From positions 303,592 to 367,591 of the forward strand of contig CAVVCK010000002.1 of the NCBI GenBank assembly GCA_963746775.1: a stretch of 64,000 bases of DNA, read 5' to 3'. The notes beneath the pieces are model-generated. The model was not told the origin of the DNA and searched no databases. It saw only the letters and a program-made list of their open reading frames with translations. The position numbers and the translations under genes are program-made. This document shows, piece by piece, positions 1 to 64,000 of the stretch. How positions within the stretch are numbered: the stretch's first letter is position 1; every line of letters begins with the position of its first letter. The DNA comes from an uncultured bacterium (GTDB lineage Bacteria > Patescibacteriota > JABMPQ01 > CAVVCK01).

Positions 1-775
1 CATTAATATTTGTATAATTTATTCCTAAAATTCTGCCATCAGCATCATATACAATAATATATACATCAACTTTGTCAAACCCGAAGGAACTGTTATTTAC
101 TAATTCCCCACCTACTCTGCTTTTTTGATTATCAATATAATATTTAACATTTTCTTTTTTAAATTGAGTCTGTGGATTTTTAAATGTTTCTAACTTTTGT
201 ACTTCATTAATATTTACTTCTAGCTCTACTTCTGAAGCTTCGGTCATACCTTCCAGACCTATTTCTACTAAATACCTTTCTTGTTGAGGCAAAATATAGC
301 TTGTTCTTTCTTTCTCTCCTATTTTATTTCCTTCATTATCTTTTAATATAAATTTATATTTTAAAGAAGATACTCCCCATTCAGTATTAGAATTTCTAAT
401 CTTACCCAAAACGTCATAAGTTCTTTTTTTATCAGTTTTAACTAAATCTGTCTCTATTACTTCAACTTTAAAATCTTCTGGTGGTTTTTCTTCTTCCGTT
501 GCCACCTCTACTATCGGTGTTTCTTTTTCTTTAAATTTTAAAAAACTCCAAGGCGAGTAATTAAAGATATCACCAAGCAAAGTTACAATAAAATAAATAG
601 AAAAAGGAATGGCAATTAATACTATAGCAGCTAGCTTGGCATATTTAATAATTTCTTCCCTATGCTCCACTATAAAAATTTTTCTCTCAGTATCTTTCTT
701 TATTTGTTCATATTGTTCATTCTTTTTTTCTGCTATTATTCTTTTTATATCTTCTGAGGTTAATCTTTTGGTCAT
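1..775 (-). CDS. hypothetical membrane-anchored protein (truncated by the window start)
   Basis: Minus-strand open frame from the ATG at 773-775 (MTKRLTSEDIKRIIAEKKNEQ...) that runs off the window edge. One TM helix (LAAIVLIAIPFSIYFIVTLLG) is followed by a soluble domain. Absent from the ORF track because it is partial. Confidence 0.45.
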   Translation of the reverse strand, partial: MTKRLTSEDIKRIIAEKKNEQYEQIKKDTERKIFIVEHREEIIKYAKLAAIVLIAIPFSIYFIVTLLGDIFNYSPWSFLKFKEKETPIVEVATEEEKPPEDFKVEVIETDLVKTDKKRTYDVLGKIRNSNTEWGVSSLKYKFILKDNEGNKIGEKERTSYILPQQERYLVEIGLEGMTEASEVELEVNINEVQKLETFKNPQTQFKKENVKYYIDNQKSRVGGELVNNSSFGFDKVDVYIIVYDADGRILGINYTNIN

Positions 776-826
776 ATATTATTAGTTTTTAAACAATTTT
801 TTATATTTTAGCTTATTTTATTAATT

Positions 827-855
827 TTGACAAAAGTATTTATTTTTGCTAAAAT
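827..855 (+). promoter_or_regulatory. sigma70-like promoter (TTGACA, 17-bp spacer, TAAAAT) upstream of the 900..1211 gene
   Basis: TTGACA at 827-832, an exact 17-bp spacer, then TAAAAT at 850-855, about 45 bp upstream of the ATG at 900. Confidence 0.45.
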
Positions 856-899
856 ATAAATAAGATTAATACAATTTATTATATAAAATAAAAACAAAT

Positions 900-1211
900 A
901 TGTTAGAAACAAGCAAAGATATCTTGTACATTGCTATTTCTATCGCAGTACTAGCTGTTTCTGGGTATTTATCTTATTTACTTTATTCTTTAAGTAAATT
1001 AACCCAAGAATCAAAGAAAACTGTGGAAGATGTTAATAAGAAACTAGAAAAGGTAAATCCAGTTCTAGATTCAGCCACAAGCACCATAAAATCACTAACT
1101 GAGACAATACAAGCTATAAATGACGGTATTTTAAAGCCTATTGCCTCAATATCTGAAATTATAAAAAAAGTAAGAACTGTCAAAAATATATTTAATAATA
1201 AAGAAAAATAA
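900..1211 (+). CDS. small membrane protein, hypothetical
   Basis: 103-aa ORF with an N-terminal TM helix (ILYIAISIAVLAVSGYLSYLLY) and a coiled-coil-like C-terminus. Lies downstream of the promoter-like element above. Confidence 0.4.
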   Translation: MLETSKDILYIAISIAVLAVSGYLSYLLYSLSKLTQESKKTVEDVNKKLEKVNPVLDSATSTIKSLTETIQAINDGILKPIASISEIIKKVRTVKNIFNNKEK

Positions 1212-1228
1212 ATTAATAAAACAAAAAT

Positions 1229-1513
1229 ATGTATAACAAATGTGGTAGTGGAAAATTTTTTGCCGGAACTTTTATTGGAGCAGTAATAGGTGCAGTTCTA
1301 GGTTTACTATTCGCTCCTAAATCTGGTAAAGAAACAAGGAAATTGATAAAACAAAAAGCTCAAGAAGCTCAAAAAAAAGCTATGGAATTAAAAGATGAAG
1401 CAATGGTAAAATTTGAAGAAGTAAAAAAAGAAGCACATGATAAAGCAGAAGATTTTAAAGGAAAAGCTCAAAAAGCAGTTAAGGTTTTTAAAGAAGATAA
1501 GAAGAAACAATAA
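1229..1513 (+). CDS. YtxH-like (DUF948) stress-associated protein
   Basis: Carries the YtxH signature GAVIGAVLGLLFAPKSGKETRKLIKQKAQE followed by a charged helical tail. A hairpin terminator follows directly. Confidence 0.6.
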   Translation: MYNKCGSGKFFAGTFIGAVIGAVLGLLFAPKSGKETRKLIKQKAQEAQKKAMELKDEAMVKFEEVKKEAHDKAEDFKGKAQKAVKVFKEDKKKQ

Positions 1514-1537
1514 GCACTGCTCTTAATAATATCTTAA

Positions 1538-1570
1538 GAAAAGCTCTTACATATTAAGAGCTTTTTTTAT
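1538..1570 (+). terminator. rho-independent terminator
   Basis: Inverted repeat AAAGCTCTTA ... TAAGAGCTTT followed by TTTTTTTAT, immediately after the stop at 1513. Confidence 0.55.
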
Positions 1571-1596
1571 ATCTATTTGTTTTACTCGACAATTTA

Positions 1597-2304
1597 TTGT
1601 ATAATAATTACAAAATTATAAAAAAGATGGCAGAAGAAAAATCTTACGAACCAAATCGTGATAAAGAAAAAAAAGACACGAAGAAAGAAGAAAGGTTATC
1701 CTGGGAAAATGTAGAAAAATGTTTAGCTGAAAATTCTACTTCGGGTAATGCTTTGGCTATTATTGAAACTGAGAAAATATTCAGTAAAGTTTTAGATAAA
1801 TCCAATTTTCCTGGCAAAGACACTAATCAAAAAATCTTAAGCTTGAAATCTATTATTTCAAATTACAATGAGCTTTTTAGAGTTAGAAAAATATATGCGA
1901 AATTAATTGAAAGCACCAGCCCGGGTTTTGATTTAGAAAATTTGGATATTAGAAAGATTTTAGCTATTTATTACAAAGCTATCGAGGATATAAACAATTT
2001 CAATCAAGAAGGAACTCTTTTTAAAAAGATTAGAATGTACTTAAGTTCTTATTATTTATCTTTTAAAAATAATATAAAGAACATCGGTATCGGAACGCTA
2101 ATGTTTTTCTTTATCATTTTTATACTTGATAGCACTAAAATTGGAAATAACATTGTAACTCTATTTGTTGCTATCTCTCATTTTATATTCAGCTGGGTTT
2201 TATTCACCATACTACTCATTGGAGGCATTATCATAATTATTGTTGGCAGTTTATTTTACTTTGAAAGCAGAAAAAAGAAAAAACAATTAAGAATTGAAGA
2301 CTAA
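1597..2304 (+). CDS. hypothetical membrane protein
   Basis: 235 aa with a charged N-terminal region and several C-terminal TM helices (GIGTLMFFFIIFILD, LFVAISHFIFSWVLFTILLIGGIIIIIVGSLF). Confidence 0.45.
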   Translation: MYNNYKIIKKMAEEKSYEPNRDKEKKDTKKEERLSWENVEKCLAENSTSGNALAIIETEKIFSKVLDKSNFPGKDTNQKILSLKSIISNYNELFRVRKIYAKLIESTSPGFDLENLDIRKILAIYYKAIEDINNFNQEGTLFKKIRMYLSSYYLSFKNNIKNIGIGTLMFFFIIFILDSTKIGNNIVTLFVAISHFIFSWVLFTILLIGGIIIIIVGSLFYFESRKKKKQLRIED

Positions 2305-2615
2305 ATCACGAGAACACAAGAACAAAATAACATAAAAACAATAATTATACTTCCGACTTCTTTAGCCGGTTTTTTTGTTACATGTTATGTACTCCTTCGC
2401 TTTTAAAATCATAGATTTCTTATTTTTAAACATCCACTTATTATTTAAAACTAGGCTATATTTAAGTTAGAGCTACGGAACATTTTCCATTTTTAAAAGT
2501 AACTGAGTATATATATTTTGTATCACACGACAATATGCTACAATACAAAAATCAATATTATGTTATTTTGTTATATAGTTATCTTGCTACATAGTTATTT
2601 AGTTATCTTAAATTT

Positions 2616-5600
2616 ATGTCTTTTACTCATTTACATGTCCATAGCCACTATTCTCTTTTAGACGGCCTGGCCAAACCAGAACAGCTTCTCCAAAAAACAA
2701 AAGAGCAAAAATTAAATTCATTGGCTATAACTGACCACGGTGTTATGTATGGCTGTATTGAATTTTACCAAAAAGCCAAAGAATACGGCATTAAACCAAT
2801 TATAGGGGTTGAAGCCTACGTTGCTCCAAATGGCATGGAATCAAAAAGACCCAATATTGATATTAAACCTTATCACTTAATACTGCTGGCTAAAAATGAA
2901 GTAGGTTATAAAAATTTAATGAAGCTTGTCACTGAAGCTCATCTGAAAGGATTTTATTACAAGCCTCGTGTAGATTTTGAATTATTAAAAAAACATCACG
3001 AGGGAGTAATTGCACTGTCTGCCTGTCTACAAGGAGAGGTGGCTCGTGAAGTTGTAAATGGTAATTTAGAAAAAGCAGAAAATACAGCCCGTCAATATCA
3101 CGAGTTATTTGGCAAAAATAATTATTATTTAGAATTACAAGATCACCCAAACATTAAAGAACAAGGCATTGCCAATGAAGGTTTAATTAAAATTGCTCGA
3201 AAATTAAATATACCCCTAGTTGCCACCAACGATACTCATTATTTAGAAAAAGAAGATGACAAAATTCAAGACATTCTGGTCTGCATTCAAACTCAGAAAA
3301 AAGTAGATGACACAGATCGTATGTCAATGATGGGTAATGATTTTTCTTTGCGCAGCTTCGAAGATATGGAAAAAGCTTTTCATGATGTGCCAGAAGCATT
3401 AGAGAATACAGAAAAAATTGCTGCAATGTGCAATGTAGAAATTGAATTGGGTAAAATCAAATTGCCTAAATTGGAAATACCTAAAGAATACAATTATTTA
3501 GAATATTTAATAAAATCCAGCCTCGAAGGACTTCAAAAACGCTATCCTGATTTAGAATTTAAATTAGAGGAAATTATTCCTAATGATACTATCGATCCTA
3601 ACGAAAATGGCCAAAATCAAAAAGAAAAAATATTAGAAAGATTAAATTATGAATTAGGTGTTATAGAAAAAACTGGCTTTGCTTCTTATCTTTTAATCGT
3701 AGCTGATTATGTTAATTGGGCTAAATCTAATAAAATAGTAACTGGTCCTGGTCGTGGCAGTGCCGCTGGTTCACTAGTTTGTTATCTTTTAAATATTACT
3801 GAAATAGATCCTATAAAATATGATCTTCTGTTTGAAAGATTTTTGAACCCAGAGAGAATATCTATGCCTGATATTGATATGGATTTTGCTGATGACAGAC
3901 GCGACGAAGTACTGGGATATATTAGAAAAAAATACGGAGATGAAAAGGTAGCTCAAATTATTACTTTTGGTACCATGGCTGCTCGAGCCGCCATTAGAGA
4001 TTGCGGTAGAACACTAGATTATCCTTATGACTATTGTGACAAGGTTGCCAAATTGATTCCTATGTTTTCCGGTCTGGAAGAAGCCCTGGAAAATGTAGCT
4101 GAACTGCAAAGTATGTATAAAACTGATCCCAAGGCTAAGAAGTTGATAGATTATTCTAAAAAATTAGAAGGAGTTGCTCGCCATGCTTCCACTCATGCTT
4201 GTGGCACTATTATCGCTCCTAAAGATATTGTTAATTATACTCCTCAGCAATATGCCACTAGCCATGGTGATCAAAGTATTGTAACCCAATATGAAATGCA
4301 TGCTGTAGAAGATTTAGGACTACTTAAAATGGACTTTCTGGGACTTAAGAATTTAACCATCATCCAAAATGCTATTAAAATTATTAAGAAAACAAAAAAC
4401 GTTGAAATAGATATTGCTAAAATTCCTTTAGGCGACAAAAAGGCTTTTGAACTACTGCAAAAAGGACAAACTACCGGCGTATTTCAGCTGGAATCATCAG
4501 GTATGAAAAGATATTTAAAACAACTAATGCCTACGGAACTAGAAAATATTATCGCTATGGTAGCTTTGTATCGTCCTGGTCCTATGGAATGGATTCCGGA
4601 TTATATCGCTGGTAAAAGAGGTGAAAAAGAACCAACTTATATCCATCCTAAGCTAGAACCTATTTTAAAAAAGACTTACGGAGTAGCCATCTATCAAGAA
4701 CAAATTATGCAAACAGCCCAGAGTTTAGCTGGTTTTACATTAGGTGAAGCAGATATTTTAAGAAAAGCAGTTGGTAAAAAAATTAAAGAGCTGCTCGTCA
4801 AACAAAAGGTAAAATTCGTCCAGGGTTGTATGGATAATAAAATCCCCAGAGAAATTGCTAACCAAGTCTTTGCTTTTATTGAACCTTTTGCTGGTTATGG
4901 TTTTAACAGAAGCCATGCCGCCTGCTATGCTTTAATCGCCTATCAAACAGCTTATTTAAAATCACATTATCCCTGTGAATTTATGGCAGCCCTGCTCACT
5001 TCCGATCAAGGAAATACTGATCGATTAGCTATTGAAATTGCTGAGTCAGAGCAGTTAGATATTAGAGTGCTTTCTCCAGATGTTAATGAAAGTTTTGCTG
5101 ATTTTACAGCTGTTATTAAAAAAGATGGCGAGTCAATACGCTTCGGTCTGCGAGCTATTAAAAATGTTGGTGAAAATATTGTGAACGAAATAATCAATGA
5201 ACGCAAAAAAAACGGAAGATATAAAAGCTTAGAAGATTTAGCCAAAAGAGTAGCTACTAAAGACTTCAACAAAAAATCTTTAGAGGCTCTAGCCAAAAGT
5301 GGGGCTTTAGATTCTATGGCAGAACGTAATCAAATATTAGAAAATACTGAACGAATACTAGGATTTTCTAAATCAGAACAAAAAGCCAAGCTGCAAGGAC
5401 AAAAGGATTTGTTTTCAATATTAACCCCTAAAGATCAAAAAAAGAGTGTACCTAAAATTAAATTAGATGAAGCAGAGCCGGCTACAAAGAAAGAAAGACT
5501 TGCCTGGGAGCGAGAATTATTGGGCCTTTATGTTTCTGATCATCCCCTAAACGAATATAAAAATTATTTAGCCGCTCATACCATCTTATGCAATAAGCTA

Positions 5601-6152
5601 GAAAAAAATTGTCGAGCCAATCAAGTGGTTATAATTGGTGGCATTGTTTCAGAAATTAAAAAAATAATTACCAAAAAGGGCGATCCTATGCTTTTCGTAA
5701 AAATGGAAGATTTAACTTCCAGTGTTGAAATTTTGGTTTTCCCAAGAACTCTGAAAGAAAATCCTCTACTGTGGGAAGAAGATAAAATTTTATTAATAAA
5801 AGGAAAAATATCGGACAAAGATGATGAAGTTAAAATATTAGTAGAAAAAGCTAAAGAGTTGAATTTAGAAAAAGTAAAAGAGTGGGAAAAGCAAGGAGGT
5901 AAAATAAAGACATATAAAAAAGAAAATGCTACTCCTCTAATAATTTCTGTAGCCTCTGGTGCTAATCAAGATTTATTCCAAGAATTAAAGACTATCTTAT
6001 CTAAATATGACGGAAAACAAGATGTAATCTTAAAAATACCCGATAAAAACAATAATTTTAAAGAAATAAAAACAAGCCTCAGCGTAGATTATAACGATAG
6101 TTTAAAGGCTAGTTTATTGAATTTAGTGAATCAGGGAAAAATTTCTATTTGA
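2616..6152 (+). CDS. dnaE: DNA polymerase III alpha subunit
   Basis: N-terminal PHP motif MSFTHLHVHSHYSLLDGL, the polymerase core (GPGRGSAAGSLVCYLLNIT, PDIDMDF), and OB-fold and C-terminal regions. 1178 aa. Confidence 0.95.
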   Translation: MSFTHLHVHSHYSLLDGLAKPEQLLQKTKEQKLNSLAITDHGVMYGCIEFYQKAKEYGIKPIIGVEAYVAPNGMESKRPNIDIKPYHLILLAKNEVGYKNLMKLVTEAHLKGFYYKPRVDFELLKKHHEGVIALSACLQGEVAREVVNGNLEKAENTARQYHELFGKNNYYLELQDHPNIKEQGIANEGLIKIARKLNIPLVATNDTHYLEKEDDKIQDILVCIQTQKKVDDTDRMSMMGNDFSLRSFEDMEKAFHDVPEALENTEKIAAMCNVEIELGKIKLPKLEIPKEYNYLEYLIKSSLEGLQKRYPDLEFKLEEIIPNDTIDPNENGQNQKEKILERLNYELGVIEKTGFASYLLIVADYVNWAKSNKIVTGPGRGSAAGSLVCYLLNITEIDPIKYDLLFERFLNPERISMPDIDMDFADDRRDEVLGYIRKKYGDEKVAQIITFGTMAARAAIRDCGRTLDYPYDYCDKVAKLIPMFSGLEEALENVAELQSMYKTDPKAKKLIDYSKKLEGVARHASTHACGTIIAPKDIVNYTPQQYATSHGDQSIVTQYEMHAVEDLGLLKMDFLGLKNLTIIQNAIKIIKKTKNVEIDIAKIPLGDKKAFELLQKGQTTGVFQLESSGMKRYLKQLMPTELENIIAMVALYRPGPMEWIPDYIAGKRGEKEPTYIHPKLEPILKKTYGVAIYQEQIMQTAQSLAGFTLGEADILRKAVGKKIKELLVKQKVKFVQGCMDNKIPREIANQVFAFIEPFAGYGFNRSHAACYALIAYQTAYLKSHYPCEFMAALLTSDQGNTDRLAIEIAESEQLDIRVLSPDVNESFADFTAVIKKDGESIRFGLRAIKNVGENIVNEIINERKKNGRYKSLEDLAKRVATKDFNKKSLEALAKSGALDSMAERNQILENTERILGFSKSEQKAKLQGQKDLFSILTPKDQKKSVPKIKLDEAEPATKKERLAWERELLGLYVSDHPLNEYKNYLAAHTILCNKLEKNCRANQVVIIGGIVSEIKKIITKKGDPMLFVKMEDLTSSVEILVFPRTLKENPLLWEEDKILLIKGKISDKDDEVKILVEKAKELNLEKVKEWEKQGGKIKTYKKENATPLIISVASGANQDLFQELKTILSKYDGKQDVILKIPDKNNNFKEIKTSLSVDYNDSLKASLLNLVNQGKISI

Positions 6153-6200
6153 CAAATTTATTATAAATCATTACTATAAAAATACTAAGGAGAAAATGTC

Positions 6201-6380
6201 ATGTCTAAAGATAGAATTCCTGCAATAGCTGCTCTAAATATTTTGAGTTTATATAATCATTTTGGCAAAAAAATCTCAAAAAAAAGAATATTGGAAGTTT
6301 GGAAAAAAAATCCCAACGCGAACTATGAGCAACTCAAAGCTCTCCTCGCTCTCCTCCAAAAAGAAGAGGAAGTAGTATGA
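6201..6380 (+). CDS. small hypothetical protein (59 aa)
   Basis: ATG at 6201 preceded by AAGGAGAAAA; translates to MSKDRIPAIAALNILSLYNHFGKKISKKRILEVWKKNPNANYEQLKALLALLQKEEEVV. Absent from the track, presumably below the 60-aa cutoff. Confidence 0.2.
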   Translation: MSKDRIPAIAALNILSLYNHFGKKISKKRILEVWKKNPNANYEQLKALLALLQKEEEVV

Positions 6381-6473
6381 CAACACACATTACAAGGAGC
6401 GCGTTCATTCCCCCATCCTCGAGAGTTTCGCTCCCTCTCTTATTTCTCACATTAATTTTTTATAAATATATTT

Positions 6474-7811
6474 ATGACTCAAGAAACAGAAATCAAACCA
6501 AAAATTGAAAATGATGGAGAAGAACAACCATCTGAAGAAACTGAAAAATTAGAAAACAAAGATAGGCTTTTAAAGTTCTTAAAAGAAAATAAACCCTCTC
6601 GAGAAATAAAAGAAAGATCAGTAGAAGAAGTAGGGTTGATAGAGCCCTTGGCGGTTAAAGTCCGAGATTACAGAAAAGAATTAGAAGATAGCGGAGTTAA
6701 TAAAGAAGCTGTAGATAGCCTCGTACTTAAACATGCCATAGAATTAAAAAAATCCCAACAAGACCCCCGACCTTACGTTGAGCTAGGTAATAGGACTTAT
6801 GCTGTAGGACGATTATCAGAAGAAGTGAATAGAGTTATTCCTGAAGACAGGGAAATCAGTGAAAATGATCTAGAGCGTATCTATAGGCTTGATCATGATT
6901 TAGATGAATTTAAAACCGTAAATGATTATTATGGTCATGCTGCCGGAGATGAAATATTAAAAACTTATTCCAATATATTAAAAAGTGGTGAGTCCGCCGC
7001 TTGGCTCAAAAATTTAGGAGTTTTAGACGAAAGAAATACCAAAAAAGAAATGGATTCTTTCGAAGTTACAATAGAAGGGGGCGAAGAATTTGGCGGAATG
7101 ATGGTTTTTAAGGAAAAATTTACTCCGGTTAAACTGGATGATGGCTCAGAATTATCTACACGGGAAGAAGTAGTCAAAGCATTTATTGCTAAAATACAAG
7201 AAGAAACTACCAAAAAATTCAAGGAAGTTTTAACTAGAAAAAATAATAATGGCACACCAGAATTTCCTATTAAGGCTAAATTACCAGAGGGAGTTACTCT
7301 TCCAGAAAATTTTGTTATTGATTCAGGCTCTAGCTTTGGATATGCCTCATTTAGCGAAGCTATGGATCACGCCGCCATAACCGAAGATGATATATCGGAA
7401 GGAAATGCTTATGCTGTAGTGTTACAAAAAATAAGAGCTAGCCTATTTGAAGTAAGTGATGCTAGAGCGTATCAGAATAAAAATGAAAGAAAAATAGCTA
7501 GAGAAACCAGCGAAGATGAAAATAAAAAAATAACTGCCGAAATATCACCCCGTGGGCGCGCTGAAATGTTAGAAAGACAAGCGCGTGAGTCTTCTAAAGA
7601 ATTAGAATTAAAAAGGAAACAGTTAGAAACAGCGAATAAATTAATCACAACACTCACTGAAAACGTTAACAAATTAAAAGTAATGATAGAAACAATCAAA
7701 GGTTCAGATAGTTATGACTTAATCGCTCCGACACTATCAAAACAAGTAGCAGATATGGAAAAAGAAATAGAAACACATAGAATAGAACAAGAAAAATTAC
7801 TAAATTCCTAA
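6474..7811 (+). CDS. GGDEF-domain (diguanylate cyclase-like) protein with C-terminal coiled coil
   Basis: DHDLDEFKTVNDYYGHAAGDEIL matches the GGDEF-domain consensus DIDHFKxINDTYGHxxGDEVL. A downstream GGEEF motif (TIEGGEEFGGMMVF) follows after an insertion. No TM or sensor domain; a coiled-coil tail. Confidence 0.5.
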   Translation: MTQETEIKPKIENDGEEQPSEETEKLENKDRLLKFLKENKPSREIKERSVEEVGLIEPLAVKVRDYRKELEDSGVNKEAVDSLVLKHAIELKKSQQDPRPYVELGNRTYAVGRLSEEVNRVIPEDREISENDLERIYRLDHDLDEFKTVNDYYGHAAGDEILKTYSNILKSGESAAWLKNLGVLDERNTKKEMDSFEVTIEGGEEFGGMMVFKEKFTPVKLDDGSELSTREEVVKAFIAKIQEETTKKFKEVLTRKNNNGTPEFPIKAKLPEGVTLPENFVIDSGSSFGYASFSEAMDHAAITEDDISEGNAYAVVLQKIRASLFEVSDARAYQNKNERKIARETSEDENKKITAEISPRGRAEMLERQARESSKELELKRKQLETANKLITTLTENVNKLKVMIETIKGSDSYDLIAPTLSKQVADMEKEIETHRIEQEKLLNS

Positions 7812-7824
7812 AAATATATAAAAA

Positions 7825-7858
7825 AAGAAGCTCCACAAAAAGCTTCTTTTTTATTTTT
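7825..7858. terminator. bidirectional rho-independent terminator between convergent genes
   Basis: AAGAAGCT ccacaaaa AGCTTCTT with T-runs on both strands. Confidence 0.5.
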
Positions 7859-7873
7859 TAAAATTTATAAATT

Positions 7874-9400
7874 TTAAGCAGCCTGCCTTACTTCATCGAC
7901 TAATTCTCCCACAAAATCCTTCATAATTTCACTCTCTTCTCTACCATTCTGCTCTTGTAATGCCTTTCTAAGAAAAGCGTTCTTTCTTTCTTTCTTTAAT
8001 CTTAAAACTTTACTCATTTCGCTCGGTCCTATCTTAAATTTTTTTGCTGTTTCCGTAAAATTTTTTTGGTCTCCCAAGGCTTTATTTAATTTTTTATATT
8101 TCTTTTGCGCCTCACTCACAATTTCCATTATCTCAGTTAAATTGTCTATTTTTCTCTTTAAAATATCCGCCTCTTTACCTTCAGCAGGCTTAGCCGCTAA
8201 TAATTTTTCTTTTTCTTTTAAATTATATTCTATTCCTTCTCGCTGCTCCTTGGTCAACTCTAACTTTAAACGTAAACCCCTCATTCTACCCGCTTTGTAT
8301 TTATCCCTTAATAAAGGTAATTCTTCAACAACCGTTGTATCAACTACCTTACCCTCTGAATCAATCACTTCGATCTTTGATCCTCTATCTTTATCAGTTT
8401 TTATAATTCCTTCATAAGCCCTAGAATTTCCAATTGGAGAAACTATTTCCCCATCTTCTAAGGCTTTTTTATAATAATCTATGTCTTTTTGCAAAATCTC
8501 ATTCTTTTGCGCCTCCCTAGGATCCAATTTTATTTCCGCTATATTTCTTTCTACATAAAGAGTTTGGCTTAATTTACTTAGTTCTCTGAATGTGTTTACC
8601 CCCTCATGACACAAGAGAGCTAATGACTTTCTTATATCTTCTTTCCCCTTGTCTGTACTTTCATGCCCACCGCCCTCTCTTATGTTCTCCAGCTTAAGAA
8701 GCTGAGAATCAAGATTTTGTATTTCTTCTTCTAATCTTTTTATCTGTTTAATATCCTCGTTATCCAATTCTTCTTGCGCATTTAGTTTATCTAAAGCATC
8801 CTGATCTGATTCTTGTTGCAGTTTTACATTCTCAATTTGATTAGCGGGTAATTCTCCCTTGAGACTAGTTCCGCCTGCACGCTCTATTAAGGTATCCAGT
8901 ATTTTTCTATAAATTTCCCGACTTGCTTCTGCTTCACTAAAACCACTACCTTCTAATTCTTTTTCATAACTAAATAAACGTTCAAATGAGTCGGCTTGCC
9001 CTTCAGGGACTAAATCATCAGATTTAATTTCTTCTGATTTAATTTCTTTTGGTTTATTTTCTCCTTCAGTCTTAACTCTTTCCACCTTAGTACTCCCTAA
9101 CGTCTCACTGTTATCAGTTAATTCAATTTCTTCCCCTGCCTTTTTTAAAGCTTTATCTGCTTCTTTTTCTACGCCTTCTAATTCTTTTTCCATAGACTCC
9201 CCTTCTGCTTTGGTAAAACCAAACCTTTTAGAAACCCAACCAAATACTTCCTTTCCTCTCTGAACCAAAAAATTTTTTGCTCCCGCTAATTTATCTTTAA
9301 CACTCTTGGGATCCTCAAATTCATCCTCAATATACTCTTCTTCAACGCCTTTTACTTCTGTGGTTTCTCTCTCTGACAAATTTTTTTTAAAATCTGACAT
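7874..9400 (-). CDS. hypothetical acidic coiled-coil protein
   Basis: 508 aa, very E/K-rich with long predicted helices and no TM segment. No recognisable catalytic motif. Confidence 0.5.
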   Translation of the reverse strand: MSDFKKNLSERETTEVKGVEEEYIEDEFEDPKSVKDKLAGAKNFLVQRGKEVFGWVSKRFGFTKAEGESMEKELEGVEKEADKALKKAGEEIELTDNSETLGSTKVERVKTEGENKPKEIKSEEIKSDDLVPEGQADSFERLFSYEKELEGSGFSEAEASREIYRKILDTLIERAGGTSLKGELPANQIENVKLQQESDQDALDKLNAQEELDNEDIKQIKRLEEEIQNLDSQLLKLENIREGGGHESTDKGKEDIRKSLALLCHEGVNTFRELSKLSQTLYVERNIAEIKLDPREAQKNEILQKDIDYYKKALEDGEIVSPIGNSRAYEGIIKTDKDRGSKIEVIDSEGKVVDTTVVEELPLLRDKYKAGRMRGLRLKLELTKEQREGIEYNLKEKEKLLAAKPAEGKEADILKRKIDNLTEIMEIVSEAQKKYKKLNKALGDQKNFTETAKKFKIGPSEMSKVLRLKKERKNAFLRKALQEQNGREESEIMKDFVGELVDEVRQAA

Positions 9401-9418
9401 ATTTTTATAATTAATTTA

Positions 9419-9592
9419 TTACTTTAACTTTTCTCTAATTTTTTCTATTTCCTCATTCTCTTTTTTCTTAATATACTTTTCAATAATTTTATCCTGCTTC
9501 TTTTTTAAGCTATCTAAAATACCAATATATTTTTCATATATCTTTTTATTTCTTTCCGCTCTTTTTATTTTTTTAATATCTTTATCGGTCAT
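9419..9592 (-). CDS. small lysine-rich hypothetical protein (57 aa)
   Basis: ATG at 9590-9592 (reverse complement) to a TAA at 9419-9421: MTDKDIKKIKRAERNKKIYEKYIGILDSLKKKQDKIIEKYIKKKENEEIEKIREKLK. No clear RBS. Confidence 0.2.
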   Translation of the reverse strand: MTDKDIKKIKRAERNKKIYEKYIGILDSLKKKQDKIIEKYIKKKENEEIEKIREKLK

Positions 9593-9714
9593 CTTAAGAT
9601 TTTTTAATATAATTATTATAAACTATTTGTATCATTACGTAAAATCTGCTATTATTTAAATTAGATTTCACATATCTTTATGTTTTTATTTTTTTATAAT
9701 TTTAATTTTTTAAA

Positions 9715-10860
9715 ATGTATATAGGCAAAATAGAAACTGGTCGATCATATAAAAAAATTATTGCCCTCTTTATAATTTTAAGCATTGGCTTAATTGGTTT
9801 TGTAATTTACAATTCTTTTTCCAGTGCCCGTATTACTATCACGCCTAAGCATGAAATAGAAGAAGTTACTTTTGAAATGCCGGTGGGCAACACTGAGGTA
9901 GAAGGACAGCCTAGTCAATTATCATTGCCAGGCAAAGTGCTAACCCGTGAATCAGAATTAAAAGAAACATACAATGGCTTGGAAAATAAATTGGTTGATG
10001 CTCATGCCCACGGCAAAGTAACTATATATAATAATCTAGACACTGCTCAAGCTCTCGTGCCTAAAACACAATTAAGATCAGCTAAGACTGGTTTAATTTT
10101 TCGTCTTAATAGTTATGCTGGAGTACCTGCTCATGGACAAGTAGATGTATCTGTTACATCTGACGATAAAGGAGAGAAAACAAATATCGAAGCAGATAAA
10201 TTTATTATAGTTAAGGTACGCCCAGACTGGCAAGATAATCTTTACGCCGAAAGCACAAGTAAAATGGAAGGTGGCGCTAAACAAGGTAAGGTAGCTACAG
10301 ATGAAGAAATAGAAAAAGCCAAAAGCCAAGTGGCAGAGAGTGCCCATAAAATAAATTTAGAAAGTTTTAAAAATGAGCTTAGTGGTGATGAAAAAATTTT
10401 AGAGCAAGCTACTAAAATTGAAATACTAAATTACAAACCTTTTGTGGAACTTGATCAAGAGGTAGAAAACTTTGATATGTATGTACAAATAAAAAGTGTA
10501 GCCGTGATCTTTGATGAAAAGAAATTATTTGACCAGGCTCAGACAAGATTAGAAAATAATGTTACTGATAACAAAGAATATTTAGGACACATACCAGAAA
10601 GCTTCCATTATGAAGTTACCCACTATGACCAAAATAAAAACTATGCTATACTAAAAACAACTTTACAGGGCAATGTTGTTTATAAGTTAACCACAGAAAA
10701 TTTTGATAAAGAAGAATTGGTAGGCAGAACACATGATGAGACCGTGCAATATTTTCAAAAAGATGGTAATATAGATAGTATCGATGTAAAGCTCTTCCCC
10801 TTCTGGGTACGATCAATACCCAATATGCAAGATAAAATTAAAATAATTATTAATAAATAA
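9715..10860 (+). CDS. hypothetical membrane-anchored extracytoplasmic protein
   Basis: 381 aa with an N-terminal TM helix (IIALFIILSIGLIGFVIY). The rest is soluble and beta-rich with no known motif. Confidence 0.5.
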   Translation: MYIGKIETGRSYKKIIALFIILSIGLIGFVIYNSFSSARITITPKHEIEEVTFEMPVGNTEVEGQPSQLSLPGKVLTRESELKETYNGLENKLVDAHAHGKVTIYNNLDTAQALVPKTQLRSAKTGLIFRLNSYAGVPAHGQVDVSVTSDDKGEKTNIEADKFIIVKVRPDWQDNLYAESTSKMEGGAKQGKVATDEEIEKAKSQVAESAHKINLESFKNELSGDEKILEQATKIEILNYKPFVELDQEVENFDMYVQIKSVAVIFDEKKLFDQAQTRLENNVTDNKEYLGHIPESFHYEVTHYDQNKNYAILKTTLQGNVVYKLTTENFDKEELVGRTHDETVQYFQKDGNIDSIDVKLFPFWVRSIPNMQDKIKIIINK

Positions 10861-10980
10861 TTATTTTTCTGCATCCACCACCAACAAAAATAAATCAATT
10901 TATATATAAAACAAAAATATAATTCTGCCCTTACCCATCCATGGAGGGTTAGAGCAGAAAATGAAAGGAGGTGATATAAA

Positions 10981-11148
10981 ATGGCTAAGAAGAAAAAAAG
11001 AGCAACTAAGAAAAGAAAAAAAACTACTTCAAAGAGAAAACCAGCTAAACAAGTAAAGAGAAAGAAATGTGCTGCTAAGACAAAGTCTGGTAAGGCTTGT
11101 AAGAAGTATGCAGTTGGTAAAGGCAAATATTGTGAATCACATAAATAG
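10981..11148 (+). CDS. small basic zinc-ribbon-like protein (55 aa)
   Basis: Strong RBS AAAGGAGGTG 8 nt upstream of the ATG. Translates to MAKKKKRATKKRKKTTSKRKPAKQVKRKKCAAKTKSGKACKKYAVGKGKYCESHK with C-x9-C-x10-C-x2-H spacing. A hairpin plus T-run terminator follows. Confidence 0.35.
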   Translation: MAKKKKRATKKRKKTTSKRKPAKQVKRKKCAAKTKSGKACKKYAVGKGKYCESHK

Positions 11149-11171
11149 ATTTGATATTCAGATACAAAAAC

Positions 11172-11208
11172 AAAAAACACTGTCAGTCTAGAATGGCGGT
11201 GTTTTTTT
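11172..11208 (+). terminator. rho-independent terminator
   Basis: AAAAACAC tgtcagtctagaatggcg GTGTTTTT, then a T-run. Confidence 0.4.
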
Positions 11209-11271
11209 ATTTATTTGCCTTTAAATAAATGCTTATGCTATACTTTATACATAATTTTATAATTTAAACTT

Positions 11272-13005
11272 ATGAAAAATGATATAGAAACAATCCGCCA
11301 TTCCCTAGCCCACGTTATGGCTCAAGCTGTAAATAGAATTTATAAAGAGGTAAAACAAGGTGTAGGACCAGCTATAGATGACGGTTTTTATCAAGATTTT
11401 GATATTGATAAAAAAATAACACTCAAAAATTTATCAGAAATCGAGTCTGAAATGAAAAAAATAATTTCAGAAAATTTAGAATTTAGGAAAGAAATGATAT
11501 CAAAAGACGAAGCACTTAAATTATATAAAAATGATCCTTATAAAACTGAGTTGATCAATGAAATGAATGATCAAGAAATTTCAGTTTATAAATCTGGTGA
11601 GTACACTGATTTATGTAAAGGACCACATGTTAAATCAACAGGTGAACTAAAAAATATAGCTTTCCAATTGAATAGATTAGCGGGCGCTTACTGGCGCGGT
11701 GATGAAAAGAATAAAATGATGCAGAGAATCTACGGACTAGCTTTCGACAATGCTAAAGAGTTAAGAAAACATTTAGCTAATCTTAAAGAAGCTGAAAAAA
11801 GAGACCATAGGAAGTTAGGCAAAGAATTGGGATTATTTGTTATTAGCGATAATATTGGTAAAGGCTTACCCCTAATAGCACCTAAAGGTGCAGTTATTAG
11901 AAAAGAAATATTAGATTATGAATATGAGCTAGAAAAAGAAGCAGGCTTTGAACATGTCTCTTGTCCTCATATTGCTCGTACCGAAATGTATAAAAAAACT
12001 GGCCATTGGCAGCATTATAAAGATGTTATGTATGCTCCTTTTGGTATAGACAATGAAGAATATGTGCTCAAACCAATGAACTGCCCTCACCATTATATGA
12101 TCTATGCTAGCGAGCCCAGAAGCCATAAAGATTTGCCCTATAGAATAGCTGAACCTGGCACTTGCTATCGTTATGAGAAAAGCGGTGAATTATCAGGATT
12201 ACTTCGAGTTAGATCTCTTACTATTGATGACTCGCATATTTTAATGACTGAAGATCAAGTCGAAAGTGAATTTAAAGCTTGTATTCAAATGATTGATAAA
12301 ATGTTTAAAGCATTTCAACTAAAAGATTATTATGTCAGATTGTCGTTATCTGATCCCCTAGATGCTGTAAAATATATTGCTGATTCTAAAACTTGGGATA
12401 AAGCCGGTAAAAAGTTGGAGAAAATTATTAAAGATAATAAATTAAAATACATAAAAGCTAAGGGTGAAGCTTCTTTTTATGGTCCTAAGATTGATTATAT
12501 TGTTAAAGATTCGTTAGGTCGCGAATGGCAAATGAGTACTCTGCAATTAGATTTATTTATGAGCAAAAGATTGAATCTTACTTACAAAGATGAAAATGGG
12601 AAGGAAAAAAATCCAGTAATTTTACATAGAGGATTAACTGGTTCGATTGAGAGAACTTTAGGTATTTTAATTGAACATTTTGGTGGTGCTTTTCCTTTAT
12701 GGCTCTCTCCCATTCAGGTTAAAATTATCCCCGTGTCTGATAAATTTATTAAAAATGCTCAAAAAATTGAAAAAAAATTAAAAGCAGAAAATATTAGATG
12801 CGACTTAGATGATCGGACTGAGTCCGTAGGTAAGAAAATAGCGGAAAATATTAAAGAAAAAAATCCTTACGCTATTGTTATTGGTGAGAGAGAAGCAAAA
12901 AGTGGTAAATTAGCAGTCCGAACTCGTGATCAAAAAACAATCGAAGAAATAGAGGTTGATAAATTTATTGAAAAATTAAAAGACGAAATTGAAAATAAAA
13001 AGTAA
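11272..13005 (+). CDS. thrS: threonyl-tRNA synthetase (lacks the N-terminal TGS domain)
   Basis: Second additional domain with HSLAHVMAQA and DLCKGPHV. Class II catalytic core (PMNCPHH, RVRSLTIDDSHIL) and anticodon-binding domain. Confidence 0.9.
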   Translation: MKNDIETIRHSLAHVMAQAVNRIYKEVKQGVGPAIDDGFYQDFDIDKKITLKNLSEIESEMKKIISENLEFRKEMISKDEALKLYKNDPYKTELINEMNDQEISVYKSGEYTDLCKGPHVKSTGELKNIAFQLNRLAGAYWRGDEKNKMMQRIYGLAFDNAKELRKHLANLKEAEKRDHRKLGKELGLFVISDNIGKGLPLIAPKGAVIRKEILDYEYELEKEAGFEHVSCPHIARTEMYKKTGHWQHYKDVMYAPFGIDNEEYVLKPMNCPHHYMIYASEPRSHKDLPYRIAEPGTCYRYEKSGELSGLLRVRSLTIDDSHILMTEDQVESEFKACIQMIDKMFKAFQLKDYYVRLSLSDPLDAVKYIADSKTWDKAGKKLEKIIKDNKLKYIKAKGEASFYGPKIDYIVKDSLGREWQMSTLQLDLFMSKRLNLTYKDENGKEKNPVILHRGLTGSIERTLGILIEHFGGAFPLWLSPIQVKIIPVSDKFIKNAQKIEKKLKAENIRCDLDDRTESVGKKIAENIKEKNPYAIVIGEREAKSGKLAVRTRDQKTIEEIEVDKFIEKLKDEIENKK

Positions 13006-13021
13006 CATAGTTTAAACAATT

Positions 13022-13063
13022 AAGGCTCGACCTTTCTAAAGATTTAAGGTCGAGCCTTTTTAT
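13022..13063. terminator. bidirectional terminator between convergent thrS and the FG-GAP/nuclease gene
   Basis: AAGGCTCGACC tttctaaagatttaa GGTCGAGCCTT followed by TTTTTA. Confidence 0.6.
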
Positions 13064-13082
13064 TTACTTATATTTTATACAT

Positions 13083-14495
13083 TTAAAAAAATATCTTAAA
13101 TATATTGAACAAATCCCAAAAGCTAAAACTATCACTTTCTTTTTTATCAATACTCCAAATACCTATTTTTTTTCCCCTAGCTTCATTTTCTTTTTCTTTC
13201 AACAAATCTAAATACTTTTCATTAGGAGGAAATGTTTTAACTTTAGCTAATCCTTCTTCTACGAGCTTAGCATTTACCAATTCACCATCGGCATAAATAA
13301 AAGCTAATACTCTGCCATACGGATCTATTTTCTGTTGATCATACTCTAATTCCACTTCTTTTTCATATAATAACTCTTTATTTCTGTTAGTTGCCTCGGA
13401 ATAATATTCTTCCCCTATTTCGGGTGTATCCATACCAATGTAGCGCACTTCCAAACCATCGTTCAGATATATTGTATCTCCATCATCAACATAAGTAACC
13501 TTGGCTTTATCTTTCTGAGAATCAAAAAATACATCGAAATTTACATTATTAGTACTTCCATTAAATAAACCAAAATTATTTATTATCTCTTCCTTCCCTT
13601 TATATACTTTTATTTTTTGATTAGATAAGTCCTTACTAGAAACAACTATTTCTCCCCGACCATCTCTATCAATATCATCAACAGAAACCACAACTCCAAA
13701 TTCATTATCAAATGTTTGCCATTCATTAAAAATGACCTTTTGTTTATTATATTTATATGTCTTACAAAAACTACCACCATTAGCTTGACAAACTACTATT
13801 TCATCGGTCCCATCTCCTTCAATATCACCAGAAGATATGTTTATACCACCTAAAAAATCATCTATAAAAGGAAAAAATTGAATTGGCAATAAATCACCTT
13901 TATTATTAAAAATTCTTACCTCAGATCTTACTCCTTCACCCGTTGCAGTTATTATTTCTATCAATCCATCACCATTAATATCACCAGTAGTTAATTTTAC
14001 TTCTCCATGATAATTAGAACTAAAAGGATAGAAAGAAATATCTAATTTTTCTCCTTTATAATTATAAACATTAATAGGATTACTGCCTTCTTTAGGAACT
14101 ATGATAATTTCATCTTTTCCATCTGAGTTAATATCACCAAGAGTTATATTCATTCCTTCTTTGTAATTTTCATAGTAAGGCACAAAATCATCATACTTTA
14201 CTTTGCCCTCTTGCGAAAATATTTTAATTTTTGATAAACCTGACTCAAAAGAAGTTACTATTTCATCAATTCCATCACCATCAATATCTCCACAGGCAAT
14301 TTCAACTCCACTATTTTGATCCAAAGAATTTATCCAAAATGTATTTGTTATATTCCCCTGAAAATTTATAACTCTTCCAAAAATATTCTGCTCATAAATA
14401 AACTCTGAAACAACATAAGGAGTTTCAGCTAATATTTGATGCAAGGGCAAAATAATAAAATACGCAATAAAAACAAGCCAGTATGACTTTTTCAT
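13083..14495 (-). CDS. secreted FG-GAP/VCBS-repeat beta-propeller protein fused to a staphylococcal (thermo)nuclease domain
   Basis: Signal/TM at the N-terminus. Repeated GDIDGDGIDEIV, GDINSDGKDEIIIV, GDINGDGLIEII, GDIEGDGTDEIVV and DDIDRDGRGEIVV blades. C-terminal SNase motif VTYVDDGDTIYLNDGLEVRYIGMDTPE...YGRVLAFIY. Confidence 0.75.
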   Translation of the reverse strand: MKKSYWLVFIAYFIILPLHQILAETPYVVSEFIYEQNIFGRVINFQGNITNTFWINSLDQNSGVEIACGDIDGDGIDEIVTSFESGLSKIKIFSQEGKVKYDDFVPYYENYKEGMNITLGDINSDGKDEIIIVPKEGSNPINVYNYKGEKLDISFYPFSSNYHGEVKLTTGDINGDGLIEIITATGEGVRSEVRIFNNKGDLLPIQFFPFIDDFLGGINISSGDIEGDGTDEIVVCQANGGSFCKTYKYNKQKVIFNEWQTFDNEFGVVVSVDDIDRDGRGEIVVSSKDLSNQKIKVYKGKEEIINNFGLFNGSTNNVNFDVFFDSQKDKAKVTYVDDGDTIYLNDGLEVRYIGMDTPEIGEEYYSEATNRNKELLYEKEVELEYDQQKIDPYGRVLAFIYADGELVNAKLVEEGLAKVKTFPPNEKYLDLLKEKENEARGKKIGIWSIDKKESDSFSFWDLFNIFKIFF

Positions 14496-14519
14496 ATTAT
14501 TATAAAATCAAATATTTTA

Positions 14520-15155
14520 TTATTTTTTATTACTAATTGAGTCCATCTTTAATTTTCCAGCTCCATTAGGATTAAAACCATTGCTAACTTCATCTCCATC
14601 TTTAAATCCATCTTTATCTGTATCAGGATTTTGGGGATCTGTTTGATATTTATACTCTTCAATATTAGTTAGCTTATCTTCATCACCATCTTCTAGAGCA
14701 TCGTTATATTCAAGAGGATCAAGATTATACACCACTTCCCATCCATCTGGTATATTATCATAATCCGAATCAGCTTCGTCCGCTTTAGTTCCTAATTCTA
14801 ACTCTTGTAAAGTAGTTAGACCATCTCCATCTTCATCCTGATTTTCATAAATATTTTGGTTAGCATTATTTTCTTGATTATCATTTGCAACCACTTCTAT
14901 TTGTTGTTCTACTTCATCTTGTATTGTAGTCGAACTATTATTTTTGAAAAAGAATAAATAAATTACTAAAAATATTACAATCAATATACTGCATATAACA
15001 AATAGGATTAAACCAAGCTTTAATAAAATATTCTTTTTTTTCTTCCTTAAGGGCAGCTCTTTTTTTTGTTCAAAGTGTTTATTAATATCATTCTTTATTC
15101 CACTCTCAAGTAATTTTCTATTTGGATTTGGATTTAAATTTTTATTTTCATCCAT
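14520..15155 (-). CDS. membrane-anchored protein with acidic TSP3-like Ca-binding repeats
   Basis: N-terminal TM (LLKLGLILFVICSILIVIFLVIYLFFF). D-rich repeats DEDGDGLTTLQELELGT and DPQNPDTDKDGFKDGDEV. Ends with GFNPNGAGKL. Confidence 0.55.
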   Translation of the reverse strand: MDENKNLNPNPNRKLLESGIKNDINKHFEQKKELPLRKKKKNILLKLGLILFVICSILIVIFLVIYLFFFKNNSSTTIQDEVEQQIEVVANDNQENNANQNIYENQDEDGDGLTTLQELELGTKADEADSDYDNIPDGWEVVYNLDPLEYNDALEDGDEDKLTNIEEYKYQTDPQNPDTDKDGFKDGDEVSNGFNPNGAGKLKMDSISNKK

Positions 15156-15156
15156 A

Positions 15157-16089
15157 TTATTTTGTAGCTATTACTGTTAATGTTCCTTTCATATTGTTTT
15201 CTATATCATTTTTATTTTTAGAATAGAAGGTATAAGTTCCTATTTTCTGAGGAGTTAATTCCACTATTTGCTCTTCACCAGATTTTATTTCTTGATCTAT
15301 ATTTAGCTCATCTATTGTAAAAGTGTAATCGTTATCTATACTAGTAAGTTCTATTCTGGTAGCTTGCCCAACATTTATTTCTATTGTGTTAGGGTTAAAA
15401 ACATAGTCTGAAGCAGTAATCTGTACTATATTTTTTTCTTCCGTACTCTCTGCTGTATTATCAACAGCTTGTTGTAATTTTCCATCACCATTAGGATTAA
15501 AACCTTTATCTATTTCTTGCTTATCTGTAAAACCATCTTTATCAGTATCTTTCAAATTTGGATTAGTGTTATATGTTACTATTTCATCATAATCATTCAA
15601 TCCATCACTATCTGTATCAATTTTCTTCAGTATATTTTCTAAATTTGTAATATCTGACTTAGAAGCAAATCCTTCTGTTCCATTAATATCGCTACCAAGA
15701 TCCCCTAGCCTAGATTCAGTTTCACTTTTTAAATCAGCAAAAGCTTTTTCTAAAACTGTAATTTTTTCATTTTGTGCATTTAAATCTGAATCATCTTTCT
15801 GGCTTTGGACATAACTGTCTAATGAGCTAATTTTAGAATTATTTGCATAATATACCAAAGCAATTCCGCCAATTAGTAAAACACTTAAAAATAAGCTTAT
15901 AATTGCTAATAAATTAGATCCCCCACTTCTAGTTGGTTTATTTGGTTTTTGAGGTGTTTCAATTGTTGGATTTTCTTTTATTTTGTTCTCTATTTTTTGC
16001 ACCTTTCTATTGGGTATTTCATTCATTTTTTGTTGAATTACCGCTTGGGGTGAAGGTTTTTGCGGACTTTTAATGTCATAAGTAGCCAT
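15157..16089 (-). CDS. membrane-anchored TSP3-like repeat protein with C-terminal cupredoxin-like domain lacking copper ligands
   Basis: TM (LLAIISLFLSVLLIGGIALVYY). Repeats DTDSDGLNDYDEIV and DTDKDGFTDKQEIDKGFNPNGDGKL. C-terminus TASDYVFNPNTIEINVGQATRIELTS...GTYTFYS...MKGTLTVIA resembles a cupredoxin fold without the His/Cys ligands. Confidence 0.5.
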   Translation of the reverse strand: MATYDIKSPQKPSPQAVIQQKMNEIPNRKVQKIENKIKENPTIETPQKPNKPTRSGGSNLLAIISLFLSVLLIGGIALVYYANNSKISSLDSYVQSQKDDSDLNAQNEKITVLEKAFADLKSETESRLGDLGSDINGTEGFASKSDITNLENILKKIDTDSDGLNDYDEIVTYNTNPNLKDTDKDGFTDKQEIDKGFNPNGDGKLQQAVDNTAESTEEKNIVQITASDYVFNPNTIEINVGQATRIELTSIDNDYTFTIDELNIDQEIKSGEEQIVELTPQKIGTYTFYSKNKNDIENNMKGTLTVIATK

Positions 16090-16166
16090 ACTTTTATTTT
16101 TAATTTATTAATATATTATAAATCTATTTAATACTTGTTTATTTGCTAATTTACGTAATATACTTA

Positions 16167-17375
16167 TTAAAAATCAGCTGTTTTTTTAAGTAAAAAATTA
16201 CCCCGATCTTGTTTTAACCAAAAAATATTAGTTACTGGTTCTAACACCCAAGTTCCAGATATTTCTTTCTGGTTATTTTTTAGTGTACCCATTAAATTCA
16301 GATTAAAATCACCCCTAGTTAAAATTTTCTTTCCTTCCCTATAGCCTGCATTACTATTTATTTTTGAAGTAAAAGCGCTAGTTTCTTTTTTAAAGGTAAA
16401 AACTCCATTAATATCACATTCCAAGCTTCTGCCGTCTGTATTTAAAATATTATATATCAAATTACCTGCAATACTACCATTACTTTGCAGAGTTGCTTCA
16501 AGTGTTTCAGAACTATAAGCTGCTCCAGTCATATTACCCTGCCATTTACCCTTAATGGTTGGATAATAATCTGCCTGACTATTTATATCACTCAACTTCC
16601 CTAAACCATTTGGATTAAAACCACCTTGCACTTCTTCCCCATCTTTAAATCCGTCACCATCAGTATCTGAATTTTTAGGATCAGTTCCATATTCATATTC
16701 TTTTTTATTAGATAGACGATCAAAATCTGGATCTTGATCAGCATCTCTTGCATCATTGGGATTTAGTCCATATTTCTCTTCCCATTCATTTGGCATACCA
16801 TCTTCATCAATATCTTCTTCCACCACAGGCTCTTTTTCTATAACTTCTACTGGTTGGTTATCTTCAGTTACAGGTTTCTTTATCCATTTATTATAAATAA
16901 ATATAATTCCAAAAATAAGAATTATGCCTACTACAACCAATGATATTATTTTTTTAATCAGGTTCTTTCTTTCTAAATTTTCAATACTTGGCCCAATATA
17001 CTTATCTTCTTCTTTGTTATTTATTGTTTTAGTTAAATCACTAGCAAATTGCTGCTCTTTCGGTTTTTCTGTTTCTTGAATATTGGACACTTCACTTTGT
17101 TCCTTACCATCATTTATAATTGGTAAATTTTTAGGTATTAGGTCTTCAGGTTCACCGAATTTGTTAATACCTGGATTAGAAGAAATTTTCTTTGTTGCTA
17201 CTTCAGGAAATTCTCGGCTTTTGATGCTTCTTTCTGGAACATTATTATTATTTTCCACTGATTCCTGAATGATATTAGTTGGATTAATATCATCATCTAT
17301 TCCTGGCAAATTAGCTGGAGGTTGAGCAACACTCGCTTGTTTTTGAGGTTGATTTGATTGTCCTTGTTGGTCCAT
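16167..17375 (-). CDS. membrane-anchored TSP3-like repeat protein, third tandem paralog
   Basis: Long disordered N-terminus and a TM (IISLVVVGIILIFGIIFIY). Repeats DEDGMPNEWEEKYGLNPND and DPKNSDTDGDGFKDGEEVQGGFNPNGLGKL, then a beta-rich C-terminal domain. Confidence 0.5.
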   Translation of the reverse strand: MDQQGQSNQPQKQASVAQPPANLPGIDDDINPTNIIQESVENNNNVPERSIKSREFPEVATKKISSNPGINKFGEPEDLIPKNLPIINDGKEQSEVSNIQETEKPKEQQFASDLTKTINNKEEDKYIGPSIENLERKNLIKKIISLVVVGIILIFGIIFIYNKWIKKPVTEDNQPVEVIEKEPVVEEDIDEDGMPNEWEEKYGLNPNDARDADQDPDFDRLSNKKEYEYGTDPKNSDTDGDGFKDGEEVQGGFNPNGLGKLSDINSQADYYPTIKGKWQGNMTGAAYSSETLEATLQSNGSIAGNLIYNILNTDGRSLECDINGVFTFKKETSAFTSKINSNAGYREGKKILTRGDFNLNLMGTLKNNQKEISGTWVLEPVTNIFWLKQDRGNFLLKKTADF

Positions 17376-17505
17376 TTTTAAAAATATAATAAATAAATAT
17401 ATTAATGTTATTATACTACATTATTATAACTATTCCAAGCAATATTTTAAACTTGTAAAATTATTATTTTTTAGCTATTATTAGCAAACATAAAAAAATA
17501 AATTC

Positions 17506-18873
17506 ATGAAATATTTTATTAAAACATTTGGTTGTCAAATGAATAAATCAGACTCTGAGCGTATTTCTACCGTCTTGGAATATTTAAATTACAAGAAAAC
17601 AGAAAATATTGATAAAGCACAAATGGTTATTTTGAATACTTGTTCAGTTAGAGCTTCTGCTGAAAGCAGGGTTTTAGGATTAATAAAAAATTTAAAAGAA
17701 AAAAAGAAAAAAATAATTATTGGAATAACTGGTTGTATGATTCATATCAGACCAGATAAATTACAATCTGCAGGCGCTAACTTTTTATTTGATATCAAGG
17801 ATTTAAAAAACCTATCTCAAATTTTATCCCCATCGTACAGACAGGTTTCAAACCTGTCTCAACCCATCTCAAACCTGTCTCAACCCATCTCAAACCTATC
17901 TCAACCCATCTCAAACCCGTCTCAACACAATTCATCTCAAAAAAATAATTGCAATTATTTTAAAATTAGCCCCAAACACCAGTCAACTTACCACGCTTAT
18001 ATTCCTATTATGACCGGCTGTAATAACTTCTGTACTTATTGCGTAGTTCCCTATTCACGCCATCGAGAAATAAGCAGGCCATCGCAGGATATCGTAAAAG
18101 AAATAGAAAAATTAATTAAAAATGGATATCGAGCTATCACTCTCTTGGGTCAAAATGTAAATTCTTATGGCAATGACCTAAAAGATGAAATTAAATTTCC
18201 TGAATTACTTCAGAAAATTGCTTCTCTGTCTGGAGATTTTTGGATTTGGTTTGTTACTTCCCATCCCAAAGATATGTCAGATCAATTAATTAAGGTAATC
18301 GCCCAAGAAAAAAAAATATGTCCCTATATACATTTGCCCGTCCAATCTGGTAGCAATACAATATTAAAGGCTATGAACAGAAGCTATACTAGAGAAAAAT
18401 ATTTAGATTTAGTTAAGAAAATAAGAAAAAATATAAAGAATGCTAGTCTTTCTACCGATATTATAGTTGGCTTTCCAGGAGAAACAAAAAAGGATTTTCA
18501 AGATACAGCGGATATTTTTAAAAAATCAAAATTTGATATGGCTTATATCGCTAGATATTCTCCTCGTCCCAAAACTGCTGCTTTCAAGCTGAAGAATGAT
18601 GTTTCTAATTTAGAAAAAAGAAGAAGAGACGAAGCACTTGTTAAAATTTTAAAAAAAATTTCCTTAGAATTCAATAAAAAATTAATTAGTAAAACACTAG
18701 ATGTTTTAATAGAAGCTACATCAAAAAACGGATATTTAATAGGAAAAACTAAAACTTTTAAAACTGTAAAAATTAAACCCTCTAAAGAAAGTATTAATTT
18801 TCAAATTCCCAATATCTATAAGGTTAAAATAAAAAAAGCAGATAATTTTGGCTTGGAAGGAGATTTAATTTAA
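17506..18873 (+). CDS. miaB: MiaB/RimO-family radical-SAM methylthiotransferase with an internal heptad-repeat insertion
   Basis: MTTase N-terminal domain (IKTFGCQMNKSDSERI), radical-SAM CNNFCTYCVVP and a C-terminal TRAM-like region. An SNLSQPI x3.5 insertion is encoded by 21-bp tandem repeats at about 17849-17932. Confidence 0.8.
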   Translation: MKYFIKTFGCQMNKSDSERISTVLEYLNYKKTENIDKAQMVILNTCSVRASAESRVLGLIKNLKEKKKKIIIGITGCMIHIRPDKLQSAGANFLFDIKDLKNLSQILSPSYRQVSNLSQPISNLSQPISNLSQPISNPSQHNSSQKNNCNYFKISPKHQSTYHAYIPIMTGCNNFCTYCVVPYSRHREISRPSQDIVKEIEKLIKNGYRAITLLGQNVNSYGNDLKDEIKFPELLQKIASLSGDFWIWFVTSHPKDMSDQLIKVIAQEKKICPYIHLPVQSGSNTILKAMNRSYTREKYLDLVKKIRKNIKNASLSTDIIVGFPGETKKDFQDTADIFKKSKFDMAYIARYSPRPKTAAFKLKNDVSNLEKRRRDEALVKILKKISLEFNKKLISKTLDVLIEATSKNGYLIGKTKTFKTVKIKPSKESINFQIPNIYKVKIKKADNFGLEGDLI

Positions 18874-18952
18874 ATTAATCTCCACAGTACAGATAAGTTT
18901 CAAACCTGTCTCTCATTCATAAAACCCTCCTCGACAAGAAATATATATAATC

Positions 18953-19672
18953 TCACTGCCCCCTAGCCAATACTAATCCCCAAATCTCTTTTGGATTAAG
19001 TTTATCAATTTCTTTGGCACACTCCTCTAATGTTGAGCTAGTTGTACAAACATCATCTATTATAAATACTAATTTGTTCTCTAAGCTAAAATTATTATTT
19101 ATTTCAAAAGCCCCTTTAATATTTTTTCTTCTGGTTAATGAATCCTGTTTGGCTTGTGACTTGGTATTTTTAACTCTTTTAATAACACTATTTCTGACTT
19201 CTACTCCGATTTTATTACCTAACTCCCTAGCTATTAAACTAGCTTGATTGAAACCTCTTTCCCTTTCTCTTTTTCTGTGCAGGGGAATAGGAATTAAAAT
19301 AATATTTTTTAAGTTTACTTTATTTTCTTTTTGCCAAATTTTAAATCCTTTTTGTAATATAACGGCTAAAGGTTTGCTTAAATCTTGAATAAATTTATAT
19401 TTCATAAGATGAACAGCTTTTTGTAAAAGCTTATCTTCATAAGTACCGGCTATAATTATCCCCTTCATTTTTGAATAAACATTGCATTTATCACAATATG
19501 ATCCATCTATATTTTTAGAAAAACATTTGGGACAAGCTTGGTTCTTTTTAATTTTTATTCTTTCAAAACATTTTTTACAAATCCATTCCCCTTCTTTGTC
19601 GCAACCTATGCATTTTACAGGAAACAAAATGTCTAAAATAAAATTATAAATTTTCCCTAGCGTCTCCTTCAT
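18953..19672 (-). CDS. comF: ComF-family phosphoribosyltransferase-domain protein
   Basis: N-terminal Cys-rich zinc finger (CIGCDKEGEWICKKC ... CPKCFS...CDKC) and the PRTase motif VFIIDDVCTTSSTLEECAKEI. Confidence 0.7.
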   Translation of the reverse strand: MKETLGKIYNFILDILFPVKCIGCDKEGEWICKKCFERIKIKKNQACPKCFSKNIDGSYCDKCNVYSKMKGIIIAGTYEDKLLQKAVHLMKYKFIQDLSKPLAVILQKGFKIWQKENKVNLKNIILIPIPLHRKRERERGFNQASLIARELGNKIGVEVRNSVIKRVKNTKSQAKQDSLTRRKNIKGAFEINNNFSLENKLVFIIDDVCTTSSTLEECAKEIDKLNPKEIWGLVLARGQ

Positions 19673-20249
19673 TGTTTTTTATTTTCTGATCTTCCGACAA
19701 GCTTCTATTAAATTTATATAGCCTTATTAAATAATCACCTAAACTAATACAACCAAAAAACAAAGTAGCATAAGCCATTACGGACCTATATGGCCAGCTA
19801 AAAAGATAAAAAACTCCAGTCGTATATATAAAAATTATAGTAAATTCAGCTACAATTAATTTCTCAGAAAATAATTCTCCTTTAGCAAAATAAATTAATA
19901 AGCAACCTGACAATCCTGTAAATAAAATAGCTAAATATGAATAAAAAGCAATACTAGGAAAGTTATGATAATGAAAAATAAATAATATCGTAAACAGCAC
20001 CAAAAAAGTATCCGCCATTTGTTCTAAAATCAAGCCTAGTTTTGTTTTTTGATTTAATTTACGAGCTAAGAACCCATCTAATTTATCTGATAATACTCCA
20101 CCTACAAACAACCATTTAATTATATGTGTTTTATAGTTTAAAAAAGTAAATATTAAAATCAAGAAAGCAACTAAAATTCTGCCTGTTGTTATTATATTTG
20201 GTATTTTCAAAAAATCCTTATGTTTTATTTCTTCATCTATATTCGTCAT
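19644..20249 (-). CDS. CDP-alcohol phosphatidyltransferase (PgsA-like)
   Basis: DKLDGFLARKLNQKTKLGLILEQMADT fits the D-G-x2-A-R...G-x3-D-x3-D motif. Multiple TM helices. Overlaps the comF start by 29 bp. Confidence 0.7.
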   Translation of the reverse strand: MTNIDEEIKHKDFLKIPNIITTGRILVAFLILIFTFLNYKTHIIKWLFVGGVLSDKLDGFLARKLNQKTKLGLILEQMADTFLVLFTILFIFHYHNFPSIAFYSYLAILFTGLSGCLLIYFAKGELFSEKLIVAEFTIIFIYTTGVFYLFSWPYRSVMAYATLFFGCISLGDYLIRLYKFNRSLSEDQKIKNNEGDARENL

Positions 20250-20701
20250 TTTGACAATTTTTCTTTTACTAATTTACTAACTAAATTCCCATCCGCCTTC
20301 CCCTTCAATTCTGCCATCACCTTCCCCATCACTTTTCCAAAATCAGCTGCACTAGCTGCTCTGGTATCAGCTATCACTTTTCCCACTATTTTACCAACTT
20401 CTTCTTCTGACATTTGTTCTGGCATATAATTTTTTAAAATCTCTAACTCTTTTTCTTCTTTGGCTGCTAGTTCATCCCTGCCGCCAGATTTGAAAGACTC
20501 AATAGAATCATTTCTTTTCTTTGCTTCAGAAGCTACAACTTGTCCTATTTCCTCATCAGACAAACCCTCTCTTTTCTTTAATTCTATTTCTTTATTTTTT
20601 ATAGCTGATTGTAGCATACGTAAAACTGAAACCCTGTTTTCTTCTTTAGCTTTTAGAGATGTTATTAGATCTTTTTTTATTTGGTCTTGTAGATTTGACA
20701 T
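20246..20701 (-). CDS. GatB/YqeY-domain protein
   Basis: 151 aa, alignable end to end with the YqeY family (LKAKEENRVSVLRMLQSAIKNKEIE ... ADFGKVMGKVMAEL). Confidence 0.8.
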   Translation of the reverse strand: MSNLQDQIKKDLITSLKAKEENRVSVLRMLQSAIKNKEIELKKREGLSDEEIGQVVASEAKKRNDSIESFKSGGRDELAAKEEKELEILKNYMPEQMSEEEVGKIVGKVIADTRAASAADFGKVMGKVMAELKGKADGNLVSKLVKEKLSK

Positions 20702-20777
20702 GTTTTATATTATTAAATGTTTAATTTTTATATTAATAAATATATGATATAATATTTCCAAAAATAAATCCAATAAA

Positions 20778-22079
20778 ATGAAAAACCAAACCAAAATTAT
20801 CATAGCTATTGTAGCTATAATAGCAGTTTTAATTATTGCTAGCGGCAGCTACGCAGCTTATTATTTTCTTCTTAGAGACAAAGGAAATAATAATACCCAG
20901 TCAGAAACACTTACTGAGAAACTTGGCCTAACAGAAAAAAATAATGTCAAAGAACCAGAAATAATCACTGTCGAACAAAAACCTGGAGAAGAAATAAAAG
21001 AAGAGAATACTACAAATGAATCTATTGATTCTGAAAAAAGTGATTCAGACAGTAGTATTCAAAATTCCAGTACAACTCCTATAGATGAAAATGATTCAGA
21101 TGGTGATGGCTTAACAGATACTGAGGAAGCTAAATATAAAACTGATCCTAACAAAATTGACACTGATGATGACGGCTATTCTGATTATTTGGAAATAAAA
21201 TCTGGCAATAATCCTCTTAAAGCTCCAGAAAAAAAGGAAGAAACAGAAACTACTCCTCCAGCTATATCAGAAGAAAATACAAACAGTGATACTACTCAAA
21301 CATATACTGATCCTCAAGAAAAAATGTATGTTTTCTTTATGCACCACTCTACCGGCGAGATATACTGGAATAGTGGGCTAAATCAAGCTTTATTTGGTCA
21401 TAATTATGAAGGTTATGCTCCTTGGTGGGATGGCAATACTGATCCTCAGGATTTTTACAATGAGTTTAGTGATGAAAGTAAGTGGAAAATTATTGCCAAT
21501 GACAATATGCCTGATGGAAAAACTAGAAATATTGTGCTTTTTAAATCTTGTTTCCCCGCTAGTAACATAGAAAGTGATGAAATGTTAGAAGAATATAAAA
21601 CTAATTACAAAAAGTTATTTGCTATCTATGCTGCTCATCCTGATATACTATTTGTTCCTATGTCCACTCCTCCCTTGCTGCAAGTAAATACTACAGCTGA
21701 TAATGCCAAGAGAGCACAAGATTTTGAAAATTGGCTGATAGCTGGTTATGTAGCTGACTATACCAAATACTCTCAAAATAATTTAACTTATAATACTAAA
21801 GATTATAATATCGGTGGGTTTAGAATTCCTCGAGGACTATTTTCTATACCTAAAAATAAGCAGATTTCAGACGCTATCACTCAAGCCTCTATTACGAGTA
21901 CTAATTTAGCTCCTTTTCCTCTACACTCCCTCTTAGCCAATTCCAATGGTTATTTAGCCTCAAGCTATCAATCAGATCCAGCAGATGATCATCCCAATGA
22001 TAAATCAGGAGAAGTAGTTGGTGAGGCTATGTGGAAACATTTAAATAAGGCAATTGTTGAAGCTTCCATGGTGGAGTAG
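20778..22079 (+). CDS. membrane-anchored TSP3-like repeat protein with unknown C-terminal globular domain
   Basis: N-terminal TM (IIIAIVAIIAVLIIASGSYAAYYFLL). DENDSDGDGLTDTEEAKYKTDPNKIDTDDDGYSDYLEIKSGNNPL. About 250-aa C-terminal domain of unknown function. Confidence 0.5.
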   Translation: MKNQTKIIIAIVAIIAVLIIASGSYAAYYFLLRDKGNNNTQSETLTEKLGLTEKNNVKEPEIITVEQKPGEEIKEENTTNESIDSEKSDSDSSIQNSSTTPIDENDSDGDGLTDTEEAKYKTDPNKIDTDDDGYSDYLEIKSGNNPLKAPEKKEETETTPPAISEENTNSDTTQTYTDPQEKMYVFFMHHSTGEIYWNSGLNQALFGHNYEGYAPWWDGNTDPQDFYNEFSDESKWKIIANDNMPDGKTRNIVLFKSCFPASNIESDEMLEEYKTNYKKLFAIYAAHPDILFVPMSTPPLLQVNTTADNAKRAQDFENWLIAGYVADYTKYSQNNLTYNTKDYNIGGFRIPRGLFSIPKNKQISDAITQASITSTNLAPFPLHSLLANSNGYLASSYQSDPADDHPNDKSGEVVGEAMWKHLNKAIVEASMVE

Positions 22080-22102
22080 AATTTATTGGTCTTAATATAC
22101 AA

Positions 22103-22130
22103 AAAATCCCACTAGATATAGTGGGATTTT
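22103..22130. terminator. bidirectional terminator (perfect 12-bp stem)
   Basis: AAAATCCCACTA gatata TAGTGGGATTTT between convergent genes. Confidence 0.6.
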
Positions 22131-22151
22131 AAATTTAAGTAAAATAAATAC

Positions 22152-23093
22152 TTAAAATAATTGCAACCATCCTTCCGCTGCACTAGCGCAATAATAATAT
22201 CTATTAGCGCTTCCTTGCCCTCCTATAGCTGTTGTACTAAATATTAAGTCTCCTTTATGATCATCAGTACATGCGTATGGCTGGCCATCTCTTGGTTTAA
22301 TGTTAACAATACTATCCAGTTTTAAAGATGCCGAATCATCTTCTTCACAGCCTAAACGACTTGTATCATTTGTTCCACATATTTCGCCATCCATTTGTAT
22401 TCTATCATGAATAAATACATTGCCATGAAGACTTGTACCATAATTTACATTTAAATTACCCGCATCAATTACTTGGCCTATTATTTGACCTTGTGATGAA
22501 AGAGAGATTGAAGGTGTAGTTGATGAAACGTCTGTATTATATATAAATACACCATTTTCCCACCATCCATCTCCACTATCACGCAGATCACTGTTGCCCC
22601 AAATCTCTATTGCTTTATTGGTTTTTACTGTACCAGTAAAATATCCATTTCTCCACCGATTACTATCCGTACCCAAATCATAAGCTCCATTAACACTGGG
22701 CTGTATGCTATCAGCAAACTTGACTGCGCCATATCCCCTGGAAATTTCACCATCTACTCTTAGGTTATCAGCAATAATAACTGGATCTCCTCCTAATCCC
22801 AGCCTATCTATCCTTCCATTTACTCTTAAATCATCACCTATTGTTACGGGAAAATTTCCTACTCTAGTTCTGGTTGGATCTGTTTCTGTTGCGCTCTGAT
22901 CATTAATAATAGTGCCATTTAAGTAAGAAACTCCTCTAACTTTTAAGTCTGAGGCATATATTGACGAATAAGTAGGACCTAACGCCTCTGCCGGTTGAAG
23001 CACGTTATCTTCACTAGCAGAAACAGAACCCAAGACTAGGAAAACACCAAAAATAATTCCCAAACCTAAAACTATACTTTTCCAATTTTTCAT
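22152..23093 (-). CDS. secreted beta-rich surface protein, hypothetical
   Basis: Signal/TM MKNWKSIVLGLGIIFGVFLVLGSVSA. Gly/Asn-rich repetitive beta-structure. A very strong RBS and leader are shared with the pilin gene (see findings). Confidence 0.5.
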   Translation of the reverse strand: MKNWKSIVLGLGIIFGVFLVLGSVSASEDNVLQPAEALGPTYSSIYASDLKVRGVSYLNGTIINDQSATETDPTRTRVGNFPVTIGDDLRVNGRIDRLGLGGDPVIIADNLRVDGEISRGYGAVKFADSIQPSVNGAYDLGTDSNRWRNGYFTGTVKTNKAIEIWGNSDLRDSGDGWWENGVFIYNTDVSSTTPSISLSSQGQIIGQVIDAGNLNVNYGTSLHGNVFIHDRIQMDGEICGTNDTSRLGCEEDDSASLKLDSIVNIKPRDGQPYACTDDHKGDLIFSTTAIGGQGSANRYYYCASAAEGWLQLF

Positions 23094-23226
23094 TTATTTT
23101 CACCTCCCTTCATATAATTTTACTTTAATTTATACCTTATTCTAACACCCCCCCCTATTTGTCTAGAATTATGTGTGGATAAAAATAGCAGCACCAACCT
23201 CCCAGGTTGGCAATTTAAAAAAAGAC

Positions 23227-23256
23227 CAACCCGGAGGGGTTGGTCCTACAATTTAA
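23227..23256 (-). terminator. rho-independent terminator for the 23271..23960 gene
   Basis: Minus strand reads GACCAACCCCTCCGGGTTGGTC followed by TTTTTTT. A second similar CCAACC...GGTTGG hairpin lies at about 23197-23216. Confidence 0.55.
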
Positions 23257-23270
23257 GTTTTATTTGTTTT

Positions 23271-23960
23271 CTAAGAAAATCTTTTCAAAAACTTCCAAGA
23301 AAAAATATAATTTTTATTCACTTTCAGGCTTCTAATTTTTATATACTGAGTTATCCTATTTAACAAGCTATTTATAACTAAGAAACTAGCCCAAGTACCT
23401 ATGGCAAATAATCCTCTTTCCATCAATACTGTTGGAATTAAACCTGTCCAAACTATTGCTGGCAAATTAAGAGCATATAAAAACGCTACTGATCCAATAG
23501 CATGCGCTGTAAAAGTAGCACCTAGGCTATTTAAAATAAGTCTATCTTTCTTAAATAAGGCTATAATAGGAATTAACCAAAACAAAGCAAAATACCAAGC
23601 CTGCCTTCCTTCTGGATGTGCCCAGAATAAAATCATGCAGATTGTAGGTATAATTGATATTTTTTTAGACTTAGTGCCGAAATACAAAGCGGCCGCTGCC
23701 ATAGGAAAAAAACGAATAATAGTCAACCAATCCAACCCTTTTCCAGTAAATAAAAATTCTGATATTTTTACTAGCACCACTGACAAAGCTGCCGGCCAAG
23801 CGCCCAAAATCATCCCACCAATTGGTCCCATAAAATCAAAAAGGCTAAAAGATTGGCTAGAGCCTATAATATTAGTAAAAGGAATCTTCAAGGCAATGAA
23901 ACCTAAAACAGCGAAGATAGCTATAAATGAAATTTTTCTTAATATTTTATTGTTTTTCAT
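23271..23960 (-). CDS. polytopic membrane protein (possible small-substrate transporter component), hypothetical
   Basis: 229 aa with 5-6 predicted TM helices. No catalytic motif; the resemblance to ECF-type S components is weak. Confidence 0.4.
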   Translation of the reverse strand: MKNNKILRKISFIAIFAVLGFIALKIPFTNIIGSSQSFSLFDFMGPIGGMILGAWPAALSVVLVKISEFLFTGKGLDWLTIIRFFPMAAAALYFGTKSKKISIIPTICMILFWAHPEGRQAWYFALFWLIPIIALFKKDRLILNSLGATFTAHAIGSVAFLYALNLPAIVWTGLIPTVLMERGLFAIGTWASFLVINSLLNRITQYIKIRSLKVNKNYIFSWKFLKRFS

Positions 23961-24054
23961 TAATTAAAGTTAAAAAGTAGATTATTTATGGATTACAATT
24001 TTACATCTTTAATTACAACATAATTTTTTATTCTAAATACTAGATTCTACCTTA

Positions 24055-25386
24055 CTAATTATTATCATTTCTCTTCTCTAACTGTATCGTCATAGTCTTC
24101 TCCTCTCCCTTATGCCATATTTTTAATTCTATTTCTTCTCCAATTTTATGTTTATTAATAAGTTTAACTAACGTGTTTTTACTATCTACTTTCTCTCCTG
24201 CTACTTCTAAAATTATATCATTTTCTACAATACCAGCTTTATCTGCCGGGCTACCAGGAACTACTGCTAATTCATCACTTCCTGTCCCACGAGCAACTAA
24301 AGCACCATAATCATATGACAGATTATTTGATTTTGCAATGCTCTGATCAATCATCTGGTAGCGAACTCCTAAATATGGTGTAGAAATTTCTCCATTCTTC
24401 TGAGCACTCTCTATATCAATTTTAGCATCATTTACTGGCATAGCAAAACCTATTAATTGCCCTGAAGAATCTATAGCTGTATTTATACCAATAACTTGCC
24501 CAGCTATATTAATCAAAGGACCTCCGGAATTGCCTGGATTAATAGCTGCATCTGTCTGAATAATGTTACTTAAATCTTCCGTAGATTGTCCAGTATTATC
24601 ACCAGCTGTAATAGCTCTACCTAAGCCTGAAACAACACCTTTAGTAACCGTATTATGGTACTCACCTAGAGCATAACCTATAGCAATTACAGTTTGTCCT
24701 ATTTGCAGAGAATCAGAATCTCCTAATTCAACTGGAGTTAGATTGGAGGCATCTATTTTTAAGATAGCCATATCATTTACTGGGTCTTTAGCTAAAACCC
24801 TAGCTTCATATTGTTGTTCATCATTAGTGATAACTGTATATTTTACATCGCTGAAGCTTACAACATGCTTATTAGTAAGTATTAAACCGTCAGTCGAAAT
24901 AATAAAGCCCGATCCCCCACCAATCTTTTGTGATTCTGTATCTCCACTGGAATCAGAATTATTATCAGGAGTTTGTTGATTTGGAGTTTGATCATTTAAT
25001 CCAAAACCATTAAAGAAATCATTAAAAAATGGATCATTAAAAGGACTCTGATACTGTTGCTGATATAATTTTTCTACATCTTGAGAAACTACAATACTAA
25101 CTACTGAAGGTTCTACTTTTTTTACAGCCTCAATCGTTTCCGATTCTTCTTGAACTGTAACATTCTGTTGTATAATTGGTTGTTCTTTCTTTATGTATTT
25201 TTGATAGAGAGCAATACCTATACCAGAAAAAGCAAAACCACCGATAGAGCTTACTACGAAACTTATAATTACCGTAATTGTAATTACTCCACAATAGCCA
25301 GGCCTTTTCTTTGATTTTTTGGGCTTTTCTGATTTTATAGTGCTAGGTGCTGTCAGAGGTGTTGGGTTAGATGTGTTATTTTCCAT
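24055..25386 (-). CDS. htrA: HtrA/DegP-family serine protease with PDZ domain
   Basis: N-terminal TM. Trypsin-like catalytic triad context: TNKHVV (His), DMAILKI (Asp), GNSGGPLINIAGQVIGINTA (Ser). C-terminal PDZ domain. Confidence 0.85.
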   Translation of the reverse strand: MENNTSNPTPLTAPSTIKSEKPKKSKKRPGYCGVITITVIISFVVSSIGGFAFSGIGIALYQKYIKKEQPIIQQNVTVQEESETIEAVKKVEPSVVSIVVSQDVEKLYQQQYQSPFNDPFFNDFFNGFGLNDQTPNQQTPDNNSDSSGDTESQKIGGGSGFIISTDGLILTNKHVVSFSDVKYTVITNDEQQYEARVLAKDPVNDMAILKIDASNLTPVELGDSDSLQIGQTVIAIGYALGEYHNTVTKGVVSGLGRAITAGDNTGQSTEDLSNIIQTDAAINPGNSGGPLINIAGQVIGINTAIDSSGQLIGFAMPVNDAKIDIESAQKNGEISTPYLGVRYQMIDQSIAKSNNLSYDYGALVARGTGSDELAVVPGSPADKAGIVENDIILEVAGEKVDSKNTLVKLINKHKIGEEIELKIWHKGEEKTMTIQLEKRNDNN

Positions 25387-25510
25387 ATTTTTTAGAAGTT
25401 ATTTGCTATTTAAAAATTTCTAATTTCCAATTACCAATAAAATGTTAAATATCTAATAAATTTTTAAAAATTTAACATTAAAAATTTTATTAGAAATTAG
25501 GTATTGGAAA

Positions 25511-26998
25511 TTAAGAATTAAGTTTATTATTTTGACTTTTAATCCCTATATTTATCATTGGTTCTTCTTCATGCCATTTAGTATCTGCTTCATATGCTCC
25601 TGCTACTTCTAAAATCATTTTTTCATTATAGTAATTTCCAATTATCTGTAAACCACAAGGTAAATTATTAGAAAATCCACAAGGAATAGATATAGCTGGT
25701 AAGCCAGAAACAGAAGCCGGTACAGTTAATAAATCAGCCATATACATAGCCAAAGGATCATCAAATTTTGCTTCTAAATCAAAAGCTACAGTTGGCGTAG
25801 TCGGACCTACTATAAAATCTACTTTATTAAATACGGATTTAAAGTCATTTATTATTCGCGTTCTGACTTGTAGTGCTTTTTTATAATAAGCATCATAATA
25901 GCCAGAAGATAAAGCAAAAGTACCAATCATTATTCTTCTTTTTACTTCATCCCCAAAACCTTCTCTCCTAGATTTCAAGTAATTCTCAATTAAATTTTCT
26001 GATTTTCGGCTAGTATAGCCATAACGTATCCCATCATATCGAGCTAAATTTGAGCTAGCCTCACAGGGTAGGACTACATAATAGCAAGCTAGAGCATATT
26101 CCGAATGAGGCAAGCTTACTTCTTCTATTTTTGCACCTAAATCTTCTAATTTTTTAATAGCTTCTTCTGTTTTCTTTTTCACATCACTATTTATACCTTT
26201 TCCAAAAAATTCTTTGGGTACTCCACATTTTAAGCCTTTTATTTTAGGATAAAAATTATTGATCAATTCCGGTGAAGCTTCGTTGATACAAGTAGAATCA
26301 TTCTCATCTGGACCAGAAATAATATCAAATACTGTGGCTGCATCTTCTACGCTATTAGCAATAGGTCCAATTTGATCAAAACTAGAACAAAGTGAAGCTA
26401 GACCATAACGAGATACTCGTCCATAAGTAGGCTTAAGTGCTACCAAATTACAAAAAGCTGCTGGTTGTCTAATAGATCCACCTGTATCAGAGCCTAGAGC
26501 AAATACTGCCTCTCCCGAAGAAACTGCTGCTACTGACCCACCAGATGATCCACCAGGCACTTTTTTTAAATCCCAAGGATTTTTTGTTTTTTTAAAGGCT
26601 GAGGTTTCAGTTGAAGCTCCCATAGCAAACTCGTCCATATTGGTTTTGCCCAAGAAAACTGTTCCCTGCTCTTTTAATCTTTTTATAACCGTAGCGTCAT
26701 AAGAAGCAGTATAATTTTCCAACATCTTTGAAGCTGAAGTACATTTTACACCTTCAATTAATATATTATCTTTTATGGCACTAGGAATTCCTTCTAATAT
26801 ATTTATTTCCCCACCTTGAGAAATTTTTCTATCAACGTCTTTGGCTTGATTGATAGCCATATCTTCAGTTATAGTTAAAAATGAATCAACCTTTGGTTCT
26901 AATTTTTTAATACTATCCAAATAAGATTGAGTTAACTCAACTGAAGAAATTTCTTTTTTATTTAATTTTTCGTGTAATTGTTTTATAGATTCTTTCAT
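25511..26998 (-). CDS. gatA: Glu/Asp-tRNA amidotransferase subunit A
   Basis: Amidase signature GGSSGGSVAAVSSGEAVFALGSDTGGSIRQPAAFC. Confidence 0.9.
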   Translation of the reverse strand: MKESIKQLHEKLNKKEISSVELTQSYLDSIKKLEPKVDSFLTITEDMAINQAKDVDRKISQGGEINILEGIPSAIKDNILIEGVKCTSASKMLENYTASYDATVIKRLKEQGTVFLGKTNMDEFAMGASTETSAFKKTKNPWDLKKVPGGSSGGSVAAVSSGEAVFALGSDTGGSIRQPAAFCNLVALKPTYGRVSRYGLASLCSSFDQIGPIANSVEDAATVFDIISGPDENDSTCINEASPELINNFYPKIKGLKCGVPKEFFGKGINSDVKKKTEEAIKKLEDLGAKIEEVSLPHSEYALACYYVVLPCEASSNLARYDGIRYGYTSRKSENLIENYLKSRREGFGDEVKRRIMIGTFALSSGYYDAYYKKALQVRTRIINDFKSVFNKVDFIVGPTTPTVAFDLEAKFDDPLAMYMADLLTVPASVSGLPAISIPCGFSNNLPCGLQIIGNYYNEKMILEVAGAYEADTKWHEEEPMINIGIKSQNNKLNS

Positions 26999-27037
26999 TT
27001 TTTATATTACTAATCTCTATTTACTACTAACTAAACC

Positions 27038-27325
27038 CTAATTCAATACCGCTCTTACCTTCACATACTTTCCATCATTTCCCGGTGCTGCTTTTACTAA
27101 CTTTTCTTCTTTTCCAAATTTCTCCTCATTGTCACTTCTAAAACTATTTATTCTGCCGATAACCTGATAGGTAGGTTCAATGTTTTCCGTGTCTACTTCA
27201 TTTAATTTTTCTACAAAATTTAAAATAGTAGTCAGTTCTTCTGCATATTTTTCTTTATCTTGCTCAGTTAGCTCAATACGAGCTAATTTGGCAATATGTT
27301 CTACTTTTTCTTTTTCTAATTTCAT
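27038..27325 (-). CDS. gatC: Glu/Asp-tRNA amidotransferase subunit C
   Basis: 95 aa; VEHIAKLARIELTEQDKEKYAEELTTILNFVEKLNEVD is typical GatC. Confidence 0.8.
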   Translation of the reverse strand: MKLEKEKVEHIAKLARIELTEQDKEKYAEELTTILNFVEKLNEVDTENIEPTYQVIGRINSFRSDNEEKFGKEEKLVKAAPGNDGKYVKVRAVLN

Positions 27326-27423
27326 TAGTTTCGATGCTAATATACTAATACATACTAATTATACGAATGAATTATTAGTATAATTCACATCAATTCGTAT
27401 ATTAGTATCGATTTATATTATAC

Positions 27424-30372
<2,949 letters not shown>

Positions 30373-30390
30373 AATATTATTTTTAAAAAA

Positions 30391-30519
30391 TTCATCTAAT
30401 TCATCTAATTCATCTAAGGCCTAATTCACCTAATAAAAGGTTGAATAACAAAATATTAAATATTTTTTAAATTTATTAATTTGACTTTTAGTTATTTTAT
30501 TAGGTGAATTAGATGAATT
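30391..30519. repeat. imperfect inverted repeat of about 25-bp arms (with a 3x TTCATCTAA tandem) between convergent genes
   Basis: Left arm ttcatctaattcatctaattcatctaaggcctaattcacctaataaaa, right arm ttttattaggtgaattagatgaatt, about 60 bp apart. Confidence 0.5.
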
Positions 30520-30548
30520 GGAAATTAGCTTTTTTACCTACAGTTCAA

Positions 30549-31343
30549 TCATCCTATCAATCCAAGATACCACCCAAAAATAACCTCTCCAAAAAACATA
30601 CTTATAAACGTTCCAACTACTAAAAAGGTTCCCATAGGAACTTTTTCTTTTAACTTTTTCTTTTTAGAAACTAATAAAATAACCCCAATTATAGCTCCAA
30701 TCACATAGGAAAAAAATAGCATGACTAAGGCCTCTGGCCAGGATAAAATTATGCCTAAAAATATTCCAAATTTTACATCTCCTGCCCCTATCCATTTGCC
30801 TTTTGATAATAAATATAAAATTAAAAAAAATCCAAATACTAAAAATATTGAAAATACGTGAGTTATTATAAATTCTAAAGACTTAGTGTAAAATGATTCA
30901 AAAATTATATCTAAAATACCAATTATTATGCCTGAAAATAAAATTCTATCGAGTATTAAATAATATTTTAAATCATAAATAAAAATCGTAATCAGAATAA
31001 CTGCAAAAATATATCTTACTGATAAATTTATAATTGACACAAGTGAACTATCAATTAAATTATTCTCATTAATAAATTTAATAAATAATAATACAAAAAT
31101 TATTCCTGTAACAAATTCAACTAAAGGATATTGCCAACTAATTTTACTTTTACAATATCTGCATTTTCTCCCCAGAAAGATAAAACTAAAAATAGGTATT
31201 AAATCAAAGAAACCTAATTTATGATGACATTTAGTACACTCAGACCTATCCCACATGCTCATTTCTTCATAAAGTCGATAAACTAGAGCATTTATAAAGC
31301 TCCCCATACACAAACCTATTGTAAATATAAATAAAAACGTCAT
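30549..31343 (-). CDS. pilD: prepilin peptidase (A24 family)
   Basis: N-terminal Zn-binding C-x-x-C...C-x-x-C module (CTKCHHKLGFFDLIPIFSFIFLGRKCRYC). Polytopic core with the GAGDVKF active-site Asp region. Confidence 0.8.
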   Translation of the reverse strand: MTFLFIFTIGLCMGSFINALVYRLYEEMSMWDRSECTKCHHKLGFFDLIPIFSFIFLGRKCRYCKSKISWQYPLVEFVTGIIFVLLFIKFINENNLIDSSLVSIINLSVRYIFAVILITIFIYDLKYYLILDRILFSGIIIGILDIIFESFYTKSLEFIITHVFSIFLVFGFFLILYLLSKGKWIGAGDVKFGIFLGIILSWPEALVMLFFSYVIGAIIGVILLVSKKKKLKEKVPMGTFLVVGTFISMFFGEVIFGWYLGLIG

Positions 31344-31537
31344 ATTAATTCAAAATTTTGATTTTCAAATTTATTTAATTTTATCATAAATAAACTACGT
31401 ATGAAAGATATCACTGTAAGATGACAAATAACCATTTATAAACCAAATACAAATTTCTGTAGTTTTATTATAATTATAATCCATGTATTAAATTCATACG
31501 TGGTAAAATAGATTCTAAACATCCAAGCTTTCATACG

Positions 31538-31577
31538 TAGTAAACAAAAAACGGTAACTAATTAGATTACCGTTTTT
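31538..31577 (-). terminator. rho-independent terminator of the pilin gene
   Basis: Minus strand hairpin AACGGTAATCTAATTAGTTACCGTT followed by TTTTTTGTTT. Confidence 0.55.
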
Positions 31578-31601
31578 ATGTTTTATTATCAAAATTACAG
31601 G

Positions 31602-32021
31602 CTAAGTACAATCTGCCGTAGCACTATCACCACAACCATCTTGATCGCAAGTGAAATAATCACCACCTTCTAAATCTCCAGAAACACAGAAAGTCTGTTG
31701 ATCAGCACTATTATCAGTCCAAGCATAAGCAGCCGCTTGAGGATCAGCAGGAATTGAATCTAAATAAGTAGAAGTAGAACTAGCAATAGATGACCCTGTA
31801 GTGTAAGCACTAGTATCGGGATAAGCAGCATCATCATCATAAGACATTTCCATAGCTAAACCCATTTGTCTAACATCACTTTGTCTGGCTGCATCTCTAG
31901 CTTTTTGTCTAGCACTTCCCAAAGCTACTAATACTAAGGCAGCTAAGATACCAATAATAGCAATTACTACTAAAAGCTCAACTAAAGTAAAACCTTTTTG
32001 TTTCTTAATCATTTGTTTCAC
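31602..32021 (-). CDS. type IV pilin (prepilin N-terminal methylation motif)
   Basis: MKQMIKKQKGFTLVELLVVIAIIGILAALVLVAL is the classic class III signal (G-F-T-L-V-E). Cys-rich C-terminal region. Strong RBS GGGAGGTG. Confidence 0.8.
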   Translation of the reverse strand: MKQMIKKQKGFTLVELLVVIAIIGILAALVLVALGSARQKARDAARQSDVRQMGLAMEMSYDDDAAYPDTSAYTTGSSIASSTSTYLDSIPADPQAAAYAWTDNSADQQTFCVSGDLEGGDYFTCDQDGCGDSATADCT

Positions 32022-32240
32022 CTCCCTTCATATGTTTTTTATTTTAATCTTAAAATTTAGGAATAATCCTAAATTTTATCTGTTTTTCTTTTGTATTATT
32101 TATCAACAGTTAAGGATATTATAGCAGATTATATAAAAAATAACTAATAAATATCCACTTTGTCAGTCTTCGTTCTTTTGCCATCACATTTTTTCAATAT
32201 TTTTCTTTGCGAAATACTCCACCAATGAATATCTTCTTGC

Positions 32241-32921
32241 CTATTCTTTATCAGCGAATATCACTAACCGTTTAGGATAATTTTCGGAAATTTTATTAAA
32301 ATTTCCCGCGCAAGTAATGAGATTAAGGTGTGCTTTTCCGTCGCCTGAATTAAATACACTTGAGGTATTATCATTCTCATTATACATCCGAAATTCTCGC
32401 ACCACAAAAGTAGTAGTCACTCCTTTTTCATCTTCGACATATAAACTATCGCCCTGTCTCAACTTATTTAAATTATCGAACACTGACCCTTCTCCATTCT
32501 TCCAACGACCATAATGTCCAGCGATAACTGCGCTACCAATAGCTCCGGGACGCGGACCAAGCTTAAACCATGCTACATTGTTCGGCTTTTTCGGTACATC
32601 CATTGCTCCATTAGATACAACACCCACATACTCGACAGTAGCATCAACATTTATCCCTGGAATTTTGAGACGCACCGGCAACCCAGAATTTACTTCTTCC
32701 TGTTTTGGGAGAGCAACGCTATTCTCAATAAGCGATGCTGAACTGTTCTGGGTTAACCTTTTGGGAATAAAATATAAAAGAAGCACTAAAAAAAGTACAA
32801 ATCCTATAAGGACAACCACTAATAGTATTCGTTTAGATAAAATTTTCGATTTCATAAATTTTTCAATAGATTCATAACACAAAAGCCCCGACTTGGCGGG
32901 GCCTTTAATATCTCTAGGCAA
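32241..32921 (-). CDS. sortase (class E/F-like transpeptidase)
   Basis: N-terminal TM. Catalytic His in VIAGHYG and Cys in the HLNLITCAG (TLxTC-like) motif. Beta-barrel length is about right. Confidence 0.7.
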   Translation of the reverse strand: MPRDIKGPAKSGLLCYESIEKFMKSKILSKRILLVVVLIGFVLFLVLLLYFIPKRLTQNSSASLIENSVALPKQEEVNSGLPVRLKIPGINVDATVEYVGVVSNGAMDVPKKPNNVAWFKLGPRPGAIGSAVIAGHYGRWKNGEGSVFDNLNKLRQGDSLYVEDEKGVTTTFVVREFRMYNENDNTSSVFNSGDGKAHLNLITCAGNFNKISENYPKRLVIFADKE

Positions 32922-32964
32922 AGCACATTTCCAAGTACATTTATTAATCGTACAAGCGTCTAGG

Positions 32965-34245
32965 CTAAGTCCTACACTTTCTTAAAACTAAGACTATTGA
33001 GGTCGAAACAAACATAATTATACTAACTGGTATAACAATACCAAGCGGATTATTTCTCCCTTCAGGAGAAAGTCCCGTCTCGGGAAAATCAGGAGTAAGT
33101 GTACTGCTAGTATCAGTAGTAGTGCTAGTAGTATCAGTAGTAGTACCAGTAGTGTCGGTAGAGTCGGTAGTATCAGTAGTAGTGCTAGTAGTATCAGTAG
33201 TATCAGTAGTATCAGTAGTGTCAGTAGTGTCGGTAGTAGTATCAGATATATCAGTATTAGTAATTGTGCAAGTTTTATCATCACCAGTTGCAAGCGTTAC
33301 ATTACCACTCGAATCACAATCCCCGCTAATACTTTGTGTATAAGAAGCATTAGCATCTTCGCTTACTACATAGGTACCCGCATTCAACGAATAAGAAGTT
33401 CCGGGCGAAGCAACTCCATCTGCCGGACTTCCTGAAACATCAACACCAGAATGCTTTACATGCATATTGAAGTCAGAAGGAACTGCTGTACCACCATGAC
33501 TATTAACAACACGTTTAATAACATGAAGAGTAGCAGGAATTGGTGAAGCTGCACATGTCGCTACAGTAATATTATTAGTGTCTAAAGTGACTGCAGCATT
33601 TCGTGCTAACACACTACCTTCCACATTGGCACCAGTATTGAGTGTGATAGACGTCAAAGCAAGAATATTCCCCCTGAAAGTGGAATTCGTTCCGAGTGTC
33701 GCAGAACTACCAACTTGCCAAAAGACATGACAAGCCTGAGCACCATTTGCGAGAACCACGTTACTTCCACTCGCTGTGATAAGTGTAGAGGCAGTTTTAA
33801 AAATAAAGACTGCATCAGGATCGCCCTGAGCATCAAGCGTTAGGGTTCCTGTTATCCCAAAATCACCCGCAGCGGAGTTATAGGCACCGGCGGTTTTAGT
33901 TGTTCCACCGAGCTCCGTAGCTACAACAGTAGATGTTTGTCCCGCAGCATCATTATAAGCTGTGGTCAAATCATTTTTAGCCTGCACTGCTGTCGCGTCA
34001 GCTACATGCTGTGTTCCAACAAGTGTGCCTGGCGGGAAACCAGTAACCGCAGAGCCTGGGCTTAAACCCAAATCTCCAGTAACAATACTGGAACCAGTGT
34101 TGGTTACTGTAGAACCAGCCAGAACCGCAAAACTATCGGCTGTACCAAGATTTACCGTAGTCGCAGCTTTGATTATCCAAGCCAGACCAAACGTTATCGT
34201 AACAGCCAATACAGCTACTATTAAAGTTTTATTAAACCTTTTCAT
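32965..34245 (-). CDS. ice-binding-like (DUF3494) surface protein with T/D-repeat stalk and LPXTG-like (FPETG) sorting signal
   Basis: Signal peptide. LGTADSFAVLAGSTVTNTGSSIVTGDLGLSPG is the DUF3494 N-terminal signature. A (TDTTDTT)n stalk is encoded by tandem repeats at about 33102-33250. C-terminal FPETG, then a hydrophobic segment and RKCRT. Confidence 0.65.
   Translation of the reverse strand: MKRFNKTLIVAVLAVTITFGLAWIIKAATTVNLGTADSFAVLAGSTVTNTGSSIVTGDLGLSPGSAVTGFPPGTLVGTQHVADATAVQAKNDLTTAYNDAAGQTSTVVATELGGTTKTAGAYNSAAGDFGITGTLTLDAQGDPDAVFIFKTASTLITASGSNVVLANGAQACHVFWQVGSSATLGTNSTFRGNILALTSITLNTGANVEGSVLARNAAVTLDTNNITVATCAASPIPATLHVIKRVVNSHGGTAVPSDFNMHVKHSGVDVSGSPADGVASPGTSYSLNAGTYVVSEDANASYTQSISGDCDSSGNVTLATGDDKTCTITNTDISDTTTDTTDTTDTTDTTDTTSTTTDTTDSTDTTGTTTDTTSTTTDTSSTLTPDFPETGLSPEGRNNPLGIVIPVSIIMFVSTSIVLVLRKCRT
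33102..33250. repeat. in-frame 6/9-bp tandem repeats encoding a Thr/Asp-rich stalk
   Basis: agtagtatc / agtagtgtc units repeated more than 12 times within the IBP-like CDS. Confidence 0.6.
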
Positions 34246-34922
34246 ATATTTTATTTAATTACTTATAGTCAATTGGTTATGATCGACCAAATTAGAGAAG
34301 ATAAATATCATCTCTAATCCCAGTTAATTTTATTATAACACTTTTACTTCTACTATAGATGTGGATAACTTTATTGCCAGTATAGGAAAAAAATCTACGT
34401 CCACTGTTATTTTCTTGCGGTAGTTCTAAATTATTCTTATCGCAGTGCGTATTAGAAAAGATTCGAACCAATTTCGCTTAAAATTTAGAGTGAGCAGACC
34501 TTGGACCATTGATACCATTTTAAAACTAATTAATTAACAGGATATATCGGAAGCTAAAGATTTTCTCATAGCCAAAAGGGAAATAAACAATTTATCTAAT
34601 AATATTTAATTGACAGCAAATTATTACAATCGCTTCTTAGATATTCTAATAATTGATAGCGAGTACATAAAAAAGATTATAATTAAAAATACCGCTTATC
34701 TACGGTATTGATTATCTAAAACATGATTTTCCTCTAGGCATATTATCTCACTCAAAAAAAGATTTAAATCATTCAAAAACGCTGAAATATTTTTAAACAC
34801 TTATCTAAATACCCCTTAAATTTAACGCTTAAAAAAACAGGCCAATATACCTGAAATTCTTTCTAAATACCAACCCAAAAACAAAACAGTAATAACAATC
34901 TTTTTGTAGTATTTTCTCTAAT

Positions 34923-35012
34923 TGGCGGAAGGGGTGGGATTCGAACCCACGGTACCCGTGAGGGTACAGCAGTTTTCAAGACTGCCCTATTCGGCCACTC
35001 TAGCACCCTTCC
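34923..35012 (-). tRNA. tRNA-Ser (anticodon TGA), CCA encoded
   Basis: Reverse complement GGAAGGGTGCTAGAGTGGCCGAATAGGGCAGTCTTGAAAACTGC...GTGGGTTCGAATCCCACCCCTTCCGCCA folds as a cloverleaf with a long variable arm and anticodon loop CTTGAAA. Confidence 0.8.
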
Positions 35013-35383
35013 AAAATTTAGTTAAAATATTTTTTCATAAAAGCTCGTCCAGAACCAGATTTTAAATATTTATCAAAATTATATGCTATGTATTTATTCT
35101 GAAATAAAAAATAACAATTGAGTTTTAATGGTCTCTTATTTATCGTAGCAGGAACAAAACCTTCATTGTGTCTTTCTACTCTATTTTTTTAGATTGGCTG
35201 TACAACCCGTATATGGTTTACCATCCCTACAATCTAATATATAAACATACCACATAAAAGTTTTCTATTTGATAAAACGGGCTTGTCTGTCGTAGTCCGC
35301 AGTTTATTAATATAATTTGATTATAAACTAATAGCTAGACTATTCTAACAATTCGCCTTCGCTTAAGCTACGGCGGACGAAGA

Positions 35384-35470
35384 CGGAGAGAGAGGGATTC
35401 GAACCCTCGGGCCCCTTGCGGAGCCAACAACTTAGCAGGTTGCTGCTTTCAGCCACTCAGCCATCTCTCC
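35384..35470 (-). tRNA. tRNA-Ser (anticodon GCT)
   Basis: Reverse complement GGAGAGATGGCTGAGTGGCTGAAAGCAGCAACCTGCTAAGTTGT...GAGGGTTCGAATCCCTCTCTCTCCG has a long variable arm and anticodon loop CTGCTAA. No CCA encoded. Confidence 0.8.
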
Positions 35471-35837
35471 ATAGAATTATAAAAACAATATAACACAAGA
35501 ACAAAAAAACAAGTACTAGATTTCCTTCTACACTTGTCCTTATTCTATTCAAAAATTAACAATAAAGCAATAATATTTGTTTTAAAATTAGTAAACCCTG
35601 TTAAAATATAGCATATTAAGATAATTTAAATTATTTTTTATTTATTTGTATAATTAGTATAAATTCGCATATTAGCATTATATAAATTAAATTAGGAAAA
35701 CATAAACACTACAGAGGGAAAGAATAGAAATAAATGGGAAAATGGTTCCTCATTTTAAACTTATTAACAATTAAGTTTCCTAAAAAGTCAAAAATCTGTT
35801 ATTATGAATTTGAAATTATTTTATATAACCTAAAAAT

Positions 35838-36383
35838 ATGCCAGAAAAATCATATCTTACCGATAATCCTCCTAAAAATTTTAATGAGAATGAAAAATAT
35901 ATTGAAATTAAACCGGAAGAAGTGTTAATGCAGTGGAAAGCCCTTGAATTTAAACAATACGATCGCCCCAAAAGTTGGTACATTTCACTTCTGTTAATTG
36001 CCGGAGGATTAATTATCTACTCTTTACTGACAGCCAACTATTTATTAATAATAATCACTATAATACTAGCAGTAATTATAAATTCTCTAACTAGAAAAAA
36101 TCCTGAAACTCTAGATATAGCTATAACCAGTAAGGGTATTAAAGTTAATGAAAAACTTTATACATTTACTGAGGATTTAGAATCTTTCTGGATACTATAT
36201 GATCCACCAGAATTAAAAACTCTAAATTTTAAAAGACAACAAAGGTTTATACCTGAATTATCTATTCAATTAGAAAAACAAAATCCCCTAAAAATTAGAG
36301 AATTTTTATTAGAATATTTAGAAGAAGAAATAGAGAGAGAAGAACATATGGCTGATCAAATTTCTCGAAAATTAGGGTTCTAG
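35838..36383 (+). CDS. hypothetical membrane protein (2 TM)
   Basis: 181 aa; TM helices WYISLLLIAGGLIIYSLL and YLLIIITIILAVIINSL; no known motif. Confidence 0.45.
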   Translation: MPEKSYLTDNPPKNFNENEKYIEIKPEEVLMQWKALEFKQYDRPKSWYISLLLIAGGLIIYSLLTANYLLIIITIILAVIINSLTRKNPETLDIAITSKGIKVNEKLYTFTEDLESFWILYDPPELKTLNFKRQQRFIPELSIQLEKQNPLKIREFLLEYLEEEIEREEHMADQISRKLGF

Positions 36384-36481
36384 TCTAAAAAGACTTTTAA
36401 TATATTTTTATTCTGTCTATAATTCAACCATATAATTTGGTTGAATTTTGGTTATTTCGTTTTTATATTATTTTAATTCAA

Positions 36482-36553
36482 GCCCTCGTCGTTCAATGGA
36501 TAGGACGCAAGATTGCGGTTCTTGCAATACAGGTTCGACTCCTGTCGAGGGCA
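36482..36553 (+). tRNA. tRNA-Arg (anticodon read as GCG)
   Basis: GCCCTCGTCGTTCAATGGATAGGACGCAAGATTGCGGTTCTTGCAATACAGGTTCGACTCCTGTCGAGGGCA. Acceptor GCCCTCG/CGAGGGC, anticodon stem CAAGA/TCTTG, loop TTGCGGT. Confidence 0.7.
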
Positions 36554-36743
36554 TTTGTAAGACTTTATATCTCAAGGCTCAACCCTTAAGTTAAAGGATG
36601 GTTGAGTCTTTTATGTAAATACAAAGACGTGACTCATATATCACGTCTTTTTCTGACTTTCCATATTAGTGCAACAAAATTAATTTATTTAGATATTTAT
36701 GATTGAGCATCTATCTAATATCATATATTCAATTACTTTCTTT

Positions 36744-36772
36744 TTGCCCAAAATGAATAAAATTGATATATT
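36744..36772 (+). promoter_or_regulatory. candidate sigma70-like promoter of recG
   Basis: TTGCCC at 36744-36749, a 17-bp spacer, then TATATT at 36767-36772, about 20 bp upstream of the ATG at 36791. Confidence 0.3.
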
Positions 36773-36790
36773 TAAATAAAATATAAATAA

Positions 36791-38893
36791 ATGATTACTT
36801 TAAATACTCCTCTCACTCAATTCCGCAAACTGGATAAAAAGAAAATAAGCGCTCTTGAGCGCTTAGGTTTAGATACACTTCGAGACCTCTTTTTTTATTT
36901 TCCCCAAAAATATGACGATTTCTCCATTATTTCTAAAATCTCCCAAATAACACTTGGTCAAAATTATACTATAAAAGGCAAAATTATTTCTATTAATAAT
37001 ATTCGCACTCCTCGAAAGAGAATGATTATTACAGAAGCTATTATTTCAGACGAAACGGGTTCTGCTAAAGTTATCTGGTTTAATCAGCCTTATTTAGAAA
37101 ATACCTTCCCGCCTGGAATAGAAGTTATTTTAAATGGCAAGGTGGAGAGAAAATATAATGGTCTGCAAATTACTTCACCAGTTTATGAACGATATAAAGA
37201 AAATAGTCTTCATGCTGGCCGTATTGTCCCGGAATATTCTGAGACTTACAATATCACTTCTAAATGGTTAAGATTTTTTATTAATCCCCTCCTAAAACAT
37301 ATAAATTTAATAAAAGATTTTCTGCCCCCAGGTATTCAAAAATCTCAAAATTTAATTGAATTACAAGAAGCTATAAAGCAAATCCATTTCCCAGTTAATA
37401 AAGAAAAATTAAAAGAAGCCCAAAAGAGATTATCATTTGATGAATTATTTTTAATTCAATTAGATGCACAGATTAAAAAACATAATTGGCAACAAAACAA
37501 ATCAAAGTCATTTAAATTTGATCAAAAACTAATAAAACAATTTGTTAATAATCTCCCTTTTATACTAACTAATGATCAGAAAAAAACTTCTTGGGATATT
37601 TTAAAAGATTTAGGAAAAAATAAACCTATGGGAAGATTACTCGAAGGAGATGTTGGCTCAGGTAAAACAGTAGTCGCTGCCATCGCCGCTCTTCAGGTTG
37701 CCAATTTAGGATCACAAGTAGCCATAATGGCACCAACTGAAATACTAGCCCGTCAACATTATGAAAGTTTTCAAGAATTATTTAAAAACACTAAAATTAA
37801 AATCGGCCTCCTAACAAGATTAGATAATCTCCTTGAATCTAGATTCAAGATTCTAGATTCTAAGACTAAAAATAAGCGCCAAAAATTCTTAAGCTTAATT
37901 AAACAAGGAAAAATAGATATAATAATTGGTACTCACGCTCTAATCCAGAAAGATATAAAATTTAAAAATTTAGGTTTAGTTATTGTAGATGAACAACACA
38001 GGTTTGGTGTTAGCCAGCGAGCAGAACTTAAGAAAGTAAACCAATCCAAATTCACTCCGCATTTACTCTCTATGACCGCCACCCCTATTCCTCGCACTCT
38101 ATCCTTAGCAATTTATGGTGATCTCGATATTTCTCTAATCAAAGAAAAACCAAAAGGTCGCAAAGAAATATTAACTAAAATAGTAGCCCCGGAAAATCGA
38201 CAAAAAGCTTATGCTTTTATAGAAAAAAAGGTAAAAGAAGGCAGACAGGTATTTGTTATTTGCCCCCGCATTGAAATAGAAGAAAAAAAAGGCTCAACTT
38301 GGGATGATGTTAAAGCGGTCAAAGAAGAGTATAAAAAGCTTGATAAAAATATTTTTCCTAATTTAAAAATAGGTTTACTTCATGGCAAATTAAAAAAAGA
38401 GGAAAAAGAAAAAGTAATGTCTGATTTTGCTGCTAATAAAATTAATATATTAGTTTCAACCTCAGTAGTCGAAGTGGGTGTCGATATTCCCAATGCAACA
38501 ATAATAATGATTGAAGATGCCGAGAAATTTGGTCTAGCTCAACTTCATCAGTTTCGAGGACGTGTTGGTCGAGGAGAACATCAATCATTTTGCTTTTTAT
38601 TTTCCGAATCACCTAGTTTTCCTAGTCTACAAAGATTAAGAGCTCTAACTAAAACTAATGATGGTTTTGAATTAGCGGAAATGGATTTAAAGTTACGTGG
38701 TCCCGGCGAAGTATATGGTCAAAAACAATCAGGTCTACCAGATTTAAAAATGGCCTCCTTAACAGATTATGAAAGTCTAAAATTAGCAAAATTAGAAGCT
38801 CAGAAATTATTAAAATCAGATCCTGATTTAGGAAATTATCCCCAATTAAAAAATGAACTGGTCAAATTTAAAAATACAGTTCATTTGGAATAA
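36791..38893 (+). CDS. recG: ATP-dependent DNA helicase RecG
   Basis: N-terminal wedge/OB domain. Helicase motifs GDVGSGKT and DEQHRFGV, with conserved C-terminal motifs (QLHQFRGRVGRG). Confidence 0.9.
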   Translation: MITLNTPLTQFRKLDKKKISALERLGLDTLRDLFFYFPQKYDDFSIISKISQITLGQNYTIKGKIISINNIRTPRKRMIITEAIISDETGSAKVIWFNQPYLENTFPPGIEVILNGKVERKYNGLQITSPVYERYKENSLHAGRIVPEYSETYNITSKWLRFFINPLLKHINLIKDFLPPGIQKSQNLIELQEAIKQIHFPVNKEKLKEAQKRLSFDELFLIQLDAQIKKHNWQQNKSKSFKFDQKLIKQFVNNLPFILTNDQKKTSWDILKDLGKNKPMGRLLEGDVGSGKTVVAAIAALQVANLGSQVAIMAPTEILARQHYESFQELFKNTKIKIGLLTRLDNLLESRFKILDSKTKNKRQKFLSLIKQGKIDIIIGTHALIQKDIKFKNLGLVIVDEQHRFGVSQRAELKKVNQSKFTPHLLSMTATPIPRTLSLAIYGDLDISLIKEKPKGRKEILTKIVAPENRQKAYAFIEKKVKEGRQVFVICPRIEIEEKKGSTWDDVKAVKEEYKKLDKNIFPNLKIGLLHGKLKKEEKEKVMSDFAANKINILVSTSVVEVGVDIPNATIIMIEDAEKFGLAQLHQFRGRVGRGEHQSFCFLFSESPSFPSLQRLRALTKTNDGFELAEMDLKLRGPGEVYGQKQSGLPDLKMASLTDYESLKLAKLEAQKLLKSDPDLGNYPQLKNELVKFKNTVHLE

Positions 38894-38902
38894 ATAATAT
38901 TC

Positions 38903-38943
38903 CTTCTCCCCTCAGCTGAAGGGAGATATCTCCCACTTTTTAA
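38903..38943 (+). terminator. recG terminator (GGGAGATATCTCCC hairpin plus T-run)
   Basis: Overlapping palindromes CTCCCCTCAGCTGAAGGGAG and GGGAGATATCTCCC followed by ACTTTTTT. Confidence 0.55.
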
Positions 38944-39028
38944 TAAAAGTGTGGAGACAGAGGAGTGTTAAGCGTGACTAGTAGTAAAAACAAAATCATT
39001 TCAGTCTAACCACCTTCAACACCACCCC

Positions 39029-39073
39029 GCTCCGATGTACATCGGAGCTTCCCTCCTCAATTGAGGAGGGAAG
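39029..39073. repeat. two adjacent GC-rich perfect palindromes (20 bp and 26 bp)
   Basis: GCTCCGATGTACATCGGAGC (39029-39048) and CTTCCCTCCTCAATTGAGGAGGGAAG (39048-39073) followed by GATTTTCTATTTTTT. Between recG and the mpg 3' end. Confidence 0.6.
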
Positions 39074-39079
39074 GATTTT

Positions 39080-39679
39080 CTATTTTTTCGACACAAACTT
39101 ATTTCCTTTAATATAAAATCTCCACAAATAATCTTTGCAGCTACCTGCATAATCAACTCCGATTCTCTTTGCTTTTACAATATTCTTTTTTGAAACTTTT
39201 AAACCCCTATCTTCTATCCATATTTTATTGCCTAATAAATCTTCTCCGTTCAATCTTTTATCAATTTTAAATTCTCTGCATAATTTTCCAGGTCCATTTG
39301 TAGGGGCAGGACATGTCCTGCCCCTACAAATGGATTCAACTGCTCTTATTAATACTGCTGCTGGATATTTTTCTTTTTCAGTCACAATGTTTAGGCAATG
39401 ATATATGCCATAAATCATATAAATATAAACATAGCCTGGTTTGCCAAACATTACTTTATTTCTCTCCGTCATACCTTTTGAAGCATGAGAAGCCTTATCC
39501 TTAAATCCACAGTAGCTTTCCGTCTCTACAATTTTACCAACATATTTCTTACCTCTATATTTCCTAATTAAAAATTTGCCCAGTAAATCTTGAGCAACTT
39601 TTATTGTTTTTTGGTTGTAGAATTTTCTAGATAATTTCATAGTAATAATATTAAAAATTGACATCCTTATGGATGTCAA
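39080..39679 (-). CDS. mpg: DNA-3-methyladenine glycosylase (Mpg/AAG family)
   Basis: LLGKFLIRKYRGKKYVGKIVETESYCG...ASHASKG.TERNKVMFGKPGYVYIYMIYG.YHCLNIV...AAVLIRAVE...NGPGKL. The track start is a TTG at 39679; the ATG at 39662-39664 is the more likely start. Confidence 0.8.
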   Translation of the reverse strand: MTSIRMSIFNIITMKLSRKFYNQKTIKVAQDLLGKFLIRKYRGKKYVGKIVETESYCGFKDKASHASKGMTERNKVMFGKPGYVYIYMIYGIYHCLNIVTEKEKYPAAVLIRAVESICRGRTCPAPTNGPGKLCREFKIDKRLNGEDLLGNKIWIEDRGLKVSKKNIVKAKRIGVDYAGSCKDYLWRFYIKGNKFVSKK

Positions 39680-39688
39680 TTTTTAATA

Positions 39689-41044
39689 TTATTTTATTAA
39701 CGCCCTATCTATCGCCTCCTTCACAGTTCCAACTTTTATAACTGCGCCCTTATTACTTTTTACATCAATATCTGGCACTAAAACAGATTTAAATCCTAAA
39801 TTAAAAGCCTCCCCTATTCTTTTCTCGATTTGAGAAACTGTTCGCACCTCTCCAGTCAAACCTACTTCACCTATAGCAACTATTCCAGGATCGACTATTT
39901 TATTAAAATAAACAGAAGCTAGAGCCAGCGAGCAGGCTAAATCTGCTCCAGGTTCTTTTATTTTCATACCACCAGCCGCATTAATATAAATATCTTGGTT
40001 ATCTAATTTTAAATTAGCCCGCTTAGATAAAACTGCAGCTAATAATTGTAAACGATTTAGATCAAAACCAGAAACAGTTCTCTTGGGATAACCAAAACTA
40101 GTGAATGATGTTAGGGCCTGTATCTCTATTAGAAATGTTCTACTACCTTCTAACAAAGCGGCCACGCATGTACCTGGTACTTCTAATTTTCTCTCTTTTA
40201 AAAATAGTTCGGAAGGATTTTTTATTTCAGAGAACCCATTTGCTTTCATTTCAAATATGCCAATTTCTGTAGTCGGACCAAACCTATTTTTAGTTGCTCG
40301 CAATATTCTAAAATTATGGAATCTATCCCCTTCAAAATACAATACAGTATCTACCAAGTGTTCTAGTGTTTTTGGTCCTGCCACTTCCCCTCCCTTAGTT
40401 ACATGACCAATTAATATTACTGGAATATTACTCTCCTTGGCGCATCTAATCAATCTATTAGCTGATTCACGAACCTGGACAACACTGCCAGCCGCGCTAT
40501 CAAAATCATTAGAATAAACAGTCTGAATAGAATCTAGGATAATTAATCCAGGGTTAATATCATTGATTGTTGCAATAATATTATCAATGTTAGTTTCTGA
40601 TAAAAATTGTAAGCCCAATGACTTAGTACCTAGGCGATCAGCGCGCATTTTTACTTGAGTCGCTGATTCTTCACCTGAAATATATAAAGAATTATTTTTA
40701 GAAATTTCCGATATTTTATCACTTATCTGCAAAGCCAGAGTTGATTTACCTATACCAGGATCACCGCCTAATAATATTACCGCTCCACTAATAATTCCAC
40801 CGCCTATCACTCTGTCAAATTCACCTATTCCCGATTCTGTTTTACTAAATTTTTTTGCTTTAATACTACTTATGTTTTGAGGCTCTACAACCCTTCCTTC
40901 CGTTTTTATTCTTGCATCTTCATTACCAGCCTTAATTTCTTCAATAACACTATTCCATTCTCCACATCTTTCACATTTACCCATCCATCTTAAATATTCC
41001 GCCCCACATTTCTGACAGATATAAATTTTATTTATTTTAGACAT
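39689..41044 (-). CDS. radA: DNA repair protein RadA/Sms
   Basis: N-terminal Zn ribbon CQKCGAEYLRWMGKCERCGEW. RecA-like ATPase with Walker A GGDPGIGKSTLALQ. Lon-protease-like C-terminal domain. Confidence 0.9.
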   Translation of the reverse strand: MSKINKIYICQKCGAEYLRWMGKCERCGEWNSVIEEIKAGNEDARIKTEGRVVEPQNISSIKAKKFSKTESGIGEFDRVIGGGIISGAVILLGGDPGIGKSTLALQISDKISEISKNNSLYISGEESATQVKMRADRLGTKSLGLQFLSETNIDNIIATINDINPGLIILDSIQTVYSNDFDSAAGSVVQVRESANRLIRCAKESNIPVILIGHVTKGGEVAGPKTLEHLVDTVLYFEGDRFHNFRILRATKNRFGPTTEIGIFEMKANGFSEIKNPSELFLKERKLEVPGTCVAALLEGSRTFLIEIQALTSFTSFGYPKRTVSGFDLNRLQLLAAVLSKRANLKLDNQDIYINAAGGMKIKEPGADLACSLALASVYFNKIVDPGIVAIGEVGLTGEVRTVSQIEKRIGEAFNLGFKSVLVPDIDVKSNKGAVIKVGTVKEAIDRALIK

Positions 41045-41201
41045 ATTGTTAATTCTATTGCGTTATATTAGTATAGCTTCAGATAAATAAGTTGTAAACG
41101 CTAGAAGTAAATTTGTCATAAGCATTAAAATCGTTCGTCTTCAAAGATTTCAACTTTTGTGCTATCTTCTATTTATAATATTATTCTAAATTCCAATAAA
41201 A

Positions 41202-41873
41202 ATGATACTTCCACACTTATTATACCAAATCGGCTACGCTATTTGCCACCAATTACCTGATCGATCTTTTTTTGTTTATGATCATTCTCTTCCTCTCTGC
41301 GCCAGATGCACTGGAATTTATATTGGAATGTTTATTGATTTTTCTCTCTATTTTTTTATAAAATTTTTAAAAAACAAAAAACCTATCCTACCTCCCCCTT
41401 TATGGATAAATATTTTATCTGTATCTTTTACTTTTTTAATGGCTGCACAGGCCATATCCAGTATCTTTATAGATTATTCTTTTGATAAAGAGATAAGATT
41501 TATAACTGGTATATTATTCGGCATTTCCTTACCTTGGTATCTATTAATAACTCTTAATTACTCCCCCAGATTCAAATATGAAAATAAAGAAATTATAAAT
41601 TACAAAGAATATTTAATTTTATTTTTAATAGCCACTTTTTCTACCACAATATTCTTATTTAGAATCCCATTTGTTATGTATCTATCTTCTTATATTTCTA
41701 TAGTTGGACTGCTTATTTTTATTTTTCTAATTAATCTTTCCTTATTAATTTTGATATCTGATATAATTAAATTATTCCAAAAAATATCATTTCTATATCT
41801 TATCATTATTACTACTATACTCTCCGTAATTGAAATAATTACACTCAATTTGTTACATTCTGCAATTTTATAA
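41202..41873 (+). CDS. DUF2085-like polytopic membrane protein
   Basis: N-terminal ICHQLPDRSF...PLCARCTGIYIG motif typical of DUF2085; several TM helices. Confidence 0.45.
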   Translation: MILPHLLYQIGYAICHQLPDRSFFVYDHSLPLCARCTGIYIGMFIDFSLYFFIKFLKNKKPILPPPLWINILSVSFTFLMAAQAISSIFIDYSFDKEIRFITGILFGISLPWYLLITLNYSPRFKYENKEIINYKEYLILFLIATFSTTIFLFRIPFVMYLSSYISIVGLLIFIFLINLSLLILISDIIKLFQKISFLYLIIITTILSVIEIITLNLLHSAIL

Positions 41874-41940
41874 TCGTATATATGTTCGTATATTTGTAAG
41901 TATATACGTACGTATATACTTATTAAATTTTATAAATATA

Positions 41941-41978
41941 AAACGAGGCATATTATATTGCCTCGTTTTATATTTTTA
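41941..41978 (+). terminator. rho-independent terminator
   Basis: AAACGAGGCA tattatat TGCCTCGTTT followed by TATATTTTTATTTT. Confidence 0.6.
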
Positions 41979-42161
41979 TTTTGGTTTGACCACGTATGAA
42001 ATTTCGAATAAATAAATATTAATTTTTTCTTTTCGAATAATTTTATTAATCAGAAAAAATTAAACTTGTCAGCGTTAAAATTTCATACGTGGTTGACTAT
42101 ATTTTATTTTTGTTTGTCAAAAGTAATTGTATCAGTCTACCGTAATCTGTTTATCTGTATT

Positions 42162-42482
42162 CTAATAGGTTGAATACTCTGCTCCACCACCTAATATTGA
42201 ACTACCCACGCCAAAGACCATCATGATTATCCAGCATAAACAAGCAATTGCAGTCGGTACAATACCTAATATTAAACACATTTTACCAAATTTTTTATTC
42301 TCTTCTCCACCCTTCTTCATGTAAATAATACCCAGGATTATACCTAAAATACTGATGAAAAACGATAATACGTAATAAAGAGATTTTGGCTCTGGAGGCA
42401 TTTCACCACTGTTTGGTGTCTGAGATTGCTGTTTTTCCGGCTGTGGTGTCTCCTTTTGCATTTGTGTGTTTGTTTCTTCCAT
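42162..42482 (-). CDS. small membrane protein, hypothetical
   Basis: 106 aa with a Q/P-rich N-terminus and two TM helices. First gene of the long minus-strand block. Confidence 0.4.
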   Translation of the reverse strand: MEETNTQMQKETPQPEKQQSQTPNSGEMPPEPKSLYYVLSFFISILGIILGIIYMKKGGEENKKFGKMCLILGIVPTAIACLCWIIMMVFGVGSSILGGGAEYSTY

Positions 42483-42571
42483 TTATTTTTATTAAAATTT
42501 ATAAGTTACTTATTATTTGTATTATAGCATATTTTAGCTAATTTTTCTATATTTCTCTGTGGATAAATTAT

Positions 42572-43747
42572 TTATTCAATATCTACCATGTATAGTTTAT
42601 TATCGTATCTGTTTATAAAATAAATTTTTTTATTGTCAGAAAATGGCATTATATTACAAATATCAAATATTGTATCCTTGTTAAATGCAGTAATTTGAGT
42701 GTGTTGTTTTGTATTAAAATCATACTCCCATAAAGTTGTATTAAAATAATTATCTCTATTTTCTTCTACCTTAGCATAAACCAAGCTAGAATTATTAATA
42801 AATTCAACTTTATTTAAATATGTTCCTAAATTTATGACTGTTTCACTAGCTTTTTCTAAATCATAAATTGATATTATTGGATATGGAGTAGAGCTTGATT
42901 TTGATAATAATATTTGTTTACTATTAGGACTAAATTTTCCTCTATCAATATTTTCATTTTGCAATATATTACTTTTTTTATCTAAATTAAATAAAACAAA
43001 GAAATTCTTTACAGTAGCCTCAGGTTCTGCATCATATTCTATGCCAGTATTTTCTTCTTTATAAAAAAATGCTGGCTCTGTTCTAGTATATAATAAATTT
43101 TTACCGTTCGGTGAAATCTCTATTAAAAATCCACTATTTACAAACAAATCTAAGAGTTCCTCTCTATTATCATTATTAACATTATAAGTATTAATATTAT
43201 TTTTATTAGAAACAAAATAAGTTTCAATAATTTTATCTTTTTCTAAAGGATGCCATAGAGCTGTTTTTATATTTTTGTTTAATTCTTTTTTTGTATTTGT
43301 ATTAAGATCATAAATAAAATAACTATCTTGATTATAGTCTTTATATAATAATTTTTCTTGAAAAGGTGACAATTGCACTTCACTTAAAACAGGTAAATCT
43401 TTTATTAATATTTCTACTTTATTGTTATTTTCTTTAATATTTAAACGACCATAAATATTTTCTTGCTTTGAATAAAAATATATATAATCACCTATTAATT
43501 GTGCTTCATCTATATCCAAATCAATTATTTGATTATTTTCACCTACATTACTTTTATTTTCATCAATATTAATAGTTTCAGAATTACTTTCGTCTTCTAG
43601 GTTTAATTTGTTAATCTCATAATATTTTTTTTCTTCAATAACATCTGGTTTTTTATTAACAACTAATAAAACATAAATAATTATTATAATTATGATTATA
43701 ATAATCATTAATGTAACATATAATAATATTTTGTATTTTTTACTCAT
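42572..43747 (-). CDS. membrane-anchored PD40/TolB-like beta-propeller protein
   Basis: N-terminal TM with a poly-Ile run. PD40-like blades (ISPNGKNLLYT, FSPNSKQILLSK). Paralogous in architecture to 46517..47767. Confidence 0.45.
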   Translation of the reverse strand: MSKKYKILLYVTLMIIIIIIIIIIYVLLVVNKKPDVIEEKKYYEINKLNLEDESNSETINIDENKSNVGENNQIIDLDIDEAQLIGDYIYFYSKQENIYGRLNIKENNNKVEILIKDLPVLSEVQLSPFQEKLLYKDYNQDSYFIYDLNTNTKKELNKNIKTALWHPLEKDKIIETYFVSNKNNINTYNVNNDNREELLDLFVNSGFLIEISPNGKNLLYTRTEPAFFYKEENTGIEYDAEPEATVKNFFVLFNLDKKSNILQNENIDRGKFSPNSKQILLSKSSSTPYPIISIYDLEKASETVINLGTYLNKVEFINNSSLVYAKVEENRDNYFNTTLWEYDFNTKQHTQITAFNKDTIFDICNIMPFSDNKKIYFINRYDNKLYMVDIE

Positions 43748-43796
43748 AAACTTGTTTCAATTTTAACGTAACCCACTTATGGTTTTTTATTAATAA

Positions 43797-45206
43797 TCAA
43801 TCTAACATTCTGTGTACATAAATAGGGCAATTTCTATTACTATACCAGCTACTTGTTAAATGGCTTTGTAAGCTTGCAGTAATATGGACAGAACTAGATC
43901 TATGTCCATTAGTTGTAATAGCGCCGCCGCCGCCGCCCATCTCAATAACTTCTGCTCCTGAAACACCGGTATAATTAATTGCATGTCCACAATCTCCTCC
44001 AATCCAGATGAAACTACCAGGAGTCATTTCTGCAGTACCATTCTGTAAAGCACTGGCAAATTCTCTAGCGTTATTAAAATAATATGTAGAAGAACTTCTA
44101 TTAGCACTTATCGCTATAACATTACTGGTTACTCCTGCACATTGATATAGTGTACGTGTAAAAGTCAAACAATCTCCACAATAAGTACCACCTAAGCTTT
44201 GTGCCCAAGTTCTATAGTTGCTCATAGCTTGATTCATATCACCACTGACTGGATCAACCCACTGGCTTCTGTAACCTGCACTGGATTGTAATTTTCTACT
44301 TAAATAGGTATCTGAACTACTTGCATTACAAGTTCCTCCGTGCATAGTTCCTCCTCCTACATAAACAGCTCTTCCTGGGAGTATACTTCGCCAACCATTT
44401 ATAATATTATTATAATTTTCTAATTGATTTCCCGAATTACTGTCAGAAGAACAAAAACTCATCATTTGCCTATATAAATCCGAACTATTAGATATACAAC
44501 ACCACTGATTAGTTTGATTATTAGATACATCTGTACCAGTACTAGTATCCGTACTAGTATCCGTACTAGTGTCAGTAGTAGGACTAGTGACATTTACTTG
44601 TTGTTCAATACAACTTCCTCCGCATCTACTATTATTTGTTCCGCCATGAGCCGCACATTCACTTTGCTCGTCAAATAAATCATCTTCATGCAGCCCAGCA
44701 CAAGGGCTAGAAGACACTCCTGAACCACCACCTGAACCACTATCTGAACTACTATCTGAACAAGTACCGTAATTACAAAACTGACCACTCGAACAGTCGC
44801 TATCACTATGGCACCTCACCACATCTGGCAAAGTTACTTCCGGTATATCAAGCTGACATTGCAAAAGAGAAGGCGATATAACTTGAAAAATTAAATAAGA
44901 AAATAAGGCTAAAAAAAATCCAGCCATAGCTCCAGTCATCATCTTCTTAGCATTCCCTAATCTCTCCTCTTGTCCCAGTGATACCATATAATAAAATCCA
45001 CCTAAAACCAACATAATTAGAGTCAAAATGCCAGCAGCCGACATAGAAAAATCAAAAACATCTTTCCAGTATGCACAAGGAGTACTAGTATCAAAACCTA
45101 AAACGCTAGCTCTAACAAAGCCAACCATACTAAATATTGATATAAATACAAATAAAAAAATAAATAATATTCTTTTCGATTTCATTTTAAAAGTATTAAA
45201 TAACAT
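43797..45206 (-). CDS. VirB2/TrbC-like pilin module fused to a large Cys/Ser/Gly-rich ectodomain
   Basis: Signal peptide, then a two-helix hairpin (AAGILTLIMLVLGGFYYMV - short charged loop - AMAGFFLALFSYLIF) in the T4SS-pilin topology. Followed by the motif VRCHSDSDCSSGQFCNYGTCSD and about 330 aa rich in Cys. Confidence 0.5.
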   Translation of the reverse strand: MLFNTFKMKSKRILFIFLFVFISIFSMVGFVRASVLGFDTSTPCAYWKDVFDFSMSAAGILTLIMLVLGGFYYMVSLGQEERLGNAKKMMTGAMAGFFLALFSYLIFQVISPSLLQCQLDIPEVTLPDVVRCHSDSDCSSGQFCNYGTCSDSSSDSGSGGGSGVSSSPCAGLHEDDLFDEQSECAAHGGTNNSRCGGSCIEQQVNVTSPTTDTSTDTSTDTSTGTDVSNNQTNQWCCISNSSDLYRQMMSFCSSDSNSGNQLENYNNIINGWRSILPGRAVYVGGGTMHGGTCNASSSDTYLSRKLQSSAGYRSQWVDPVSGDMNQAMSNYRTWAQSLGGTYCGDCLTFTRTLYQCAGVTSNVIAISANRSSSTYYFNNAREFASALQNGTAEMTPGSFIWIGGDCGHAINYTGVSGAEVIEMGGGGGAITTNGHRSSSVHITASLQSHLTSSWYSNRNCPIYVHRMLD

Positions 45207-45282
45207 ATATCAGATAGCAGGCACCAAGTGTCTAATATTTAATATTCATTATTTTAATATTATACCAAAATCCATAACAAAC

Positions 45283-45310
45283 AAAAAGGGTAATTTAATT
45301 ACCCTTTTTG
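45283..45310 (-). terminator. strong rho-independent terminator between the two pilin-fusion genes
   Basis: AAAAAGGGTAAT ttaa ATTACCCTTTTT; on the minus strand it is followed by GTTTGTT. Confidence 0.6.
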
Positions 45311-45426
45311 TTTCAATATTAAACTATCTTATTTGCTATTAAACATCATAATAGCACTCTAATTCATTTTCCCATATTCTATGTGTTTTTTTAAATTTTA
45401 TTAAAATTATTATAAAATTTAATTAT

Positions 45427-46455
45427 TTATTCCCATCCTTCATCTGTACAATGTCCACCTGTACATGTTCCTGAAAAACACTGCCTATTCCTTTCACATA
45501 AACCATTCACAAGACTTTCTTGACAACGCCATCCAGCCCGAGCACCTGACATATTACAAAAATATGAGTTAAAACAATCATTATCACTATCACAACTACT
45601 ATTAGTACCATTTACACATGTTCTTGGGCTACGATTACTACAAATTTCTGACTGACAATCCTGATTACTAGTACAAGGATTCCCATTAGCTATAGCTCCT
45701 CCACCAGCAGCAGGTTGACATGTTCCCGCTACATCACAATTTCTACTCGTACAGTCTGTATTATTTCCACAAGGAGATCCATTATTATGATCTGTGCATC
45801 GGTGCTGGCTGCCTACGGCCACACAAGCTAATCCTGTATTACACCTAGTATTATCAATACAACCTCTCCCATTTTGACCTAACTGGGTATCTGTACATAT
45901 AGGCTGTCCCCCACCAGTAGGATTAATACATATTGAACCTGCCCCATTCCTATCTTCACAAACCGTTCTATCATGATCAGCAGCATCAGGATCACATGAA
46001 GTTGAGCTTCTGGGATTATCTCTATCAGCACAAGCACCAAAATTACAAATCTGGCCATTTGAACAATCACTATCACTACGACACACTCCTGTATTTAACG
46101 AATCTGTCTCTGGTATTGATAATCTTAATTCTACTAGCCTTGGATCAAGTTGTTTTAATATCATATGTGAAAAAAGCATAATAACCAAACCAGATAGAGC
46201 AGCAAAAATAGCTTGCTTACCTGAAGTTACTGCTTCCTCATTGCCAGCTGAAGTTAAATATCTAAAACCTCCATATACAAGACCACCTAGAGCTAAAAGA
46301 GCCCCTAGACTTATTCCATATCGATAAATAGAATTTATCCAAGCCTGAGGGGAAGAAGTATCAAAACCAAAAAAGCTGGGGATATCAGCTAGAGCAAAAC
46401 TAGGAAATGTTATTAAAATTGTGAAGATAATTAGAAATGTTTTTTTGAAAAACAT
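45427..46455 (-). CDS. VirB2/TrbC-like pilin module fused to a Cys-rich ectodomain (paralog of 43797..45206)
   Basis: Signal peptide (cleavage after FALA). Two-helix hairpin GISLGALLALGGLVYGGFRYL - loop - AIFAALSGLVIMLFSHMIL. Motif CRSDSDCSNGQICNFGACAD, then about 220 aa with more than 35 Cys. Confidence 0.5.
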   Translation of the reverse strand: MFFKKTFLIIFTILITFPSFALADIPSFFGFDTSSPQAWINSIYRYGISLGALLALGGLVYGGFRYLTSAGNEEAVTSGKQAIFAALSGLVIMLFSHMILKQLDPRLVELRLSIPETDSLNTGVCRSDSDCSNGQICNFGACADRDNPRSSTSCDPDAADHDRTVCEDRNGAGSICINPTGGGQPICTDTQLGQNGRGCIDNTRCNTGLACVAVGSQHRCTDHNNGSPCGNNTDCTSRNCDVAGTCQPAAGGGAIANGNPCTSNQDCQSEICSNRSPRTCVNGTNSSCDSDNDCFNSYFCNMSGARAGWRCQESLVNGLCERNRQCFSGTCTGGHCTDEGWE

Positions 46456-46516
46456 ATTTTTTTAAGATACAAGGACACAAGAAACAAATTACAAACAATA
46501 TTTCAATAACTCAATC

Positions 46517-47767
46517 CTATGGCATAATCAATCCATAGAATTTTCCATCGTGTTTTCTAGTAAAATACATACTCTTCTGATCTCCAGAAATTAAAGGCTG
46601 ATAGACATCATAATCTTTATTAAATTGAGAAAAATCAGCTAATTTTTCCTGTTCACCACTATCTACGTTTATTTTGTAAAATGAATCTTTGGAAACAAAT
46701 TTAGTATTATAATAATCATCTGGCTGAACAAAAAAGTTGCTATAATTTTCAGGCACTCCGCAAAAAACACTAACACTATCTTGGGCCCAAGCACATTTTT
46801 CTACTAAAGTAGCAATTTGTAATTTTTTTGGCTCTATTTTTTTATTTACTTCTGCCTCCCAAAGTACAGGAAATCTAGCATTTTTAGTCTCATTATCATT
46901 ATATATTACTTTTTTTCCATCTGGAGAAAATAAAGGATTAAGTCCCCATCTCTTAGATAAAAAAGTATAATGATCTATTCCTTCTCCTACATTGTATATT
47001 TCTAGTTGTCCTTCTTTGAAGGCTGTTGCAGTATTATAAACAGCTAAATCATTATTAGAAAACCATTTAGTCTCAATTTCTTCTTGGTCTATCTCTTTAA
47101 TTTTCCTCCAAGAAGATAAATCTGGTTTAGCTACTGATAGATTATACTCATCATTAGCCAAATCATGAAATACATAAGCAATATTTTCACCATTATATGA
47201 CATGGTAACATCTTGATATCTATCTTCATATTTAATATCCTCTTGCATATTTAAATTAAAGAAGTGATAATTTTTTGTCATTCCTTTATCTTGAGAAAAT
47301 GTTAAAACAATCTTTTCTCGATCAGGCGACCAGCTCACATTATATAAATTTTCAAATTTAGCATTTGTTAAAACCTGTTCCCCAGTTCCATCAATGTTTG
47401 CTTGGTAAAATTCTTTACCATTAGGATCAAAATATATAAACTTACTTTTATCAGCTGAAAAAACAACAAATTTTACTTCTTTGTCAATAATCTTTTTAAT
47501 TTGCAAAGCTTTAACTTCTTCTGTTGACTGATTATTGTTTAATTTATTAGCCTCTTCCTGCCTTAATTGCTCTTCTTTTTGTGCTAAGGTTAATCCATTC
47601 TTTCTTTCTTCATCTGTTAACTGTAAATTAGACCGCTGATCTTCTGGCAGAATAACTTCTTCTGGTTTTTGCTCTTTATTAGAAGTTGAAGTTAAATAGT
47701 AAAAAACACCTAATCCTATTAATATGATAATTAATATAGCAGCTAATATTATGTACTTTTTTTTCAT
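46517..47767 (-). CDS. membrane-anchored TolB-like PD40 beta-propeller protein
   Basis: N-terminal TM. PD40 repeats (VSWSPDREKIVLTF, FSPDGKKVIYND). Confidence 0.55.
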   Translation of the reverse strand: MKKKYIILAAILIIILIGLGVFYYLTSTSNKEQKPEEVILPEDQRSNLQLTDEERKNGLTLAQKEEQLRQEEANKLNNNQSTEEVKALQIKKIIDKEVKFVVFSADKSKFIYFDPNGKEFYQANIDGTGEQVLTNAKFENLYNVSWSPDREKIVLTFSQDKGMTKNYHFFNLNMQEDIKYEDRYQDVTMSYNGENIAYVFHDLANDEYNLSVAKPDLSSWRKIKEIDQEEIETKWFSNNDLAVYNTATAFKEGQLEIYNVGEGIDHYTFLSKRWGLNPLFSPDGKKVIYNDNETKNARFPVLWEAEVNKKIEPKKLQIATLVEKCAWAQDSVSVFCGVPENYSNFFVQPDDYYNTKFVSKDSFYKINVDSGEQEKLADFSQFNKDYDVYQPLISGDQKSMYFTRKHDGKFYGLIMP

Positions 47768-47833
47768 GATTTATAGATTAAAATGCTAAAGATTAGATAT
47801 TAGTAATTTTCTTAATTTCTATTATTTTCCTTA

Positions 47834-50527
47834 TTATTTTCTCCCTGAAGCTTTATACATAAATCCTATTATAAACAATGTAACTAACCCCGTTAAACCA
47901 AATACAAAAAATAAGTTAAACACATTTTTATAATATTGCGGAATGAATTTACTTAGAGCTCCAGCCACACCTAAATTCTCTCGATCTACTTCTGGATTAG
48001 ATAAATTGATTTCCCTTGTCTTTGAAGCTGTTTCTGTAAGAGGATTGCCATTGTTTTCCACATAATTAATTTTACTCTCTACTTCTAAAGTAATGATTTC
48101 TTTATTAAGCCCATTCGGTTGCCCATTTATATCTACACCAGGTTTAAATGTATAAGAAGATTCTGTTGTATTCCAATCTCCTCTCCTAGTATCAACTGCC
48201 TCTCCATTCCTTTTCCATGTATAAGTAAATTCTCTAGATGGTCTCCAATAATTAAGACTGGCATGAATAGTTACATTGCTATCTCCGGCATAATAAGTTG
48301 ATTGGTTACTATCCTCGGGAGAGGTTCCTATTTCAACTCCCTCGGGATCATCGAACTCAATACTAGGAGGTTTAATTTCAAAATTCCTATCATTTCGTGC
48401 AATAATATCTTTTTTATCATCTAAAACTTCCAAAGTCACAGCCTCACTGCTAGTATTAGCCAGACTATTAGCTTCTTCCCCTGTGGGTTCCCCAATACTA
48501 CGTGGATCATCTCTCAGAATAAAATAAGCTGTCTCGAAATTAGGACCCTTACCACTTTGCAATTGTTGTTCTTTTCCTTTAAAATTCCACTTAAAATTAA
48601 AGTTCTGTACTGCTAACTCAAAGGGGTCATCACAATTTTCAATACCATATTTAGTTTCACACTCCTTTTTAACTTTTTCATCTTCAACCTTATATTTATT
48701 TTTACATTCATCCCCAAATCCATCTTTAATCTTATTAACTGTAGCCTTTACTAAATCTCCAGTACGAAAACCTTGATCTTCTGTTATCTTACCCTTAAAA
48801 GCATCCTGATCCAAAATATAACTCTTTTTCAAAATATAATTTTCACTATTCGGATCATCAAAATTTATATCATTAAAATCTATTCCTTTCCGCTCATTAA
48901 ATTTTTTTACTTCCTCATTTTTTAAATCAACATTACCAATAACATCCATATCTAAACTAGAATCAAACCCGATAGGAATTTCAAATTCTTGAAAATTCAA
49001 TCGATTGGTGTTTTTTTCTAATATTTCCAGCCCTATCGTATCTCTATCACAAGCTTGTTTTTCAGTATTATATTGATAAATTTTCTTACCGTAACCTTCC
49101 TCTACTACATCTTCATCTTTATGCCCATTTAAAAACCATTTAAATTCCAAATCAAGCCCGGCATTTTCTTCTAATTTTGAGGTTTCAGCAATAACTGTAA
49201 TTGGTATTGGATCACCCGGTATAGGAGGCGCTGGATTATAACTCCAACCTACTTTAAGTGCAAGCCCTAAGCCAACTTCAATTTCATTTTCTCCTTTTGG
49301 AGTCGCCTCAAATCCACAGCTTGTATCTTCTGGAGCAGGATAAGTAAATAAGGTATATTTATCTCCTGAATTCTCGTTTCTATATTTATCATTTACTCCA
49401 AAAACTCTCAGCATTACGTTGTATTTTTCTCCATATTCTTTTTTAACTATAAGATGAACATTATCTTGTTTTATCCCAATATAATCTAGACCATCTTCAA
49501 CTCCATCATTGTCTGTATCCGAAGTTGTAGGATTTGTACCTTCTATATATTCTCTTAATATATCAAAGGATTTTTGACCTGGATTTACTTCTTGACCAAC
49601 AGAACTTCTTAAATATGGTACACCAAGCATCCAGGGTGCACTATAATTATTACCTTCATCTTTAAAAAAATACTCCCAAGCATCTCCGTCCGGATCATTG
49701 ACAAATACACTCGGATCATCTGGTGAAACAATTTTATCTGGTTGCACTAATGGCAATAAGGCTTCATCATTATCGGGCATATAAAAAAATCCTTTCTCCG
49801 TACTGCCATCTTCATTTTCTGTTGTGTAATTAATTAGCTTGCCTTTAAAATATCTTATTTCCCAATTATCATCCAAACCATCTCCATCAGTATCATTACC
49901 TATTGTAGGCTGCCTGGTTACATAAAATTCAGGCGGAGCAGAATTCTTAACATAATTTTCATAAGATATATTTCCTATCCTTCTAAATGGTAATGTTTCA
50001 TTATCACCTTCTTGAAATATTGTAATTCTGTCTCCAAGTATAATATGTCCAGTACCAATATATTTAACTAAATTTTCTGCATTACAATATAATTTGTTAT
50101 CATTTCTTAGACAGTATGCTTCATCATCACCAATTTTATACATTTTTTGCGAAGTAAAACCTCCTGCTAACGCTGCTCCAGGATTACAAATTTTATCAAG
50201 ATTATCTTTTCCAATATCCCCATATTCACTTTGCAGATAATAACCATCCACCTCATTGCCAGCAATTTTATCTGAAGAACCTGCATTTAATGTATTTAAA
50301 GGAACTTTATCAATACACCACATATAATTCATTCTATCCTGATCTTCTCCGTCAGCACTATAACCTTCTGATTGCGCCTGAAGAGTAATATTAGCTCCTG
50401 GCTGTATTATACCTGGAATTACACCAAGATTTACTCGAGGACAATCCGCAGCCAAAACATTCATGGAAAAAAGCAACATAAATAACATTGTGCCTATTCC
50501 TATACTTATTTTATTTATTTTATGCAT
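47834..50527 (-). CDS. large (897 aa) surface protein with signal peptide, TSP3-like Ca-binding repeats and C-terminal TM anchor
   Basis: Signal MHKINKISIGIGTMLFMLLFSMNVLA. DTDGDGLDDNWEIRYF and DTDNDGVEDGLDY repeats. C-terminal LFFVFGLTGLVTLFIIGFMY followed by KASGRK. Confidence 0.5.
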   Translation of the reverse strand: MHKINKISIGIGTMLFMLLFSMNVLAADCPRVNLGVIPGIIQPGANITLQAQSEGYSADGEDQDRMNYMWCIDKVPLNTLNAGSSDKIAGNEVDGYYLQSEYGDIGKDNLDKICNPGAALAGGFTSQKMYKIGDDEAYCLRNDNKLYCNAENLVKYIGTGHIILGDRITIFQEGDNETLPFRRIGNISYENYVKNSAPPEFYVTRQPTIGNDTDGDGLDDNWEIRYFKGKLINYTTENEDGSTEKGFFYMPDNDEALLPLVQPDKIVSPDDPSVFVNDPDGDAWEYFFKDEGNNYSAPWMLGVPYLRSSVGQEVNPGQKSFDILREYIEGTNPTTSDTDNDGVEDGLDYIGIKQDNVHLIVKKEYGEKYNVMLRVFGVNDKYRNENSGDKYTLFTYPAPEDTSCGFEATPKGENEIEVGLGLALKVGWSYNPAPPIPGDPIPITVIAETSKLEENAGLDLEFKWFLNGHKDEDVVEEGYGKKIYQYNTEKQACDRDTIGLEILEKNTNRLNFQEFEIPIGFDSSLDMDVIGNVDLKNEEVKKFNERKGIDFNDINFDDPNSENYILKKSYILDQDAFKGKITEDQGFRTGDLVKATVNKIKDGFGDECKNKYKVEDEKVKKECETKYGIENCDDPFELAVQNFNFKWNFKGKEQQLQSGKGPNFETAYFILRDDPRSIGEPTGEEANSLANTSSEAVTLEVLDDKKDIIARNDRNFEIKPPSIEFDDPEGVEIGTSPEDSNQSTYYAGDSNVTIHASLNYWRPSREFTYTWKRNGEAVDTRRGDWNTTESSYTFKPGVDINGQPNGLNKEIITLEVESKINYVENNGNPLTETASKTREINLSNPEVDRENLGVAGALSKFIPQYYKNVFNLFFVFGLTGLVTLFIIGFMYKASGRK

Positions 50528-50582
50528 AATTTAGGATAAATTATTAATATGAATTTAGTGGTTATTTTTTAATTTCTGATTA

Positions 50583-51659
50583 TTAGCTACCTATTACATG
50601 ATTTAATATTTCTATTACAAACGAAGAAGAACCCATAACAAATGTCTTAAGAAAAGCAATCACTAAACTGAATACATATGCATCTACATACATAAATACT
50701 ATTAAAATTATAATAGGGATTGCTTGAACGATTGTTCCGGGTCCTACTAAAAATCCAAAACCAATCCAATCCAACTTACTCATTCTAGGAATATATTTAC
50801 TTTTTATAAGATGAGCTCCAATAATTTGAACCCACCAAATAATAATTGTTACAATTAAACTTATAAATATTGTTTCCGCAGCTGCTCCTAAAGTTGCTAC
50901 TTTTGTTACATTAAAAACTGTTTTAACTGTTTTAAGTGTTTTAGCTAATTTTGTCGCTTTGGCTGCTTCGGCGCCTGTTTTGGCAACCTTGGCTGCTTCG
51001 ACGCCTGTTTTGGCAACCTTGGCTGCTTCGGCGCCTTTTTTACTTTCTTTATATTTCTCTAATCCTTTTTCAATTTTTTTCCTTACTTCTTTTCTGGTTT
51101 TATCAAGATCTAATTGTGTTTGATTTTCCTCTCCAGGACCAACATAATCATTCATACCAGCTAATCTAGATATTTGATCATCTCCTATTGCCTTCAACTC
51201 ATCTGGCTGATCTTCGCCTACCATGTTTAAAAATGGTGATTCTAACTTTTCAACATCCGATCTAATTTTTTTTATTTTTTGTTTTATTCCCTTAGGCTTT
51301 GCAGGACTATAAAACTCACCTGGGGATCTGTATGGATGTTTACCAACAGCAGCAACACCTCCGTCCAGCTCATACCTATTTTCATCTCGCAATTTATACG
51401 CTAAATTATTTTTTGGCAAACTAGATTTATTTACCCAGGCAGTATAGGCATTACTTATTCTTTCTTTAGTAGCAAAGATTCCTTTTTTATTTTTTAAAGT
51501 TCTCTGATTTTTTAAATTCACTATTTTTTCTATTTCTCTTTCTTCCTCCTTTTCGATCAATTTTTCCTTTTCTAAAACTTTTCTTTTGTATTTTAAAAGC
51601 ATTATCTGATAAAAATCTTCCCGAGCAGATTCTTCAACTGGCTGTAAATATTCATTCAT
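50583..51659 (-). CDS. membrane protein with coiled-coil N-domain, internal K/A repeat and 3 C-terminal TM helices (T4SS-operon component, function unknown)
   Basis: KGAEAAKVAKTGVEAAKVAKTGAEAAK repeat encoded by 30-bp tandem DNA repeats at about 50958-51035. C-terminal TM helices. Confidence 0.45.
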   Translation of the reverse strand: MNEYLQPVEESAREDFYQIMLLKYKRKVLEKEKLIEKEEEREIEKIVNLKNQRTLKNKKGIFATKERISNAYTAWVNKSSLPKNNLAYKLRDENRYELDGGVAAVGKHPYRSPGEFYSPAKPKGIKQKIKKIRSDVEKLESPFLNMVGEDQPDELKAIGDDQISRLAGMNDYVGPGEENQTQLDLDKTRKEVRKKIEKGLEKYKESKKGAEAAKVAKTGVEAAKVAKTGAEAAKATKLAKTLKTVKTVFNVTKVATLGAAAETIFISLIVTIIIWWVQIIGAHLIKSKYIPRMSKLDWIGFGFLVGPGTIVQAIPIIILIVFMYVDAYVFSLVIAFLKTFVMGSSSFVIEILNHVIGS

Positions 51660-51725
51660 CTTTAGTATACATTAAAACAATAAAACATGAAAACAAACGC
51701 ATTTAATATCTTTTTTTTAATAATT

Positions 51726-52352
51726 TCAATCCTGCCAATATATACCACTTAATTTCCAATCTTCTCCTGATTTTTCAAATGTTGTTAATATTATTTTATA
51801 GCTAACTTTAGGCGTATTACTACTAGCTGTTATTTCTTCCCTTTTTACTGTTACTAATATTTTACTTTTTGAACTATCTTGACTAATAAAGACTGATGAT
51901 AGGGCTGAAGTTGTCATACCATAAAAAGGAGTACTACTATCTATTGGCATCTTACTTTTATCATCAATCCATTTTACTAATTTGTCATTAGAATACTGCT
52001 TTAAGTCTTTTAAATTTTTATAAGCTTCTTTGTCTTTATTAGTAAAAGTCCCAAATATTTCAGCTAACTTTTCAGCTTTTTCTAAAAATAATGTATCTTC
52101 ATTGTTTTGTATAGAATTATCTTGGTTTCCAGTATTATCAGCATTACTATCAGTTATTTGACTATTCTCTGTTGCTACAGTGTTGTCTGGCTCAATTTGA
52201 TTATAGGTTATTTGCTCTGTTGAATCAACGCTAGTTTGTGAATCACTACTACCAGTTGAGTCTTCTTGCTTCTTACAACCAAAAGCAGTCAATAATACTA
52301 AAATCATCAAACTGAAAATAATTGTTATAGAATATTTTAAGTATTTAAACAT
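51726..52352 (-). CDS. lipoprotein with C-terminal NTF2-like domain (possible VirB8/PrgL-like)
   Basis: Signal with a lipobox-like LLTAFGC. Disordered S/T/N/D-rich linker. About 110-aa C-terminal alpha+beta domain ending in KLSGIYWQD. The VirB8 assignment is speculative. Confidence 0.35.
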   Translation of the reverse strand: MFKYLKYSITIIFSLMILVLLTAFGCKKQEDSTGSSDSQTSVDSTEQITYNQIEPDNTVATENSQITDSNADNTGNQDNSIQNNEDTLFLEKAEKLAEIFGTFTNKDKEAYKNLKDLKQYSNDKLVKWIDDKSKMPIDSSTPFYGMTTSALSSVFISQDSSKSKILVTVKREEITASSNTPKVSYKIILTTFEKSGEDWKLSGIYWQD

Positions 52353-52440
52353 ATTAAAACCATGTTAATATAATTAGAACTTCTAACATACAATGCTAAA
52401 TAATTATTTCCTGGCATTATATACTAGACTTTGGTAATTT

Positions 52441-54336
52441 CTAGGTTGCTATAGCCCTTCTATCATTTTCAGGTGATCTTGATTCTTCTTCTAGTTCCTT
52501 TTTTGATTGTTCGATTTCTAATAATTGTTTAGGGTCAGTAGTAATTAATTGATCTTCCATATAAGAAGCAACAATTTTAATAGCTACATGCTTTGGACCA
52601 GCAAAAAATATTCCTTCACCAACATCTGATTCTAGTAGTAAAAATTTTTCCTCTTCTGTTAAATAAAATGTTTTCTTTAATAGGTCAATGTTGGCTGGAG
52701 ATTGTTTTAATAAAATCATCATGGAAGAATTAGTAACTACCGCTTTCCCATGATCAGAATTTAAAAAATCTGATACATCTTGACTGATAGTGGTCATACC
52801 TAGATAATATTTTCTGCCACGTTTCGCCATGGCGTACATAAATCTAGCCGAATCTTCATACTGCATCATCCACCAAGCCTCATCAATAACTAGTACCCGT
52901 CTTTTCAATTCAGCCCTGACTACATTCCAAATATAATTAAGAACAACATACATAGCTATTGGCCTTAATTCTTCTTCAACATCTCGAATACTAAATACTA
53001 CGAACTTTGCTTTCATTTCAACGTTTGTGGGTTGATTAAATATCCCAGAAAATGTTCCTTCGGTATATTTTTTAATCCTGGATACTAAACTTTCTGCCCC
53101 CTCCATTGTTTCTAATATTTCCTGAAAATCCTGCATTGTTGGTGAGGTAATTTTATTTAAATCTGATTCTGCTGTAATATCTTTCTTGGCATAAGTTTCC
53201 AGCAAAGCATTGTCAACTAAAGCATCTTCTTCCTTGGTCATACGTCCCAACATCAATCGCATTAATCCTTTTAAATTAATTACCGCCGATCTAATAATAT
53301 CTTCAGCTGACATACCTGTAATTTTGGGGGGTAAATCAAAAGGGTTAAGTCTATAATCAGAATCCAGTGATATCCGCAAAAAAGTACCCCCAACTGCATC
53401 ACATAAATGTTTATATTCATTTTCTGGATCTACTACAATCACATCAGCCCCAAACATTAAGCTTCGTAATATTTCTAGCTTCACCGCATAACTCTTACCT
53501 GCACCAGGTATAGCAAAAACTACGCTATTAGCGTTCGGCAATGTAAATCGATCAAAAATTATTAAACTATTGTTATGACGATTAATACCATATAATATCC
53601 CTTCATCCGATGTAAGTTCAGAAGAAACAAAAGGGAAAACAGTTGAAAGTGGTGAAGTATTCATACTATTAACCACTCCTATGTCATCATTACCAAGAGG
53701 CATAGTAGAATTGAATCCTTCTTCCATTTGATAAATTGTTCTTTTAGAATAAATTAATTTATGCCCTAACAAGCCTTCTAGCTCTTTTGTCTTTTCTTCT
53801 AATTCCTTTTTTGTTTCTGTATATAATGTTAGATAAAGACCAAAATGGAAGAATCTTTCTGTCCCCTGAACCAACCTATCACGAAGTTCTTCTACGTCTC
53901 CTAAGGCAGTTTCTAACATAGGATCTCTAACCATTCCCTTTTCCTCCTGAGCTGAAATTGTTGATCTAATTTGACCTACTTTATTTTTTAAAGTTTTTAA
54001 AATCTTTTCTGAACTCACCGGAGTAATATAGAAAGCAATGTCCAATTCTTCATTTAAATTAACAATAGGAGAAAGCCAACCTACATTTAAATAACGGGGG
54101 TAAGTAAATACAAATAATGTCCTAACAAATTTATTGTTAAGCTTTAAATGATCAGGATTAATCTGCATCGCTGATGGAGCTATAATATCTTTGATTGACA
54201 CTAAACCCATCTTATATATTTCTTCTGCTTTCAGAATATCCTCTTTTTCTTTTATTGATAAATTATCAAAATTCTGCTTGCCGTAGGGCAGCTGTTCATC
54301 TTGTACTTCATCTTGATTAGTAAGTGATCTTGGCAT
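52441..54336 (-). CDS. VirB4/TrbE/CagE-family T4SS ATPase
   Basis: Walker A FAIPGAGKSYAVKLE. Walker B/D-E VLVIDEAWWMM. Conserved VirB4 blocks (VVDPENEY, RKYYLGMTTISQ). Confidence 0.8.
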   Translation of the reverse strand: MPRSLTNQDEVQDEQLPYGKQNFDNLSIKEKEDILKAEEIYKMGLVSIKDIIAPSAMQINPDHLKLNNKFVRTLFVFTYPRYLNVGWLSPIVNLNEELDIAFYITPVSSEKILKTLKNKVGQIRSTISAQEEKGMVRDPMLETALGDVEELRDRLVQGTERFFHFGLYLTLYTETKKELEEKTKELEGLLGHKLIYSKRTIYQMEEGFNSTMPLGNDDIGVVNSMNTSPLSTVFPFVSSELTSDEGILYGINRHNNSLIIFDRFTLPNANSVVFAIPGAGKSYAVKLEILRSLMFGADVIVVDPENEYKHLCDAVGGTFLRISLDSDYRLNPFDLPPKITGMSAEDIIRSAVINLKGLMRLMLGRMTKEEDALVDNALLETYAKKDITAESDLNKITSPTMQDFQEILETMEGAESLVSRIKKYTEGTFSGIFNQPTNVEMKAKFVVFSIRDVEEELRPIAMYVVLNYIWNVVRAELKRRVLVIDEAWWMMQYEDSARFMYAMAKRGRKYYLGMTTISQDVSDFLNSDHGKAVVTNSSMMILLKQSPANIDLLKKTFYLTEEEKFLLLESDVGEGIFFAGPKHVAIKIVASYMEDQLITTDPKQLLEIEQSKKELEEESRSPENDRRAIAT

Positions 54337-54500
54337 TTCTTTAAAACGTTAAAACTTTAAAACATAAAAACAAAAATTTTCTAATATCTTGTGCTTTATT
54401 TTCAATGAAACATCTAATTTTAAAAACCACAAATTTCTAATTAGTCATTTTAAAATTTTATTAGAAATTAGAAATTAGTAATTGGTAATTAGAAATTATT

Positions 54501-55268
54501 CTAATATCCTCCCCGCTCCACCTTTAGTTCATCTAAATCCACCAAAACTTGATTAGTAGACACTTCTGGATTATACCAATTATATAATAATTCAACTATT
54601 TCCTGAGTATCTAGGGCTGCTGATCTAATACCCATTCCAGATAAACCACCAACAACATGATTTACTCTAAGATGTAATTCTTCCTTACTTTTATCAAATG
54701 CTTCAGTTTTCATTTTCACTTCTGTAGCCGGTTGCAAAATACTTTTTATTTTATCTATAGGACCGCTCATACTCTGCCCTGGCGAAGGAGAATAAGGAAC
54801 AACTACATAAAAATTATTAGTTGTAATATTAGCTAACTCCACTAGAGACAAAATATATTCGCCATACCCAGCAATTTGCATTCTTAACAACTCATTCTCT
54901 TGAATCCTACCTGCTTCTTTTATTTTTTCGGCATATTTAAGAATATTTAGTTTTCTAGTCTGAGCAACAATTTGTATAGGAAATTCTAAAGAATTCAGAA
55001 AATCCTGAAAAGCATATATCTTACCTATCTGTTCATCTTCAGACATTAAAGAAAAATTAATACTAGACGCTAGGATTATAGAACGAAATCCCCCGCTTTT
55101 TAAAATAGCCGCACCATCTCTAATTCCTTCAACATTCAAAAATTTTTGGGTAGATACAGATTTTTTATTAGTTACTTTTTTAGAAAATAATGTTTCGAAT
55201 ATATTTCCTTTTTTGTTGGATTTATCAACTTGCTGATTTTTGTCTTTCAATTTATTTAGATTAAACAC
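54501..55268 (-). CDS. hypothetical protein in the T4SS-like operon
   Basis: 255 aa, soluble, with no nucleotide-binding motif. Lies between the PrgI-like and VirB4 genes. Confidence 0.4.
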   Translation of the reverse strand: MFNLNKLKDKNQQVDKSNKKGNIFETLFSKKVTNKKSVSTQKFLNVEGIRDGAAILKSGGFRSIILASSINFSLMSEDEQIGKIYAFQDFLNSLEFPIQIVAQTRKLNILKYAEKIKEAGRIQENELLRMQIAGYGEYILSLVELANITTNNFYVVVPYSPSPGQSMSGPIDKIKSILQPATEVKMKTEAFDKSKEELHLRVNHVVGGLSGMGIRSAALDTQEIVELLYNWYNPEVSTNQVLVDLDELKVERGGY

Positions 55269-55413
55269 AATAATTAATGATTATGTGATTCTTAAGCATC
55301 CTCACTAGTTCTGTACTACTAATCACATGCTCTTTAAAACAATACGTAAGTATGGAAATTATTAAATATTAACAATCTTTTAACTTTCTTTTTATATTAA
55401 TCTTTTTTATTTT

Positions 55414-55863
55414 TTACTTTGGTATTTCTTCAGTGCTTTTTATCACTCCACCCATATCTAGTATTTGAGAAAGTTCTTGAATTCTACTCCTATTAAAACT
55501 TTTATCTCCAATCTCTTGTGTTTGCGCTTTAGAAATTATTCTCCCCCTTTTATTACTGTCACTTATATTAATATGAGATGTTTTTACATCACGTAACCAA
55601 AGCCGTAGTTTAGGAGAGGTGAAAAACTTTACAGCCGCCTTTAAATAAATTTCAAAAGGCCGGCCATTAATCTTTATAAAAGCAAAAGGAATAACTACTG
55701 CGCCAGCCAAAACTGCTAATAGAATAAATAAGGTAAGATCAGCTAGTGCCCAAACAATAAGTAAAAAAACTCCTCCAACTACTAAATATAAAAATTGCTT
55801 GGTAGTAAGCGGACCAATTACTTTGTCTTCAACTTCAATAAATTGAGGAACGGCGTATTGCAT
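55414..55863 (-). CDS. PrgI/VirB3-like small 2-TM protein
   Basis: MQYAVPQFIEVEDKVIGPLTTKQFLYLVVGGVFLLIVWAL...FILLAVLAGAVVIPFAFIKINGRPFE has the PrgI-family N-terminus and topology. Upstream of VirB4 as in Gram-positive T4SS. Confidence 0.4.
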   Translation of the reverse strand: MQYAVPQFIEVEDKVIGPLTTKQFLYLVVGGVFLLIVWALADLTLFILLAVLAGAVVIPFAFIKINGRPFEIYLKAAVKFFTSPKLRLWLRDVKTSHINISDSNKRGRIISKAQTQEIGDKSFNRSRIQELSQILDMGGVIKSTEEIPK

Positions 55864-55942
55864 AAATTTAATTATTGAAACATATTGAAACTCATAGAAA
55901 TAGATAGAAATACATTGCTGTTAATCATCTTTTAATTTGTTT

Positions 55943-55995
55943 CCAATGCATTTCTATATATTTCAACTGTATCTCAATTATATTTCTATTTATAC
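55943..55995. repeat. left copy of about 55-bp imperfect direct repeat flanking the four-helix-bundle gene
   Basis: ccaatgcatttctatatatttcaactgtatctcaattatatttctatttatac versus the right copy at 56445-56497 (about 80% identity). Confidence 0.55.
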
Positions 55996-56366
55996 TTCGA
56001 TCTATACGTTGAACTAATAAAATTATTTAGTTTTACTGACAATTCTTTAGTAACTTTCTTGAATTCTATATATTTATCTTCTTTTAAAACTTCCCTTTCA
56101 AATAACAATTCCAACCAATAATCGCTGCGTTCACTTAATGAAGCTCTGCTGTTATAATAAAATTTTATTTTATCCAAATAGTGATATCTGCTATAGCCTT
56201 CAGTAATATTAGCTCCAACTGAATCTGTAGATCTAATAAATTGATCGCCAATCACTTTTTTATTTTGCCAACCTAAACTACTATATATTTCCCAACTTAT
56301 TTTAGATAATTGTCGAGCTAACTTATAAACATCTAAATCTTGTAAAAGAATGTATTTATTATTCAT
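55986..56366 (-). CDS. four-helix-bundle protein (23S rRNA intervening-sequence / Avd-like family)
   Basis: DLDVYKLARQLSKISWEIYSSLGWQNKKVIGDQFIRSTDSVGANITEGYSRYHYLDKIKFYYNSRASLSERSDYWLELL matches the PF05635-type pattern (L.VyqkA..L...iy.....fP......l..Ql.Rsa.Si..NIAEG..R....e...F...A.GS..E....L.l). Confidence 0.65.
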   Translation of the reverse strand: MNNKYILLQDLDVYKLARQLSKISWEIYSSLGWQNKKVIGDQFIRSTDSVGANITEGYSRYHYLDKIKFYYNSRASLSERSDYWLELLFEREVLKEDKYIEFKKVTKELSVKLNNFISSTYRSKYK

Positions 56367-56444
56367 AAAAGTGGTAACCTCCTATTACTCACTTAATAAT
56401 TTATAATTAATATTATCAAATCTCTATTTATTTCTACTATATCT

Positions 56445-56497
56445 CAATTGCATTTCCATGTATTTCAACTATATTCCAACTGTATTTCTATTTATCT
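56445..56497. repeat. right copy of about 55-bp direct repeat, embedded in a degenerate roughly 21-bp periodic array
   Basis: caattgcatttccatgtatttcaactatattccaactgtatttctatttatctc. Confidence 0.55.
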
Positions 56498-56526
56498 CAA
56501 TCATATTTCTATTGTATTTCAAAAAT

Positions 56527-57831
56527 TTAAATAGATTTTAATACCTTCCTCATCTCCTCAAATTCATCCTTACTCAAATACTTCTCCCCTCTTCCTTTCC
56601 TTTCTTCGGCAATTTTACCTATATCTTTTTTGGAATCCAAACTTTCCTTGCCTTGCAATAAATATATTTTATAAAGTTCACTTCTTCTTAAATAATATTT
56701 TACAGCTTCTTTGCTTTCAGATGATTCAACTAATAATTTTTTAATTTTTGCAGACATAAATGCGCCAGCAGCTTCAGCCTCCTTGCCATAACTTCTAAAA
56801 TCTTCTATGTTTAATTTTTCTAAAGATTGAACTGTGGCTAATTTTGCTAAAGAAATTTTAGGAATAGGATTCAAATTAGCAAACTTTTTTTCTTTAATTA
56901 AATCATAATCACTTCTTGGTTTAGATAGTGTTTGCGGAACATTTTTTTCATCATTTCGTAACAAACTTCCCTTCACTCCTAGCAAATTACTATCTTCTCT
57001 CATCTCTCCTCTAATTATTTTCTTTTTTTCTTCTCTAGCTTTCTTTCTCTTTTCTATTTCTTTTTTGTATTCTTCTGGATCAAGAGGCATGTATTTTTTA
57101 TCTAAACCAGTACCCACTTCTCTTATACCAAATACAGAAAGCGGATAAGTAGCAATGCCATTAGGATGGGCCATATCTAATTTTAGTTTTTCATATAATC
57201 TTAATATTTTTTTTAATATCATCTTATCTTCAAAACTCAATATTCTAACATTTTTACTTTTAAATAAATAATTAGAGATATCTAATTCTCCGTGTTCACC
57301 TGCACCAATTAGATTATCATAATCAGCCAGCCAATTACGTACAGATGGCTCTTTAGGTTTATTATTAGATCCAATTATTATCTGACTATCCCCTAATATT
57401 TCTATATTTTCTTTTAGCGCTTCTCTAATATTTTTTAAAAAAGGATCTCTTTTCCATATATTAGAGATACCAAAAACTTTAGCTCTTAGTTTATTTTCCA
57501 AATTAATTTCCCATTTAATACTAGTTTTAATTATTACTAAAAAGTGTTTTCTAAATAAATCTATCGCTTTTTCATCGCTTAATAATGATAACTGTACAAA
57601 ACCAATTTTTACTAAAAATTCTAAGTACTTTTTAGCTAAATCTTGATTAAGCCCTGACCCAAATTTTCGTAAGGACTCTTCTAAATTTAATCTTAAAATA
57701 TTATATTCCACTACTTCCTCGCCTGTTATCCCATTATCATACCGCAAAAGATAATCAACTTTTTTAGTGATTTCCCTTAATACTTCTTGATCTTCTAATT
57801 GTCCTTTTGTAAAAGCTTGTATTTTTTTCAT
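56527..57831 (-). CDS. hypothetical cytoplasmic protein in the T4SS-like operon
   Basis: 434 aa with no TM, K/E-rich central region and no recognised motif. Confidence 0.45.
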   Translation of the reverse strand: MKKIQAFTKGQLEDQEVLREITKKVDYLLRYDNGITGEEVVEYNILRLNLEESLRKFGSGLNQDLAKKYLEFLVKIGFVQLSLLSDEKAIDLFRKHFLVIIKTSIKWEINLENKLRAKVFGISNIWKRDPFLKNIREALKENIEILGDSQIIIGSNNKPKEPSVRNWLADYDNLIGAGEHGELDISNYLFKSKNVRILSFEDKMILKKILRLYEKLKLDMAHPNGIATYPLSVFGIREVGTGLDKKYMPLDPEEYKKEIEKRKKAREEKKKIIRGEMREDSNLLGVKGSLLRNDEKNVPQTLSKPRSDYDLIKEKKFANLNPIPKISLAKLATVQSLEKLNIEDFRSYGKEAEAAGAFMSAKIKKLLVESSESKEAVKYYLRRSELYKIYLLQGKESLDSKKDIGKIAEERKGRGEKYLSKDEFEEMRKVLKSI

Positions 57832-57942
57832 TCTTTATTTTTTATCCAGATAAAAACATAAAATTTCTACTGCATATTTAAAACTAGCCTATATTCCGCC
57901 TCTCACAACATTATCCATGTTATTTTCTTATTCACTGCCACT

Positions 57943-60165
57943 TTAGGTCCTTCTTGCAGCTCTTCCTTCTGGAGTTGAAACTCTATCATCACCATATTTT
58001 CTTAAATGTCCATAACTAGTAGATCCACGTCCAGGAGGTTCTAATACAACTTGGAAATCATCCACTAGATCTTCTATAGCCCTTTGTGTTTCTGCTGGCA
58101 TAGTAACATCTTCACCTATTTCATAATAAATTTGCAAAGTATTTTTTGCTTTTTTAGCTTCTTCTCCCCCTGCCGCAAATTGATCTCTTAACACATCAGC
58201 AACTCCTCTGGTTACTTTTTCACCATTTTTATTCAACCCTGCAAAATGCCCTGGTTCTACTAAATGTCCTTTAATGGCTGGCGTCATAGACGGTATCCCA
58301 CGATAGCCATCTTTACTATTAAATCCTTTTGCTCTAAGATTTTCTTCATATCCAGGAGTCATGCCTAATCGTATTTCTTCTCCTGTCTCTTTATCCCAAG
58401 TCATATTCATAAAATCTCCTCGATAAGCACCCATACGATCCCTAAAATCTCTTTTAGCAAATTCTCCTGCCCAATTTTCTTTGTATTGTTGTTCAGAATA
58501 TCCTTCCTCACCAGCCGCTACTAGCCTGCCAGAGTCTGGATCACGTTTTAAAAATTCCTTGAATTGCCAGTTACCTATCCCTACTGCTTGCTCACTCATA
58601 TCGAGAAACATTGACCGGCCATTTTCTTTCCCAAACAGATTTTCATACATTGCCAAGGCTGCTTTCGGAGTATATTCACCTTTATTTTCATCAGCTGCTT
58701 CTTTGCTTCCAAATAATTTTATAGCTAAATCTTCGTCCTTAGTAGCTGCTGAAAGTAATTCGTTAATATTTTTAGTATTACAAAGCTCTTGTATCGCTGC
58801 TTCAACATCAGCTTCTTCACCAACCACGCCTGCTGATTCTTTTAATCTATTAACATAATACTGCCAAGCTTGACCCTTATTCTCAATATTAAACCTATGT
58901 TTAGCTTCATCAACGAACTGCTTATGAGCAGCATATTCATATTGATTTTTGTCCTTAGTACTACCAGGAATTTTACCAAGATAATTATTTATCTGATCTC
59001 TAGCCCAACCAGTAGCCAAACCACCTACTTCTGATTCCTCTTTTTCTTTTTGTGCTTTCCATGCCTGAGGAAGATAAGTTAGTTTGGCCATATTATGCAC
59101 CCCCCCTAAGGCTTTACCAGCAAGCCATCCAGCTTTACCTTTACTTGTTAATCCCTTAGCAGTCTTCCCTAATCTATCACTAGCTAATTTCCTACGACCC
59201 CAACCTCCAACCAATTTAGCTCCACCCGTCATTCCCTTCTTAGCAAAATCCATGGCAATCTGAGCTCCATAACCTCCGCCTTCTTTTATCATAGCAATTC
59301 CCAGAAAAAGCAACCCAACAACCAAAGCATACCCCCAAACAAATTCTGTCTGTGTTAACTGAGTAGCTGGCAAAGTGGGTGAAGAATGATTTAATGCACT
59401 ATCCCACGCCTCAGCCCTAAATCCAGAAGTATCATGATCTCTCATCTCGGCAGCAACAATAGCTGACAAATAAATACAAAAAGCAGCTATGGGTCCATAA
59501 AATAAGTATTTTATAAACTCATCCCACCATTTTTTAAAATATGTGCTGGTCACCGGCAGTATATTCATACCAAAAGCTATTGGAGATAAAACAATTAAAA
59601 CTAGCAAAGCTATAGTTCTAGTTATCATCATGCCGGTTAACCCGGCAAAAGCAATCGCCAACCCACCCATATATATCGTTATTAAAGCCATTGATATACA
59701 CATAGTTAAATTGGTAATATCCAATGCACCAATTCCAGAATCAATATCCCATACAGAACTAATTCCCATTAAAGCAGCAATGCCCGCAGCTGTCTCCTGG
59801 CCTGGAGCAAAATTTAAAAAGGCGCTGGTTAAAACATTAGAAAATTCTATTAAAACAGCACAGATAGTACGGCTAAAATTAACCAGTAATATACCCAATA
59901 TTAATTTTGGCAATAATTGCTTATACTGATAAGCTTCTATACGTAAAATAGTAGTAAAGGCAATAACTAAAAGAAAAATAACAAAAAACATATTAATTGT
60001 ATCTCTGGCAATACTCCAACCGACATTAACTGAATCCATATCTTGAACAGCTAGAGCGCCACTTAAGACAACACCTAAAAGAGCATCACTCATCCAAATT
60101 ATAAGTGCAAATAAAGCAGTGGTTATTTTTAGTATGCCTCCGATTAAAAGATATAAGGCTGCCAT
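57943..60165 (-). CDS. VirB6/TrbL-like polytopic membrane protein with C-terminal soluble domain
   Basis: N-terminal half has 6-8 TM helices. About 400-aa hydrophilic C-terminal extension. Position and size are consistent with PrgH/ConG-type VirB6 analogs. Confidence 0.4.
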   Translation of the reverse strand: MAALYLLIGGILKITTALFALIIWMSDALLGVVLSGALAVQDMDSVNVGWSIARDTINMFFVIFLLVIAFTTILRIEAYQYKQLLPKLILGILLVNFSRTICAVLIEFSNVLTSAFLNFAPGQETAAGIAALMGISSVWDIDSGIGALDITNLTMCISMALITIYMGGLAIAFAGLTGMMITRTIALLVLIVLSPIAFGMNILPVTSTYFKKWWDEFIKYLFYGPIAAFCIYLSAIVAAEMRDHDTSGFRAEAWDSALNHSSPTLPATQLTQTEFVWGYALVVGLLFLGIAMIKEGGGYGAQIAMDFAKKGMTGGAKLVGGWGRRKLASDRLGKTAKGLTSKGKAGWLAGKALGGVHNMAKLTYLPQAWKAQKEKEESEVGGLATGWARDQINNYLGKIPGSTKDKNQYEYAAHKQFVDEAKHRFNIENKGQAWQYYVNRLKESAGVVGEEADVEAAIQELCNTKNINELLSAATKDEDLAIKLFGSKEAADENKGEYTPKAALAMYENLFGKENGRSMFLDMSEQAVGIGNWQFKEFLKRDPDSGRLVAAGEEGYSEQQYKENWAGEFAKRDFRDRMGAYRGDFMNMTWDKETGEEIRLGMTPGYEENLRAKGFNSKDGYRGIPSMTPAIKGHLVEPGHFAGLNKNGEKVTRGVADVLRDQFAAGGEEAKKAKNTLQIYYEIGEDVTMPAETQRAIEDLVDDFQVVLEPPGRGSTSYGHLRKYGDDRVSTPEGRAARRT

Positions 60166-60416
60166 TTACGTTTTTGTTTTATTTATAAATAATCATAATA
60201 CAGATTCACAAAGTTATACTACAAATCAACGAATAAATACTAATTTAGCAAATACACAAAATATAAAATACTTTACTAATTTAACTTGTTTAACCAATCT
60301 AATTAATTTAAACATAAGTTATTTAGAAATTTTCACCCAATCCGCCTTACCTGCTTTATCTCACCTCTATCGGCGAGTTGCCGTAAGAGGCAACCGCATA
60401 ATTCATGTTCCAACAA

Positions 60417-61436
60417 TTAGTGTTCAAATGCTCTATTGGCCCCTACCCCTTGTGTGGCTGTTTCTATTGCTTGTTTATATTCTGTAGCTGCGCTTCTTTT
60501 TTGTTTTGATCCTCCGGTAATAGCAGATATACCAGCAGATACAGCTTTATTTATTAATAAATCTACTATTTGACCTAAAAATCCTAATAAATCAGCAAAA
60601 ACCTCTGACCCTACACTTCCTTGCTCTAATGTATTATATGATTCCAGTGCTCCAGCTATAGTTTCTCCCGTAGTCTGTACGGGACATTCATTTTCCTGCA
60701 TCTCTCCATCATGATTTGTATCATTTGATTCTGCTGTCCATTGAGAACAATCTCTTGTGCCCAAAAATCCTCTGTTAGCTGATGCTTCATCTCTTAAATC
60801 ATTAGCAGTTCGTGTAGATTGAGTAGCAAATCTTTCTTGCGCATCTATATATGCTCCATATTGATTATTTGATCCTAAACTTGTTTGAAATAAACCAGAT
60901 AAGTAGTTATGGTTTATTTCATCCCATAACGCTTCTCCTCCTCCTCCCGTATCCTGTTCTGCTGTAATAACCCTTTCCAACATCTGAGCTAAATTACTTT
61001 GATCATAAGTACAATCCGGTTGATCGCTACCATCCCCGGTATTTAGAGCCGTTTCATTGCCTAAAGCTATTCTAACATTCATAGAAAAATCAGCACACAA
61101 TGAAAAATTACTAAACTGACCCACAACTGATTCTAGGGTCTGGAAAAGCAAATCCTCATAGAGCCAAGTTTTAAATGAGTCCATGTCCATGGGAAATTCA
61201 CCAGTAGTAATATAACCAATAACTATTTTCTTTATTAAGGGAAAAATCACTGATTTCCAAATGGACACCAATAAATTATTCAATATTTGTTTAATATCAA
61301 AAACAGGACCGATAGCTTTTGCTTTTTTGGGCATTGCTAGAACTCCTAATCCGCTAGCTACAAAACAAACAATACCTATTAAACTTATTAATAATAGTTT
61401 TTTAAATATATGATGTTTCTTAAAAATTAAGATCAT
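60417..61436 (-). CDS. membrane-anchored extracytoplasmic protein, hypothetical
   Basis: N-terminal TM (LLLISLIGIVCFVASGLGVLA), then a 300-aa soluble domain with 4 Cys. Confidence 0.45.
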   Translation of the reverse strand: MILIFKKHHIFKKLLLISLIGIVCFVASGLGVLAMPKKAKAIGPVFDIKQILNNLLVSIWKSVIFPLIKKIVIGYITTGEFPMDMDSFKTWLYEDLLFQTLESVVGQFSNFSLCADFSMNVRIALGNETALNTGDGSDQPDCTYDQSNLAQMLERVITAEQDTGGGGEALWDEINHNYLSGLFQTSLGSNNQYGAYIDAQERFATQSTRTANDLRDEASANRGFLGTRDCSQWTAESNDTNHDGEMQENECPVQTTGETIAGALESYNTLEQGSVGSEVFADLLGFLGQIVDLLINKAVSAGISAITGGSKQKRSAATEYKQAIETATQGVGANRAFEH

Positions 61437-61479
61437 CTTTATTAAATTATATTTTTTATTTTAAATAAATTATAAAATC

Positions 61480-62589
61480 CTACTGATGTTGTTCCAAAAA
61501 AGCCTTACTGGGCAATTCTACCCCATTCTCTTCAGCTAATTCTTGTGCTCTAGGATAAACTTTATCAAAAATGTAATCATTAAGACTACTGAATTGGGGT
61601 AATAAATTCATTACTTCATAAAAAGCATTATTTCCCTGGAAATCCATATTTTCAAGTGAATTAAACAAACCTTGCAAGGTAATCGCTGAAGTTAAAACCT
61701 GCTTGTGAAATTCTATAAATTCTGGCTTATTGGGCACTTCTGTTTCTATAAATTCGCCTTTTATTTCTAAAACAATATCTTCTAATTCTTTTATTTGAGA
61801 AGAATTAGCTATATCTACAGTTTCAGCATAACTTTCTGCTTCATCCATACTATGAATAGGAGAATTACTATATAATATAATACCTATTATATTAAAATAA
61901 TCCTGAATGAATTCTTGAGAAGTATTATCTGATACTTTTACATCTTCTTCTGGCACTTCAGGAAAATCAATTTCTTTTTCGAGATCAATTTTTGAGGTAT
62001 CTAATCCAATAGAGGCTAGTGAATCTGGAGTTACCTCTGAAAAATTCTTAACATTTAAAATTTTTTCTATACTACTTGAAGTTGTATCACTTGTTGAAGA
62101 ATTATCACTTTCTGTTTTTTTAATAATTGGCTCCAAAAAAGAAAAATCTGCTTGTAAAGGATCATGCCCAGTTAATATTTCAAAACCATCAGAATAACCA
62201 TCATAATCTGTATCAGCTTTATTGGGATCAGTTTTGTATTTTCGTTCATCTTCCCCTGTCAATCCATCTTCATCCTTATCTACTAAATTATTTCCCTCTT
62301 GTTTTAGTGGATCAAAGCCTGCCTTAACTTCTTCTCCATCTGTATAACCATCATCATCACTATCATAGTTATATGGATTTGTTCCTAGTTCATATTCTTT
62401 TTTGTCAGATACGCCGTCAGAATCAGAATCCAAACCAGATATATCAAAAATAGATTTTTCTTCGTTTTTATCTTTAGCAGAAAACATATCCTGCCAAAAA
62501 AAAGCCTTAACATTTAGGGCACTGGTAATAGAAAAAAATGATATCACTATCACAACTAATCCGATTATTTTTTCTCGGTATAATTTCAT
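61480..62589 (-). CDS. membrane-anchored TSP3-like Ca-binding repeat protein
   Basis: N-terminal TM. DSDSDGVSDKKEYELGTNPYNYDSDDDGYTDGEEVKAGFDPL and DKDEDGLTGEDERKYKTDPNKADTDYDGYSDGFEILTGHDPL. Confidence 0.5.
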   Translation of the reverse strand: MKLYREKIIGLVVIVISFFSITSALNVKAFFWQDMFSAKDKNEEKSIFDISGLDSDSDGVSDKKEYELGTNPYNYDSDDDGYTDGEEVKAGFDPLKQEGNNLVDKDEDGLTGEDERKYKTDPNKADTDYDGYSDGFEILTGHDPLQADFSFLEPIIKKTESDNSSTSDTTSSSIEKILNVKNFSEVTPDSLASIGLDTSKIDLEKEIDFPEVPEEDVKVSDNTSQEFIQDYFNIIGIILYSNSPIHSMDEAESYAETVDIANSSQIKELEDIVLEIKGEFIETEVPNKPEFIEFHKQVLTSAITLQGLFNSLENMDFQGNNAFYEVMNLLPQFSSLNDYIFDKVYPRAQELAEENGVELPSKAFLEQHQ

Positions 62590-62748
62590 ATTAAATTTAT
62601 TTTTAACTCATGCAAATTATAACACACATTTGATTATGTTTCCAAAGCATTGGGTGTGAATAACTCAAATCACGAGAACATAAAAACAATTTAAACTTAT
62701 ACATTTTTTTAAACATTGTGTATCAGGAATCCGAAATTATATTTTGTT

Positions 62749-63579
62749 TTAATATTTTAATGTTTTTAGAATTTTATATAGTTCCATCCATTCCCTTAAA
62801 TCCAAAGTCTGCGCTCTTCTGGCTGGATCAATTTTAGCTTTTTTTAATATACTTTTAGCATTATCACCTGAAATTAGTAAACCGTTTGAAATATTATTAT
62901 GTATTTGTTTTCTTCTCGCAGAAAATCCAGCTTTCACAATTCTAAAAAATGAATTTATATCATCAATTTTATACTTTGGTTTATTATAAACTTCAAACTT
63001 AATAACAGCACAATCTACGTCTGGTTTAGGATAAAATGACCTGTTCGATACTTGCCTAATTATTTTAGAATTACTATATAATTCACAAGCGATAGACAAA
63101 ATACTTCTGTTTTTATCTGTTGCCACAATTCGATCAGCTACTTCCTTTTGCATTAATAAAACCATTATACTGGGCTTATTATCCATTTCTAAAAATATTC
63201 TTAAAAATCTCGAAGTTAAATAAAATGGTAAATTAGCAATAACCTTATAGTTTGGAAATTGGAAATTAGAAATTGGAAATTTTAATATATCCTCATTAAT
63301 TATTTTTAAATTTTTATTGCTTTTAAATTTTTTTTCTAGGTATGGAATTAGATTCTTATCTTTCTCAATAGCTAATACTTGGCAATTTTTCTTAATAATT
63401 TCTTCAGTCAAGATTCCCAATCCCGGCCCTACTTCTAAAACAGTATCATTACTCATCAGATCAGCTGCCTCAACCATATCATGTACCACACTTTCACTAT
63501 ACAAAAAATTTTGCCCTAATACTTTATTAGCTTTTAAACCAAAATTATTTAATTCTTTTTTTAATTGATCTCTATTCAT
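62749..63579 (-). CDS. rsmA: 16S rRNA (adenine1518/1519-N6)-dimethyltransferase RsmA/KsgA
   Basis: LGQNFLYSESVVHDMVEAADLMSNDTVLEVGPGLGILTEEI (SAM-binding motif I) and ANLPFY. Confidence 0.85.
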   Translation of the reverse strand: MNRDQLKKELNNFGLKANKVLGQNFLYSESVVHDMVEAADLMSNDTVLEVGPGLGILTEEIIKKNCQVLAIEKDKNLIPYLEKKFKSNKNLKIINEDILKFPISNFQFPNYKVIANLPFYLTSRFLRIFLEMDNKPSIMVLLMQKEVADRIVATDKNRSILSIACELYSNSKIIRQVSNRSFYPKPDVDCAVIKFEVYNKPKYKIDDINSFFRIVKAGFSARRKQIHNNISNGLLISGDNAKSILKKAKIDPARRAQTLDLREWMELYKILKTLKY

Positions 63580-63699
63580 TTATTTATAACTTTATAATTA
63601 TATATATTACTACATTAAATTATTTTTGGAATTTGTCCGCCTCTAACAACGGATCCGCCGTTAGAGGCGAAATATTTATTTGGAAATGGAAATTGGTTA

Positions 63700-63736
63700 T
63701 TCAAATAAAAACACGCGGTATAAGCACCGCGTGTTT
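63700..63736 (-). terminator. rho-independent terminator of the CHAP-domain gene
   Basis: Minus strand hairpin AACACGCGGTGCTTATACCGCGTGTT followed by TTTATTTG. Confidence 0.5.
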
Positions 63737-63758
63737 AATTTTATCAAAATTAATATCT

Positions 63759-64000
63759 TTAATAAATATATCCTTTAATAACTCCACTCTTGTTAGAAAC
63801 AGCTCGAGTACTTTCAATGGCAAATCCACGATAATTCATCTCACTTACATAGACAGTATCACCTTTTACTCCAGTAACAATAGCTACATGTCCCCACCAG
63901 CTTTCGCTAGTAACCATTATTGATCCTACAGCCGGTACTCTACCAGTAGCTCTACCTTGAGCTCTAGCATTTGTAAGCCATTGACCAGCGTTACCACGCC
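63759..64000 (-). CDS. CHAP-domain peptidoglycan hydrolase (N-terminus beyond window)
   Basis: C-terminal ...WWGHVAIVTGVKGDTVYVSEMNYRGFAIESTRAVSNKSGVIKGYIY* carries the conserved CHAP His block. Stop codon at 63759-63761. Confidence 0.55.
   Translation of the reverse strand, partial: RGNAGQWLTNARAQGRATGRVPAVGSIMVTSESWWGHVAIVTGVKGDTVYVSEMNYRGFAIESTRAVSNKSGVIKGYIY

What the first reader, a model, noticed from the sequence alone, without database searches (positions are those of the whole stretch)
55864..56526. Avd/IVS-type four-helix-bundle gene inserted as a repeat-flanked cassette between T4SS-like genes
The 126-aa ORF matches the four-helix-bundle family that is encoded inside 23S rRNA intervening sequences and that includes DGR Avd proteins. 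It sits between the PrgI-like gene and the 434-aa gene. It is flanked by about 55-bp imperfect direct repeats (55943-55995 and 56445-56497, about 80% identical), which are themselves made of degenerate roughly 21-bp ATTTC-rich periods. No reverse transcriptase or template repeat is nearby. It therefore looks like a small self-contained insertion cassette (a relic of an IVS-like element or an unrecognised mini mobile element) rather than a DGR.
Basis: seen in the sequence. Interest (0 to 1): 0.6.

Follow-up and report, generated by a model that had tools for sequence, protein, structure and literature searches.

The report
Hairpin-armed four-helix-bundle gene cassette (IVS-like)
A small four-helix-bundle gene sits between two secretion-system genes inside a long hairpin of short tandem repeats, the same layout as the intervening sequences that RNase III cuts out of 23S rRNA, and I found the same layout around this gene family in at least six bacterial phyla.

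Summary
ORF 55986-56366(-) is a PF05635/TIGR02436 four-helix-bundle (4HB) protein, and the two ~53-nt direct repeats are 79% identical.

The repeats are arrays of 10-11-nt GAAAT units, and a third array (55873-55917) is inverted. The ORF therefore lies inside a long imperfect hairpin that fills the whole spacer between the 434-aa gene and the PrgI-like gene.

Relatives with the same conserved T4SS-like operon have spacers of only 8-36 nt at this junction. Others carry ORF-less hairpins, or unrelated 4HB genes at other junctions.

Sixty-four of 75 distinct homologues (58-74% identity), sampled in several unrelated gene contexts, have the same GAAAT/ATTTC arms. More distant 4HB genes in Patescibacteria, Cyanobacteria, Chloroflexota, Bacteroidota, Spirochaetota and Bacillota have arms with other units (78% of 88 genes versus 7% of control genes).

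The Coxiella 23S IVS has the same design, and RNase III cuts its stem.

Best reading: this is an IVS-type insertion cassette in an operon, not a DGR and not an ancestral operon gene. RNase III processing and the way the cassette moves are inferred, not shown. A wobble-pair test gave no RNA-level signal.

The parts
55864..56526 (-). Whole cassette. It fills the entire spacer between the stop codon of the 434-aa gene and the ATG of the PrgI-like gene.
   Evidence: ORF list. Relatives have 8-36 nt at the same junction. Near-identical filled/empty pairs elsewhere show that arms plus ORF come and go as one unit.
56423..56522 (-). Upstream arm: 9 GA[AG]AT units plus one degenerate GGAAT, spaced 10-11 nt (gene sense).
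   Evidence: Tandem Repeats Finder periods 11/21/32; marked-up sequence; 64 of 75 distinct subfamily homologues have GAAAT-type arms.
56378..56383 (-). AGGAGG, Shine-Dalgarno-like, 11 nt before the ATG, inside a 56-nt spacer between the arm and the ORF.
   Evidence: Read directly from the sequence.
55986..56366 (-). 126-aa four-helix-bundle protein (PF05635 / TIGR02436). pI 9.4. Carries the motif G40-x4-R-x3-S-x3-N-x2-E.
   Evidence: AlphaFold model with four helices, pLDDT 80. Foldseek top hits are 2gsc and 2rld, then Avd 4dwl. 682 homologues, the named ones mostly from Patescibacteria.
55944..55993 (-). Proximal downstream array: 4 GAAAT-type units in the same orientation as the upstream arm. 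It overlaps the stop codon.
55918..55943 (-). 26-nt loop of the local downstream hairpin.
   Evidence: Inverted pair I3; fold.
55873..55917 (-). Inverted arm: 4 ATTTC/GTTTC units (gene sense). It ends 9 nt before the PrgI start codon and can pair with either GAAAT array.
   Evidence: Inverted pairs I3, I4 and I6. Local hairpin -35.3 kcal/mol, z -5.7. Long-range stem in the 667-nt fold, z -2.6. Arm-to-arm complementarity 40/49, z 5.1.
56527..57831 (-). Host context: 434-aa gene of the conserved T4SS-like operon (no Pfam match).
55414..55863 (-). Host context: PrgI-family gene, followed by the 255-aa gene and a VirB4-like ATPase.

Best explanation
The feature is an IVS-type hairpin cassette. A promoterless 4HB gene is enclosed by two arms made of tandem 10-11-nt GAAAT units (sense orientation upstream, inverted downstream). 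The cassette was inserted as one unit into the spacer between two genes of a conserved T4SS-like operon.

Shown here:
- The anatomy of the cassette.
- Its absence from the same junction in relatives.
- Co-occurrence of GAAAT-type arms with this protein subfamily in several unrelated gene contexts.
- The same layout around PF05635 genes in six phyla.
- Concerted change of the repeat unit on both arms.

Inferred:
- The cassette is transcribed by read-through from the operon.
- The arms pair in the RNA to form a long double-stranded stem. Host RNase III cuts this stem, as it does in 23S rRNA intervening sequences. This releases the 4HB RNA and leaves the flanking cistrons as separate, usable messages, so the insertion does little harm.
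- The arms are kept complementary at the DNA level, by slippage within the arrays and template switching between the arms.

How the cassette reaches new sites is unknown.
For: - **Family and fold:**
- **Hairpin in the window:**
- **Empty sites:** the operon TrbL-434aa-PrgI-255aa-VirB4 is conserved in 80 Patescibacteria loci. At the 434aa|PrgI junction relatives have 8-36-nt spacers, ORF-less hairpins, or in one case an unrelated 4HB gene. 4HB genes occur at other junctions in about 15 loci.
- **Filled/empty pairs:** L060/L068, L088/L067 and L025/L023 show that arms plus ORF are gained or lost together.
- **Arms go with the gene:** 64 of 75 distinct subfamily proteins have GAAAT-type arms. In 53 of 69 cassettes with full flanks there are at least 3 units upstream and at least 3 inverted units downstream. 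No other non-coding GAAAT array occurs in 1.08 Mb of control DNA.
- **Generality:** flank complementarity reaches z>=4 in 78% of 88 distinct 4HB genes against 7% of 152 other genes, p 2e-27. Eight of 9 plasmid-borne 4HB genes from five other phyla have inverted tandem arms, z 5-22.
- **Pairing is conserved, not sequence:** units differ between cassettes. A GAAAT to GATAT change is present on both arms in 10 members scattered among GAAAT-type relatives.
- **Precedent:** the Coxiella 23S IVS has a 4HB ORF preceded by 2-3 tandem heptamers. It is bordered by complementary sequences, and RNase III cuts mid-stem, at the start of the first repeat (PMC4990558).
- **No own signals:** no promoter-like or terminator-like site lies inside the cassette.
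Against: - Mismatches in the arms show no excess of G:U-type over A:C-type pairs (84 vs 104; 16 vs 24 for isolated mismatches). Nothing therefore indicates selection on the sense RNA; this could equally reflect DNA-level maintenance or low power.
- Unit spacing is 10 nt (281 cases) more often than 11 nt (139). That is nearer the helical repeat of B-DNA than of A-form RNA.
- Co-orientation with neighbours (59/66) is not above the 84% baseline of these genomes.
- In the window the inverted arm can also form a purely local hairpin, which competes with the long-range stem.
- No transcript data exist, and RNase III was not looked for in this genome.
- No target-site duplication or recombinase was identified.
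Confidence: 0.6

Rival explanations
1. DNA-level mobile element. The arms work as DNA hairpins or cruciforms that a trans-acting recombinase or single-strand transposase recognises by shape. This would resemble REP/BIME elements with RAYT, IS200/IS605 ends, or integron attC sites. The 4HB gene would be cargo or an accessory factor, and ORF-less hairpins would be MITE-like derivatives.
For: - No G:U over A:C bias in the arms.
- Unit spacing mostly 10 nt.
- ORF-less hairpins with the same kind of arms, including a GAAAT-type one 1.3 kb from a GAAAT-type cassette in L009.
- Replacement of a whole spacer between 97-99% identical flanks in L009 versus L114.
- Similar arms around small nuclease genes, PDDEXK_3 and GIY-YIG.
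Against: - No transposase or recombinase lies near the cassette in the window.
- No target-site duplication was seen.
- Arm sequence is not conserved between cassettes, so recognition would have to rely on structure alone.
- The experimentally studied relative, the rRNA IVS, acts at the RNA level (PMC4990558).
Confidence: 0.22
2. The arrays are binding sites for the 4HB protein itself, which is a basic and probably pentameric nucleic-acid binder. The protein would coat or bridge the repeated units, either to regulate its own expression or that of neighbours, or to protect the stem. This is compatible with either reading above.
For: - Regular tandem units whose type is shared within a protein subfamily (64/75).
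- pI 9.4.
- Structural relatives are pentamers, and Avd binds RNA within the DGR complex (Foldseek hits 2gsc, 2rld, 4dwl, 8ub7; pentamer statement in PMC4990558).
Against: - Proteins 80% identical use different units (L128 GATAT versus L171 GAAAT).
- Planktothrix and Gloeocapsa proteins are 69% identical but have different units.
- ORF-less hairpins exist, and unrelated cargo genes have the same kind of arms.
Confidence: 0.12
3. An ancestral accessory gene of the T4SS-like operon, with incidental low-complexity AT-rich flanks.
For: Same strand as the operon, with tight packing. In Doudnabacteria-like relatives a 4HB gene often sits at the PrgI|255aa junction.
Against: - Absent from this junction in 16 of 17 relatives.
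- The one exception is a different subfamily.
- The position varies between loci.
- The subfamily, with the same arm type, occurs in pilus, glycosyltransferase and giant-gene contexts.
Confidence: 0.03
4. A remnant of a diversity-generating retroelement (an orphan avd gene).
For: Fold similarity to Avd (4dwl, TM 0.69-0.79). PF05635 includes Avd relatives.
Against: - No reverse transcriptase among the neighbours.
- No TR/VR-like repeats in 18 kb.
- The bAvd model PF22296 is not matched.
- Closer structural matches are the non-DGR proteins 2gsc and 2rld.
Confidence: 0.03

Closest known systems
23S rRNA intervening sequences that carry an S23p/4HB ORF (Coxiella burnetii, Leptospira)
   Same: - Same protein family.
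- The ORF lies in the loop of a long stem formed by complementary borders.
- Short tandem repeats sit directly upstream of the ORF, and their copy number varies.
- Distribution is sporadic, as if horizontally acquired.
- ORF-less versions exist.
- No promoter of its own; it is transcribed with the host RNA.

Source: PMC4990558.
   Different: - It sits between protein-coding genes of an operon, not in helix 9, 25 or 45 of 23S rRNA. No rRNA gene is in the window.
- Units are 10-11 nt rather than 7 nt.
- It has an extra same-sense array downstream.
- RNase III cleavage has not been tested here.
DGR accessory protein Avd (Bordetella phage BPP-1)
   Same: Four-helix-bundle fold, basic protein, same Pfam clan.
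   Different: No reverse transcriptase, no template/variable repeats, and no PF22296 match. Avd genes are not defined by hairpin arms.
Free-standing homing-endonuclease genes and other small selfish genes inserted between operon genes
   Same: A small gene inserted in an intergenic spacer, present or absent between close relatives. In related loci GIY-YIG and PDDEXK_3 genes sit in the same kind of armed cassette.
   Different: The 4HB protein has no known nuclease activity. Hairpin arms made of tandem units are not a described feature of free-standing homing genes (my own knowledge).
Cyanobacterial short tandemly repeated repetitive (STRR) heptamers, and REP/MITE-type intergenic hairpins
   Same: Intergenic arrays of roughly 7-nt units. 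In Planktothrix the arms around a 4HB gene include CCCCAAT runs, which is the STRR1 unit as I recall it. ORF-less array hairpins occur in the window and in related loci.
   Different: In the papers I could search, STRR and REP elements are described as repeats without a cargo gene. No link to PF05635 was found there.

Membership tests
PF05635 / TIGR02436 four-helix-bundle protein (23S rRNA IVS protein, 'S23p') | Profile match above the curated cutoff | tested here: met
   PF05635 79.4 bits (cutoff 33.8). TIGR02436 75.4 bits (cutoff 24).
PF05635 / TIGR02436 four-helix-bundle protein (23S rRNA IVS protein, 'S23p') | Four-helix up-down bundle resembling the solved members Xcc0516 and BT_0352 | tested here: met
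   AlphaFold model has 4 helices, pLDDT 80. Foldseek: 2gsc TM 0.77-0.86, 2rld TM 0.67-0.77. phmmer hit to 2rld, E 6e-6.
PF05635 / TIGR02436 four-helix-bundle protein (23S rRNA IVS protein, 'S23p') | Conserved motif of the form G..R...S...N..E, as reported for the family (PMC3936711) | tested here: met
   G40DQFIRSTDSVGANITE56, with one extra residue between G and R compared with the published consensus. G40, S49, N53 and E56 are invariant in 32 homologues; R45 is not among the invariant or near-invariant columns.
23S rRNA intervening sequence (IVS) | Located inside an rRNA gene, replacing a helix loop | tested here: not met
   It lies between two protein-coding genes. Rfam finds only three tRNAs in the window and nothing in the cassette.
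23S rRNA intervening sequence (IVS) | Bordered by complementary sequences that form a long stem enclosing the insert | tested here: met
   Arms are 40/49 complementary, z 5.1. A long-range stem appears in the full fold. The same holds for 78% of 88 family members.
23S rRNA intervening sequence (IVS) | Excised from the precursor RNA by RNase III without ligation | not testable with these tools
   This needs transcript end-mapping or an enzyme assay. The wobble-pair test for RNA-level selection gave no signal.
Diversity-generating retroelement (Avd component) | Adjacent DGR reverse transcriptase and a template/variable repeat pair | tested here: not met
   Neighbouring ORFs are PrgI, VirB4-like, TrbL-like or have no match. 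No long direct repeats in 46000-64000 other than the arrays.
Transposon-type mobile element (IS or MITE) | Terminal inverted repeats plus a target-site duplication and a transposase (in cis or trans) | tested here: inconclusive
   Inverted arms are present, and whole-unit presence/absence is seen. No duplication of flanking sequence and no transposase were identified. One empty site (L023) already carries a one-sided array of the same unit.
Intrinsic terminator or promoter cassette | GC-rich stem followed by a T-run, or a sigma-70-like promoter inside the spacer | tested here: not met
   No terminator-like site. No promoter-like site within 55864-56526 on the gene strand. Some relatives (L041, L053, L059, L060, L080) do carry a hairpin with T-run and a TTG..TATAAT between arm and ORF; this was judged by eye, not run through the scan.

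The most novel reading that the evidence does not exclude
PF05635 four-helix-bundle genes outside DGRs may be the cargo of one widespread class of hairpin-armed elements that has not been described as such. 23S rRNA intervening sequences would be only the rRNA-resident minority of this class.

The elements would insert into transcribed spacers of operons in many phyla: secretion, pilus, restriction-modification, CRISPR and other defence operons. RNase III would cut them out of the RNA, so they would behave as 'introns that need no ligation'. Their arms would account for part of the unexplained short tandem intergenic repeats, such as cyanobacterial STRR heptamers and Patescibacteria spacer arrays.

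ORF-less hairpins, and PDDEXK_3 or GIY-YIG versions, would be siblings that share the same insertion and maintenance route. The reported 'association' of this family with cas genes would then be a hitch-hiking artefact.
Probability: 0.35. Interest if true: 0.8.

Novelty: new variant of a known kind. Interest (0 to 1): 0.68.

Why it matters
- **An old open question becomes testable.** According to the Coxiella IVS paper (PMC4990558), the 4HB 'S23p' proteins have no known function, and the origin and role of rRNA intervening sequences remain unclear more than 25 years after their discovery. If the same armed cassette is common in ordinary operons across phyla, there are hundreds of natural filled/empty sites to compare. 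There are also genetically tractable hosts, such as Nostoc, for testing RNase III processing, arm maintenance and transfer.
- **Practical consequences:**
  - 4HB genes inside cas, restriction-modification, DISARM or secretion operons should not be read as functional partners of those systems.
- **Possible wider link.** It could connect unexplained intergenic tandem repeats, such as cyanobacterial heptamers and Patescibacteria spacer arrays, to a defined element.

Tried and rejected
- **RNAduplex energy of 80-nt flanks as the statistic.** It was significant, but controls were contaminated by tRNA-flanked genes and unrecognised cassettes. I replaced it with a shuffle-normalised complementarity score.
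- **Wobble-pair (G:U versus A:C) test for sense-RNA selection.** No signal in two versions.
- **Co-orientation with the host operon as evidence of RNA-dependent insertion.** Not above the genomic baseline. Dropped.
- **Helical phasing of units as a general principle.** It holds only for this subfamily (10-11 nt). Other cassettes use units of about 6-8 nt.
- **Rfam, PADLOC and the promoter/terminator scan.** Nothing in the cassette.
- **Viral contigs.** No relatives found.
- **Exact-protein look-ups for a strain of the window genome without the cassette.** The 4HB protein is not on record. The neighbours were found only in one other assembly of the same sequence, whose two contigs meet inside the ORF at 56037/56038.
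- **L026 as a 92-94% identical empty site for L025.** The site is a run of N, so it is unusable.
- **Literature.** No paper in the searchable library describes hairpin or tandem-repeat arms around non-rRNA PF05635 genes. Most subscription-journal papers are not covered.

Full report
**1. What is in the window**

The window is AT-rich (31% GC). The closest relatives of its genes are from Patescibacteria. ORF 55986-56366 on the minus strand encodes 126 aa and matches PF05635 (E 2.7e-22) and TIGR02436 (E 3.7e-21).

An AlphaFold model built on 32 homologues has four helices (pLDDT 80). Its best structural matches are the non-DGR family members Xcc0516 (2gsc) and BT_0352 (2rld), followed by Avd of the Bordetella phage DGR. 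The protein is basic (pI 9.4) and carries the family motif as G40-x4-R-x3-S-x3-N-x2-E.

The gene lies between a 434-aa gene without Pfam match and a PrgI-family gene. Further along are a VirB4-like ATPase and a TrbL-like protein. All are on the same strand.

**2. The repeats**

They are 42/53 identical, and that partner is the best match of the 53-mer 55943-55995 anywhere in the window on either strand.

They are made of a 10-11-nt unit, GAAAT plus 5-6 variable bases in gene sense. Read in gene sense, the spacer is laid out as follows:

| Window coordinates | Element |
|---|---|
| 56423-56522 | 9 units plus one degenerate unit |
| 56367-56422 | 56-nt spacer containing AGGAGG |
| 55986-56366 | the ORF |
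| 55944-55993 | 4 more GAAAT-type units, overlapping the stop codon |
| 55918-55943 | 26-nt loop |
| 55873-55917 | 4 inverted units (ATTTC/GTTTC), ending 9 nt before the PrgI start codon |

It forms a local hairpin with the proximal array (-35.3 kcal/mol, z -5.7). In the fold of the whole 667-nt spacer, part of it pairs with the distant upstream array, so the ORF sits in a closed loop (z -2.6). Arm-to-arm complementarity is 40/49 (z 5.1).

There is no promoter-like or terminator-like site inside the spacer on the gene strand. There is no Rfam match, no PADLOC match and no template/variable-type repeat within 18 kb.

**3. Is it an insertion?**

A search with the VirB4-like protein returned 80 Patescibacteria loci. 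The gene order TrbL-434aa-PrgI-255aa-VirB4-208aa is widely conserved among them.

In 17 loci the 434-aa homologue is detectably next to PrgI. The junction contains:
- 8-36 nt in seven loci (L015, L019, L020, L028, L034, L055, L071);
- ORF-less hairpins, some made of tandem units, in others (L023, L025; folds with z -9.8 and -5.9);
- a 4HB gene only in L013. That gene is 29% identical over 51 aa to the window protein and has AATTTTTA-type arms.

An iterated profile search found 4HB genes at other junctions of the operon in about 15 loci, and L013 has three.

Filled/empty pairs whose flanks align at about 68-86% nucleotide identity show that arms and ORF are present or absent together. L060 versus L068 has a 13-nt empty spacer, and L088 versus L067 is similar.

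One pair is more complicated. The empty site in L023 already carries a one-sided AAAAATT array, the same unit as both arms of the filled site in L025. Whether that array is a footprint or a target is open.

**4. The arms go with the gene**

The protein has hundreds of homologues at 58-74% identity, and those with a source name are mostly from Patescibacteria. The contexts I looked at are unrelated to each other: next to a giant gene, next to a galactose-1-phosphate uridylyltransferase-like gene beside a glycosyltransferase cluster, and inside a type II secretion/pilin operon. Each has GAAAT units directly upstream of the ATG and ATTTC units directly after the stop.

- Of 75 distinct subfamily proteins, 64 have GAAAT-type arms.
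- Of 69 cassettes with full flanks, 53 have at least 3 sense units upstream and at least 3 inverted units downstream.
- Mean counts per 150 nt: 5.5 sense and 0.3 inverted units upstream; 0.8 sense and 4.6 inverted units downstream. Background is about 1.
- In 1.08 Mb of Patescibacteria DNA chosen through VirB4, GAAAT arrays occur only at the window cassette and in one coding repeat.

Ten subfamily members have GATAT units instead, changed on both arms. They are scattered among GAAAT-type relatives; for example L128 and L171 are 80% identical. The unit therefore evolves in concert across copies and across arms.

**5. The design is general**

More distant 4HB genes in the Patescibacteria loci each have their own unit. 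Upstream/downstream examples:
- GTATTA / TAATAC
- CACGTAA / TTACGTG
- GATAGTT / AACTATC
- GGAATTA / TAATTCC
- TTTTCAAT / ATTGAAAA

Across 88 distinct 4HB genes, flank complementarity reaches z>=4 in 78%, against 7% of 152 other genes from the same loci (Mann-Whitney p 2e-27). The control exceptions include one more 4HB gene, two PDDEXK_3 genes and a GIY-YIG gene.

Outside Patescibacteria, 8 of 9 plasmid-borne 4HB genes that I inspected are bracketed by inverted tandem arrays, mostly heptamers. Complementarity z scores are 5-22, against 0.4 for the exception.
- The eight come from Planktothrix, Gloeocapsa, two Nostoc species, Chlorohelix, Bernardetia, Treponema and Monoglobus.
- The exception is Pseudanabaena.
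- Four sit inside DISARM/MmeI, DUF1156-Swt1 HEPN or type I restriction operons; the other four have unrelated neighbours.

**6. Comparison with the known element**

[quoted passage not shown] It carries an S23p ORF of this family. It has 2-3 tandem GACAGAT heptamers, varying by strain, directly upstream of the start codon. RNase III cuts it mid-stem, with the main 5' cut at the start of the first repeat (PMC4990558).

The window cassette has the same parts in the same order but lies between cistrons instead of in an rRNA helix. A survey of rRNA insertions in CPR bacteria also found this protein family in 16S and 23S insertions (PMC11270868).

An earlier study noted the family inside cas operons and read this as a functional link (PMC3936711). 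The cassette model offers a simpler explanation.

In eight searches of the available papers I found no description of hairpin or tandem-repeat arms around non-rRNA members. Most subscription-journal papers are not covered.

**7. Mechanism: shown versus inferred**

Shown:
- the anatomy;
- sporadic presence at this and other junctions;
- co-occurrence of arm type and gene subfamily;
- conservation of pairing without conservation of sequence.

Inferred, by analogy with the IVS: read-through transcription, pairing of the arms in the RNA, and RNase III cleavage that frees the 4HB RNA and separates the flanking messages.

Three checks failed to support an RNA-level reading:
- G:U-type mismatches are not favoured over A:C-type (84 vs 104; 16 vs 24 for isolated mismatches).
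- Unit spacing is more often 10 nt than 11 nt.
- Co-orientation with neighbours is no higher than the genomic baseline.

These results fit arms that are kept complementary by DNA-level processes, such as slippage plus template switching between inverted repeats. They leave room for a DNA-level element acted on by an unknown enzyme.

One observation points to turnover of whole spacer units. In L009 versus L114, flanks that are 97-99% identical enclose either an ORF-less ATTTC/GAAAT hairpin or a PDDEXK_3 gene with TACGAAT arms.

**8. Verdict**

It needs three corrections: the geometry that matters is inverted; the gene is intact rather than a relic; and this locus is one instance of a cross-phylum class that shares the layout of rRNA intervening sequences.

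It fails one defining feature of an IVS, location in rRNA. I therefore file it as a new variant of that kind rather than a member.

Noticed in passing
window 30385-30530: ORF-less hairpin between convergent genes. Three AATTCATCT units and a related stretch pair with inverted copies about 75 nt away (-38.2 kcal/mol, z -6.1). It looks like a cargo-free version of the armed cassette.
   Followed up: partly
window 54337-54500: The spacer between the 255-aa gene and the VirB4-like gene holds TTTCTAA-type units, two TTAGAAA copies and a GTTTTAA-type array. The fold is not better than shuffles (z -1.1). It may be a decayed cassette; in relative L013 this junction holds a 4HB gene.
   Followed up: partly
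window 41874-42161: Self-complementary 12-nt tandem units (CGTATATATGTA x3.7) directly after a gene. They are followed by a terminator-like hairpin and by a separate inverted repeat whose roughly 27-nt arms lie about 105 nt apart.
   Followed up: no
window 17848-17926: In-frame 21-nt tandem repeat (3.8 copies, 94% matches) in the linker between the UPF0004 and radical-SAM domains of a MiaB-like methylthiotransferase gene (17506-18873). It was the only other hit to the GAAAT-array pattern.
   Followed up: partly
window 50959-51041: 30-nt tandem repeat (2.8 copies, 94% matches) inside the 358-aa gene of the T4SS-like operon, encoding repeated AAKVAKTG-type segments.
   Followed up: no
L114:150-800 versus L009:2495-2770: Between flanks that are 97-99% identical, the spacer between the type II secretion ATPase and the platform gene is either an ORF-less ATTTC/GAAAT hairpin (L009) or a PDDEXK_3-like gene with TACGAAT/ATTCGTA arms (L114). 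The whole spacer has been replaced.
   Followed up: partly
L056:4970-5272, L046:13639-14025, L115:2405-2791: Small GIY-YIG (two cases) and PDDEXK_3 (one case) genes are bracketed by inverted repeats or arrays, like the 4HB genes. L056 also has a promoter-like TTG..TATAAT just upstream.
   Followed up: partly
L174:2100-3000 (Planktothrix agardhii plasmid NZ_LR882964): A 4HB gene between DISARM drmD and an MmeI-type enzyme gene is flanked by long heptamer arrays, including CCCCAAT runs. As I recall, that is the cyanobacterial STRR1 unit. This suggests a link between STRR repeats and these cassettes.
   Followed up: partly
L078:6504-7019: A 515-nt GC-richer insertion without a 4HB gene lies at the 255aa|VirB4 junction. 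The related locus L058 has 149 nt there. Its content was not identified.
   Followed up: no
L041, L053, L059, L060, L080 (upstream of their 4HB genes): Some cassettes carry, between the upstream arm and the ORF, a GC hairpin with a T-run followed by TTG..N17..TATAAT. This looks like their own terminator plus promoter (judged by eye). The window cassette lacks it.
   Followed up: no
window 56037/56038; L182, L183: In an independent assembly of run ERR11571143 the same sequence is split into two contigs that meet inside the 4HB ORF. Many homologues sit on contigs of about 1-2 kb.
   Followed up: partly
window 34926-36553: Three tRNA genes are the only Rfam matches in the 64-kb window. No rRNA gene is present.
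   Followed up: no
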